Below, in pieces: positions 1 to 64,000 of a DNA stretch of 64,000 nt (its first letter is position 1; every line of letters starts with the position of its first letter). The DNA is from Raillietiella orientalis. Taxonomy: Eukaryota. The notes under the pieces were generated by a model. The model was not told the origin of the DNA. It was given only the letters and a program-made list of their open reading frames with translations, and searched no databases. The stretch covers positions 5,208,001 to 5,272,000 of the forward strand of contig JAYWIR010000003.1 of NCBI GenBank assembly GCA_036172245.1. The letters are read 5' to 3'. A program made the translations under genes and the position numbers.

Positions 1-41
1 ATCTCAGTTGCCTGAATGCTTCGCTTTTCCTTTGTGTACAG

Positions 42-122
42 ATCCACTGTGCGGCGGCTATCCCCGTGTCGGCCATCCGCCCACACACTCTTTCCGGTGC
101 CGACCAAATTCTCGAAAGATAA
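42..122 (+). CDS. Candidate terminal coding exon of an unknown gene starting upstream of the window
   Basis: Pyrimidine tract plus AG acceptor (cttttcctttgtgtacag|) at 41, open frame IHCAAAIPVSAIRPHTLSGADQILER-stop, then AATAAA-containing A-rich sequence. No homology recognised. Confidence 0.25.
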   Translation: MHCAAAIPVSAIRPHTLSGADQILER

Positions 123-779
123 TAAAAAATAAACATACATGTGCTTATGATATGTATTGATGTAATTATTATTGTATATATTCGGGATTTCGAACCAAAC
201 TCTTCTCCTTCTGCAACGAACTTGTTTCGAACGCTTGAGAGTTTTTGGAAGTTATTGGAACCACCGAGCACTCAGTTCAGTTCAATTGTCTGCAACAGCT
301 GTTTTCCAAATAACATGGCCGCCTCCACAGCTATCCTGTCATTCCACTGTAAGTTCGTAGAAGGTGGTGCTCTTCCAAAACAACTCCCACGTAAACGGAA
401 ACTGTCTACTGATCGATGGACAGTGATATTCTTTTGCAAACTGTTGACCACCCTTGATTTTGGAACGCATTGCACGTCGGTGGCCTTTCCTTCCCGGCCA
501 AACGAATCCGTAGGGACACGGGTGCTGGCACTGCCACCCTCCCTGTCGAGCTGAAAAACCAGATTCGCGCTATGACCGTCTGGAACCGTAATGTGGATGC
601 GAGAGTCGGCGCAGATCTCCATTTTAAAAACAGAAAAGAAGCTGTTGGACTTGAACCTGACCGTGCCCGATACCGCGAGGACGATTAATGGGACAACAAG
701 TCAATGCTGTTAGAAAAAAAAAAAAAAAAAATTAGCGAATGAATGGATAAAGCCCCGCCACTGTACCAAGTTCCTACAA

Positions 780-3070
780 GATCCTATGAAAGACAATGAA
801 GATGTCGGCGGTATGCCGGAAATGGGTCCACCCTTAATAAGGAGGTTCCCAATCGCGGGCCCTCATGCTTATCAGGTTTATGAATATTGCGGTACCGGAA
901 GCATTGCAGGCAGATTCTTCTTCGTAATGCACACGCCTTCAAGCAGGCAGGCGTGAAGAGGCATTTCTTTTCACGTTCCCATTTCAGTGTGACCGAGGCA
1001 GACACGAAATTCCTGGAAACGTTACCTTTCATCCCCATCTTCCTGCCTAGTAAAATCACCTTCTCTGGAAGTGCTCCGTCCAAAGCGTTGAAACTTCTGA
1101 TAAAAGGACATTCTGGCAGCGGGTCCGTGCAAGCCAGGATGTATCGCCAGACTTCCCAGAGCATCGACTTGTCAGCTTTGCGACCCGAAGAACGCTTTTC
1201 TCAGCTGCTGATCAGGGTAAATATGACCATCTGCCATCAACGGTTCCCGTTTTCGATGACCTCGTTTCCTGCCCTGAAGAGACAATTTTGTATTGGAATG
1301 TACTCTTGCGCTTAAGGGTACGTGTCGAGCCACAGATTCAGGGTGGATGGGAGTTTCTTGAGGATCTTCCGAGAGGATTCAGGGAGATTCGCTGCTGGAA
1401 AGTCCGACGTTCCCTGTGACCCATTTCGTCCGTGCTGAAGATCCCGAAAGAGGTTCTTCCGCTGCTATGTGGCCTCCGCCGTCGCTTCCCCCTTTCGGAC
1501 CTCTCGTACCCAGGGCAAAATTCTGTAGGTCGAAGCGTTTCCAGCATCTGCGGATCCTCTGGACTATCCAGGTTTACCGAGATCCGGGCTGCAAACTGAT
1601 GGTGACCAACCAAGCTGCAGCTCGGAAACAGCCTCCGGAGCGGAGCTTGCTGCAAGGAGCAGCCGGTTGCGTCACGGGAGTCTTGCACCCTAGGGCGTTC
1701 CTCCCGGACGGAACGAGTTTGGGGTGTCGAGGTAGCGCGTGACTTGCGTCGCGTCCTTTCCTGCTGACGGCGTTTCCGCTGGCAACCGGTTTGAGAGGGG
1801 CAAGGAACTTTACATGAGCTCCTCTTTGCTTTCTTTTCGAGAAGAGAAATCCGGTCGTTCAAGCTGGCGGTTGCAGAGAGAATTGCTCTGCTGATGTTTT
1901 CTCGTACTCTCTCTCGCCATCCGAAAGAAACGCATCCGTTTCCCGGAAGCTCGCGATTTGTCTGCTCGGCGCTCGCCTGCCTCCCTCATCTCCTTGCGAT
2001 CTCGAAGCTCTGAAGGGCGCTCAACAGGAGCATGTGGCTTCCACCAATGCTGCCGCGCCCGAAGCCATCCGAAACTGACCAGATGTGGGGGAACTCGGAA
2101 CCCACGACGCATCCCCCCATTTCTCGGCGTCGATCCTCCACGTGGATATTCGAACCCGCAACCCTTGGTACCTACCACCTTGCGCAGAAAAGAGTAGGCA
2201 CACGGCGGCCAACGCCGGGGGCATTTGTTCGGGTGGGCGGGCTGCCCTGCCACCTTGCGGACGAGCGACGAGCTGGAAGACGGGGCTAGCCGACGCGTGC
2301 GCGGGTTTGGGATTTGTGTGGGAGAGGGCATTCGCGATCCGCCCGAATCTTGCACTCCGAATAGTTCGAATTCCGTGAGAACTTCCCAGGAAGTCGAGGC
2401 ACCTCCTCCCTCCTCCCCCCAGGAACTCCGGGACAGATCCAGGAACCAGCTGTTGGCTCGCGAGCGTCGTCGTACTTCTGCCGAGAACCCGAAAACATCA
2501 AACTACGTCGAAAGAAGAATTCTGGGCTCTAACGGATCTGCTCAAAAGCGCTCTTCTTGAGCGACAACACTCACATAAAGAATACACCATTTGGTGCTTC
2601 CTGCTCTTCGGGACTCCACTGAAGCCATAGATACCCGGATTTCCAGGCTAGATCCAAGCTAATCAGGAACTTGACCGAAAAGACCTTTCGAAGCGCACTC
2701 GCAGACTGATGAGATCTTGTCCTTCGGAGCAGATTCCACAAGGAGGCGCGGACGTCCCTAGAGAACTCTGGACTTCCCGTTCAGTCCTCAGTCTGAGCGA
2801 AAGACCTTTGGCTCTTCGTCCCCTGAGTTTCCGAGAGAGCAAGAAAAGGATCGCGTGGCTTTCCAGCACCCTGTCGACGTCCTCCTCAGCTTCGCCTCCT
2901 GTTTGCAGGAATTTTCCACTCCCTTGAATCGAAAGGGCTCGTGGCCTTCCGAAAAAGATTCCGAATGCTTGGCTTTCTTCTTCTTCGCATCTCCAAGTCG
3001 CCTGAGGAAAATGGGAGTAGCTCCCTATGTTTCCGAGTCTGAGGTAGTCCCCATTTGTTAACTGTCCAAA
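780..3070 (-). mobile_element. Decayed retroelement 5' region, tentatively Ty3/gypsy-like gag
   Basis: Broken Arg/Pro/Ser-rich frames and a knuckle-like RRRICLQCFRY at ~890-925. Shares sequence with the 15.5-17.2 kb block (tattcgaacccgc at ~2147 and ~17139). Family assignment is inference. Confidence 0.35.
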
Positions 3071-3299
3071 ATGCTGAGCTATTCATCCTCAAAGAGGTCC
3101 GTTTTTGTTCCCCCCCAACCACTCCTCTGCTTGAAGTTTCTGAGATTCAGCAAGAGATCACGATGCGCACCATAAGCAAGGCGGCTCTCTTCGTAGAGCA
3201 TTCTTCTGAGCTTGCATCGTAAGACTCTCTTCTGAAACGAGTACCAAGAGAATGAGTCCGTGCGAAGAAGGTCAGCTGCATCGTCCAGCTTTGCTAGCC

Positions 3300-6230
3300 C
3301 CGTGGAGAAGAGGACACCCGCTGATCACTTGCTGCGTCCGGGACTCTTGTGCCAAGGCATCAGGAAGGCAGTGAGCATCGAAGTCGCCAACAGTTTCTTA
3401 GGGACTTCTTCTCCAGTTCGGAATGATTAGAGCTCTCTCCTTGGCCCGGAAGGAAGTCAGAGGGATCCTGAGGTGTCCGACTGCACCGCTGCGTGGCGGA
3501 TGGGCGACTGTTCCTTGCAGATTTTGGCCTTTGGTAATCAGACGCGTTTCTGCTGCCCCTTGGAACTATCTGCTGGGTTCTCGGAAGGAAATTTCAGGAA
3601 TGAATGCCTAGAGATCCATTTATGGATCATGGATCAGCTCTCTGGCAATCATGGACAAACCGACTTCAACAGATCATTCCGCAAAAACAAGATGGCAACA
3701 GTATGTAACTTTTGGAAGCCTGAGTTCTTGTTTGCCACAATGCCGGCCTCCCGAGATTCGAGGTCTTCCTCGTTCCCAAAGGATCTTCGGTTTTATCTGA
3801 AGACTCTCCTGTTAAGATTTTCGACGCTGACATAATGTGTGGCTTGAATGAAGAAGCGAGAAGCAATCTGTTCCTGAAGTCAACTGTTTCCCTGATACGC
3901 AGACTACACAAGCAGCTCATTCCTGAAGGAACCATGGAAATTCAGGTTCCAGAACCCTTTGGGAACAACCCTCTTGAAATGTCCTCTTTGTTCACGCGAA
4001 AGAATCTTTGGCATCAGCTGAAAGATGTATCAAGGGATGACTGAATGATAATGGTAAAAAGGGAGTTCAGAATCCATTCCTTGGATGTGTCCAGAAGAGT
4101 GTATTCCTGACTGCAAGGTCTTCTGTCGTCCCAAATGTAGCGCTTTTCTCTCGATGGTTGTCGATCTGGTATGTGGTTGAGACTGCTGAGGCTGCGTAGA
4201 AACTACAGAGAACCGCATGCCTTCGAACACATGCAGACGAATTCCTCTACATCTCGCCACAGGATCCTGTTTGACTCCAATGTCCAGACTGTGCAAATGG
4301 AAGGAGCTGCTGTCCTTATCTGGGTTTTCTCGTGAGAAGCGGTTCTCCCTCGGGGCACTGAGACTCCCTTCGAGGAGCTGGAGGATTCGCTGCTTTGCGC
4401 TTTTTTGTCTGCTCGTCGAGCATTGGTCTGCCACACCCCGATGCAAGCGAACAACCAGCCAAAGCCGGAAAATTCCTCTTAGTTTTTCTTGTGCTGCCCA
4501 AGAAGACCCTTTTTTAATGGGGTAGCATTCTCGGAATCGGTGCCCGCTTAGAAATCGGTGAAAGGGTGGTTAAATAGTGATTACATTTCCTGGATGATTG
4601 AGGGATCAGCTTTTACCCTCTAAGGTTGTTGGGACGAACCGATTCCACCAGATTCCAGATCTTGGGTTTCGTTGCGGTATCCAGGGCACCCAGTGCAGTT
4701 CGCAATCTCTGGTTCCACGTTCGTTGGCTAGGGTCGCTGATATGAAAACCGTGAGACAACAGGTCAGAGGAAGTTGAAGTGCCTTCAGCCATTTAAGTTG
4801 TCCATCTCACAATTATCTGTTGCTTCAGAAATGCTCGATTCATATGGGGAGCAGTTTGTTCTTAATTCCTTATTGGAAAAGCTATGATAGATTCCTCTGT
4901 TAAGGAGGAAAACCTTCTATCCAGACATCTGGACCCTCATTCCTTTCATTCGAATAAAGCAGCGAGATCGCAAATATTGAGCGTTACCATGGTGCGTTTA
5001 CGCTCTAGAGATTCATTCATAAAAGTAACGCCACTGCGAATTTTTATGAGCTGTTTTAGACATATAAAAAGTATTTTAGACGGTGATCAAAAGTGCTTCC
5101 CACGTGTGGAAATACTACTGCCGGAAGAGCCGGAGATTACAAAGTCCCCGCTGAATTTTGCGGGAGAAACAGAATGTGCAAATGTTTTCGGGAGTCTGTG
5201 CTCGAGACGTGGAGCATCCGTCCCGATTGCCGGTTCCCCCTTTCGTTTTCTTTCTTCCGGGTAAGTTCGGCCTGCTCCTTCCCCTACCTGTTTCCTCCTG
5301 GCAACAAGTGAGACGAAATGAAGCCTCGAAGTGCTCGCAGATTTACAAGATGGCTGCGAAAGCACTTTCCGAACCCGAAGCCTGCCATTTCCACAGAACT
5401 TCTCCTTGGACTTTCAGGCTTGTTCTTCGTGTGATGTTGGAAAAGTTACGATGCATTGAGAAAGAGATTGCATCCTTGACGGGGGAAACTTTTTATCAGG
5501 CCCCGGCAAACTAATCAAGAACTGAGCCATGCAACCAGAGTGGAGGTTGGCTCGCTTGAACGGCTCGCACAATTGCAAATGAGATGAGATGCTGAATGCG
5601 AAGGCCTTGCAATAATTCTGCCACCTTAAACGGCTTGGGAGAAGAGGAATCCTGCATCAAAGAGCGTTTCGAGACCGCGGGGCGAGCGCTCGAATCATGA
5701 GCGGAGGAACAGACCAGGGTCCACCGAAATGATGCTGATAACGAGTTTGCATTAGCTGTGAGCAGGTCAGTCGTGCTCGTGCTGCAGACGATTTTGAGCT
5801 TCCATTTGGTGCGAGCAGAGAAACGCAAGTGCTTGAACGGGAGGTTTTCATTCATGATTCGGGTTGGCTGCCCAGGGATGAGGAGGAAGAATGCAGAATG
5901 GTTTCGGAAAAAGGGAGAAAAAAAAAAAAAAACGGAAAGTGTTGCAAAAGACTCCTAAATTTAATCAGGAATCTTCTAAAGATTGTAAGATCCTGCAAGG
6001 ACAATCCCCTCGATGCGTAGCAAACACTTTCTTGCGCTTTCCCGCCCACCACGGAACACGGAAATTCCACGATTGGCTTTCGTTTCGGTGGTCCACAGGT
6101 TGTTCAGATGCTCACATCCTGGATGATAACCGCAGCACGAGATCCATTTCGACAGATGAAACGTCCGTAGCCTTTCCTCATAAACGGACGTGCTACGAGC
6201 CGAAACAGCTTCATTTCATATGGCCTTAGT
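3300..6230 (+). mobile_element. Decayed R2/NeSL-type non-LTR retrotransposon fragments
   Basis: Frameshifted RT-like segments around 3900-4450 and a CCHC-like GRNRMCKCFRES at ~5160. Heavily interrupted and probably more than one element. Confidence 0.35.
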
Positions 6231-8799
6231 TGACATATGTTATTAACATGGCACAAGCCCAGGTAGCTAAGAGATTATGTGGCTTTTTTTTGCCATGACT
6301 TTTGAAAGCCGAAAAGCAAGCAAGCAATAAGTGGTTCAGTATGGGAAAGGAGTTAAACTGATTACTTGATGACAGCAATTGATCGAAAGGGTGATTAAAA
6401 CAATTCGATCTATTTAGACTGCGGAACGCTCCCTTATCTGTCTCGGCAGAGGCCTTTTTCCGCCATTGCGGTACTCAATTCTGCTATAACAGTCAGATAT
6501 GAGGTAAATTGCTCTTTTTCACTTTGGATGTGTGCGTCGAATAATCGCTGCAATCGAATAATGCGTGGTTGGCATGCACCAGTTACCAATTTCACTTCCC
6601 AGCTTCACCAATTCAGGGTCAGGCGATCGGTAAAGCTTAGCTGCCTTCTAAATTCTATTTAGAGATCTAGCGAGATGGAATCCCAAGCAAGTGGAGATGT
6701 TTCACGTACAGTCCGCCCCTGGGTTTGATTAACTTCCAAGGTCGGCTGCTACCCAAGGTGGGCATCCCCAAGTTTCAAGCTTGGAAAGCTTACCCCCCAT
6801 CAACGGCTCCCTAGCAATAATTTGCATACCTAGTTTCACACTTGGCGCAATTATTCATTTTGGAAAATCGTGCCATTCAGCTTTCCTTGATCGGAAGGTT
6901 GCCCTTTATGTTCGGAGACCAGTCTCTTAAGAATGTGGGTTCATTTAAATTCTGCTGCCTTCGACCTATCAGGTCTAATCAATCAGTCTTGAGTCCAAAT
7001 ACTTATTGTGTATGATCCAAGATGGAACCATTTGAAAAAAAAGGAAGAAAAGAGGATGTATCCCGAGTAAGAGTCCTGAATAGGAAAATTTTCGGTATAA
7101 GGAAGAGTAACGGTGCCATCCCCCCCCTCTGCTGATGCATCTTGCAGCCCTGATTTACCCGGGTTTGCCATGGCATTCAGCTCACACCACTTGCTGAGAG
7201 CAGCTCGAGTTCTGGAAGCAGGTTCGTGCAGCTCCCATCTCTGACACGTTCAGCTTCATAATGTTTCGACAGGATCGTTTGGTGCACGATCCCCAAAGCC
7301 CCTCAATTCAGAAAGAACGTGGGTCACTTCGGCAGGTAGGACATAGTGCGAGCAGTGCGCAAATTTCTCTGTGCTCCACATGCAAGAAAAACCCTGCAGC
7401 ACCGATTACTGAATAGTTTGAAATCAAAGCAGGAAGAAGTCCTTTTTATAATCATTTTTGCAGTGGGACGTGTTGAAGGTTAGGGGTCCTGAAAAGGAAG
7501 CTGTTCCGAGGCGAACGAATGCCCACAAAGTGATCCTTATCTCGTTTCTAAAACAAACCAGTAACCGAGAATGGGTGCTCGCGGCCAGGATGGAATGTCT
7601 TTACTGGATGATCTGAGAGTTGGTATTTGTTCACAGCTGATGGAAAGACGTGCATCTTCAGTTGCGGAAGTCTGCAATGTGGGTCAGCGCGCCCTCTCAA
7701 GAGGAGATCGAATAATGAGGAAATTCTTCAGGAAAGACGACGCATTAGTGGAAAACATGAAAAAGGGGGGATTGGATGATGCTGCAAAATTCATTATCTT
7801 GGCTACTGAAATTCAGTCCAATGAATCAATGGTGGTCGAAAAAGTTGGATAAACACTTCAATGTACATCAGCGCTACATACAAATGGATGGGTACAACAT
7901 GGGGGTTTGCAACCAGGATCTACAAGAGCGAGATGGTCAGCCTGCTCGGAAAAGTAGCCCGCAGCATTTCTGTACCAGATTTCGAAGGACCCACTCCATG
8001 CTGAGAAAATTCCCATTTCGGGAGAACGTTGCTGCAGACAGTACGAAACTTCGGTTCCCGGTTCATCAGTGCTCTCTCTCGAACCGAAGCTTCGAAAGAT
8101 TGAGCCAGCCAGCTGTAATCCAAGGAAAAACACCACAGGATCTCGAAAATCCAGATAGCCGCTCTAGAAATCAAAGGAGGACCTCTTAGAAAAGCAAAAG
8201 ACTCCGTGCTGAGTGTGATGCTATGACAGATGCATGAAGTGCCCTGGCTTGAGGGAATGATAAAAGCTTGGCACTTAAACGAGGCACATGCAAAGACAAC
8301 GCTGTTGATGCGTAGTAAGTGAGCAGCTCAAATGACGCTCACTCGGCATTTTTTTTTTCCCCGTCTGACACTTCACCCGTTTGGGCGATGCACAGAAGTG
8401 CTATGGCGACCTCCAAAAACTAGCATGGATCGCGGTGATGAGACGCTCCAGGATGAGTAAGGAGAAGACAGAAAAGGAATTACTGCAGCCAAACTCACAG
8501 AGGCCGAAAAAAGAACCTTTTTCACTCGTGGTACCTGCTGAAAGCAGCTTGGGATGAGTCATCCCCAATGATCCTTGCCTAGTTTTCCGTAAAGTGATCC
8601 GAGAAGACGGTAGGTGGAGCGAGACAGTCGCCATCAATGCGAATTCAGGAATCCCATAGTCGTCACGAAGTGTTCCCAAAGATTGCTCTGTGAACGTCGT
8701 CGTTCCGAGACACGACACTGCTAATGATGCTGACACGCACGCCCGTTCACAGATGAAGATTGAAGTTTTGGTGGATTAAGGCTGTAGTGACAACGGGAG

Positions 8800-10200
8800 G
8801 AGACACTTGACTGAGGAATTTTTCCCACCAGCATGCAAATGTTGACGAACCTTCAGAAAGGTGTACAATGCAAACGGTAGAAATCTCATGAAGAATTTCA
8901 ATGGTTGAGGGCTGTTGCTATTTGCCACCTACTTCCGCTCTAACTTTTGTGCCAAGTTTTTTCGTCTGTTAGAAAAATTAGGTAAATTTAAGTACCGATA
9001 TTTTCTTGGATCTCACACAATCTTGTTTGCCGTTGTTTACCGAAAAATTCAGGTGCAAATAATTGTAGGTTTTCAAGTTTCTTGACCCATCCGTACTCTG
9101 GCTAACCCAGTAGAATTAGTCTTTTCCTGAGGCCATGCTGTTGATCAGGGTAACAAGGTCCACGCAGAGGCAGATGAGTTATCAACTGGTGGAAGTTTGC
9201 AGCAGTGGTCAGTACCTAATTTTGTTCTTTGCAAATATGCACAAACACAATTAAGCTGCAGCAATAAAAATCGTCCCGAGTCGTTCAGGATGGCGAGGTC
9301 ATAGTTCATTTATCGGTCCTAGCAGTTGTATTGGTTGGTGTTCCGAGTCATGTTGAGGAAAAATTCACCCTGGTTTCTTATCAGTTTCTCCTTGCCTATA
9401 CCGGAATCCTGTGTACACCCACTGAGCTTACAGTTCCCGCACATTGTAGGTGCATTTCAGGCTTGCCAAGTTCAATTTTTCCCAGCAAAAAAACGCCTGC
9501 GATACGCAACTCCCTAGATGCACTCCCTGCATCCGCCGCTGTTCATCGATGCATGCCTCTTTCATTCGGATGTCGATTGGCATCGTCTTGCTCGCTTTGG
9601 AAAAGTGTCACGAATGGTTCCCTCTTCATCCAACTCCGGAGTCAGCGCCTCATCTAGAGAGATTTTTCAAGGAAGCAGAAAATCATGACAGCGTTACAGA
9701 CACACAGGAGGTTCGTCAGGAGATCAGTGTTTGATTGATCCCGGGGCTGTCGAAAGAAAGTGGACTGAAAAGGAATCGCTGAAGTCTCTGAGACTTCTCT
9801 GGAGCAGGAACCAAATTTGTTAATACGGGAAAAGGACCGAGGCAAGAAAGGGCCTTGGCTGAAATCCAGAAGACACACATCGACTGTGTATTGCCCTTCC
9901 ACGGATGCAGATCTTCGATCTTGCCCGTTTCTTTCATCATAAATTCGCGTGGCGAAAAAGTTAAACCATCGAAAATTTGTCTTCGCACGTCATCGCGCTC
10001 TCGAGAACGGCGTTGCTCTTTTTCGAATGCGGTTCTCCGTGTGCGGATGATTTCCAAGGAAACAAAACAAAACAAAAGCTCCTAAGAATTTCTGCACAAG
10101 GAATACTCTCCTGGCATCCCTTATGGACTTCGAATATCACAAATTGTGTCAGCAAGTCGCCTCCTGCCTCTTTGAAATTCTCTGCGACTGAGGGAACTAT
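8800..10200 (-). mobile_element. CR1/Jockey-group LINE reverse transcriptase remnant
   Basis: VDVCLLDFSQ (~9860-9890) matches the VDVIYLDFSKAFD motif. SIPCAEIL (~10085-10110) lies upstream in the expected order. Many stops and frameshifts. Confidence 0.45.
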
Positions 10201-13200
10201 CAGGTCACGTATCCTTGAAACCGCTCAGTGAAGTACGACTCGCCTTCACATTTGCATCTAAAATCCATATCCGAACCGCGGTCTCAGTCTTCGAACCAGC
10301 AGAGTACATCACCACTTTTCACGGGAAAGGGCGTCGAGTTTTCGCTGGAAACGACCGTCTTCGAGCTGTCCGTTTTGCTTGCCTCAGGGCGCATGAAACA
10401 TCATCCAGTGACCATTCATGCATTCGCAAATTCACGGGGAGAGGGTCATCTTCCCCTTTCTGCGCATGTCGTCTCATTCTCGCCTCGTCCAGATCCCGCG
10501 TTAGAAACGTTGAAGATGACCGAAACACGGATCTCCCCACTTTTCTCCTATGGACAAAGTTTGTCTCAGCGACTAACCTGTGAGAAGGATAAATTCTGCA
10601 AGGAGCCGAGGAGTTAAAAAAATACACATCCGACTTAACAAGAGGAAGGCGATTACACGTTTGTTCTGCGCACACGTGAATAGCGAATTCGCCGCAGCTT
10701 TTATTTGCCCCTTACTCTCTGGTGGACTCCCATTTGCGAAGCAGGGCATCTTTAAAAGTGCTCGGACACGCGTGTGCACGCGCGGGTTCTTCTCCTGTGC
10801 TAGCAGACGCTGCACGTCCATAGGTGGGCCCCCCACCCCCAACACCCCACACCTCGGATCGACTTCTCCGCTCCGCCGCTCGCCATTTCCGAAGATTGGG
10901 CGGCGTCGGGTTTGGTGCACTTTCGAAACTGATCTGACCTTTGTCCTTCCAGCCGCTGTGCCTCGTGAAGTGTTTCAAACTCCACCTGCGCCTGATCTCC
11001 GCTTCCATCCACGAGGGAGAAACTCTTTCTCTGAGCAATCATGGTCAGAACCTCCCCACCATGAAGATCATTGAACACAAAGGGCCCAAAAACCTGACGG
11101 ACATAATGCTGACAAACAACTCGAACAAAGCGATTATTATATACCTCATTGGCAACCCTATGCAGCAAAAGATAGGTAGCTACTTGATAGAATATTGGGC
11201 TACAAGATAAAACGAAGCGACGCTGAATAAAGTCCTCTGTAAAAGATGTAAAAGACTTTGTACTGAAGTCACCCGGAGCCACTGGGACAAGAGCAGATTG
11301 GTCGATCCGAAGTGCTTTAAATATAGAAAGGACATGGGAGTCATCAACGACGTTTGAGTAAATACGTGAGATCTTTGTTCTTGAAGACGAATATACAGAT
11401 ACGAATTTGGCTATGCTATGTAACAAAACAGACGAAACACATCGTTTCTATTGGTACCAATAGGAATTCCCCCCAGACCGAGTGCACTCATGCAATAAAA
11501 GTCAGATTTCTTGAAACCTCAGTGTGAATTCTTTATAAAGTTGGGACGTGGACTGGAATAAGGAGGAAACCTTTCCCAAAGGCAGGAAGGACATTCTTCA
11601 TGGACTCGTCTGGTCTTTGCACACAGTCCGCGTAACTGACGGTGGTTCTCCGTATCTTCAAAGTTCGTCTTGCTGGTGGATATACTACATGAATAAATCC
11701 ATAAGTAGTCAACGAGTTTAGAATGAAAATTCGGCTTGATAGGGGGAGAGCGAATTTATTATTAAAAATTTATTCTTCACATGTGTGAATCGCAAAATCA
11801 CGGCAGTTTTCATCTGCTTCCTAATCTTTGGTGCTCACTCCTCCGAAGCTGCCGGAAGCTCTATTTTCCTTCGAGTTATTGAACACAAAAATGACCTTCG
11901 TTAAAACCATGGACCGTTATCTGAGATTCTGCTCGGATATCTCATCGAACAAGGCATGATGCTCAATTTGGGACCTGGAGCTTAATCTGGATTCATGTAG
12001 TTTGAGTTGATGAATCACGGGAAGAGGGAAACATTTCCCAGTCGCACAAAACAAGGTTGGGAGTCCATGAAGAATGCTGTGGAACAAACTTACACGATGA
12101 TTCTCTTAGATTATCTGTTCCATGGAGCCAGCGTTTCTGTATTGGTAATCGGAGTGGAATTTCCATGAAGGCTGGATGGCCAGTCAATCCGAAAGGATAA
12201 AAAAAAAACACACACACACACACATTTCTTTTCCGCTGGCGCAAGCGCACGAAGCGCAAATACCATGGAAACGGCAGCAGAGTTACTTCTTATTCCTTGC
12301 CTTTTCTCTCTCATGGTTCCTTCTTTCCTAATCATGGATCCGAATTTCTCATCTCGAGGTTAAGTCTCATTACATTGGCAAAGAATATAGAAGGGTCATT
12401 GTGTCTCTCTCTATATAAGGAGCTAAGTAACCGACGACATGACGCTTGACGAGATGCTTCCAAATGTAGTCTCAGAAAAGAAATCGCAAGATGGCTGAAA
12501 TTCGCAAAATCCCCTTCTTAGGCAGATGTTAATGACCGATGTGCTGATTCTCTTAACATCAACGCAGAGTGAAGAAAAGATGCCTTTCTGGCTAGACAGA
12601 TCGGCTCAATAAAATTCCACGAATAGAGGAACGTTCACTGAACTGGACTGGACGACTCCTTTTCCTCTTTTTTCGAGCACGCGGGTCTGTCATCCTTCCT
12701 TCGTTGCTTGGTCCGGATTGGAACAACGAGATGGCACTTTCTCATCCTCTTTTGCTGCGATCGCATCTCGAAAATCTTGTATTCTGGTTTCTTTTCTATT
12801 CTTGCGTGAATGTAGGGTCAGATGACCATCAACCCAACCATTTTTTTTTTTTTTTCTTGTTTCCACATTCCTTCCATAAATGTTTTCCAGTCCTTCTTCT
12901 CCATTGTCTACCAGCCGCATGTTGCAAGACCTATTGAGATGTTTCGCATCACGCCGCATTTCATCCCCAACTTCTCTTTCGTTCTCTTTCGTCTTTGCTG
13001 GATAAGAAAGCGCACGCCTTGCTGTGACGTTCTTCATTGTCCAAGACGACCTGCATTGCAGGTTTGGACGGTTGCAAACCATACGGTTTCTTGGAAAGGG
13101 ACCAAGAGACTTCTCCTTTACTTTTTCCTACTCCTCACCATTCCAAGGCAGATCTCTCAGGTCAGCAGGTTGAATACTATCCTCTAGTGTTCAGAACTCG

Positions 13201-13449
13201 CTATGCCCTGGGGAACTAATGCACGCATTTGTTAAGTACCACTGATTCTGTATCTTTATTAGCATTATCTGCTCGAACTATGACCTCGAAAACGGGTTCA
13301 AGCAGATAATATGGCAACATGAATCACGAAGATGTATATAAATAACCATATGTGCGTCTATATCCGCTTCTATGTCCGCATATGTAGGTGTGTACTTATC
13401 ATGCGCATTTTTTGCATTCCCATCGGACTACGCAATGCATTTTTCGTTC

Positions 13450-14050
13450 GCTCCGAACGGCATCTCAAGGAAACTCTTCTGGAGGCGGTGATGGAGCAGA
13501 GACAGCAGTCTGAGCTTTCAAAGTTTCTCCGATTCAGAACTTCCGAAAGCAGAAATGTCAACGTCCGGAATGCAAAACGAACAACTGGAAATTTCCTTGC
13601 TGCTGGCAAATCGTTGATATTCTGCGGAGCAGAGTCATCACCGGAAAGTGAGAAGCCATCTCGCAATCTGAGGATCGAAAAAAGCATCTTGTCCGTCTCG
13701 CAGCTTTCCTCTTTTCAATTCGGAATGAAGATCTGGCGGTAACACGGGTACTGCACTCGTGGCAAAATTCTTCGCCCTGCCGATGCTCCAGGGCTTTCCA
13801 GAAAACGTGGATCCTCAAGATCCCTTGAGTCCCTTGAAGATTTTCCATCTTCAAGGGGCTCAAAACGAGCCAAACGGTGGTGGTACACGAAGGTGCGTTT
13901 CCATAGCCAAGATTACTATCCTACAAGCGACGTGCAAAGGCATTAGCGGAGAGATACCGCCATTGATCACTAGAAAGCAAGCAGCGTACGCGTTGTAACT
14001 TCCGTACATGCTATCTCGTATATCCTGAGGTCGCCAGAACTTCACGAGAG
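13450..14050 (-). mobile_element. R2/NeSL-type RT N-terminal remnant
   Basis: LKMENLQGTQGILRIHVFWK resembles ENSAPGPDGLxYxxWK, followed in order by degenerate WRPI-like and GF..DGC-like segments. Confidence 0.35.
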
Positions 14051-15499
14051 AACAATGAAGTCTTTAGTATAACGCGAAAGAATTATTCGTTAGAATGGGG
14101 ACAGTGAAGTAAAGGTAGAAGGGAGTTATCGCGTGCAAAACGTCCAGAGATGGAGGAAGAGAACACCTCGCGTCCTTCATGGTTTTATTTTCATTTAAGA
14201 TATCATCATTGCAGTGCCAACTTCATCTTTCGACGGAAGGTTGCTTAGCAGTTGCTGAGCAACCTTCTTTTTCTCAAAATCAGCACTCAGGAACTCTTGC
14301 CCGACCACTAGCCCAATTTCCCTTTGGCAGTCTCTCCATTAGTCCTTAATTTAGCAGTGGAACTGCATCGTCTTCACAAATGAAGCAGCCCACTCTCCTT
14401 TGGCCGCATGCCAAAGTGAAGTCCAAGTCAGCATTCGGTTCACTTTGACAACCTTGTGCCCACTTCTGCTCATTCTCAGCGCCGGATAAGTCGGGCAGGA
14501 GCTCCCGGAAGGGCGTGCCGACCTGCATCCATGGAAGCCGAAACCATTCTCAGTCACCTCCGTGACGATCCAATGGACTGCTCACCAGGCGGCGGCTCAT
14601 TATTTCAGCAGGAGGAGGTGCTGTGACCCATTCCGCGTCTGCTTCATGTGTCAGCTTCCTCGGCGCATCACACGCAAGCGAAAAGAGCCACAGAGGTGGA
14701 AAAGAAACAGGTACAAAGTACACAGAGATACAGCAAGAAAAATAGCCGAAGGAGATTGGTCACGTATGCTTGAAAGACACTCGTCGCATCGTGCGTGCTC
14801 CGTACACAGCCGATCCGTCGAAGCTGCATGAGCAAGGAGATAGGAAGCTCTGGGCTACTTCGAGAGAATTAGGAGCGTGTGCAGACTCGGTTTGGGATGC
14901 GAGAAATGCGAGTCCAGCTCATGACGAAAGGAGGAAAGAGGGTGCCTGGATCTGAGCAATTATGTCATAAGGAGAAGCTTTGGATCAGATTCCCGGGCTC
15001 TGGAGGGTGCGAGGTGCTTCCCGCTCCTCCCACGTCGACTTGGAAAGTGTCCAAGCAACGTGCAGACGAAGAGCTTCGAGGCAAAGAAGCCAAAGGAACG
15101 GCACGCTACTAGCAGCAACCGCCCCCGGATTCCACGCGGGGCATTTTCGCGCAGTGGTGGCCACTGATGAATAACACGACTTTTCCGTCTTCAACTGGCG
15201 AAGGCGACAGTTTGTCACAAGGTCGAGGCATGGTCCAGGCACGCTCGGTAGGAGACGAAGCTTCCGGTGTTCTCGATGAAGCTTCCCTGAATCCGCCTGA
15301 GCAGCGTCCACCATTCACGCAGGAGGAGGAAGCGCTGAGCTAGCGAGCATGATCGCTGGAAAAGCAGTGAGAGATCGGATTCCTCCTACGAGATGGAAAA
15401 AGGGGAAGCGACACCACCACCAGGGTTCCGCCAGCTGACCTTTCAGCCACACCAGAAAAATAACTCTATTTGCTCCTAATAAGGAAGCAGCGTCGACTC

Positions 15500-17250
15500 A
15501 TGCAAATTACCAAGCAGCGGCTCACCAGCGAGGCGCACCGTTCGACATCCATGACTCCCTCCCATCTTCTGGAGCTCGTCCATTCCCAAGCTCCCGCCTG
15601 CCCCATCTTGCTGCTCTTCGCCTACGAACCCGGATCCGCACGTAGAATTCCGTGAGAATGGAATCCTGGAAAGTTCCTTCGAGACGGAATGAGCTCTCCC
15701 GCCACCGCAGCTTAATCTTTCCGAGAGAACGGGTTCTGACAGCTCGAAATTGCATTCCGTTTTCTCGCTTCGCTTTTCGGCAGGGCGAGGGAGACTCGAA
15801 GGCCTCGTAATTGTGGACTCGATCTTTGACTCCCGTCCACCCGCAGAAGTGCTTTGCAACGTCTCCGGAAATGAGGTTCCAGAAAACGAGATCCCCCGCG
15901 CATGTTTGCGGGCGCTTTACGCAGAGAGGTCGAAGACAGGTGTTTGCGGACGTGGATTTCGAGGTCGGCGAGAGCAGCTCAAGTGCGTTCCCAGTCCGTT
16001 GCTTCTCCCCGAGAGCTCAATACGAAAGACATCCTCCTTTCGTGCCAGCACGCCGCATTGCTGTGGAGGAAGTCCACCCGGAAACGCGAGGAAACGACGA
16101 GTTGCGTCATCACTTCGTGTCTCTGTCGCTTCCATTTCCCTGCCATTTCCCTTCCACCCCCTCATTTCATCTCCGCCGCAGCGCCGCGAAAAAGTGGGAA
16201 CGGTTGTCGTCATTTCCGGAGAACGCTCCATCGCTGGCGGGAATGGATGCGCAGCTGCGATCACGAGGAAAAGGGGGAAGACTCACCCCGTTCTGCGCTG
16301 ACAAAGTGGAAGAGTGCTCTTTTACCGCGATTTTGCTGAGTGATCACCACGAGCGACTGACGTGAGAAAGGATGGGACATGGCGTGGTCGTGTGCGACAG
16401 GACTTGAGTCCGAGTGATTCTTTTGGATAGGGGGCACCCCGGGATGGAGGTCCGCCCTATGAATCTAGGAAGGGATCGGAGTCCGTTCCTCTCACGCTTA
16501 GGGCACCTCCCACCCTGGTTGTCTCCGAAGGGGAACCGGAAGGGAATCTCCTTCCTCATTCTCTCCGTAGGGACACCCTCTCCCTCCCTAATAGGGAGGG
16601 GCTGTCCTCTCCATTTCAACTTCAACGAGAACCCGGAAAGGATCCGCTAGTAGGAATTTCTTCTTCGCAGGGAACCCGCAAGGGAACCGCTCCTGTTCAC
16701 TCCTCTGAAGAGAACCCCGAAAGGACGCTTCCGAAACTCAGAAGGGGCGCTGCAGCTTCCCGCAGGGGGATCGCTCTCGCTTGCTTCCTTGCACTCTTCT
16801 GGAGAGGCGGCGACTCGGAGGGTCCTCCCGCTACAGAGGGGAGTCCTCTCCTTCAAACAACTGGAGAGGAGCCTGTGGAGACTCCTGAAACTCCTTAAAT
16901 ATCGAAACCGGAGGGGTCCCCCCAGTGAGGGGGTCCGCTCTCCGTTGCACGACCGGAGGGGGAATTCCCACTCATCGATTCCTGGAAGGACCCGGAGGTC
17001 TCCCATTGTTCGGCCTTCATAGGGAACCTTTGGACTAATTCACCGCCGGTGCCACGCCCGAATGATTAGCCCAACCAGAGCCATCTTGCAGGAGGAACTC
17101 GGAACCCAACGACGCAGTGGCGTCAATTTCTGCCGGAGTATTCGAACCCGCGACGCATGGTGCCACGCGCGGAAGCCTTAACCACAAAGCCTCCGACGCG
17201 GGCCATCTGTGTGAGACAGGGATGTCTTTCCGTTGCTCCGTGACCATGTA
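15500..17250 (-). mobile_element. Decayed copy of the GC-rich gag-like repeat family
   Basis: 16425-16490 (gatagggggcacccc...ggtccgccctatgaatctaggaagg) aligns by eye with 49412-49475 (gataggggggttcccc...ggtccgccctatgaatccaggaagg). Confidence 0.4.
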
Positions 17251-18298
17251 GGTGGTGGCTTATTTGCTTTGTTTCCCTCCAGCAGGCTGCGACCGATGAG
17301 AGCGCGGTTTTCGAGGAAGCTGGAATACAAGCGAGGAGCTTGAATTTTTCCTGTCATCCGAAGGGACTCGCTCACTGGGAAGACAGTCCCGAGAGAGCGG
17401 ATCAATGGATATGAGCACTCCTCTTTTGACCACCACCCATGCAGACAAACGTCGAAATCCTGTCGCCTGTTTCGCGTCAAGCTGCTTGACAGAGACAAGG
17501 AATTTCTCTTCACGAGGCTTCTCATTCTCTGAACCGGAAATGTCGCCGCTTCACTGCAAGAACAACAACCTTGAGGTTCCCTGGTTCATATTTCCTGATG
17601 AAAAAGTAAGCAAGAGGATTAGAGGATGCTGCAATGCAACTGATCGGTACAATCAATCAATGAATCCGGTGCATCCTGGAGGAGCCATCAGGAGCGCAAC
17701 AATCTGCACACCGACCTTTCCCTTCCCTGATTTTTTTTTTTTCAAACAAATCAGGGAAGCGAAAGGCCTCTGATGTTTGGAAGAAATGAAAACGGGCACA
17801 CCATCGTCCGGAAGGTCTTCAAGAGATTGACTACTGCGCCATCTGAAATGAAACCATTGGATGGCGTTTGTTTGTTCGCGAATTCACTGAATATCTGAAT
17901 CTCTCGGAAGCAGGTTGTGAAGTTATATTGAGGATTCCTTCCAAGATACCAAAAAAAGGACAAAGAAAAATCTCATTCACATTGGGAAGATGCGCGTGAA
18001 TCGCCAGCCATTAGGAATGACCACTTCGATGGTTCAGGAAACTGACGAATGGATGAGGGTGATCTGAGAAATTATTTCCTTTTCCTGCCTGAAATCAAAT
18101 GCAGAATGCGAGATCTCTTTCCCCTGAGCCACGCAGGTGGAGTGGACAATTTGTCCTCAGCTCATCTTCAACGCTCCCCGCCAGAATAACAGAAGAGTTA
18201 AGACAAAAGTTGAAAGAGGATTCTTCCACAAAGAGCCACAGAGCGAAGCTGCTGTCAACAGGTACGTCACGTGAGCTATCCATAGCTCTTGTGGAAAA

Positions 18299-18498
18299 GC
18301 TAGTGGAAAAGCTAAAGAAAAAAGCAGAGTGACCACGCTGGCCTCGTGGCCGAACTCTGTCCTTTGAACCGACTGCATTTTGTATAGATAGAGCTAGTCA
18401 TTGTCAGAAATGTGTTCGCCACCAGTCAGGCAAAGGACAGAGTTCGGCCACGAGGCCAGCGTGGTCACTCTGCTTTTTTCTTTAGCTTTTCCACTAGC
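18299..18498. repeat. Perfect 68-bp inverted repeat with 64-nt spacer
   Basis: 18299-18366 is the exact reverse complement of 18431-18498, checked base by base. Confidence 0.97.
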
Positions 18499-21400
18499 CC
18501 TTGGTGTAGCAGGGCGCCGTTTTACCACGCGTGCTGCAACTGCACACCATCAGGTGTTGAGCATAAAAGGGAATCTTTGTTCCATCTGGAAGCGTTCCTG
18601 ATGCTGTAACTTCGAAATTATGTCGAGAAGGCCAGCAGATCACACGTGAGATCAGAATCATGGAACAAACCCAGTAATCTATTCGTTGCAACAGACGATT
18701 GGTGTTCTGTTGCGTGTTGGTTGCGTAAGCCGGACTGCAGAATGGCATTCCTCACGAAAGGAAGTCTGCTGAAGCATCAGATTTGACACGATCGTTTGGA
18801 ATTTCGCTCTGCAACACTGGAATCGGATGAAGCAAGAAGCGAACCTCTTCCCGCGGAAATGACCAAGAACATAAGAGCACCGGAAGTGGAGAGGACAATG
18901 TCTTTTGAGGAAAGTCGCCCTATGAAAGGAAAACGTGAGAGTTTCCCTCAGATGCCCCCTCTGGAACAACCAGTAGACGGATTCTTCAGGAATCTTGCTA
19001 AGATCCCAGGAGAAAAGGCAGAATTTTTAACTTTGCTCATGATGCACTGTTGGGGGCTTCATTACGAGAAGAAGATTCCATTTGGGACAACGCTCTCCTT
19101 CTTATTGCTGTGCGGGAATAAGAGAACTCGTTGTCGAAATCCCCTGAGAAAGGAGATGCAGATCTAGAATTCCAAAAGGTAGTTGCCGAAATCCTGGGAG
19201 AAGAGCGTGGGGATCAGAAAGAATTTATGTACTGTGACTTTGTTGCTTTCGAACGGACTCATTAGCAAACACAGGTGGCTCATATTACGCAACAGGTTTG
19301 ATGTATTCTCAAGAAATACCTGGCGATGAAAGATCCAAAAAGATGAGGGAAGGAGAAAGGAAACCTCTGAACTAGAGAGAGTCTACAAAAAAAAAAGGGG
19401 GAAATTTCAAGAAATGGCAGAGAAGGAGAAAGTGGATTGGGGTGACTTTGAGAAGGCACATCGAGAACTTTTAGAGAAAACGAGAAATGTTTGGAAGATC
19501 AAACCTCCTGGGACTCACCCTAGAATCCCAATTATTGACCTGAAAGATAAATCGGAAATTCGAAGGCTAAATACACCGAACAGAAGGAGAGTCATAGAGT
19601 CATAGGTCAGCAAAAAAGTAGATGTCGCATCGAACGAAACCTGGCCGAGGAACATTTCCAGAAACAACTGGAAGCAGTGGAAAACACTGACCAAACGATT
19701 AGGAGGAAAGATACTTCTGGCAAGGAAGGGCGATACGACTTTCCTTGAAATGGCTCCTTTCTCTCAGGATGAAGCTGCCATGTTACTTCAAACGCAGAGA
19801 ATTCATCTCCAGGGATGGATGAGATCATTTCCTCCGTCTGGAGAATAGCAGATCCCAGTGCAGTGTTGGTAATACCTTCTCCACATTTAACACGCTTGCA
19901 AGCCAAGGAGAATTGCGCTGATTGAAAGTGTACAAAAACGAGCTTACTTCCGAAGACTTCAGTGCCTCCATGGAAATATCTGAGTCAGTGTTAATGGGAA
20001 ACAGCATTTCGTGTACAGCATGTACACGGAACATGTTCATTTGCAAGGAGAACAGTCGATCTGTTTGTTTAATCGGCAGAGGGGAGTAAAGCAGGGTTGT
20101 CCCCCTGAGCTCACTACTCTTAGCAACAGCCAAGGAGCTGTTCTGCGTGTGATGAAGGAGCTACGGAGAAGACGCTAGCGAATGCCGATGACTTGATCAT
20201 ACTTGCGGAATCGGAAGAGGATCTTAGAAAACGGCCTCATCATTTGGAGGAACTTGCGGAAGTTCTGGCCTCTCCATCAACCCTAAGAAATGTGCCTCCT
20301 TGATGTATTCTGAAAAGAACCCGGAGGGATTGTGGTCACTAAAGGTCAAAGTAAACAACGAATCGGTCCCAAATATCGCAACGGCAAAGGCCTACAACTA
20401 TCTCGGAATGACATTTGGATTGGAAGTGTTCAATGCCCATGCGACTAAAGAAGACGTGCTAGCCAAGGCGGGGCCAAGGACAAATATCGGTGCAGTGAGA
20501 ACACTTCACTTTCCAAGTCTTGTTCACTATGAGAGACTTGGAACGCATCTGAATGAAGCATGAAAATTTCTGGATAAGGAAATTGAAAGAATGGCAAAAG
20601 AATGTTTTTCACCTTCCATCCAGGGCGGCTAATGAACGTCTCTATGTACCGAGCATGAGAGGCTGGCTGTCTTGGACTCGTGTTACTGTCGGATGGAGCA
20701 GACACCTTCATCATGGACAGTAGTTTCAAACTGACGACCTCACCTGATAGTGGCTTGAAACGACTTGCCCAAGGGACTCTAAGGAAGGTCACGTTAACGA
20801 AGATTCTCGTGCCTTCCACAGATGAAGATTTAGGGAAGCTTACGAGCGGCGAGTCATCAGGGAAATTCTCGAGGGTCGATGAGGGTATCCGAAGTTTGTG
20901 GCTAGTGGGAAGGCAATTTTCATTAAGAACAAGAGAAAAATCTGAGCGTTCCTGGATGGAGAATCCAAGATGGCGATTTGATCATCGAACCGGGACTGCG
21001 GAGGAAGTTTTCATCGACTCTGAGGAATCTCCAACAAGAAAGTGTATTTCCCTCCCCTTGGTTTTTTTTGTTTGTTTGATTCTTTGGTTTATTCTTTGTG
21101 GTTTTTCCTTCCCCATCGCCTTCAGAGAGGACCTCAGCGGCCTGAGGGCCTGCAACGGCAAGTGTATCAAGACAGGCAGAACCACGTGTTCTGCCTGCTC
21201 ATAATTTAAGACTTTATTACGGAATTTTTATTATAAAAATTTTAATAATAAATGTCCCGGCATATCCGGGTGATAAATAAGAAAGTGCGCGGCAGTCTCT
21301 TACAGGAGCTCATCCCGATCAAGGGAAAGCCATGCGCCGCGTCGGACTCGATTGAGTTTCGAACTACTTCCTGATGGGGGGGGGGGTCGTTGACTTTTTG

Positions 21401-22200
21401 CAGATTATAGACTCATCCTTGTAGCAAAATTGAATTTTGGCATCCCATCAGAGGAATTGCTAGAAAGAAGGAAGCTGATCGTTCGTGCCTTTGCTGTAGG
21501 ATGTGGGATGAGACTTTGCCTCAGGTAACAAACCATCGTACCAGGCACTCCCGTCTCTACACGGCGAGGCGTGATGCGATCGTGAGAAGGATGCGAGTCC
21601 TGGAACGGATTCCACTCTGTGTCTCGATGCAGTGCTGCAGAAGGGAAATAAAGTTATGCTGATGGATGCTTGCTGCCATTTCGAAAGTAGCGAGGAAGCA
21701 TTCTTCTCCGGAAAAAAAAGAAGATAAATGCAGAAATCTTGACCGATGGGGTCAGCTTGCGGAGATTCATGCATTCATTCCTGGCCCTTTGGGATCACGG
21801 GACAAGCGTAACGATGCAGTTTTGCGAGCAATCCGAGTTCCACGAGTATCTGTAGACAAGATGCGCTTGTTGATGGCTTCATTCTGTACCGCTATACTCG
21901 AGGCATTCCTTGGACGCATATACTCAGACATCTTCCGGATGAACGCCAGCGGCGAAGCCATTCCTCAACAACATCAATAGCACGATGACCACAGAGACAT
22001 AGCAGAGCAGTTAGGACATCTCCCAAACAGCCATGGGAGCAGAAACCAGATAGCAAGACTTTGCAGATGGTGGAGAGCCCTTCATGTCGTCATTGGTGCG
22101 TTACATTGGTGGTAACCGTGATTTAACCCATTCATGTTCCAATATGATTGTTTGTTTAGTTTAAGAAAAGCACTTATTTCGAGATTAAAAGATTAATGAA
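18400..22200 (+). mobile_element. Near full-length decayed RLE-clade (R2/NeSL-like) non-LTR retrotransposon
   Basis: Motifs in order: N-terminal RTEFGHEASVVTLLF; RT GVKQGCP (~20083), ANADDLIILA (YADD, ~20178), NPKKC, YNYLG; PDQGKAM (~21315); RLE segment AFIPGPLGSRDKRND (~21770). Confidence 0.8.
21045..21278 (-). mobile_element. 234-bp insertion with 9-bp target-site duplication inside the retrotransposon ORF
   Basis: AAGAAAGTG at 21036-21044 and 21279-21287. Removing the insert and one copy restores TLRNLQQESARQSLTGAHPDQGKAM in frame. Has a minus-strand A-rich tail and two stem-loops. Confidence 0.8.
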
Positions 22201-22449
22201 ATCCATCCTCTTTCCTCTTTGGGAACCTTCACCACCACCAAGAGCCCTACACCAAAGGTTCCCATGACAAAGATACGAATTCTACCTTCGAAGTAGCTTT
22301 TGGGTCCCTCTTCGTCTCCTCAGAAGTCCCGTTCGTGTCTGCAAACCAACGAGTTCCGTTTCTTTTTCTCTCTCTCTCTCTCCTGACTCGCGTGAGTTTG
22401 CACGCAGCGTTTTCGAAAAGAGTCCTGTAGCCCGGGCAGTGCAGGAAAC

Positions 22450-23700
22450 TCCTTGCATTCCACGAGAAGAGCAGAGGAGAATCACAGCGTCCTCCATCTT
22501 CTTGCCTATGCAGGATGAGTTGGCGATCTAAGAGGATGCTGCAAGCAAGAGCGGCGTTTCAGAAACGTCGTTCTCTGGATTCCGTAATTCCCTGTACCGG
22601 AATCCTTTCGTTCCCATTGGAACCTGCGTTTCCTAGAGCTCAGGAAGGCTTGCCGGAAAAGATAATAACCACTTTCCGTAACTTGGAAACTTGAAACCGG
22701 AACCACCATGCCAGGGACATCTGCTCTTGCAGGCTGCGTTGGAACGACCGAGAACGACTGCACTTGGCGTTTGGGGAAACCGGTTATCCTTCCTCCCCCA
22801 CCATAGCTCTTTCTCTGACGTTACCTTAAGACACATGTGGAAAAATGTCGGGTGCTCCCAAATCCTCTCAGGATACCACAGCATTCTAGGAAACAACTTC
22901 GTGCTGTGCCTCATAGACTTTGCGAGGAAAACCTTCGATTCTGTTGACCAAACCCTACTTTTCAAGATTTTGGGGAAATGAGCCTCCAAGGGAAATTCCT
23001 GGAATTTGCGGCGGTCTTCCCGGAAGAAAGGCAAGGCCTCCGTCCGGAAGTGGAAATGATCAACTACCCAGGTTACTCCGACGATCTGCTCTTCATCATG
23101 GCTGATGAGAAAGATCGGAAGGCGTTTCATCCATCTCAGAATCCATGAAATACGCGCTCGAACTTGAGATCAAAGCAGCTGCACGCCATTAGACTCTCTC
23201 ATGTTCAGGATAGTGGCCATCAAATGTAAGGGTGTCCAAGTTGGCGATGAACAGGCGTCGGTAGCGGAAGGACGGTGCAGGAGATCCGATAGGAAGTGAC
23301 TCAGTACAGCGGAACAAACTTTCCATTGAAAGAGAAAGCCATACAGGGGAACGGTGTGCCTGCACCCATGTTCTGTTAGCTAGGTCTTCTATAACATTCC
23401 GGAGAAAGAGGCCAAGCATCTAATGGACTCCCCAAAATCGTCAGTATAGAGAAGTAGCAATCCTCGGCTGAAGGTAACGTTCCTGTGCAGGAGCGGAATT
23501 TACTTTGAGTCGAAAAATGCCGGTTGCATACTCTGCGGAGCTCCAGGAGCTGCGGTTCTCCAATGCCTAGGAAAAGTGGAATGAATGGTATTTCACTAAG
23601 CCAAGGAAAAATGGCTCAACGTAATCGACATTGTGATGTCAGTCCCGTCAGGGATACCAGGACGGTGGCGGAAAGTCAATAGACTTGACTTCGGCGAGGA
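22450..23700 (+). mobile_element. Decayed non-LTR retrotransposon RT fragment
   Basis: LCLIDFARKTFDSVDQTLL at ~22903-22960 matches the DFxKAFDSV RT motif. The rest is frameshifted. Confidence 0.45.
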
Positions 23701-23769
23701 ATGGAAACCTTGTCAGAAGAACCAACGCGAAAGCTGTCCGGAAGAGTAGGGTCCATGAAGGGTTTTGAA

Positions 23770-24420
23770 GTTGGTTTCAGCTGTAAATGATGATCAGTAA
23801 TGAGGTAGACTATAAGTTGGGTTATATCTTTATGTTCGCACAAATGCTGTGGATGTTTACTGTAGTGACTGGAAGTTGATGAGAGAGGTGAGGGTGTTGA
23901 TATTAGTTGTGGGTTCTTTGAGAAGTAGGATGTATGGAATATTGATGAATGGATGAGTGAGCTATAGGAAGTATAAGTATGGTTGGTGTAGAGCGTTGTA
24001 TAGCTCCGATTATTTCTTATGATGCATGTGTAGTTGCTTTCTTAATAAGGGTGTTGGTTTATCTGGAAGGATATGGGTTGATCTTAAGAGTGAGAATGGA
24101 GATATTGTTGTCGTTTGTTGTAAGTTAAGAAAACTGTTATCTGAGTTATTGTGTGCGTTGGTTCTATGATTTTTCAGAAGGGGAATCAGATTCGGTTATT
24201 AGATATAATGTGGAAAGTGGGTGAAGGGTGTTTGCTCTGTGCTTGTGTGGAGTATGTGATTATTTATTATGCAGTAATTACTCAATGGTTGCTCATGGAA
24301 AACGAGATAAGGAGTTAGAGGAGTTTGATTGGTTCGATTGTTTGTATGTGATGGCTATGTTTTGGGTATTGGCCTATTTCTGGATTGATAAGATGTGGAA
24401 GCAGGAGCAATTCTAAGTGG
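23770..24420 (+). pseudogene. nad1: NUMT: nad1 remnant
   Basis: In the invertebrate mitochondrial code: GW..SKY/SMVG..R..APIISYD (~23951-24023; cf. [24 protein letters not shown]) and YDFSEGESDSVISYNVE (24165-24215; cf. FDFAEGESELVSGFNVE). Strong G+T skew. Confidence 0.85.
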
Positions 24421-24429
24421 CTACTCATC

Positions 24430-24900
24430 CTATTGATGAATAAAACCGATTTATTGTATGATCATTGAAGCTAGCGTGATGAGAGTGGGAATAATAGGAA
24501 AAACATTAGGCATAAGATTGATCCAGTTGGCAGGAGAACAGAGGCAATGGTTTGTGTTCCTAGACCACCTAGAGGATGGAGAAGGATAGTATTGATAAAG
24601 AGAGAATTTTTTTCAATGAGTAGTAAGCTGATGATGGAAAGGGAGAGGGGTAATTTACAAAAGGGGAGAAAGGCTAAGATCCGAAAATCGGATCAGAGGG
24701 CAATGCTCCTAGTTTGTTGAGCTAAATAGTATAAACAAAGAGGAAATATTCAGGTTGGTGAAAGAATCTGTTTGGAGGAAATCAAAGTATATGTCAATTA
24801 CAACTGTTAATCAGATGAAATGGTGGCTACAAATTTGAGCGTGATGCTGGAATCAAAAAGGTTTCCTCAAAGCAATGAGATAATGTGCTGGCTGATCAGA
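24430..24900 (-). pseudogene. nad2: NUMT: nad2 remnant
   Basis: Minus strand, in order: YFL (24740-24750; cf. KYFL), KLGALP (24698-24715; cf. KLGAAPFH), LGGL (24561-24572; cf. SLGGLPP). Confidence 0.65.
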
Positions 24901-24949
24901 GAAATCGCAGAGAATAGGTTATTAATAACTGTAGCAGCTCAGAAAGTTA

Positions 24950-25560
24950 TTTGTCATCAGGAAAATTGACAATTCCTAGGAATGATATTGTCAAGACGAT
25001 ATGGAGATGTCCTGATGTGCAAGTTAGAATGGTTTTGTTGGAGTAATATGTTAGTGCTCAGAAGATCTGAAGATAAATTGAGAGGAAAAGCAGTTGGGGT
25101 GCATGCAACACAGAAGTCAGCTGTTACTAGTGCTGTGTGTGAGACTAATGTTGAATATGAAGGATTTGGGGGTATGAGGAATACAGTGCACGTAAATAAT
25201 GATTTCTGTATTAGGAGAATCTCTACAAATTATCCAGGATTTAGAAGTAAGAGATACGATAAGAACATTGATTATCTATAGACCTAGAGTCTTAGGGATG
25301 ATGTCACATTTATGTAATAGATTGTTTCCATTTAGCATGAGTTCATTGGGGAGATTATTATGTACTTGAGAAGGATGAGAGGATGATACGTATTGTAGTT
25401 TATTTGGGTGCATTTACATTGTTGGAAAACAGATATAGAGTACATGGTGAGTCTGATGACTCCTGAGATTATAGTTGTTGGGAAACTAATAATCAAAGGT
25501 TATATATTACTGTTTGGGATGTAGTGGTGAGACTAATGAGCATAATAATAGTCATGGATT
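24950..25560 (+). pseudogene. NUMT: eroded mitochondrial rRNA sequence (rrnS, probably running into rrnL)
   Basis: aaggatttgggggt..gaggaa (25160-25181) and ggatttagaagtaa (25237-25250) resemble conserved 12S blocks in the right order. The 16S resemblance further 3' is weak. Confidence 0.45.
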
Positions 25561-25629
25561 TCTATCAGAATAGTTTAATGAGAAAGCTGATTGTAGTATT
25601 CCACATGATTTATGTCTTTGGCTTTTGTA

Positions 25630-26740
25630 ATGGTCTTGGTTGCAGTAATGACTGCAAATGAGAAGGTTGGTGGGAATGTGCTGAGGTAGGTTCTTGATGA
25701 TAGACTGGATAATTGTCAAGATATGAGGGTTAGAGTGAGATGTAGTGTTTATATTGGATCATGAATATGTATTATTTATGGAATACGTTTTGGTATATCT
25801 TTGTTAGCATTGTTTTCTAGTTGAAAGGGAATTAGATAAATATGAGGAATTGTATTACTTAGGTGTTTGGGTTTGTGCTGAGAATGATAGTGGTAATTAC
25901 TGGTGGGAGGATAGTAAGTCTTATTTAGAGATGGGATAGATTGGGAATTATTTTCTCTTGTTTGGTTATTTTTTAAGTACGTTGTGGTTCTGGTTACAAT
26001 GGAGAAATTACCTTTTAGGTAATTATGTTAATGATAGAAATTTGTTAATAGGTGTTGATTGAATGGTTGTAAGAGGTTCTTTGAATTATACATTTGTGAG
26101 TGCAGATTGATATTTTGGAGTGGTTGTCTTGATGGAGGTGACTAAGCTGTCATTTAGTGCGTGGTTTCTGGAAGCTGTGGTGCCATGTGCACTTATGTTG
26201 GCTTTGGTTAATCCATCTACTCTGGCTATTGCAAGAGTTCATGGATTTATTTGGTGATTCAGTTTATTGAGAGGTGTAAATGAGGTAGGAAGGCAGGAAT
26301 GATAAGTTCTATTTTGGTGTATGCTGGTATTGTGATGATGGCATATTCATTATTTGTAGGTAGGCAGAAGTTGATATGGAAAAGTTCATTGCATATTCTA
26401 TATTGATGTGGTCAAGGCAATTCTCCATTCTGCATTCTACTTGACTAGGGATGGGAATAAAGGTATGAGTGTAATATTATTTATTGCTTTATCATGCATT
26501 TCTATCATTACTGTTTTTATGAATAGGGTTGGTGATTCACAGATGTGATAAGAGGCAGGAATTGTATCATATGGGAAGAATAGGGTGGTAACACATGTGT
26601 TAGGGAAATTTATACGGTTAAAGAATAAATTTATAACCCTGAAAGACTGAGAGGATTTCCTTTTCTAAATAGATATTATAGGAGAGATTATGGATGGAAT
26701 AGGTGTGATATTCGACGTGGGCTGACATTATTCAAATAAT
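25630..26740 (+). pseudogene. nad5: NUMT: nad5 remnant
   Basis: WDSLGIIFSCLVIF (~25932; cf. LGWDGLGLVSYCLVI), TKLSFSAWFLEAVVP..LALVNPSTLAIA (26141-26233; cf. [35 protein letters not shown]), DMEKFIAYS (26373; cf. DLKKIIALS). Confidence 0.88.
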
Positions 26741-27779
26741 TGTAATTGTTTAGAGATATCAAATGAAAAAGAGATATCAATCAATGAAAGAATGTAATAA
26801 ATCAACGAGGGAATATTCTGCTGGCACGAAAAGACTGGTCAATGAATTGAATACCTTAGATACAAGAATCAAGAACCTTGCTAAGAGAAGAATACAATAT
26901 TGTGAGACGGACAGCGATAGCAACATGAAGCCAGATTCGCTGTCTCTGTAGCAAAGTAAAAATACAAAAGCAAAAAGACTGGAAAAGGATAAGAGAAAGA
27001 AATAAAGCTGGCTCACTTCCTGTTGACAGCCATAAGAATCAGGGCAGCACCATGAAGCGTTAATTGGTGCACCAACTAAGCAGAAAGACAGATCTTGCTG
27101 TTTGTCGAACATCTAGACTTCGTCTGCATGCAAGAGATCCACAAACTAATGACAAACACCCAACAACAGTTCTTCCAAAATTGAGAGCCTTTTCCTAGAC
27201 AGGCAACCAAGAAGAGCAAAGGCATGACAACTACCAACGTTGACTGCTAAACAACCACTTGCCACCAGGAGGTCGGATTGATAGTCTTGAAGATATCCTG
27301 GTGTAGAAACAGCCCTCTGTGCATGGTTAGCAAATATGCACCAGAGACCAAAAATTCATAATGAGTACAAGTTCTGTAGACAGTTGTAGTAGACTGTAAA
27401 GTAGGGGCACTACCAATGACATCCTAGTCGCCTTGGCAAATATGAACCGGAAGCATTGGAGCACAAAGAAGTCGATTATGTATCGGCAAATGGTGAAAGT
27501 CATGTCGATCAACTGGATTGAGAACATTGGCACACTGTATGAGCTCATTCCAAGAGATAAAATTTTCCACCTTGGAAAACCTCCAGCCTAGCGTCGATAT
27601 CAGGATGGAAAATATCTGAAGAATGTACTGAAAGAAAGGATGTGCTCTTGTGCATGCCTGGCTGGTAAGAGACCTACATAGAGAAACATTCAGTGATGGA
27701 AAGTATTCTGGAAACTACTACCATTACCCAGGTGGAAGACTGTGGCAGGATGAAGAAGGTGATTCATCTGTGCCCTGGC

Positions 27780-28250
27780 TGAAATGTCAGAGAAGATATC
27801 TTCCGATAGAGTGAATGGAAAAGTAAGTTTGTTGGGAGAATGGAACTTTGAGTTCCAATATACTGATTATTCAATACAATTTTTGCAATGCTCAATGTCA
27901 AGGAAAATAAAAGCAGCATTCATGCAATACTACCATACATTCTTTCATCGCAAATTACTGTTACGATGCACGGTTTCAGCTGTACATTTACAATTACATG
28001 ACAAACAGACAACTGCTTACGTGCTTACATGTGGAACAGAGAAAAGATCATAATCGTCGACCTAACAAAGGACAACCAAGAAAATATCAATTATGGACTA
28101 ATCGAAACCCTAAAAAACGGAATATGTTCCACGAAATACCAAGGACACGTCCAACTCTACGATCGTCCACATGTCATCTTCGCAAACGTGGATCCAAATT
28201 ATGAAAAAATGAGTTCAGACGGTTGGATCATTCATTTTATAAATAACCAC
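27780..28250 (+). pseudogene. Endogenous viral element: CRESS-DNA-virus-like Rep, SF3 helicase domain
   Basis: IIIVDLTKDNQENINYGLIETLKNGICSTKY...PHVIFANVDPNYEKMSSDGWII gives Walker B, B' (STKY), motif C (VIFAN) and the Arg-finger position (DGW instead of DRW), in nanovirus/alphasatellite/smacovirus-type spacing. A degenerate Walker A region (DYSIQF...SRKIKAAFMQYY) lies upstream in another frame. Confidence 0.8.
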
Positions 28251-31200
28251 AACAAGAAAAAGACAAACGTGGTACATGAGAATTGTACTCAAAAAACCTG
28301 GAACTCTGGGTACAAGAACTTGTCAATCCACAGCGCAGTGCCCAGTATGCAAAATCAGTTGGACCATATAGGAAGAGTACGAAGAATTCGTTTAAGAAGG
28401 CAACAGCTCCGAATCATAGCTGTATGCAAAAACACGCTTAAGGGTTGCGCCAGGAACAAACGTAGAGAGCCAAAAACGTTAACTGGATCCATTAAGAATG
28501 AAATCTTCGCAGGATCCAGGCGTGAACAAGAAATTCTGAAACAGCATCGCTAAAGCTCAGAGTCTTTGGCGCCAACCTGCAGTTGGATCAACTCTCTAGA
28601 AGTCTCATGCATCGCTGCAGTTGGAGGATGACCTAATTACGTTCCATCAAAGTGATCTACTTTCTGACTAAGCCTCTTAACAAGGCATCCACTTAAGCAA
28701 TGTTGCCTTGCGTATAAAAAAAACGAAGCAATGGATCACTTGTTCACTTGACAGACCACGTGCAAAAGTTGCAAATAATCAAGGAACCTTCCTATCTGGG
28801 GACAAAACTAGGAGTGAAGTACAGTGTGCTGTTAGGGGGAAAAGGGAATGTTCTTAACGCAATCCATGGTGAAAAGCACACTCGCTCTCCTCGTCACCAG
28901 CATTGTGATCAGAAAGGCAAAGCTGAAACAAGAAAGACATTTGACAGCGTTGCATATATGACGGTATCAACGAACCATGAAATAGGACAGATGCGGATAG
29001 ATTCGTGCATAGATCTACCGTTGCAATTTTCAGAAAATATCAAGCATTTTGGGAAGAACATGAAGTAAACAAAGCTAAAGCATAAGAATTATCAAACACA
29101 CTAGAAGGGCTAAGAGTTTTTTTTCTTTGATTTTTTAAATATCGAGACGATAACTCATTCTAGCACCAGTTAGATTCGAGAAATGATGTTCGATCCGAAT
29201 ATTACCATTATATTGGCAAATAAATATTGAATAGCGAAGTCTAACCATGCCAATAGAATTTATTTTATTTTTTCAATAGAGAAAACGGCACCACGATCAA
29301 AGGTCTTGCAGATGCATGGGTCCACTTCTTAAGTTTTTCTACAATATTCTGGAAGAAATTTATCTGAAAGCATTGAACTGCAGGGAACAATTCCAGACTG
29401 GCGTTGCTACTGCACGCCGAAGTGTGCATGGCTTCCTGTCCTGAAACGCCAGAGTTCATTTGGCGATCAGAGAATCGTTGGAAGCCGGCAAGGAAGCAAG
29501 TTTCTACTGGATCCTCACCTTGTCACTCTGGTTACAACAGTGAACATACATTATAAAAACTAAGTTCCTCCTGGAAATAAAAAAAAGGTTCGTACGGGAG
29601 TGAAAGCCGTCTCGTAGATGGACCGTATACAAGGAACAGAATAAAGGAGAGGGAACAAGAAAATAAAAATGGAGGGAAGGAACAAGAGACCTTGTATCTA
29701 TGTGTAGCCATCTCACTTCAGTCTGCATCGTCTACTCTGCAAGACGAATTGCGTGCCTTTGTTTCTGCTCAAGCTGCTGAGCGATTCAGGCCGCAACGAT
29801 GCCATGCAGTGGCAATCACGGGGAGCATTTGGGAGTCCACCTCTTGCAAAAATGCATCGTCTCAAGTTTCTAAGATGCCTCCCAAATAGAACAGCGCTCT
29901 TGCCAACCTCTGTCAGATGTCATAAAGAGCATCACACTCCATGGGCAAATGCAGGAATGACTCGAAAGCCATGCACCTAGAAAGCGTCGAAGAAACGCGT
30001 TCCCCAGACACAAGGTGACGACATTCACTCCACTGGAAAGGCAAGTCCAGAAGGAGCACCACCTACTGCTGCCGTTTCAAGGGAGTACCGGAGAGTCCGC
30101 GCACAAGGCAGAGCCCGCAAGTTCTTCAGAGAGCACACTGAGTAGTAACTAATGTGCTCATTAATTAGTTAAGCTCGAGAGTGGTTCACCTATCCTCATT
30201 CAAGATACTGCAGTAGGTTATCAAGAGCGCGCAGAAGTGACTTCAGAGTTCCACTAAGCGTGGAGTGTATTTGGACGTTTGTTTGGTAATACGATCTTCT
30301 AACGAACTGCAGCAGGGAATTCTGCGCGTTCCTGTCACGTCAAGTACATGTAGTCCAGGATAACACGCCATCCGTTGATGCGATCCGCTCTCCTCCCTAC
30401 TGCTGGTTCATGGGTTCCGAAATGGAAAGTCGAAGGGAAAATTCTGGAGGTTTGGTTGATTTGCAGATGAATCCTGTGAGGGAGGAATTCCGTTCTTTGA
30501 AGAGTCGATCGCTGTTTCGTTTCGCTTGCTTTGCACTTCCAATCCAAGATCCGAAACATAGACGCAATACACCATTTCCTCTAGCAGTCTCACTGAATTC
30601 TGGCCGGTCATCTTCTTGAGAGATTTCGCTCTTTTGCCTTATTTTCGAAGGAATCCTTTGTTCTCTCATTTGCATATTCTGATTTCGCTTGTGGATACTG
30701 CTCTTTCAACTTAGAAAGACTCCGTTCCGGTATGTGCACATGATGCTTTGTTTTTTTGTTTCGATACCTTTGACCTTGGCTTGCTCTGGAGACCTTGCAC
30801 AAACGGATAGACATGCAAGCGGAAGTGGTCCTTCGGATTAAAACAGATAAAGAGCCCTAAAGGAACGCAGTGCACCACATCTGAATACGAAATGTTTTCA
30901 CTTTTTGCAAAGCGTAGTGGAAAGTATCCTGGAATCCCACGTCACGAAACTTCAAGGTCGACCGGTATTCAACGTGTTGGAAAACAGTTCTTGTGATTGT
31001 CCTGTCTTTTCTGATTGTCCTGTCTTGAAACGACGAAAAAAAAAAACGTGCGAACACCACACTGCAATCTTTATTAATCAATGATTGACATCATTTCATC
31101 TGTACGTTTCTGTGGCAAACACTTTAGTGTTCTTAAATGACTTAATTGCACTCTTGAGTTCATCTGAGCTGGTGACATGCAGTAATAACCATCTATCCTT

Positions 31201-33235
31201 CAATAATAAAGTGTTTTTAATACTAAGATTTCGTCTGTGTATGCAACGGTAAATGCTTTGCTTGGAAATTCGCATGCCATGATTCCTCATTCTCACTTTT
31301 ATATGCTCACTGGTTAACCAAATTAATGGAAAATTCCATTAGAGTCTGTTTTGTTGGAGCCAAGGTCAAGAACTATAAACTCATTTTCAGCAAGCAAAAT
31401 TACAGATTCATAGTAGATGATCTAAGAATCATTAGAATACTTCCGTATGTCTCTCCAAACAAGTTGAGCGTACACCATTTAGCAAACATTGATGTTATTC
31501 ATTTCTATTAATATTCACCAAATACAATATCACTTAAATGAAATTGTGGCATAAAAACGCATTAAAATTGAGACTAATATAGCATATACTTAGAGATGAG
31601 AGCCATATGTAGTGTAGCCATTATGCTTTTTAAATAAAGTTTTCAAAAATTCAATATGCTTGGTGATTTGAAGTCATGCAGCTCTAAATGCAAAAGATGA
31701 TTAGAAAGAATAAATAGAAAATAATCCAAATTTACTGAACCCAAAAAACAATGATTTGGTTAAGCATGTGATATAATGAAATAAAATGTATGGCTTCCAG
31801 ACTGATACAACTCAAATTTAAGTAAAATGACACATGATGTCGTTTGTAGCTGAGTGGAAATACAAAATCATGTTATGCATAAAAAACGTGAACCAAATAT
31901 GAATTATCCATATGAAATGTGTTAAACATGAATTAAGACTCAATCTGACTTCATACAACAAAAGAACCACTTGAAAGTAATATGAAGTGTTAATACAAAT
32001 ATACCATATGAAAATCCAGCAAAACCTCGAGTCTTCTGTTTCATATACCACGAATTCCATATAATGTTATTGAATAAAAGTTGTGCTTTTATTCACATGC
32101 TCTTTACAATTGTAAACAGTGTGCATGCACTGTTTGTAATTGCATTTCTGTAGTGTTCATGAAGCAGTTCAGTTCAATCGGAGGATCCGAGATGTTTAGA
32201 TAACTTATTAAAAACTACAGATAATACTTTAAAAAAATTCGAAAAATATATTTAAGCAAGAATTGATTAGTTAGTAAGAATTAATCAAAAGCAGAAAATA
32301 TTGAGGAACCTCAAGGAATTCTCATGAAATAAAGCTGCTACACTAATTTACATTTGTAGTAGTTCCCAGACCTTTTTAAAATGCGAAAATGAAAATACCT
32401 TTGTATGACTGTGATTGAAATTATTGATTAAAGTAAAACAAAAAAAACTTGAAAAATTATAATGAAGACTTAGATTAGATCAAATAAAAGAAATTTGGTG
32501 GAAAAGTATACTCATGTTACCAATGAAAACTAAATCTATAATGAAAAATGAAAATGAAACCCACTAATTTCAGCAGCATGTTCAGTTTTAAAATAAGATG
32601 GCACAATTCAATATAATGACTGTATTAGGAAACAAGACAATAGCTTATTAATAAAAGCCATGCTCAGAAGAAAGGCAATAACTACTTGAATTATTAAGAA
32701 TGCTAAAAGCTTTTAACAACAATTAAAAATGGCATATATTTAATAAAAATATACAAAAATTGCAAGACATAAACAAACTCTGTGATGATCACATTTGTAT
32801 TGCATCACTTCAAACACATTTGATGTTTCTAGAAACACATATATGTATTTTGGTATCCTATTATGAATAATGAATTACCGCTGCACTGATCAGTCTTGAG
32901 AACTTCAATATCATTAATCACAAAATTTAAATCAAATTATCACTAAAATTTCTGTTTGCATGTTTTCATATCTTACATACCTATTCATTTTGATTATTAA
33001 GAACAACTTGATATCTCAGGATACATAATGAAAAAATCCAGATTATCATATATTATACCTGCTACCACAATTCTGCCTTACTTTAAACTGATTAGGCATC
33101 CCCCAAAACTCGCTTCTATTAAAATGCAATTTGCTATTTTTGCTCTTCAGACTCTAGATAAACACAGCATCAAATGAACTGCAATGCAGTGATAGTATAT
33201 ATTTGAATGCTCTGCAGATACCTTATTACTAGTGG

Positions 33236-35159
33236 TCAATGCAAGAAACGAATGGATAATTTTTGCTCCACATTTGTTCTTTTCAAAGCTTCTACAAATT
33301 CCTTGAAAGATATTTTATGATCGCCATCCTGATCAGCTTCTTGTATAGTACGCTCTGCAATAGATACCAACTGTTCCTCTGATATATTGGCTCCCACCAT
33401 CATCTGTAGTACTGCTAGTAATTCATCTCTGGAGATCATCTCATCTTCATCTAAATCATACATTTTGAATGCAACTGGAAAGAAGTCAAAACACTGAATG
33501 TTTTGCACATCAGCCACTCACAATGAAGTTTTTCTTCACGAGAATTTATGATGTTCTCATGTTTCTTTCTAATTGGCCGAAAATGAGCTAAGACTCGAAC
33601 AAACTGGCGAAAGTTAACTCTGTCACTATTGCTTTCCTATGTATCAACAGGCAATGATGTTAACTTATAAAGTGATCATCAAACCTGAAAAAATGCATGG
33701 ACAATGCGTTCACCCAAAGGATTAATAGCTAGTTCTGGGATTCTCAAAAAATCTTCCCGACTCAAACTGCCATTGTCACCTTTATCCAAACTTGTAAATC
33801 TACTATACAACCTCACTATCTGATTGGGAGAAACTAGAATAAAAACAACCATTACTTTGTAATCAAGGTTAAATTCAATCATGACATTGTTTTCAATTGT
33901 AATTCAATAATATGAATTTTGCCACATGTTGGAAATAAAATAATCATATCATAAGTCATTCTTCCTAATCTCCTTCACAGAAATTCTTATCATATAATAA
34001 AGCTATAACTGCTGGTATCTTGTTACTCTTTTTCATATGAGTACTTTTTCAAGATTTTAAGTTACAGGCTTACTCACTGCAGAAACATTGTATTAAAGTC
34101 CGATGTATGAAAGCTTCCAGTTCCTTTTTATTATTTGCATGCAAAGAAAGTTATCACCTTCTGTTTATGTTCACTATAAACTTAAATTAGAAAAAATTTC
34201 CAGCTGCTATTTCACATAACTATGCTGGTATAATTATAATTCTCTAAATTCGACAATTTGAGATAAACAACTGCACAGCTGAATTGTTGATTAGTACGAA
34301 TGTCTTGTAATAACCTACATAACATTAAAAAGAAAATCCTTCTACCATGAAACTAAATTATGCTCTCGAACTTTTTATCGTGTCTTGAATTAATTCCATT
34401 GCCGATTCGGAATACTATTTTCATGCTTACAGATACTACTTACTTTTGAAGTCACCATACTTTTAATCTAATGATCAAACTATTCTCAGCCTAAGATGCA
34501 TCACACCAGTTGCAGTACTTTTTACTGCCAATGACGGAATAAAATAACTCATATTCCAACAGCATAGTCCAAGTAAATCCTGTTTAATTCCTGCACATTC
34601 AAGGTGTTCTTATTTTGGACAACGTATTATCACTGACATGAGATGCAGTTAATGAATACTTGGATTTTTCATGTAGATGGGGTATCCATAATAATAATGA
34701 AAAAAAAAACTGAAACAAAACTATGATGTGAATGTAACTCAAATCTAAGCCATAAATAACCACAGAAGGGTCAAGCAAACCCACTTTTCCAACAGTAAAG
34801 CAGTCAAGAATCTTTCTGTTCGGCATCTCAATTTCCCTATCACTCTTTCTACTACATCCCAATTTCAGTCAGTTTTGGAATCACTAGCATTTTAATCTCA
34901 CTTCTGCACTTTTATTTCCTAGAGAGAAAGCTTGCAAAATTCCAGAGGCTACGGAAAATCATAACACCAGAATTCCACGTTTGCCCGATTACTGCCATGT
35001 AACTAAACAGAGGTCAAATCTAAACCAAACGACCACAACGGGTTAACAAGCATGCGGACAATTATGTTTTGGGTGATTTTCTGAATACTTACAGCCCGTT
35101 TCCTCTTGAATTTGTTTTATATCTTCTTCACGCAACATTAACGAAGACCGATTGCCCAT
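33236..35159 (-). CDS. CHP1: Calcineurin B homologous protein 1 (EF-hand), 4 exons, 189 aa
   Basis: Exons 35159-35093, 33833-33685, 33636-33522, 33474-33236, all GT-AG and phase consistent. MGNRSSLMLREEDIKQIQEETGFSPNQIVRLYSRFTSLDKG...IPELAINPLGERIV...AFKMYDLD...KLSIRFLH. Confidence 0.97.
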
Positions 35160-37129
35160 GTTGCACCACCTGCGACGTCAGACGTACAACAGCGCTCCAG
35201 AAATTGACGATCAGTTGCCTATGTAATTCATTCACGAAACTGAAAACTTTCTTACATAACTTGGCAATCGTGCAAACCACACTGATGAAGGTATACAGCA
35301 TAAATAAAAACTAGCACTGCGATTTCATACGATTTCTTTTCGGTTCATGCTATTTATAAAAATAATCATGTAGATACTGAGCAATGTAACATTAAATTAA
35401 ATAATGAGCTATTTGCGCTTAATGAATGCATGCAATTTTCAAATACACGTTCTTAAAGGCTTCTACACTACATTGTTCCCTCAAATTTTCCGTTTTTTAA
35501 CCATGTTAATATACTGCTGTTGTGGATCTTAAGAAACAATATTCAGCTTTTATATAAAAAATAATTACTTTTACACTCGATTATTTTGAAGTACTTAATG
35601 TATTACTTTATTTTGAACTTTAAATGGATTTTACAGACTATTGGAATAAGACTATTTTTTTTTTCTTAATTGAGATAGGATTTTAAGACACATATGTAGT
35701 CTCTGCAAGCTCAAATGAAATCATTCATCCTTGACTGAAGCACACAAAGATACAAGATCAAAAATATGTTAATCAAAAACCTTGGAATATTTTAATACTA
35801 TGATACCCGTGCTTATTAGTTTTGTTTACACTTATAAAAATAAAGTATTTTGAGCTTTGTTGATGTAAGATTAATGCAAAAAATATGTACGAGTGAATTA
35901 TAGACAATCTTTCTAAGCTAAATACAAAGTTTTAAACTCGTTTTTAAACTAAATAACTAGCTTTAAACTAAAAGTTCTCACATTCAAATAATAGTCATTT
36001 TGAACACAATATCATGTTGTTATCCCTCAGAGTTATTTAAATGAAAGTTCATTTAGGAAGTTACTTCTATGGAGAAAAAACCTAAATTTTGATCAAGAAA
36101 ACATAGAGAACATCTAACTACACAATAAGAAATGCAAAGACAACCTATGTTTTTCAATTCATTTCTCAGATCACGTGGCAAATGTTCCAATAAAATGAGT
36201 AGTTTCATAGAGGATACTTTTTAATCCAAGTGTATTAAGGGCACAACTACTCGTTGCATAGAATGAAATCTAAAACATTATCGAAGCACATACGAATAGA
36301 ACACTACTACAAACTATCGATTCATCTTGACTGCACTTACATAGATTGTATTACTGACCCAATGTAATGATACTCTCCAAACGCTGAGTGGGTTAAATTA
36401 CAGCTGAGTTTAAATCACAACATTTGTTGCAAGTGACAATCATAAAACAAAAATCTTTCAAAGTTATAAAAGAATTTGTACATTTCTGATGAACCAAAAC
36501 TGAAATTTATTTGTGTTCGCACAGTCGATTCGAGCAATCAAAATCAATATTTATTTTCATTCCCATTATTTGATAATCATTATTGATTAACATACATAAA
36601 CTCTCAAATTTAGTTGCTAAAGGATTTATGGTGGTAACGGGAAAAGCAGTGTATAAGATCGCTGCGTTTGCTTGGGTGAGCTTAGGTAAGGTTTCTGCTG
36701 AAAATGGCTGCATTTGTGCATAGCGTTTGAGAGCATAACTTATCATATAAACCATTGGCTTTGCAAGACAGTGCAGTATATTTATATGCTTGTATTGCAG
36801 CAATACAAAAAGATCCGTTATGATGAGTGTAGACCGTTTATTATAGCAGGTGTGTTCTAAAAATTCACAATTTGTGTTTGAGCAATAAACATAGGTAATG
36901 TTTTACTTGCATTGGGGGCAGTGGGAAAAAATAGTTTGAAATTTTGAATTGTTTGCAAAATTTTTGGAAGAGGGTGCGACTTGTTTGTACGAATCGCATT
37001 CTCTCAACGCAGTTTAAGTGTTGATTTAAAAGTTTAGTGAAAATTGAAGTGGTAGTGTTTTTACTAAATGTGTATCGTGTCTTTGATAGGAGAAGTAACT
37101 TAAAAGAGTTAGATTTTTACGTAGAAACA

Positions 37130-40001
37130 ATGGGCTCATCAAAAAAGCATAAATTAGGAAAGATCAAACATGAAAAGGAAAAAACAGACAAAGAAAGGAA
37201 TGACAAAGAAAAATATGAAAAAGAGAAGAATAAAGGAAAACACGAGAAATTAAAAGAACGAAAAAAAAGAGAGTTGAGTAGATCTAGATCACGCTCTAGA
37301 GAAAAAGAAAAGTCGCAGAAGCAAAAAGAAAGATCTGAGAGAGATCGCAAGAAAAGAAGGGAGGGACATGCAAAGGAATTAAGTTATGGTAATATTCCAC
37401 AAAATTTTTATTGAGTTCATGAAAAACCTGATAGATGAGAGGAACCTCAAGTCTGCCAAAGCAGAACGGGATTCACCAACACATATCCACAAAGCAGGAG
37501 AAATTAGTTTATCTGTTGAGGACACTAATAAATTGAGAGCTAAATTGGGCTTGAAGCCTTTGGAAACTGGAAATAAACCAACAGAGGGAACTGGAGAGGA
37601 TGAAGATTATTTAAAAAAAAAGAAAGATGTCCATGTGCCAGCAAGTAAGTAATATTAGACTTATAACAAACTATTTTGCTGTAGAGAATATTGGTAAAAT
37701 TGCTCAGGAGGAAAAGCTCCGTGAAAAGATAGAAAATTTTAAAACGAAACGACAATATGATAAAAGGCTGTTGCAAGTAAAAACACTAGGAGAAATTCCA
37801 GATGATAATTTGGATGAGACAGCTGCCAGTTGGGTGCTACGTAATAGGCAGTTGCAGGAAGAAAAGGAATTGGCAACAAAAAGAGTCAGCATAGGTATGC
37901 AGATTAACCAGTTGCTGACTTGAGTCTCCCAGGCACAGATTCTGGAAGAGATGGATGAAGAGTTTGGAGTAGGAGCTTTGATAGACAAAGACTGGCATGA
38001 AAGACAAGCACAAGCTTACAGCAGCAAAGACTTAAAGGGACTGGTTGTGGAGCACTCATTGGTGAGTTCTTGTCTAGCGTATGTCGTAATTGAACATTTT
38101 CTAGGAGCGTTTCAAAGAAGGAAAAGAAGTGATTTTGACCCTGAAAGACAAAGAGGTGTTGGCTGAAGATGGTGACACATTGGTTAATGTCAATTTGGTG
38201 GATGAGGAGCACTATGAAAAGGTGTGATCATGACAGTTAAGGAGAGATTCAGTGTTTGTAGAATGTGGAGAATTTAAAACGTAAACCCACGTATCAACCA
38301 TATGAAGAAGCAGCTGAGGAAGAATGGGATGAACAGTTGGGTCAACCTAAGCCTCGTTCCCTCTTACGCAAATATGATGAAGAAATTTGCGGCCCCAAAA
38401 AGGATAGCTTTAAACTAGGTAATTTTGAAACTATCTTCATTATTAACGTTATGTAAATGATTTTGCAGATGATGAACATATAGGACATCTGGATGCAGAT
38501 GAACTTGAAAGGCGTATGAAGGAGCGGATCCGTTTGAAGTTAATGCAACACAATGTGGGTGTGTCATTAGCCATGACTCCACCCCAGCTTGCATCTGAGT
38601 TTTTGACAGCTGAAGAAGCTGCTGTAAAATTTAAAAAGATCAAGAGAAAGGTTATTTTCTGATCAGCTTGAAACTACCAACAAAGTAATCCTATGTAGGT
38701 CAAAATTCGTCGAAAACTTCGTGCTGATGATTTATTGTTGTCCACAAGCACTCTAAATAATGGTTTGCCTGCTAGTGTCAAGAAAGATCCTGACAGCCCT
38801 TCAGAAGCTTCTGTTGTTGTTGATGTAAAGAATGAGCCTATGGAACCTGCTGATAGTGTTGAAGAAACAAATTTTACAGAGGATGGTAAGAAATACAGGA
38901 AATTGTGTTTTCAGAGTTTTATGTGCTGTATGTAGATCTTTTGGGACCAGATGAAGATCTCAGTCAGATCATATTGGAGCCTGATGAAGCAGAACAAGAA
39001 CTTCAGTGGGCACTGAATAAGGCTCGGCGTCTTAAACAGAAAGAAGCTCTGTATCTAAACATTGAACAACAGACAGTTGCAGCCCCCCCTACAGAAGAAC
39101 AGCCCGTTCCAGCCCTCCGCGGGGCAATTGTGATGAATGAAACAGCAGAGTTTTGTCGCTCATTAGGTGATATTCCCACATATGGAATGTCTGGTAATAG
39201 AGATGAGGATACTGAAGGCATTATGGTAAAATGTAACATATGTTCTGGCTTATATAACTGCTTTTAGGATTTTGAGCATGAGGTCGCTCAGCAGAAGGGT
39301 GATGAAGAAGAAAACCACAAGAAAAGTGGTTGGAATGAGATTACCATAGGTAAGTGAGTGTAGTGCAATAGAATGTTGATCTTGGATCAGATGCAGAGGA
39401 AGAATTTTCGGATTTGAAGGCTGATAGCGTTACAATTCTTGAAGAGGAACCAGATGTAGGCAGAGGGGTTGCTGCTGCTCTCAAATTAGCACTCAGCAAA
39501 GGCTATCTGGAACGTGAAGAAAAGAAAATGGGAACAGCTTCTTGCAATATCCATTTGTTGCGTGCTCAAAACTATTCTATTGAAGACAAAAACTTTGGGT
39601 AAGAACTAATGTAAAACAATGAAAACAAGAAAGTGATTTAACACCAATACAGTGATGATGAACGCCTGGCACGCCGTGAACGATACAATGGTCCCCTGAC
39701 AGATTTCAAAGAGAAAACTGGTTATCGGCCAGATATCAAACTAGAATACATCGATGATCAAGGACGATTGCTTAGTTCCAAAGAAGCTTTCAGGCACTTA
39801 TCACATAAATTTCATGGAAAAGCATCTGGAAAAAACAAAACAGAAAAGCGTGCCAAAAAACTGCTGCAAGAGACCCTCATGAAGCAGATGAGCTCAACTG
39901 ATACACCACTAGCAACACTTAGCAAACTGGTTCGCAAGCAAAAAGAGACACAAAGCCCTTTTGTTGTGCTTAGTGGTAGCAATAAGCAGGGCAACTTCTG
40001 A
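37130..40001 (+). CDS. SART1: U4/U6.U5 tri-snRNP-associated protein 1 (SART1/Snu66), 12 exons, ~789 aa
   Basis: Exons 37130-37388, 37435-37644, 37685-37884, 37933-38061, 38105-38221, 38262-38418, 38469-38650, 38699-38885, 38936-39225, 39268-39349, 39391-39598, 39653-40001. HIND motif [20 protein letters not shown] and C-terminal [14 protein letters not shown]...KMSS-like QMSSTDTPL. The last few codons are uncertain. Confidence 0.96.
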
Positions 40002-40045
40002 TAAATATTAAATGCCTTTAGGAGTAACCCAACTGAGTGTTTCAC

Positions 40046-40071
40046 TTTATTAGTCATAAAGATGAAATAAA
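40046..40071. terminator. Opposed polyadenylation signals of TRNT1 and SART1
   Basis: AATAAA on the minus strand at 40046-40051 and on the plus strand at 40066-40071, both in the 70-bp gap between the stop codons. Confidence 0.6.
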
Positions 40072-41698
40072 TTATTTGGCGTTTTTTTGCCATGGAGGGC
40101 TGCAAGTATCCAAGATATCCAATAGTTCACTTTCTCCAAGTTGGAACTCGCTCTCCTTCCATATTTCACGAAGTTTGTTCATAGCCCAATTCATATTTTT
40201 GGGCCCTTTAATGCCTTTTTTCAACAGTGTGTGTCCACTGATGGGAAAACGGGGAACAGACCATGCTAATAATGCATCATTGAGGCCTACTTCTCCACGA
40301 CTGAGAAACAGCTGACATATTTGCAGACGATATTCTTCTTGCCTCTGTTTAAGGTCTACTAATCTTTCTTGGAAATACCTGGAGACGAAGCTGACGAACC
40401 TCTTATTCTTACTTAACACTTACCTCAGATTCAGAGGAGTTTTGTGCATATGAGAAACTAGAAAAAGTCCTAAATCTCTTTCAAAACAGGACATATGTAA
40501 TCGATTGTGCAGTTCCATCATCTAGTATGCTTGTGTTAAAATGACCACGCAGCAGGCCACCCAAATTCACCTCAGTGTCATTATGCAATAGAGTTGATAG
40601 CCAAGTAACAGGGTGCAGAAACTGCCCATGCTGCTTCTGATGATGACAAACGGAATCGAGATATTCTGTATCCACATTAAGAGGCAAGCCCATTGGAGGT
40701 CCTAAGCCAAGAGCAAGCATGGTCTTCAGTTGCTCTGCAGGAGAGTATCCTTGCAAAATGCGTTTCAATTCACTCCAAATGCGCTCTCCTGATATTTTGA
40801 AAAGTCCGTCTCTATTCCCTTTAATTGATTGTAGGATAATATCCGAATGAGGATGGGGATGGTCCCAAACAGTACCAAAGAACCGGAAATACCTCAAGAT
40901 ACGTAAATAATCTTCTTGGATGCGTTCATTCGGATCTCCTACAAATGTTATTATTTTGTTTTTTATATCTTGGAGTCCTCCAAAATAATCATAAACATTG
41001 CCATATTCATCTAGAAAAAAGCATCACAGAGTATGCTCCAGTCTGGATCCTTTACCTAGAAACATGGCATTGATAGTTAGATCTCGACGAGCTGCATCCA
41101 ACTCCCAGCTAAGCGTGAACTCAACCTCAGCATGCCGTCCATCTGTGAAGCGGTCAATTCTCAAAGTAGTCACCTTGGAGTGTTTGATCTTCATTTCATA
41201 CATTCATCTTACTTCGAAATTGGCACAGTCATTAATGCGAACAGTGATGGTGCCATGTCCTTCTCCTTTGGGATTGATCATTCGAATTGATTCCTTAGTA
41301 AACATTTCCTTCATTTGAGTTGGAGTGGTAGGTGTAGCAAAATCCAAATCTGTGGGCATTTTATCCATAAGTAGATCTCTGCAGCAAGTTTTCCAAACTG
41401 GTCAAACACATTTACATTACCTTACTGCTCCACCAGCAAAACGCAATTGGAAACCATGACTGTGAAAGACTTCAAATAATCTTTTCAGCTCTAATGAAAA
41501 AATATTTTGGAAAAGAGGTGTGGTCAACTTGATAACCTGAAGCTGAGCCATCATCCGTCTGCTTTTTTGATTTTCAAATGAATTTCTATATGTATGAACA
41601 AAACACCACAGTGGGCATATTTTTAAGCATGGTATTTCAGTCAACAGCACACCACAAGGAACATGCAAGAGCAGTGCAGAGCTCTTTGTCCAGCGCAT
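40072..41698 (-). CDS. TRNT1: CCA-adding tRNA nucleotidyltransferase, 6 exons, ~468 aa
   Basis: Exons 41698-41421, 41378-41213, 41173-41056, 41010-40571, 40521-40424, 40378-40072. Motifs [71 protein letters not shown]. Confidence 0.97.
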
Positions 41699-44584
41699 AG
41701 TTCCATTGCAAATAATTACTTTCAATCCCAAAATACTTGATTCGGTGAGCTACTAATGTTCCACATTAGTTCACATTTTGTAAATAAACATTTACGATTA
41801 TAACTACAATGTCACTTGTAACTCATTTGTCATTACTTTGAGCATATTTCTAAAAAAATTAAGTATGTATCCTCATAAAACGCTTACTTTTACACATGAT
41901 GTATAACTAATAAGCCAGCAATACAAAAGATATCCCCTAAGTTAATGTGTAAGGCATCAGAGCAGTCCCTAAAAACATGACACCAAAACCAGGCAAAATA
42001 TAAAACAAATGTTACCAAAGCATATTCTAATGTTCAGAGTACTTTCTGCTGTTGCAAAATTAATGCACATGTCAGGACAAAAAAGCATTTGCCCTAAGAT
42101 AGACCAAAGAAAATATTTGGGATTTAAGAAACCCCAGTTTCCAACCAGATGTTCGATCTAACCATTCCATGTGCGTTCAAAGAAAGTGGTATAGGTGGAC
42201 ACTTGGATTTAGCCAAGATAAGGTGATAATAATTCAGAACTCTGAACAAGTGTTTATGCTGTCTTCTATCAGAGATTTAAGGAATTCATGAAAACTGAAT
42301 GTTGCACATCAAAATGAACCACAGTCCAAAAACTTTTGCAAATGAAATTAATTTTAAATCTTGCAGACTCCAGTCTGCTCCATGCTCTTAGCAACAAAAA
42401 CAACAACCAAAGAAATGAACTTTTGTGAGACAAATTACTTATTTGCTGTGGTTATCACTTCACTGATAATGCTGCTGAAGACTAATTCTATACTTCAGTG
42501 AAGTATGCACAAAATTAATCCATGTATTCCACTAAGTAAATGAATTTGGATTTTTAGATTTCATTTTGGTTTTCTGTTTTTGTCAAAGATGATAAAAGCT
42601 TTTTTCAATGATGACTTAAGTAATCTCTTCATTTCAATCACATGACCTAAATTATGAAATACGTTTCAAAATTAAAGCTGAAACAATGTGAGCTCCTGGA
42701 AGAAACTTCATATAAAATTTTACACATTTTGAGACCATATATGATGAAGTAACTTGGAGAAAGTAATGTGCACCACTATCACAAAGTTGTTTTGGTTAAT
42801 AACCTTTGCTTTATTTGGTTGGTGCTGAAATTCAAAGTTCTAAACTTTGCTTCTGCAATATTTAATTTAGATTGACATCACTTGACAGTTGATAAAAAGT
42901 CCAATTTCGAAAAATATGAAAAATACATATGATGAATAGAAGAATAATATTATCTTTTTGAAGTCACAAGTAAACTTTAGTCACTTAATTTTCTCTTAAA
43001 ATCCCATGACTGTTGTTTGTTTAGCAGCTTAGGATATTAGATAAGTTTTATGAAGAAATCTTTGCTAAAAGTTAAAATAGCAGCATTGCTTTTCCTACTT
43101 ATCCCCTTTTTAATATTTAATAATTATTAAACTTTAAATTTAATTAGTCAAGTGAACGAAGCAAGGATTACAAGATTAGCAGGTAGATTTATTATCACTT
43201 TTTCTTAGCAGCTGCTAAGCATACAGCAATCAAATATCCGCATATAGATTTGTTTCAAATAATCCACTATTCGTACACATGAAACACGATTCACAAAACA
43301 AAAATGGCTTAACTTTTATCACATTTAGTGCCATTCTACAAATTGACTTTTCTGATTTGATTCTCAAGAAACGTAGCTTAATAAGAAGTAATATTTCCTT
43401 CTGTTTCCACAATTTTCGGGTCAACTTTAGAATCAGCAATAACATTAATTTTCACAATCTTTTAGTCTTTATAATGAATTGTGAAATTCGGTAATTCATT
43501 CTCCGGTATGATCTTTTCTTAGTTCACAACTAACATTTTAAATTTCTATGCAAAAGAAATTTGTTAAATTGACTCTGCAATCTTGGCATATACCCATAAA
43601 TATGAACATATACGTAAATCAATCGCCAGCCTTAAAGAGCCGTGTCCATTTCCTAGACTCTATGCAATCAAGGCCAAGAATCAAAGTACTACAACTACAA
43701 AATGCATGCATATAACATGACATACAAGAAATAAAAATCTGCCTTTTCGAATTTGGTAAGATGAATCAGCCGTATTTAAGCAACTTATCCTACATAAGAT
43801 GAAAAATCTCAGGGCAACTGCTGCTTTAAGGCAATCAACCTCAATAGTTTACAACTGCTTATGCTATTCAACACCATTGGAAATAACCACTGAGAAACTT
43901 AATTTAATAAACCATTGTAAGATTTCCAGATGTTACCTCATTCAATTATATAATGCAAGTCTCTCTGAAGGAATTATTCTTGTATTCTTTATTTAAAACC
44001 TTTTTGATGTCAACCCTGATATACTAAGAGCAAATCACGATGCATCACTTTCAACCTGTGGTGCACATGAACATAAGAAATGCTTACACTTGTAGCTTTT
44101 ACATGTCGAAGGAAAGTGTTACACAAACATGTATTACTTTTATAAATGTGTGATACTACTGGTAAAAGCAAACAAGTACCGACTGGTATGCAGCGTGGTT
44201 GTTACATAAGTCGCATTTTCAGAAACGCAATCACTCTAAGCCTTCGCTTGAAATAATTGCACGAAAGACTTCCTAACACTTCTTTTTATTGGGTTTTTGC
44301 AACCAGAGAACTCTACTATGAAGAATACAAAGCCACATCAATTCCACTTTTTTCTACTTTTCATAAATGGCACGACGAATTTAGCTGTAAGTAAAGTCAA
44401 GTAAGACCCGCAGTCTGCTTCCAAGGAGTAAAAGATTTTAAGTTTAGTGAGTTCCACGTTATGCTCCCACCATCATGAAAACTGGGTTAGCACATGCATC
44501 AACAGAGAACTCGGTAAGAACTCAGGACAATACTTGAAAGAAATCTACGTACCACCATAACAAGTTAAGGATTCAACATCCAAA

Positions 44585-44846
44585 TCAACCAGATATTAGC
44601 AACAGACAATTTCGATTCCCGAAAACTGGCATGCTTTTCCGTTTCGGGGGGAGCACGAGACTCGGAAGGCACGAATTACACGTCGAAGGGGAGACCTGGA
44701 AGGACGCGCACGGATGCTGCGGCCGCAAGCACGTGACTAGCCGGTTCCTGGCAGTCATCATCATCGCATCCTTGACCACAAGCTTGCAGAACGTGGAGCC
44801 CGATCTGACCTTTCCGCAAGCAGGCACTGGCCTCTGGCATTTCTCT
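44585..44846 (-). CDS. Isolated Cys-rich exon-like segment of unknown gene
   Basis: GC-rich island in AT-rich DNA, acceptor ctattccag|, open frame EKCQRPVPACGKVRSGSTFCKLVVKDAMMMTARNRLVTCLRPQHPCASFQVSPSTCNSC... with mostly G/C third positions. Confidence 0.4.
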
Positions 44847-47800
44847 CTGGAATAGGCGCTTCACGTTTGCCCACAATGCATTTGAATCTCAGCAGTGATC
44901 TCAGCCACCTCCAGAGACCACGGTGTGGAGTGAAATTACCCCCAAGGTGGATTTGGGCTCATTCCGATTTCTTTAGGGATTCCATGTGATCGTAAAAAGA
45001 ATGGTACAGCAGTCACCGAAAGATGTCAGACGTTTTGAGAGTGCGAAGGGGCAAAATAAATTCAATTGAGCAAACAATACGTACAGCGTATCAAAGTATG
45101 TCTCGCGAAAGATGCTGCATTTTCAAACGGTAAAATCTCGTTATCATTCAAAAGAAAAATTTGCAAACAAAATCACATGGACCAAAGCTGAGATTGCTAT
45201 TTAAGTAGACAGATTCTCCTAATTCAACTGACAAAAAGAAGAAGAAGAAAAAAAAAAACTGGATTCTGATTTCAACTTATTCTTTGCTGTGCTGCTTATC
45301 ACGCGCTTCGTTTTGCTCATGATATTTTTTCCTCAGACGAAAAAAGTCATAATAAGTTGACTTTCGACTTCACAAATTAGCATTATTAGTCCAACATACA
45401 CTTAACTGTGGACCGCATACATACATGTTATTTTGTCAGTACTTGAAAATGAACTCCTTCGGAATTGCACTTGGCACCCTTTGGAGTAAAATGCCTTCAA
45501 TTAACAGAGGAACTAAAATAATGTGCAATACACCATAAAAAAATTTCAGGGAAGAGTTTGGGAAAGTAAATGAATCTCTTTAAAGAGAATGGATTTTGAA
45601 TAACTTATAGAGTGAAAGCTCGTAGGAGCTTTCATTTGGAGGTCTCAACCGCAGATGCTATCATACAAGACAAACCCATTTGTTGGAGGAGGGCTAAAAT
45701 GTTGAGAAAAATCATAATAAGAATTACAGCATTTGAATGTATACTTTAAACAAAGAAAAACTACTATTGACGAATCCTGATCTAGATGAAGAATAAAAGA
45801 ATCGTAATTTATTCAATTCTGAAATGAAGAAACAAATAATGGTGTCAAAGATCCCTATGGAGATTTTTGTGCAAGACATGATGTCTTTGAAAAGTGTTCG
45901 GGATTATGATGTCAGCTGACATGTATAAACAGTATGAACGTGAAATACAAGCAAAAAACAACGAAACACATACATGAACCCTCCAAAGCTAATTTTGTTA
46001 GCTCAAACTTGCTGGCATTGGGAAGTGAGGAGAAAATGCTGAAATTTAAGTAACCTCTGAGTAAGAAGCCAATCTTTCTCATTTTCATTATCGATAATCA
46101 AACGATCGAGTACGTAAATCAAAAATTAAGGATGGGCCTGCAATACCTAGAACTGGGAACGAAAATGGGTAAAATTAGTACTTACTTAAGATGTATAGGA
46201 GGCAAGAAATCTTTTAATGAGCACAAAATAAAAAACATTCTGGACGCAATGAATGTATTATTCAAAGATTTAATTTTGAATAACATAATAATAACTATCA
46301 CAATGATGTCGTGTAGTAAGTACGAAAGGAATACCAGCAACAAGAATAATAGCATAGAAAAAAGGTCCAACTGTCCCATAGGAGCAATTTTCTGCTCCTT
46401 GTAAACTGCTTCGAAAGGTATACAAGCAAAGGAGGTCTCCATCATGCCTACAGTAATAATAAGCCATTAAAAAAAAAGAAACGATTTTCATGGAACACGA
46501 ACAGCATGATTTTACATGGATACCAGATCTGTGGCAACCATTCTCAATAAAATTAAAGCTCGATTCATATACATGGAATGTATCAAAGAAAACTCATTAC
46601 GATTCCTTATTTCTCAACTAAAAACAACTAAACATGGTTCCTGGAATAACTGAACCTATTTTCAGGATGAAATACTTAGCGGTGAGAGAAGAATTTTTGT
46701 AATGAAAAAAACGGGAAAGTGAAGAATCCCTGAACATGGCATGACATGGCTCACTTTTCGGTTGTGGATCTTTTGAATTCACATCAAATTGACATCTGCT
46801 GGAAAACGCGTAGAAAAGTTTCGAAAGTTTCCAGACTTATTAAAATTTTCGATGCCGTCTATTCAAATATCTAAATTTCAATGTTTTCATCACCGATCAC
46901 GAAACCATCAAAAATGTAAGCTGTAGTACCAATAACTAGTGACCAAAATTGGTAAAACTGGTACGTAAACAACGTACAGATAGCACATATGAAATTGTTT
47001 TTCCTTTTGTTTTTTTTAACATAAAATCGTTTTTTATTATAGAAATGCGTTTCATGTTTCCAGCTGGATATCTTACTTACAATTGATTATGTGGACGCTT
47101 TAGAATTCCATCAGTTTGTGATATTATGGAGTAAGCAATAACTAAGAATGACAATTGACATTGAAGAGACATGCATGGATAAAGGCACATATTCTAGATT
47201 GCCTGTGAAAGGTGCATTTTGGAATTATGCTCTCTATGGGTGAAGCCAGGTCACGACGATCAAACTATGAGGAAATTGCATCTGTCCTGCATCTAAATGA
47301 GGGTGCATGTAAATTATCGCGTGAAATTATGAACGGGCTCCTTACGGCTTTGAATATCAGATATTTATTCAAAAATATTTTACAAACAAAGGTTGCTTGA
47401 AAAAAAAAAAAAGAAATTGTACATTCATCCGTTTGAGCAAAAGGATGAAATAACAAATCTGGTCAAATCTGACACGGCTTATAATAGTACCTACGGCAGA
47501 CGAAATTATCTGTTGCGATTGGAGTACAGTAGCAGGTAGAACACAGAAAGATACGTGTGATCAGCTTAATCCTTCATAGACACACTTCATAATATCTCTA
47601 ACAAGTAGGATTAATTACTATTCGAAAACGAATTCAATCGTAGATGTGGGATTCATAAAGTAATATCACCAATTCCAGTTGTCAAAAAAACTGAGTTGGA
47701 TTTCTGAGCAACAGAACATGCTCCAAGGAGAATGGTGAAAAAAAATCAAAGATAAGTTTTAGAAGTTCGTTTCAAAGGAGAGTACTGATCACGCTGTGGA

Positions 47801-48380
47801 ACGAAGCCTTCTTGATTCTGAATCATTAACCCTTTTTATGCTTGAGCATCAAAAGCCTCCAGTTCATCAGAAGCTGATATTGTCATCTTTCAGTCAATTG
47901 AGTCCAAACTTTCCAAAGTTTCCATTAACAGCGGCGACAGCAAAAGGTCAAGCCATGCGAACCGCAAGGTCTCCGGAAGTTTCACTTTTCGGATTCTGAC
48001 TTTGAAAGATGATATCGGATTGAAACCCGTAGTACATGTTAATTCATTCTTCCATGGCGGTGGTCATCAAAGGTACATTAGCCAGTAGGCTCGTTACAAA
48101 AATCTGATGGTTCTGATTTTTAAATATATATTTGTCGCTAAAGTTTAATAAAAATCAAGAAAAAGAAAAAAAGGAACACATTCCTGCTGCTGAAACGGGG
48201 ATTTTCACAAAATCGGCAGTGTCTCCAATATCGTCTGCTCACGAATGCAATCTGACAGACTGGTTTTCATTTTGACTCGTGATTTTTGCAGCATTTCTTT
48301 AAGTGGTGGGAAAATGATGGTTAGAGTGGCGTTATACGGCTAAGCTTTAGCTGAAATTTCATAATGACTACACTGACAGG

Positions 48381-48773
48381 CTACACTGCAGTGCTTGCAT
48401 CAGTATGTCTTGTTCTATCTTGGACCTCAACTTCACGGTTTCTAATTTCCTTATTTTGATCCAAGAATTGTATAATGTAAGCGAACTGCCAGTACAAAGT
48501 TACCAATGATAAATTCCACAGAACGTGGCTCAAAAGAGATTCTGCAAGGAAATCGTGGATCCAGAATGCTGATATGGCTATCGCAGTGGTGAACCGAATG
48601 GTGAGGAAACAGACAATTCTGCTGGTGCCAGCCCACTTCCAATAACACCACGGGTCAAAAGCTGCCAGCCGATTAAAAGGTTTAAACCAGGACATGCATC
48701 TGAAGCCATGGATTCACATCCACTGCCATCAGTTGTGAACCTCGCCCTATTCGTGTATTGTGCCACTAGATAC
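48381..48773 (-). pseudogene. Divergent Per1/PGAP3-like (CREST superfamily) 3' exons, gene or pseudogene
   Basis: WCYWKW...AISAFWIHDF...SHVLWNLS...QFLDQ resembles the PGAP3 C-terminus (WCLWN...LLELLDF...AHAIWHIS...SFLEDD). A possible in-phase 41-nt GT-AG intron lies at 48700-48740. Upstream exons not found. Confidence 0.4.
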
Positions 48774-49169
48774 CTGCTAATTACCGTATGCAGTTGTCAC
48801 GATTAGGAAGACTAAGTGCCTTACAAATCACTAAAATTGAATACTATGAACACGAGGGCAAGCCTCTGGAGTTTTTCCAGATGCATTTAAACGCATGCAA
48901 TACATGAAGCAATATCTTACGGACGCCCAACAAAACTTACTGCTAAACCTCTTTGAGCTTCCCTTTGAGGTTAGTCACTTAATAGCCAAAGACGAGAAAC
49001 CACAAATCCTTCGGGAGACGCTTACCCTTTCTACAGCAGGTAACACGGCGGAGGCCGTTCACAAACAAGGGTACATCAACAAACCAAAAACTACTTGTTT
49101 TTACCTGCAATTACTGTTGAAAGGCAGTATACAAAGCATTGCCTAAAATTCGAATAATAATACAAGTAT

Positions 49170-49760
49170 ACTAGAATAAGTTTTGGGAAATCCGAAATTT
49201 GCCTTCCTGGATGGAAGCATCCATGTTCCTGATATGTTCCAGATTATCGCCTTTGTCGCATATCCTCTTCAATGAGTTCAACGAAAAATTGCTCTTTCTG
49301 CCACGAAAACGCTCGGGTGGCCCTCTTTTCTGATGATAGAAATCCTTTCTTTTCTGTCTTTGCAGTTCTTCGACACGGTTCCGCGCCACCCGTGGGTGGG
49401 TAATTCTTCAAGATAGGGGGGTTCCCCGGGAGGGGTCCGCCCTATGAATCCAGGAAGGACTCGGAGTCCGTTATTCCCCCGCCTGGGGAGGGATCCCCGG
49501 AAATGGAGATCATCTCCACCCTGGTTGTCTTCGAAGAGACCCCCGGAAGGGTCGACTCCAGTTTTTCTTCTCTGAAGGGAACCCGGAAAGGGTGCTTCCC
49601 AAATCCAGAAGGATGCTGCTCCCCCGAAGGGATCGGCTCGCTTCTCTGCACTCTCTGGAGAGGGGGTGGCAACACACCTACTCCATCAGTACGACTTGGA
49701 GGGCAAGTTTCTCGCCGACCGACCGGACGACGGGCTCACTCCTCTTGTTCAATGAGATAA
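49170..49760 (-). mobile_element. Fragment of the GC-rich gag-like repeat family
   Basis: Homologous to 16425-16780. FYHQKRGPPERF...LKRICDK loosely resembles retrotransposon gag. Confidence 0.4.
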
Positions 49761-49833
49761 AATACAACGGAGGTGACATGTTCTTTTAGTAAACGCCTAC
49801 TTTATTAACAATAGCATCCCATGGGAAGATTCG

Positions 49834-50324
49834 TTAACCCTTTGGGTGCGGAGCTCACCAGGTCGAAACGTTCCGTGCTGACGGCACGCGAGTCGCAGCT
49901 GCGATCCCCGCGGGCGGAACGCTTTTTCGCGTGCTCTATCAGAGGTGCCACCGATCGACTTTACAAAGTGCTGATCAAAGTTACTATTGTAATTGTGTAT
50001 TTACACCACATTGAATGAAATATTCGCATTTTTCCCAAGCATATTTTATTTATTTGAAAATTAGAATTCCAATAAAATCAATAACTCATTCACATTTTCA
50101 AGATATCACAAAGATGAAAAACAACATAATAAATTCCATACGACACTGAAAAAAAACGAGGGATCGTCAGTCGATATAAATAGAATTTTGTTTACTGTCG
50201 TTGCTAAGGGAAATTATAAGAGCGTAAGTGTGTGTGTCCATCTCAAACATGGTCAGTGTCAACGTGTGTCGCGAGTGCAAGGTAAAAGCATCCGCCAGAC
50301 TCATAGTGGCACCCGAAGGGTTAA
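49834..50324. mobile_element. piggyBac-type non-autonomous element (483 bp plus TTAA duplications)
   Basis: TTAA-CCCTTTGGGTGC at 49834 and GCACCCGAAGGG-TTAA ending at 50324. 12-bp terminal inverted repeats with one mismatch, CCC...GGG ends and TTAA on both sides. Confidence 0.7.
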
Positions 50325-50399
50325 GCATGAGCACCGGTGAGAAGCATCTTCAACTGCCAACGGAGAAATTTCGGAAGGACGTGACGAAGATACACCTAT

Positions 50400-51500
50400 G
50401 GTTCCCTCACTGCCTAATCCAAGGGTAAGAGACTGCAAAAAGGGAATGGGAGTCAGAAGTGTAAAGAGTGCTGCTGCTTTTCGGAAGCACTCTGAGTATA
50501 AGGGTTCTCAATTACACGAGAAACAAGACCTCGAAATTGCAGAATGTTTCCAATGCTTCGGAACGAAATGGGCACGAAATTTTCTCTACATCAAAGAGGT
50601 TTGTTGACTGTCTTGTGGCAAAGTGCTAAAAGGAAACCTCTAAAAGGAATAGCTAAATTGAAAGACAACTTGAGCAGTTTCCTATGGGAAGAAGAAGACG
50701 GCTACTCAAAATTCACAAACCTTTTCTGTAACGAAAAGTGGCTGCTGCTGGCTGAAAATGTTTGGTAGGCAGCAATCTGGCAAGCGTGTTTTTTTTTTTT
50801 TTTTTTTTTTTCAAAGAAGATCAACACACGACACTTTGTCTCCCCGGAGCATTGCACCGACGGCTTTCGAAAAAAAAAAAAAAAAAACCCACTCCGAGGC
50901 TGTTTGGAGGAGCTGCTCCGGTTAAGCAATTTGGTAACTGAATAGGGGATGTGCACCTCAGCCATAAGAGCATCCGAGGAATCTGGAAAGGGAGTTTTCT
51001 GTTCTCCCAAAAGAGGAATCCAAATGGGCGTTGAACCAATTTGCTGGGTATGTAAAAATGGATTATCCCATCACTGCCCGCGAGCAGTTGATTGATGTCA
51101 GGGGAGATGCAGATTCGCGCGCGAGGAGTTCCAACGGAAACCCACAGGCAGTTGGTGGATGGGGTTGAAAAATGGATATCCAGACTTGGTGGACTACAGG
51201 GAGAATTCGTAGGAACGACACGCTCCTTCCCTCTGAAAACACACACCTGCACGAGGTGTCATTTCCTGCAGTGACGTTGCCGTCAAAACCAAAGCTGGAA
51301 ATGAGCTGCAGCTGGGAGATGATTGCGTTGCTGCAGCATCCCAAACATCAAACCCAGAATTTGGGGCATCGGGAAGGAAGGCCAGCCAGCGAAACTGCAT
51401 CCATCGAACTGCCGCTTTTCCGTTTATCACATCCACGTCTCTATTTTCCATTCACTAGTGCACACTGAGATGATGTGCACACGTACTTCTTATTTGGCTC
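50400..51500 (+). mobile_element. Possible decayed DNA-transposase (Mutator-like) sequence
   Basis: Only faint ordered resemblances (e.g. LLQHPKHQTQN to LLxxCxxGxTQN), interrupted by homopolymer runs. Confidence 0.2.
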
Positions 51501-52072
51501 ACGTGAGAAGCTTCCATAAATGGGGACTAAGGGAGCCTGTTCCGAAAAAGATATGGCTTTCGACCCTGCGGAAATCCTTATAGTAGAAGTGTGATGCACG
51601 TATCGAAGAACATAGTGTGCAAGACATACATGTAGTGCTGCTGCTGTCGAATTTTCCTGGAACTAACACTTTTTTTCCTTCTTTTTTTTTACTTTTAGAG
51701 AAGTCACCGCCGGACGAGGCGGAGAAGGAGAAGGGCAGCCGCCTGAGAGCGCGCCCGGAGCGGCGGCACCGTGCGGCCCGGAGACAGTGGTGCCGACAAG
51801 GAGGAGGGACGGCTCCTTGGACTCTGTGGTCATGGACGGGAGGGCGTGCGGGTTGGGCGCCGTCTGATCCGAGCGAGGAGTACCATCAGAGTCTCCAGGA
51901 ACTCCCGTGGCGCGCACCCAGCACACGGATGGGCGCCCGACACGCTCGCGTCCACTGCTGGCCCTCCATCTGGCGATTCCCGCGTCGGGACAGCGGTCCA
52001 GACCTCTTGACGCTTGGGCGAATGAAGCTGCAGCTCCAGTTTTGAACACTCGACCTCGAACACTCACCTTGG

Positions 52073-52074
<2 letters not shown>

Positions 52075-52110
<36 letters not shown>
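52075..52110. repeat. Poly(T)36 tract
   Basis: Uninterrupted run of 36 T. Confidence 0.95.
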
Positions 52111-52114
<4 letters not shown>

Positions 52115-52799
52115 AAAACAAAAAAATTCGAGCACATGAGAACACACTGCATTCCATAAAGACTGCCGAAATATGGAAGGACTCTTGGTAGAAAATACGA
52201 TTTATTGAGAGCTGCCACAGACAGAAGGCGCTGCATTTTTACACCATTTTAATTGTTCCAGTCGTAGTCCTTTCAAGAGGATAAAAGATGTTTCAGAATG
52301 TCTCCTTACATATTGTCTGAGAGTGGTGGCGGCAATACATGCACGAATTCTTCTTTTCTTTTTTTATTTACGAATGGTACGTGCAGAGAGATGCAGAAGA
52401 TTCCGAAAAACATTCGGGAAAGCTGATGAGAAATTCCATTCCTCGCATGACTGGGCACGCAAAACCTTAGACATGAAACCTTAGACCTGAACAGCTTCTA
52501 TCTGCCCTTCCAAGAGTGAGACTGTTCCAAAAGAAGTGAGCTCGGAGGTGCGATGAGATGATCTAAATAAATTGAGCCTTCACAGATGGACCACACTGTG
52601 CAAGGAACGCATCCGCCAAACACGGGGCAAGGTCAGCACGTGTGTTCCAAGACACCAATGCAACCGAAATCCAACGGGAATCAAATCAGCCTCGAGTTGC
52701 CCCTCCAAAGTCGGTGCCCATCACAAGAATCCCCAACGCAGGAATGCCAAACCATCAAAATCCCGAAAGATATAAAAAAGAAACGTAGAGGCTTATTCT

Positions 52800-53270
52800 A
52801 CATGGATTAATACACAAATTCATTTTAATACACATAGTTATTCATATTCATTAACACATATATTAGTAGTAGTAATATTATTTGAACGTATGTATTTACG
52901 AACATTTATGGACGTACATTTTATTAATGCAATTAACAAGTTGTATGATTATATTACTGATATGTACGTGAATTATTAAAAATAAAGAAATGCGCTTATT
53001 ATATATATATTTTTATAAAGATTTAAATATGGATTAATATGTGTTACGAAGATTACAAAAAATGAATAGATGTGCTTATTATATGTATCAAGATATATAT
53101 AGACAATGTATAGAGAAATATGTATACATTTTATATACCTATATTGATACATATATTTATATATATGCAATCATGCATATTGATACACACACACACACAA
53201 CATATGTATATATAACAGTAAAGTGAGGTATAAAAATATATGTATACAAATACAAATATATATATTAATT
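52800..53270. repeat. AT-rich low-complexity (TA/CA microsatellite-like) tract
   Basis: Degenerate (TA)n, (CA)n and TATG units. Confidence 0.85.
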
Positions 53271-53329
53271 GCTGTTTTGTTTTCACAGTTAACACCTGCA
53301 ATTGTACAAATAGAAATTGTTCTTCCACT

Positions 53330-56300
53330 CTTACCCATCTTCTCTTCCTCCGTGGTCATCGAAGTTACTGTTACGAGGGATGCCGTAATAGGTTTCTCTC
53401 TTCGGGACGTCCTGTAGGCTGAAGTTCGGCAGCATCTTTCGCTTCGTCCAAGAGCTGCTTCATGGGGTCGGCGCACATCTTGGGTACCACCTGGTAGTCG
53501 CTCTAGCCGATGGGGTCCAGTAAATATCTCCAGTGCGGCAAATGCAGGAGGCAACCATGTGCTCCCTGATTTTATCCGCAGGACACATTCGCAGGACAAC
53601 CAATGCACAGAGGACTGCTTCATCTCTGGAGTCCCAAGTTTCCAAAGGTCCAATGATGATGGCCTTTGTATCGACTCCTTTCTTGGATTGCTGGCAATAC
53701 CTTGGCATTTGGATACTTTCTCGTCCCTGGAGATGCTGGAGGTTTCTTCCCCGTTCTCAAAGGAGCAGGCTGCTTCCAACACCACCATCCTGTTGCTCTT
53801 CTAGCCTCAGAGTTGAATCAAGATCAGGAGCGCGCTGATTCTCGGAAACCGGTTCCATCGTGCTGTTTTGCAGCTGCTATTTTGATCTTGTCCACAAGCG
53901 CGTGTCTCATGCAGTGGTTTGTTGTGAGACAACGTTTCGTCCCATAGACCACAACGACGACGCGAGAGATGAGTTTCCCTTCTGCTGGCAACTCCTCTTA
54001 TGAGAAACAGATTTACCCTTGGAGCACGGATGCATCTGTAGTCGGCAAACCTCAGGTAGTCTTCACTGTAAGAAAACAGTCCGACGTGCCATGTGGTCCG
54101 ATGCAGAGCATGACTTTCCAGACGCTTCTTTGCCAGAGATCGTCCATGCTTTGTCGCACTGTGCAGCTCTCACAAAGGAGAAAAATCTTCTCCTCATGCT
54201 GATATAAAGAATCATTTCGCTGATTCTAATTATCGATCCTTCTTCTTGAACCTTACAAACTGTTTCTAATCTTAACGAATTCTAATTCTTCTAATAGCCT
54301 GTCTTCCGATGGTCCACTAAGCTTTCGTATATCCTCACTTATTCAGGAAAACGCTCCATATGTGTCGCCCGACATAAACTTGCCAAGATCATCCACCGTG
54401 GGTGTCAAGAGAGAATTTTCTTCAACAACACCTCACGGAGTTTCGTGGGCTCATGTTTTCACGACGTCATCCAGCGAGGATAACAACTTGAAGCAGTTGT
54501 TCACGATGAAGGTACCTGCCCCATCTGACAGCTTCATGAGACCAAGATAGCCCATTTCCCTCTTCCCACTTTCCCTCTTCATTGGCTGCCCTGGACGAGA
54601 GATGCGGCAATGTCTTGGTCATCTGTCTTGTTTTCTTATTCAGATATTCCCAGTCGTCTTTCTGATGCGTTCCCAGTCTCTCGTAGTGCACGAAGCTGTG
54701 GAAAAGGAAGATTTCGAAGCATTGAATTTTTGCCATGCCGAAAGGACACAGTTCAGCTTTGGCAAGGATTTCTTCTTTAGAAAAAGGAGTCTTGAATATT
54801 TCAATCCCAACTTCCTGGATACTTATAGGTCTCTCATATATTTATCTTGTGAACTGAATCAATGCTAACGGTCAAGTCCAATCAGACCTGGAGGAGTCTT
54901 GCCACAATAGAAAAGGCAGAAGCATTTGGAAGGATTCATTGCTAAACCAGTTCTATTAATAAGATCCTCCGAACGGAGTGGACTATTTCTTTGGTCCTCT
55001 TCGGAATCTGCAAGGATGACTAAGTCATCGGCATGTGCCAAAAGGACACTGTAGCCGCACCTCCTTACACGCAGGTTTGGCAAGATGAATAGAAGTGGAC
55101 TCCGAGGATACCCCCATTTCACTCCTCTGCTCAGATGAAGAGGTCTCGTTACAGAAGATTCCAACTGAATACATACGCAGCTGTCGGAGTACAGATCTTA
55201 GCATCACGGTGTGCGAGATGGTGCCGAAAGCAAATTAAACAAAAACTATCTGAATGTTCGTAGATGATCCACGTGAGGCATTCAGTCGCGTTTGTAGAAC
55301 AAAGTTCTGGTCAAGAACTCCATCGAAGGGTAGCAAATTCTTCTCATGGGGACGGACCACCTTGTTTTCCAGGATCCATGCTCGCAACCTTGTCGCTCGA
55401 CATTTCGTGTAAAGCCTATAAATACTATTGCCAATGCTAATCTCTTCTAAGGAGGCAGAATCTTTTGGGATTAAAATTGTCCGGGTGCACTTCCACTCTT
55501 CCGGAACTTGGCTGAACTTCAATAATAAATTGAACACGAGTGTTGGAAGGGTAGCTTCCGGATCAATCATCCTCCATCCTGAGTGTGTAATCCCGTCTAC
55601 TCAGGGGGAAGAATTCGTAAGAGCCCTGCGTAAGAGAGTCGAATCCTATCCTTGAGTGAAGGGAGGCATTTCTATGGGAGACATCTGGCGTTCTCTCCCT
55701 ACTTGTATTTTTTTTCCGGCAGGTCGTCATCAGTTTCATTGGTGAGCTCTAGTTAATGATAGAAATGCTCCTTGATAGCCTTTTGATCAGTCCAGCATCT
55801 GAGCTCAAGTTTTCCCCAAATTGCTCTCATTGCCCTTCTTCAATTCAGGTTGTATGATTTTTGAATTGAGAATTTGTAGTGAGGGTCCACAGTCAGACTC
55901 TCTGCGCGTGGTTTTGGAAGCTTTCTGTTTGGAACGAGGCTCAATTTTTCCAAAAAGGAGTCGTGTTTTCCTTGTTGTCTAGCAACAGTTGGAAGCAATT
56001 CTTCTCTTCCGAAAATTGCCACGTGAAATTCTCGTCTCCCGCTGTACCTTTTCCTCTTTTCCTGCTCTCTTTGAGACCTGTTGGCTGTACTCCATTTGGA
56101 GTTGACAATTCTTTCCCATCGTCGCTCCCTTTCTCATCAGGGGTCAAAGAAGGCACCAACTCACCTTCTTCCATCTGCCAATTTGAACATTTCATGTGGC
56201 ATTCGAGTTATCTCTTCGCTTCCATTAAAGAACTGCGGATCAAATACATTCTCTTTCGCAGCCGGGAGACTCCCTCTCCTATCCCGAACAACATACAAAG

Positions 56301-57100
56301 GAGGCGAGAGTCATTCCGGAGAAGACAATGGCAGAGCAGAATGCACTTCCAAAGCATTTTCATCTTTCGTCTAAAGCCGAAGATTTCTTATGCTCTCATC
56401 CAATGGGAACCACAGCAATTACTTGAAGGTTTCCAAGGAAACCATCCTGACGCTGAAAGGAATTTATCAGAGGCAAATCTTGGGCCCCTTCCTTGTCGGT
56501 TGGCTCTTCCAGCTCTTGCACGACCCTTCCAAGAGAATCCTGTAGCGTACCTAGGCTTCCTCTCTTTTCCTTTGTACAGACCATCATTAAAACCTCTACC
56601 GATGATGGGGTCACCCGCCTCTCTACCCGAGCATGACAGATTCGGTGATTGAGAATGTCTCTCCTAGTACCAAAGGGTATGAAAATCTCAAATGATACAT
56701 CAAGAGTGTGCATCAACACATAAAGAGTGGCCGCTGGGGCAGCAGAAACTGAGCGGGGTGCAGCATCTTCCGGACGCCCCTGGTCTGGAGATTGCTTGGC
56801 CAATATGTAGTTCAGCATATCCTGCATCGGTAAGGCAGTCGCGCGTTTTCAAAATCCTGGATCACACGCACGAGACTCTTTGTGCTTTGCTCTTGAGCGT
56901 GTGCCACTGCGGTTCGTCAACAGCACCGCGGGCCAACGGAGATGCTAGGGGAAAGAGGTAGGTGACCACGCTAGTCACGGGGCCAAATTCTACTCTTTCA
57001 ACTTTTTTGCATTGCTGAACCACTAGACACCAGGCATGGCCGCGCTTCATGGCTTCCAGGTCACAGAGGCAGGCAGGCAGAAGAGCCCAAAGTGCAAGGA
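53330..57100 (-). mobile_element. Near full-length decayed RLE-clade (R2/NeSL-like) non-LTR retrotransposon
   Basis: Motifs in order: RVEFGPVTSVVTYLFP; zinc-finger-like FGTRRDILNHRICH; VPEEWKCTRTILIPK...NSIYRLY...LLPFDGVLDQNF; GVKWGYPRSPLLF; LAHADDLVILA; MNPSKC; RLE VLEAACSFENG...KAIIIGPLETWDSRD. Same family as 18400-22200. Confidence 0.85.
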
Positions 57101-57399
57101 TCCAGAGGGAAATCGCCAGCAATGCGGAAATGATAGTTGGGAATTCCAGCTGGAAGCAGCAACTGATAATTACTTTTATATATCACAAGCGATTAGGGCG
57201 CCTTCACTTCTAGCCTCGAGGATCTCAGGATCCTGCTACTGAGGCATCCTTCCGATCTACCATCCCCCGAATACAATCATCGCAGTAGCACAAAGAAAAG
57301 GCAATCTTCAATTCATCAAGTTGGCTACCTGCGACCTCAATCTAAGGCTTCTCTGTGTTTTCAGAACTATCCAGAATTAATGATTTCACTTCTTGCTAC

Positions 57400-58050
57400 T
57401 TGTACATATTTGTATGCACATATATATACATATATTCATATATATTTATGCATGCATATATATGTATGTATGCACTCCTACATATGCATGCATTTCTATC
57501 TATATATTAGTATACACATGCATACATGTACTTAGTCATATTCCTAACACACGCTTTCGTATGTGAGATTTGCTTGTTTTTTTTATTTTTTCCACCATTT
57601 TGGCTACAATTATTGCTTATTTTTAAAATTCGGGCCTTTATTTGTTTCTTATACAGAAACATGATCCTTAATATGTATATCAATAATATCAGCAGCCTCA
57701 TTGTTTAAACAACAACATGTATTTGATGGATATTAATAAATATATATATTTACATAATATTATCAATAATATATGTGTTAACAAATAATGATGAGTATAT
57801 TGTAGAAATAAATTTGCATATTAATCTACATGTAAACATGTATGTTATATACAATAAGCACATATATTTGTTTTTTGCAATCTTTCATATATATATATAT
57901 CAGTAATGAAATCAACAGCTTACTAATTACATACAAAAAGTGCATGTCAATAAATACATGCTTTCAAATAATAACATTACTGCTAATAATGCACACGTTC
58001 ATAAATATGGATAACCATGTATATCAAAATGAATTTGCATGTAAATCTAC
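57400..58050. repeat. AT-rich low-complexity tract
   Basis: Degenerate (TA)n/TATG/CATA units. Confidence 0.8.
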
Positions 58051-58515
58051 GTAGAGGAAGCCTATGTGTTTATTTTTTATGACCGCTCGGGTTTCCGACC
58101 CCACACCCCTGTAAAAGAGACGGTGATTTTCGGAGAATGACCTCTCTGTCTTTATTCTGATGAACCCAAGAGACCTGCATCCAGATGCAGCTAAAACATC
58201 ATGGAATCTCAGATGACTCTCAGATGCCGTGCATGGAAAAATTCAGGATCATTGATGCATCACCAGCTCACTCCCTGCCGCATGTGCTGATGATTTAGGA
58301 AGCCATGCTCCTGAGTGCGCTGATGCTGCAGATCAAATTAAATCTCCTGCCTCCCAGAAAGCACCCTGTCCGACAGAGAGCGTGCGATGGACGTGGCCCT
58401 TCCTCTTTGTCACTGGCCGAGGAACGTTTCGCTTCCCGAAGACGGATCCCGGCTCGTTTCTATGTACAAAAGAGGGAGAGGTCTTGCATTTCGAGCGGGC
58501 GGGTGCCATGGCAAC

Positions 58516-61380
58516 TCAGTAGTAGCTCAGTTCTATCGTGGATATTCCGAGGGCATCCAGAAGCGGCCTGATAGACCTGGTTGCCGCGTCCACGCACTTT
58601 TCTATCCTGGAGAGCGACACCCTGCCGCTTTCCGCCAAGCATGAATACACCATGGTGACGGGGGAAACCACGTTGAGGCACGCGCATGTAACGTTCTGCC
58701 TCGCGTCCTTCCCTTTCTGGCTGAAGCGGCAAGACGCTCCCGACCACAGCGGATTCTCCATGGACAGCTGGACGAGTAGGCAGCTGACGTTCGCCAGCAG
58801 CAAGCCGAAGGTACAGCAGACGTGCTTGTTCAGAACGGTGACCTCCTCCTCCAGACTCTGGAGGGACGAGAGGCAAGCTGCTCCGGACGCGGAGAGGACT
58901 CGGATGGCGTTGCGGAAGTGGAGTTTCTGGCTTAGGTGGTTCGCCTCGTCCATCGCGATCTGAAACTGGTCCGTCAGCAGGAACACGTTCGTTTCCACGT
59001 GGATGATCAGGCGGGATATCTTCTGCAAAGAGAAAGATATGGAGGAGATTCTCCCAGCACGGGGAAGGAGGCGTCCAGCGTTTCCCAGGAAACGAGGAGG
59101 GTGGTGGTGCGGACAGGTGTTCCTCCTCCTTCTCCGATGAAACGCTTTTTGGATCGCTCTGCTTACTTCCCTGGACCGGGTCAGGAAAATAAGGGGCGTG
59201 GGGAGAGGAGATGAAGGAAACGTCAACGCTCGGGGAGCGCCGCTAGTCCTCAAGGCATGGGCTCCCCCGTCCTCCCCTCCAGGGCGCGCATACCTCTGCC
59301 GTCAGATCCTTCGTCGGCAGGGCGTTCAGCAGGTTCACGACGTAGTTGATGTCGATGAGGGCCTTGCGCAGCTTCACCATGTTGAACATCCCGGTCACTT
59401 CGGGCTCGCTGCCCTCTTCCAGCACGGCGAACAGGCAGCCAGCCGAGGAAGCGCCTTCCACCAGGCCGACCACGTGGTCGCATATGTCGTGCAGGATCTC
59501 GGGCAGCTGGGAAAACGGGAGGAACCCTCCGGTGCATGCGGTGGGCACCACCGGCGACCCTTTCCCCACACTACCTGACCCTCGGGAAACTCCTCCCTCC
59601 TCAACATCGTGAGAAGCTCCTTGAGTCGCAGCTGCAAAAGCCTCAGGTCGTGCCGAATGGTATCCCGGAGCACGTTCAACCTTCCGCCTCTGGTTCTGGA
59701 GCCCGGGGAGTCCAGGATTCGGACGTCGCTGGAAAACGGGAGCGAGGTCGGAAGGAATCCCTTTTCCCCCCCTCCTCCATCCCCTGCCTCCCCCCGGATC
59801 CCCACTGGCGCGCACAGCAGCAGCGTAACTCACTTTGTCAGGAGCAGCAGACCCACTGTGTTCTGTATCCTGCTTTCCCACAGGCGACAGAGCTGCTGCG
59901 TCGCGTCCATCGGCACACAGAGGACTGGCTCGCGCGCCAGCGGCACCGCCTGCTGCTGCGCACGGCGGCAGCGACGGGACTACGGGCGTCGAAGGTCCTG
60001 CCCAGCCTCCCCTAGCACGCCCGACCCCCTGACCCGCTCGGGCGCGCGCGCGCGCCCGCCTTTTTTTGTTCCGCGCCGGGGCCGACGGCAGCCAGAATCC
60101 TGGCGGATTCCCACCTCCTCCCTCCTCTGCCTGAGCGGCACCGGAGAGGCCGGACTCCGGCCCTCCTAGTCACGGGGGACTGCACTCACGCATCCTTCGG
60201 CTACAGACGCTTCTGTTTCCGCAGGTGCCTCCCTTCCGAACGTCCGGGCACCGATCGATGGGAGGAAACAGCGCTACCACGCGATTTGCGTGCGCTCGTT
60301 TCCGTGGTGATGACCGCCCGCAGTTCGGGAGGCATCGCGGGTCTCCCCCGCAGTCCACGCAGAGTGCATGGGAGCGTTCTAGGGGTCAGGCAGATACCTT
60401 CGGGAAAAAAAGATGTCTCCTTCCTTTATAACACATTCCTGCTCCCTTCCGTCTGTTTCCTTCCGGAGCGGAGCGCCTGCCCCGCTCCTTCCCAAGAGAG
60501 ATATGGATCTCGAATGGCGCTCGTGGTGTCGTGCGCCGACGGAAGGCAAGCATCTCTGCCAGAGGAACTCCCCAAGGGATGAAGCATCAATCCATCTTCA
60601 TCGTAGATCTCTTGGGATGAGGCTGGTGAGGCTAGAACGGTGGTGACTCTTCGAGGGGATGCAGGGGGGAGAAATGGGGTTCTCGCGGCCGCTAAAAGCA
60701 CCTGCCACATGCCTAATTGCCCCGATGAGAAGCAAAAAAGGGACGCCTCTTCCTCTCCCCTCCCTTCCCGATGCTCGAATCCGAAAAGTTCCGTGGTGCT
60801 CAGCCTGACACCATCCCTTTCCAGAGACCCATTCTAGTAAAGGAACGAGCTTCTGGCGCATCGCTAGATCTCAGTGGTAAGAGCACAGAGCTGGTAGCGC
60901 TGGCACCTGAGAAATGCACCAGGGAAAAGTCGTGGTCAAGCAGCCGCCGCCTCCGTCAGTATCGTGGTCCGTCATCGCCGTCATCTACTCGGCAGAAACC
61001 CCCTCACAGTCGTCGCCGTTCAGCGACGACAACGAGGCCCATCTCGTCTCCATCATCGACACACCCCTCATCGTCATAACCATCATTGTTGCTGCCATCA
61101 TCGCCGCCGAGGGCACCAACCTCCGAATTAGCGCGTGTGAGCGGAGCGTTAAAAAGGGGAGAGGGGGAGGGGGGAAGCGACCGAGGCAGAATCTCCCGTG
61201 CGAACTGTAGCGTGTCAGCACCAGCTGGTCCTGCAGGAACGCACGAACCTCTTCCCCGTCCTTCCCGCTAGCGGCTCGCCTACACGGGCAGCCCGTGGTG
61301 TCGGAGAGACTCACGGAGAGCGCGCGGTCGATACGGACCACGCCAGCGATGATGGCATCCAGCTTCCTGGTTCGCGGCAT
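58516..61380 (-). CDS. Spliced gene for an uncharacterised helical protein (~316-361 aa), possibly a divergent vinculin/alpha-catenin family member
   Basis: Phase-consistent GT-AG exons 59979(or ATG 59910)-59834, 59728-59575, 59506-59294, 59022-58516 with high GC3. A tentative first exon 61380-61315 (MPRTRKLDAIIAGVVRIDRALS|gtgagt). The family call is by eye only. Confidence 0.7.
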
Positions 61381-63747
61381 CCGCACCCCTGCACGCTCAT
61401 CGATTCGCGGCCGCCAGAGCCAGTGAACCGTAAAGCGGCAAGCCGCCACCACCTCTACTTTCACTGTGGCGCAGCGGCGTTCTTTTTCATCTTTTCCCCA
61501 ATTTCCGTTTGTTTCCTCCTCCTGGAGGTGGGGCGCGCAGCTTTAGCCGTTCCTGCACGCTTCCTCCGTGGATCCTCCCTCCCGCTCCCGAATCCGGACC
61601 ACAAGATCCATCGTAGGCAAGCAACTCCTGGAGGGTAAGCAGGGCAACAGAAGAAACTCGCTAGAGGAGGAGGCAGAGCTGTCAGCCGCTTATGAGCGTC
61701 CCCTTTCTTTCCTGCCCAGCAGGAGGAGGAAGGTGCAGCTGGGCCTCCGCAGCAATCATGGGAAGTCCTCTCCCGCTTGGCTAACAGTCCTCTTTTCTCT
61801 CATCCCTTCCTTCTTCGTCCTCTACCCTGAGCAAGAACAGAGTTTCGGAAGGAAGGGATTTCCCTGTCCTGTGCTGCGGCTACGTTCCGAAACCTTAGGA
61901 TGAGGTTCTGCAAGATCGGCATAGAGCGGAAGGATGGTAACAAGTTGATGAAGTTCCCGAGTCCTCCCAGGGAACCTCGCAAAGAGGACGAGGGAGTTCA
62001 GCTCCGTGTCGGCACAGGATGGCTAATGATCGCCTCAATGTCCAGTTCCCCTCTTCCTCCATGGAGCATTGCGTGGTGGGAGTCTTCGCTTGTGCACAAA
62101 GCAGTGTCATCAGAGCACGACCTTCTTTCCACAAATCTCTTGGACTGAAGCCTAGAGCCGAGGGCCCACCTCAAAAAGAGTGGAGCTCCAATCGGAAAGT
62201 CGTGCCATCTTGAATTCCTGGAGCTGACTGGAACCTTTCCCTCCGCGTGCAGGAAGCGAGTCGGTCGCGTGAGCGGTGGCGGTCAAGGAAAGTGTTTGCA
62301 CTTCCAGTCGCTAGATGGTGAAGCCGTGCCCTACTCGAGGACGGACACTGCGATGAGGACTGCACCGGAGAAAACCTCCCTGAGAGCGCACGTGTGACAA
62401 CCATCTTGCAAAGCACTGTTCCCTCGTTATGAATCCCCCCCGGTGGTTCTTGGAAACTTTTTCCGAAAGAAATCTCCTGCACGCGCGTGGAGGGAACGCA
62501 GACCGATAAGGATGAGCAGGTCTCGACAACGGTGATACCAAAATCACGCCGCCATCTGCGGGTCCGTTGGAAGACCTCCAAAGAGTTCAAAGAAAGCTTT
62601 CTGAGACAGTAATGGAAGCCTCCCTTCGCATCCGATAGACGGAAACCGATAGGAAGCTCGACGGTTCCATCACTCGCCAGCAGAAGGCGGTAACGGCGGA
62701 TCACGTAAGCGGCTACTCTCATGGGCCTCCGGAAAACGCAGACTTCCAGCTTCCAGAGAGCCAGCTGGAGGAAGCCGGGATCTGGGACTGTGGAGCGTTG
62801 AGGCAGCCGAAGTCCTGCTAGCTATACAGGGATTCAACCACGTCCTTCCCATAAGACAAGGCCTATTGACGCGACTTTTGACCTGTTGCATATGGGGGAC
62901 GTCGCCCGCACCCTTCTTGGTTGCTCCCTCTCTCCGACAATCGAAGGGTTTCCACGCGAACAGGTGGCAGCTCTCCACCGCTCCCAAACAGCCATCGGGG
63001 ATGGCCATGGTGCACATAAATGTTCCGGAACAGGGATGTTCGGTGCGGTCTCGAAGCGGAACTGGAAGCCTGTTCTTTCGCACGAGTGGTGCGCATGCGT
63101 GTGGCAAGTACTTGCCAGGAAGCCAGAGGCCCTTCAACCCGTCTTCCCAGAGCCACGTCCTTGACCGCCTGGTCCCGGAGATCCTAAATTCAACATGAAT
63201 CTTCTGGATCTTTTCTCGAGGGATGGTGCCCAAAAAAACGAGCAGTCCATGACCTGCTGGAATAAGGGAGTCGGACAGGCGGCGCACCAGCATCCCTGGA
63301 AAGACGGCGCTCCGAGAGCAGCGAGTCCCTCGAGCTGGAACGCCAGCGAGATTGCACGAAATGGGAAATTCAGGAACAGTGGGGATCGGTCAAAAAGAGC
63401 CAGCAGGAAAGAAAGACACAAGAACCGAAAAAGAGGGCACCGAAAGATCTTGTAAGCGACGATGCGGGACCCGGAAGGGGGTGGAACATCTCGCAACCGA
63501 GGTCGCGTCCATGCCGTTTTTTATTATTACGTCGTTCTCGAAGTTCTTGGGTGGTTCTCCTGCCTCTTCCCAAAGTGGGGCAAGAGACTAGAAAGGCCAC
63601 TTCTCCACGTACAGGAGAGACGGAATGGGGACTGGAAGACGCGCCGAAACCCGGAAGCATGGAGGGACTCTCGCCTGGCTCCATCTGTCTCCCCCTACCG
63701 AGATCCTTAAGGAGAAAGTCCTGCTGTATCACAGAGGGAAACCGCCG

Positions 63748-63938
63748 CTACACGTTGATGGAGGCAGGGGTGTTGCTCCTGGCTACCCCACCACACTTGA
63801 TCGGGGAAGACGGCTCTGACTTGGGTTTAGAGAGCGTCTGGAAGTAGGCTGTGTCCATGAGGGAGTTGAGGAAGGCGAGCTGGTTCCAGCTGGTCTTCCG
63901 GAAGCCCTTGCGCAAGACGACTGCCCGGTGCAGGTCGG
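63748..63938 (-). CDS. Terminal coding exon of an unidentified gene extending beyond the window
   Basis: Acceptor ttcttaccttcag|, frame DLHRAVVLRKGFRKTSWNQLAFLNSLMDTAYFQTLSKPKSEPSSPIKCGGVARSNTPASINV-stop, strong G/C third-position bias. Confidence 0.6.
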
Positions 63939-64000
63939 CTGAAGGTAAGAACATCCTCTCCCAGTCTCCCAGCCGGATGTTGGTTCTGGAACGGGGACTG

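Follow-up and report, generated by a model that had tools for sequence, protein, structure and literature searches.

A disrupted CRESS-DNA virus Rep helicase segment in an arthropod-like genome, probably a 5'-truncated viral fossil

Introduction

Excerpts of the survey by Dennis et al. (2018, J Virol, PMC6069186) describe rep-derived elements, short fragments included, in many invertebrate genomes. Complete Reps of uncultured Cressdnaviricota (P0003, P0010 and P0102 in our searches) contain nuclease motifs I-III, a W-Q linker and Walker A. The Rep of porcine circovirus 2 (PCV2; PDB 7LAR/7LAS, ATPase 8XMS) belongs to the same overall protein class as the relatives of the segment described here. 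A helicase-only relative, the predicted protein P0014 (CAI9729859.1; E 2.0e-11), lies in an invertebrate chromosome, on a 100-Mb record of Octopus vulgaris; both its W-Q linker and its Walker A (G-N-S-G-K-T) are intact.

Here we describe a related segment within a 64-kb stretch of DNA, which was analysed as a whole and is referred to as the window. Like the elements covered by the excerpts of PMC6069186, it is a rep-only fragment in a large invertebrate contig, diverges strongly from the classified families and lacks a cap part; whereas many of those elements have intact frames, the surviving helicase half comprises only ~75-115 codons and lies 1.2 kb from a probable mitochondrial insert. It lacks the nuclease motifs, linker and Walker A of the complete uncultured Reps, and it starts later than the Octopus protein and is broken. 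We consider it, with a probability of about 0.8, to be a 5'-truncated, non-functional fragment of a CRESS-DNA virus Rep that entered an arthropod-like germline by illegitimate joining.

Table 1. Positions of the Rep-derived segment and of neighbouring features in the window.
Feature	Position	Strand	Remarks
Stop-to-stop open frame	28002-28553	+	183 codons; C-terminal half of CRESS-DNA virus Rep SF3 helicase
Rep-derived core, pre-Walker B through motif C to S-x-D-x-W	28023-28244	+	Supported by phmmer, profile, tblastn and invariant columns
Widest frameshift-aware alignment to the Rep profile	27941-28355	+	Profile positions 215-349 of 365; 150.4 bits
In-frame TGA	27999-28001	+	Interrupts the helicase frame after the expected Walker A and before Walker B
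Expected Walker A stretch, same frame, 5' of the TGA	27867-27998	+	Doubtful N-K-S instead of G-K-S/T
Best upstream nuclease match	26766-27011	+	Profile positions 62-139; Y-C-E-T opposite motif III; not convincing
Upstream A-rich, CpG-poor stretch	26751-27940	+	CpG o/e 0.37; no detectable homology
Downstream A-rich stretch	28356-29100	+	CpG o/e 0.76 (normal); no Pfam domain, nuclease match or origin stem-loop
Strand-biased block	23751-26750	-	Plus-strand C 9%; ends where the region singled out by the sequence-only reading starts
Cytochrome b relic	24828-24962	-	Invertebrate mitochondrial code
TRNT1 exon	40481-41023	-	49-54% identity with proteins from termite, cockroach and spider
Much weaker helicase-like relic (first of three)	260-434	+	
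Much weaker helicase-like relic (second of three)	3537-3709	+	
Much weaker helicase-like relic (third of three)	36691-36935	-	

Results and discussion

The relationship to Rep rests on an exhaustive phmmer search with the translated 183-codon frame, the only direct search of this frame to yield useful matches, which returned 1489 proteins at E<=1e-3, 24 of them at E<=1e-10, and a best value of 3.7e-26. Viral_Rep (PF02407) is present in 11 of the 15 top matches scanned and RNA_helicase (PF00910) in three of the 15. Searched alone, the frame gave no useful match in Pfam, NCBIfam, the PDB (phmmer), a word-index protein search or an IMG/VR pattern scan. A profile constructed from 86 full-length relatives matched it with an E value of 8e-35, and it was the only frame matched among 3189 six-frame pieces of the window. 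The best match, P0001, was rejected as a specially close relative, as this protein, from a 3.9-kb MAG-labelled contig, contains the helicase twice in tandem, and the high score adds up both domains, each 42-43% identical. Rolling-circle transposons likewise combine an HUH nuclease with a helicase, which is the attraction of deriving the segment from a host transposon such as a Helitron, or from a host helicase gene, rather than from a virus. We give this origin next to no credence: the Viral_Rep domains of the top matches are of the circovirus or nanovirus type, seven of the 14 top matches looked up lie on records of 1.4-3.9 kb, and neither the frame nor its neighbours match a host helicase family above the Pfam cut-off. 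Whereas Helitrons pair the HUH domain with a Pif1-like SF1 helicase and occur in many copies, the helicase here is of the Rep SF3 kind, and no meaningful direct or inverted repeat or self-match of the region was found within the window.

The core retains the motif order of the family, in which the pre-Walker B segment is followed by the N-Y-G..K-N-G..K-Y block, motif C (F-A-N) and S-x-D-x-W. The sequence-only reading had placed these SF3 motifs at 28040-28240, and all of them fall inside that range, from the start of IIIVDL at 28047 through NYGLIETLKNG, STKY and VIFAN to the end of DGW at 28226, with homology far beyond chance. The Walker B aspartate, the N-Y-G..K-N-G..K-Y block and motif C all align with family order and spacing, and 11 of 11 invariant columns in a 25-sequence alignment are kept. 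By tblastn the core is 37-51% identical to five relatives; the same range holds from Walker B to S-x-D-R-W for P0003, P0010 and P0102, which share its order and spacing. The sequence-only reading called the motif spacing typical of nanovirus, alphasatellite and smacovirus-like Reps, and the motif pattern presumably resembles that of nanovirus Reps. The widest frameshift-aware alignment contains one frameshift near 28008, and its outer parts are low in information. In the predicted structure, residues 10-90 are folded (pLDDT 73-89) and residues 94-170 disordered (pLDDT <50). Foldseek gave no match to this model in the PDB at E<=0.001 (best E 6), and the best VIA-align result was Rad50 (Z 3.6, rmsd 2.8, 64 aligned), with generic P-loop halves only. 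The relatives' profile matches the nuclease domain of PCV2 Rep at 2e-27, the best stretch being positions 7-154 only; the helicase half of that protein is too divergent for a sequence match, the window's frame alone has no PDB hit, and the fold match to the PCV2 ATPase is weak (8xms_A, Z 2.3, rmsd 4.6, 81 aligned, rank 34).

In a helicase tree of 151 sequences and 77 columns, the sisters of the window's sequence are P0102 (support 0.65) and P0030 (0.85). Its terminal branch measures 0.33 as compared to a median of 0.40, indicating that the retained helicase is not especially decayed. A few relatives are labelled only Cressdnaviricota sp. or Cruciviridae sp., and the N-termini of the tree-nearest P0102 and P0030 join the ordinary Rep nuclease family.

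The segment appears to be non-functional, judging by an in-frame TGA, the missing Walker A, two replaced arginines, two one-codon deletions relative to its relatives and a tail predicted to be disordered. Walker A (G-x-x-G-x-G-K-S/T) is unrecognisable and was not aligned by the frameshift-aware profile, and the middle part of the Rep profile scores 16.9 bits on the stretch where it is expected, which is not significant (44 of 200 shuffles as high). The near-invariant arginine of S-x-D-R-W after motif C, which we take to be the arginine finger, is a glycine, and the near-invariant arginine after Walker B is a lysine. Reading the TGA as tryptophan would open 27810-28553 (247 codons), but this was rejected: the added part has no significant Rep similarity, and the TGA aligns with positions that are never tryptophan in 24 relatives. 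The open frame itself is mildly unusual in length, as 11 of 1000 dinucleotide shuffles contain one as long; being longer than the neutral expectation, it could mean a recent insertion or some constraint. This length, together with the folded core and the normal CpG level, would fit domestication of the helicase remnant as a host gene or exon. We assign domestication a slight chance, since the loss of Walker A and of a conserved arginine rules out an ATPase, half of the frame is predicted to be disordered, and there is neither a start context nor an upstream coding signal; the tail also has no homologues apart from low-complexity matches. Most likely, the long open frame is a remnant that no longer works as a gene.

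No HUH nuclease (motifs I, II and III) was found 5' or 3' of the helicase or elsewhere in the 64 kb using HMMER (3189 pieces), Pfam (6, 99 and 14 frames), a frameshift-aware profile and hypermutation-tolerant scoring, and the sequence-only reading had likewise found no convincing HUH motifs upstream. In 282 window tiles the nuclease core (profile positions 21-115) never scores above 24.4 bits, as compared to a null maximum of 26.0, and nothing was found 3' of the helicase (26.4 bits; three of 100 shuffles as high). The best upstream match scores 29.5 bits (p ~0.01), and scores as high occur in two of 200 and one of 200 block shuffles. With 1-2 of 200 local shuffles as high, its Y-C-E-T site may be a badly decayed nuclease remnant. 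Such a remnant would fit the supposition that the insert was originally a complete rep gene or virus genome whose 5' part, upstream of 27940, has since decayed, been rearranged or been interrupted beyond recognition; the doubtful N-K-S at the expected place of Walker A and the A-rich composition common to 26751-29100 fit this as well. Insertion of a whole rep is nevertheless unlikely, as the 29.5-bit score is exceeded by four of 210 control tiles elsewhere in the window, the Y-C site lies ~1150 bases before Walker B where ~440 would be expected from the profile, and, with a helicase branch that is not long, uneven decay would be required. The CpG content of the two parts also differs, as described below, and hypermutation-tolerant scoring finds nothing: a nuclease hidden by G-to-A change in the A-rich block or by C-to-T change in the C-poor block was rejected, the scores being reached by shuffled sequence in 59 of 60 and 15 of 60 cases. 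A second, more decayed helicase copy that seemed visible by eye at 27250-27900 was likewise discarded, since its 17.8 bits were matched in 38 of 200 shuffles and in 87 of 378 tiles.

Other viral parts were also sought around the segment. An origin stem-loop with a nonanucleotide (e.g. N-A-N-T-A-T-T-A-C) was absent from 25000-31000, where nine loose matches had a longest stem of 3 bp, and no capsid family in Pfam was found in 22500-31500, where 99 frames reach a length of 45 aa. A single-protein scan with P0003 supplied 17 related IMG/VR contigs, and scans of the same kind with P0102 and P0030 gave no match. Compared with these 17 contigs by tblastx, the locus matched in the helicase only (L007, 5e-9), all other rows having E>=1.3, although capsids are too divergent to be excluded in this way.

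The sequence upstream of the helicase is most likely not part of the Rep gene, judging by its composition and its lack of similarity to any known domain. The 26751-27940 stretch has no Pfam domain and does not significantly resemble Rep in any of its parts, and no Pfam family exceeds its curated cut-off in the 99 frames of at least 45 aa from 22500-31500, nor under the mitochondrial code. The CpG o/e ratio is 0.37 upstream as compared to 0.87 from 27941 on (18 vs 42 CpGs), and the jump at ~27940 coincides with the start of homology. The sequence-only reading had described a ~1.8-kb A-rich block ending at 28560; the A-richness is real (A 0.35-0.39), but it runs unbroken from 26751 to ~29100 or further. 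Its continuity across the proposed breakpoint would fit a single inserted unit. The nearly open upstream frames to which that reading pointed do include one at 27400-27591 (63 aa), but frame lengths are at the level of chance, the longest in the stretch being 111 aa on the minus strand, a length reached by 228 of 1000 dinucleotide shuffles. These observations bear on the further proposal of an undescribed element whose N-terminal module, other than HUH, is encoded in 26750-28000. An HUH domain is indeed undetectable by any method used, and shuffling of the nuclease and helicase halves of Rep is described for uncultured CRESS viruses in the excerpted text of PMC5923481. We see only a very slight chance of such a module, since the upstream 1.2 kb contains no domains under either code, no frames longer than chance on either strand and no Rep similarity, and differs in CpG; short, broken frames that lack a signal are to be expected of unrelated DNA. 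The relatives also argue against it, in that 11 of the 15 close ones scanned carry Viral_Rep and the N-termini of the tree-nearest two belong to that same family.

The strand-biased block that ends at 26750 is probably a decayed mitochondrial insert (NUMT), as suggested by the cytochrome b relic inside it, which matches Pfam PF00033 at E 1.4e-7 (32 bits vs a cut-off of 27.2) and for which all 32 PDB matches (best 7.1e-6) are to cytochrome b. ND4L and other mitochondrial genes were not confirmed in this C-poor block, no tRNAs were found, and 14 frames of 26700-28050 contain no mitochondrial genes under table 5. The strong strand bias beside the Rep relic would reflect a mitochondrial insert and not hypermutation. 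The host appears to be arthropod-like, based on the similarity of the TRNT1 exon to arthropod proteins; the virus-derived, disrupted and truncated rep is contiguous with this exon and with the mitochondrial insert in one 64-kb window. A low-coverage DNA run (0.10 share of words) supplied two 151-base contigs identical to 28866-29016 and 29066-29200, and otherwise two short partial matches of <90% likeness, leaving the Rep segment without cover. No RNA sequencing runs sharing the window's words were listed. The window contains no Rfam families, and 22000-32000 no tandem repeats.

Returning to the truncated fragment that we favour, we infer that illegitimate, non-homologous joining placed part of a CRESS-DNA virus (Cressdnaviricota) rep gene in the host germline. 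The insert would comprise the C-terminal SF3 helicase from between Walker A and Walker B to approximately the end of Rep, and the nuclease half would either never have been inserted or have been lost at a breakpoint at ~27940-28020, as opposed to decaying in place. Truncation is favoured over decay because the helicase branch is not long, yet similarity vanishes within ~100 bases; the change in CpG across ~27941 and the ordinary nuclease domains of the nearest relatives argue in the same direction. The fragment would since have persisted as a non-functional relic in the host genome, and the A-rich sequence upstream would be unrelated filler or older host or repeat sequence.

Conclusions

Homology and host setting together support the initial identification of a fossil Rep helicase from a CRESS-DNA virus in an invertebrate genome. 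The relic is an ordinary fossil, comparable viral fossils being already well known in invertebrates, and it carries a caution: where a preserved domain adjoins sequence that cannot be recognised, truncation of an insert is a simpler explanation than a new architecture. More speculatively, and with low probability, the window could be a graveyard of foreign DNA, a break-repair hotspot or piRNA-cluster-like locus in which Rep and mitochondrial fragments were captured together or successively. If so, the three much weaker helicase-like relics would stem from earlier captures of viruses of this kind, and the locus would record repeated exposure to CRESS viruses and might feed a small-RNA defence. 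For CRESS-DNA viruses, whose hosts are mostly unknown, the segment adds one more host-linked data point, as it suggests that an arthropod-like animal at some time acquired, in its germline, a Rep from an unclassified lineage.

Identity of the helicase frame

The helicase motifs picked out by the sequence-only reading are all present, and in the order it gave, in a plus-strand frame (28002-28553) that runs for 183 codons without a stop. This frame found nothing in Pfam, NCBIfam, PDB by sequence, a word-index protein search or an IMG/VR pattern scan; phmmer run exhaustively over 1.84 billion representatives returned 1489 proteins at E<=1e-3, of which 24 reached E<=1e-10 (best 3.7e-26), with all matches confined to frame residues about 8-100. 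When the 15 best matches were scanned with Pfam, Viral_Rep (PF02407) lay ahead of the matched region in 11, RNA_helicase (PF00910) was additionally present in three, Gemini_AL1 was sub-threshold in one, and three had no Rep family. At E<=1e-10, a profile from 25 relatives recovered 328 proteins; the few that have names are Reps labelled 'Cressdnaviricota sp.' or 'Cruciviridae sp.', most of them from 1-4 kb contigs. Against solved structures, the profile matched the nuclease domains of circovirus and nanovirus-type Reps (7lar_A, 2e-27), and the window sequence retains 11 of the 11 invariant columns of the alignment. Because of the phmmer and profile matches and the Viral_Rep domains in the relatives, identification of the frame as a CRESS-virus Rep helicase is secure. 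The top database match (P0001, 354 aa) consists of two tandem helicase-only Rep copies joined through 90 residues of linker without a complete nuclease domain; its source is a 3.9-kb contig carrying the name of a bacterial MAG, and it is probably either a viral concatemer that was mis-binned or a relic from a eukaryote.

Features located in the window
Feature	Position	Strand	Details
Candidate helicase relic	260-434	+	35.2 bits; in-frame K-L-S-T-D-R-W
Candidate helicase relic	3537-3709	+	31.4 bits
Cytochrome b relic	about 24828-24962	-	invertebrate mitochondrial code
Walker B-like I-I-I-V-D-L	starts 28047	+	frame 28002-28553
Motifs after Walker B, in order: N-Y-G-L-I-E-T-L-K-N-G, S-T-K-Y, V-I-F-A-N, D-G-W	D-G-W ends 28226	+	
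Candidate helicase relic	36691-36935	-	28.9 bits
TRNT1 (CCA-adding tRNA nucleotidyltransferase) exon	40481-41023	-	180 codons

An AlphaFold model of the frame, computed from a 71-sequence alignment, folds residues 10-90 (pLDDT 73-89) and leaves residues 94-170 disordered; the long tail of the 183-codon frame therefore looks like read-through, not a domain. Fold searches with the modelled frame gave weak, generic P-loop matches only.

Extent and lesions of the Rep segment

A Rep profile was built from 86 sequences of 270-400 aa among the 150 phmmer matches listed, the rest being excluded by length and P0001 because of its tandem structure. Run over 3189 six-frame pieces of at least 10 aa from the whole window, it scored a single piece, 28002-28550 (HMMER E 8e-35, profile positions 239-342 of 365; next best E 0.18). 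When the profile was aligned to the DNA with frameshifts allowed, the match grew to 27941-28355 (profile positions 215-349, 150 bits), which leaves Walker A (profile 209-214) outside. An in-frame TGA occupies 27999-28001, and upstream the same frame offers at most a doubtful N-K-S for Walker A. On 27300-28035, the middle part of the profile reached only 16.9 bits, equalled by 44 of 200 local shuffles. Within the well-matched helicase part there are two one-codon deletions, and the near-invariant arginines after Walker B and in S-x-D-R-W are replaced by K and G, respectively. Both stops in the 64 codons preceding the open frame are TGA, and reading TGA as Trp produces a 247-codon frame (27810-28553, +); since the stretch gained in this way is not significantly similar to Rep, the TGA-only stops are probably coincidence, though curious beside a mitochondrial insert.

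The profile's helicase portion was also run over the whole window, frameshifts allowed. Three weak loci emerged that may be older Rep relics, and we list them as candidates only. Among 3384 tiles from 12 shuffled windows, three score 28.9 bits or more and all stay below 35.2; by HMMER alone the candidates are not significant (E 0.18 and 5.7).

Search for the HUH nuclease

The best match of profile positions 1-214 (nuclease and linker) lies at 26766-27011 and scores 29.5 bits, with Y-C-E-T facing motif III. This score was reached by none of 60 whole-region shuffles, and by 2 of 200 and 1 of 200 shuffles preserving local composition; among 210 tiles from other parts of the window, 4 exceeded it, and the site is ~1150 bases ahead of Walker B versus ~440 expected. 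The nuclease core (profile 21-115) attained at most 24.4 bits over 282 window tiles, and 846 shuffled tiles peaked at 26.0; a nuclease search downstream (28300-31000) gave 26.4 bits, a score that 3 of 100 shuffles also attained. Hypermutation masking a nuclease was considered by codon scoring that undoes G-to-A or C-to-T changes, and nothing appeared in the A-rich block (26751 onward) or on either strand of the C-poor block just upstream (23751-26750). The profile, shuffle-control and hypermutation-tolerant searches bear out the earlier statement that no convincing HUH domain lies upstream. No Pfam family exceeded its curated cut-off in 99 frames of at least 45 aa in 22500-31500, no nonanucleotide origin stem-loop was found in 25000-31000, and a tblastx comparison with 17 related IMG/VR genomes returned the helicase alone (L007, one of these contigs, 5e-9). 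The 'nearly open frames' noted upstream are of chance length, the longest (111 aa, minus strand) being equalled in 228 of 1000 shuffles.

Truncation or decay

Three lines favour truncation: branch length, CpG contrast and the N-termini of relatives. In a 151-sequence tree, the terminal branch of the helicase block is 0.33 versus a median of 0.40; the retained block is not unusually diverged, yet similarity vanishes within about 100 bases. The CpG observed/expected ratio is 0.37 in 26751-27940 versus 0.87 in 27941-29100 (18 versus 42 CpGs in near-equal lengths) and 1.12 within the Rep segment itself, so the sequences on either side of ~27940 differ in their history. With the N-termini of the tree-nearest relatives, P0102 (support 0.65) followed by P0030 (0.85), a local iterative search converged on the usual Rep nuclease family. 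Running counter to truncation, A-richness is unbroken over the ~27940 junction, and in 989 of 1000 shuffles no frame is as long as the 183 codons seen here. The sequence-only reading had suggested a possible different N-terminal module, which finds no support: these relatives have ordinary nuclease N-termini, and the upstream region has no Pfam domain or beyond-chance frames. Chimerism between Rep halves is described in PMC5923481, and nothing in this window requires it.

Host setting and probable mitochondrial neighbour

The host is an invertebrate. The TRNT1 exon is 54% identical to a termite protein, 52-53% to cockroach proteins and 49% to spider proteins, with no closer relative among the best named matches, and identities of just 49-54% indicate that the host lineage is sparsely represented in the database. 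The 3-kb block 23751-26750 has 9% plus-strand C, a GC skew of about +0.5 and a CpG observed/expected ratio of 0.33. Its cytochrome b relic matches Pfam PF00033 (E 1.4e-7, 32 bits versus a 27.2 cut-off), and the PDB matches, 32 of 32, are all to cytochrome b. From this sequence evidence the block most likely represents mitochondrial DNA inserted long ago (NUMT), the source of its strand bias; it ends exactly at the left edge of the region first singled out, thereby explaining that edge. Elsewhere, GC-rich islands (1000-3000, 15000-17000 and 58000-64000; 56-62% GC) hold many long chance frames, and the remainder is 31-48% GC.

Relation to endogenous Rep elements

The Rep segment appears to be a dead fragment without a working role; homology places it in the Rep helicase family, but it does not pass as a complete Rep. 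A helicase-only relative is annotated on a chromosome of Octopus vulgaris. Endogenous elements derived from divergent CRESS-DNA virus Reps are documented across many invertebrates in PMC6069186, where 60 of 93 sequences are estimated to be endogenous, all being rep, none cap, and some short fragments.
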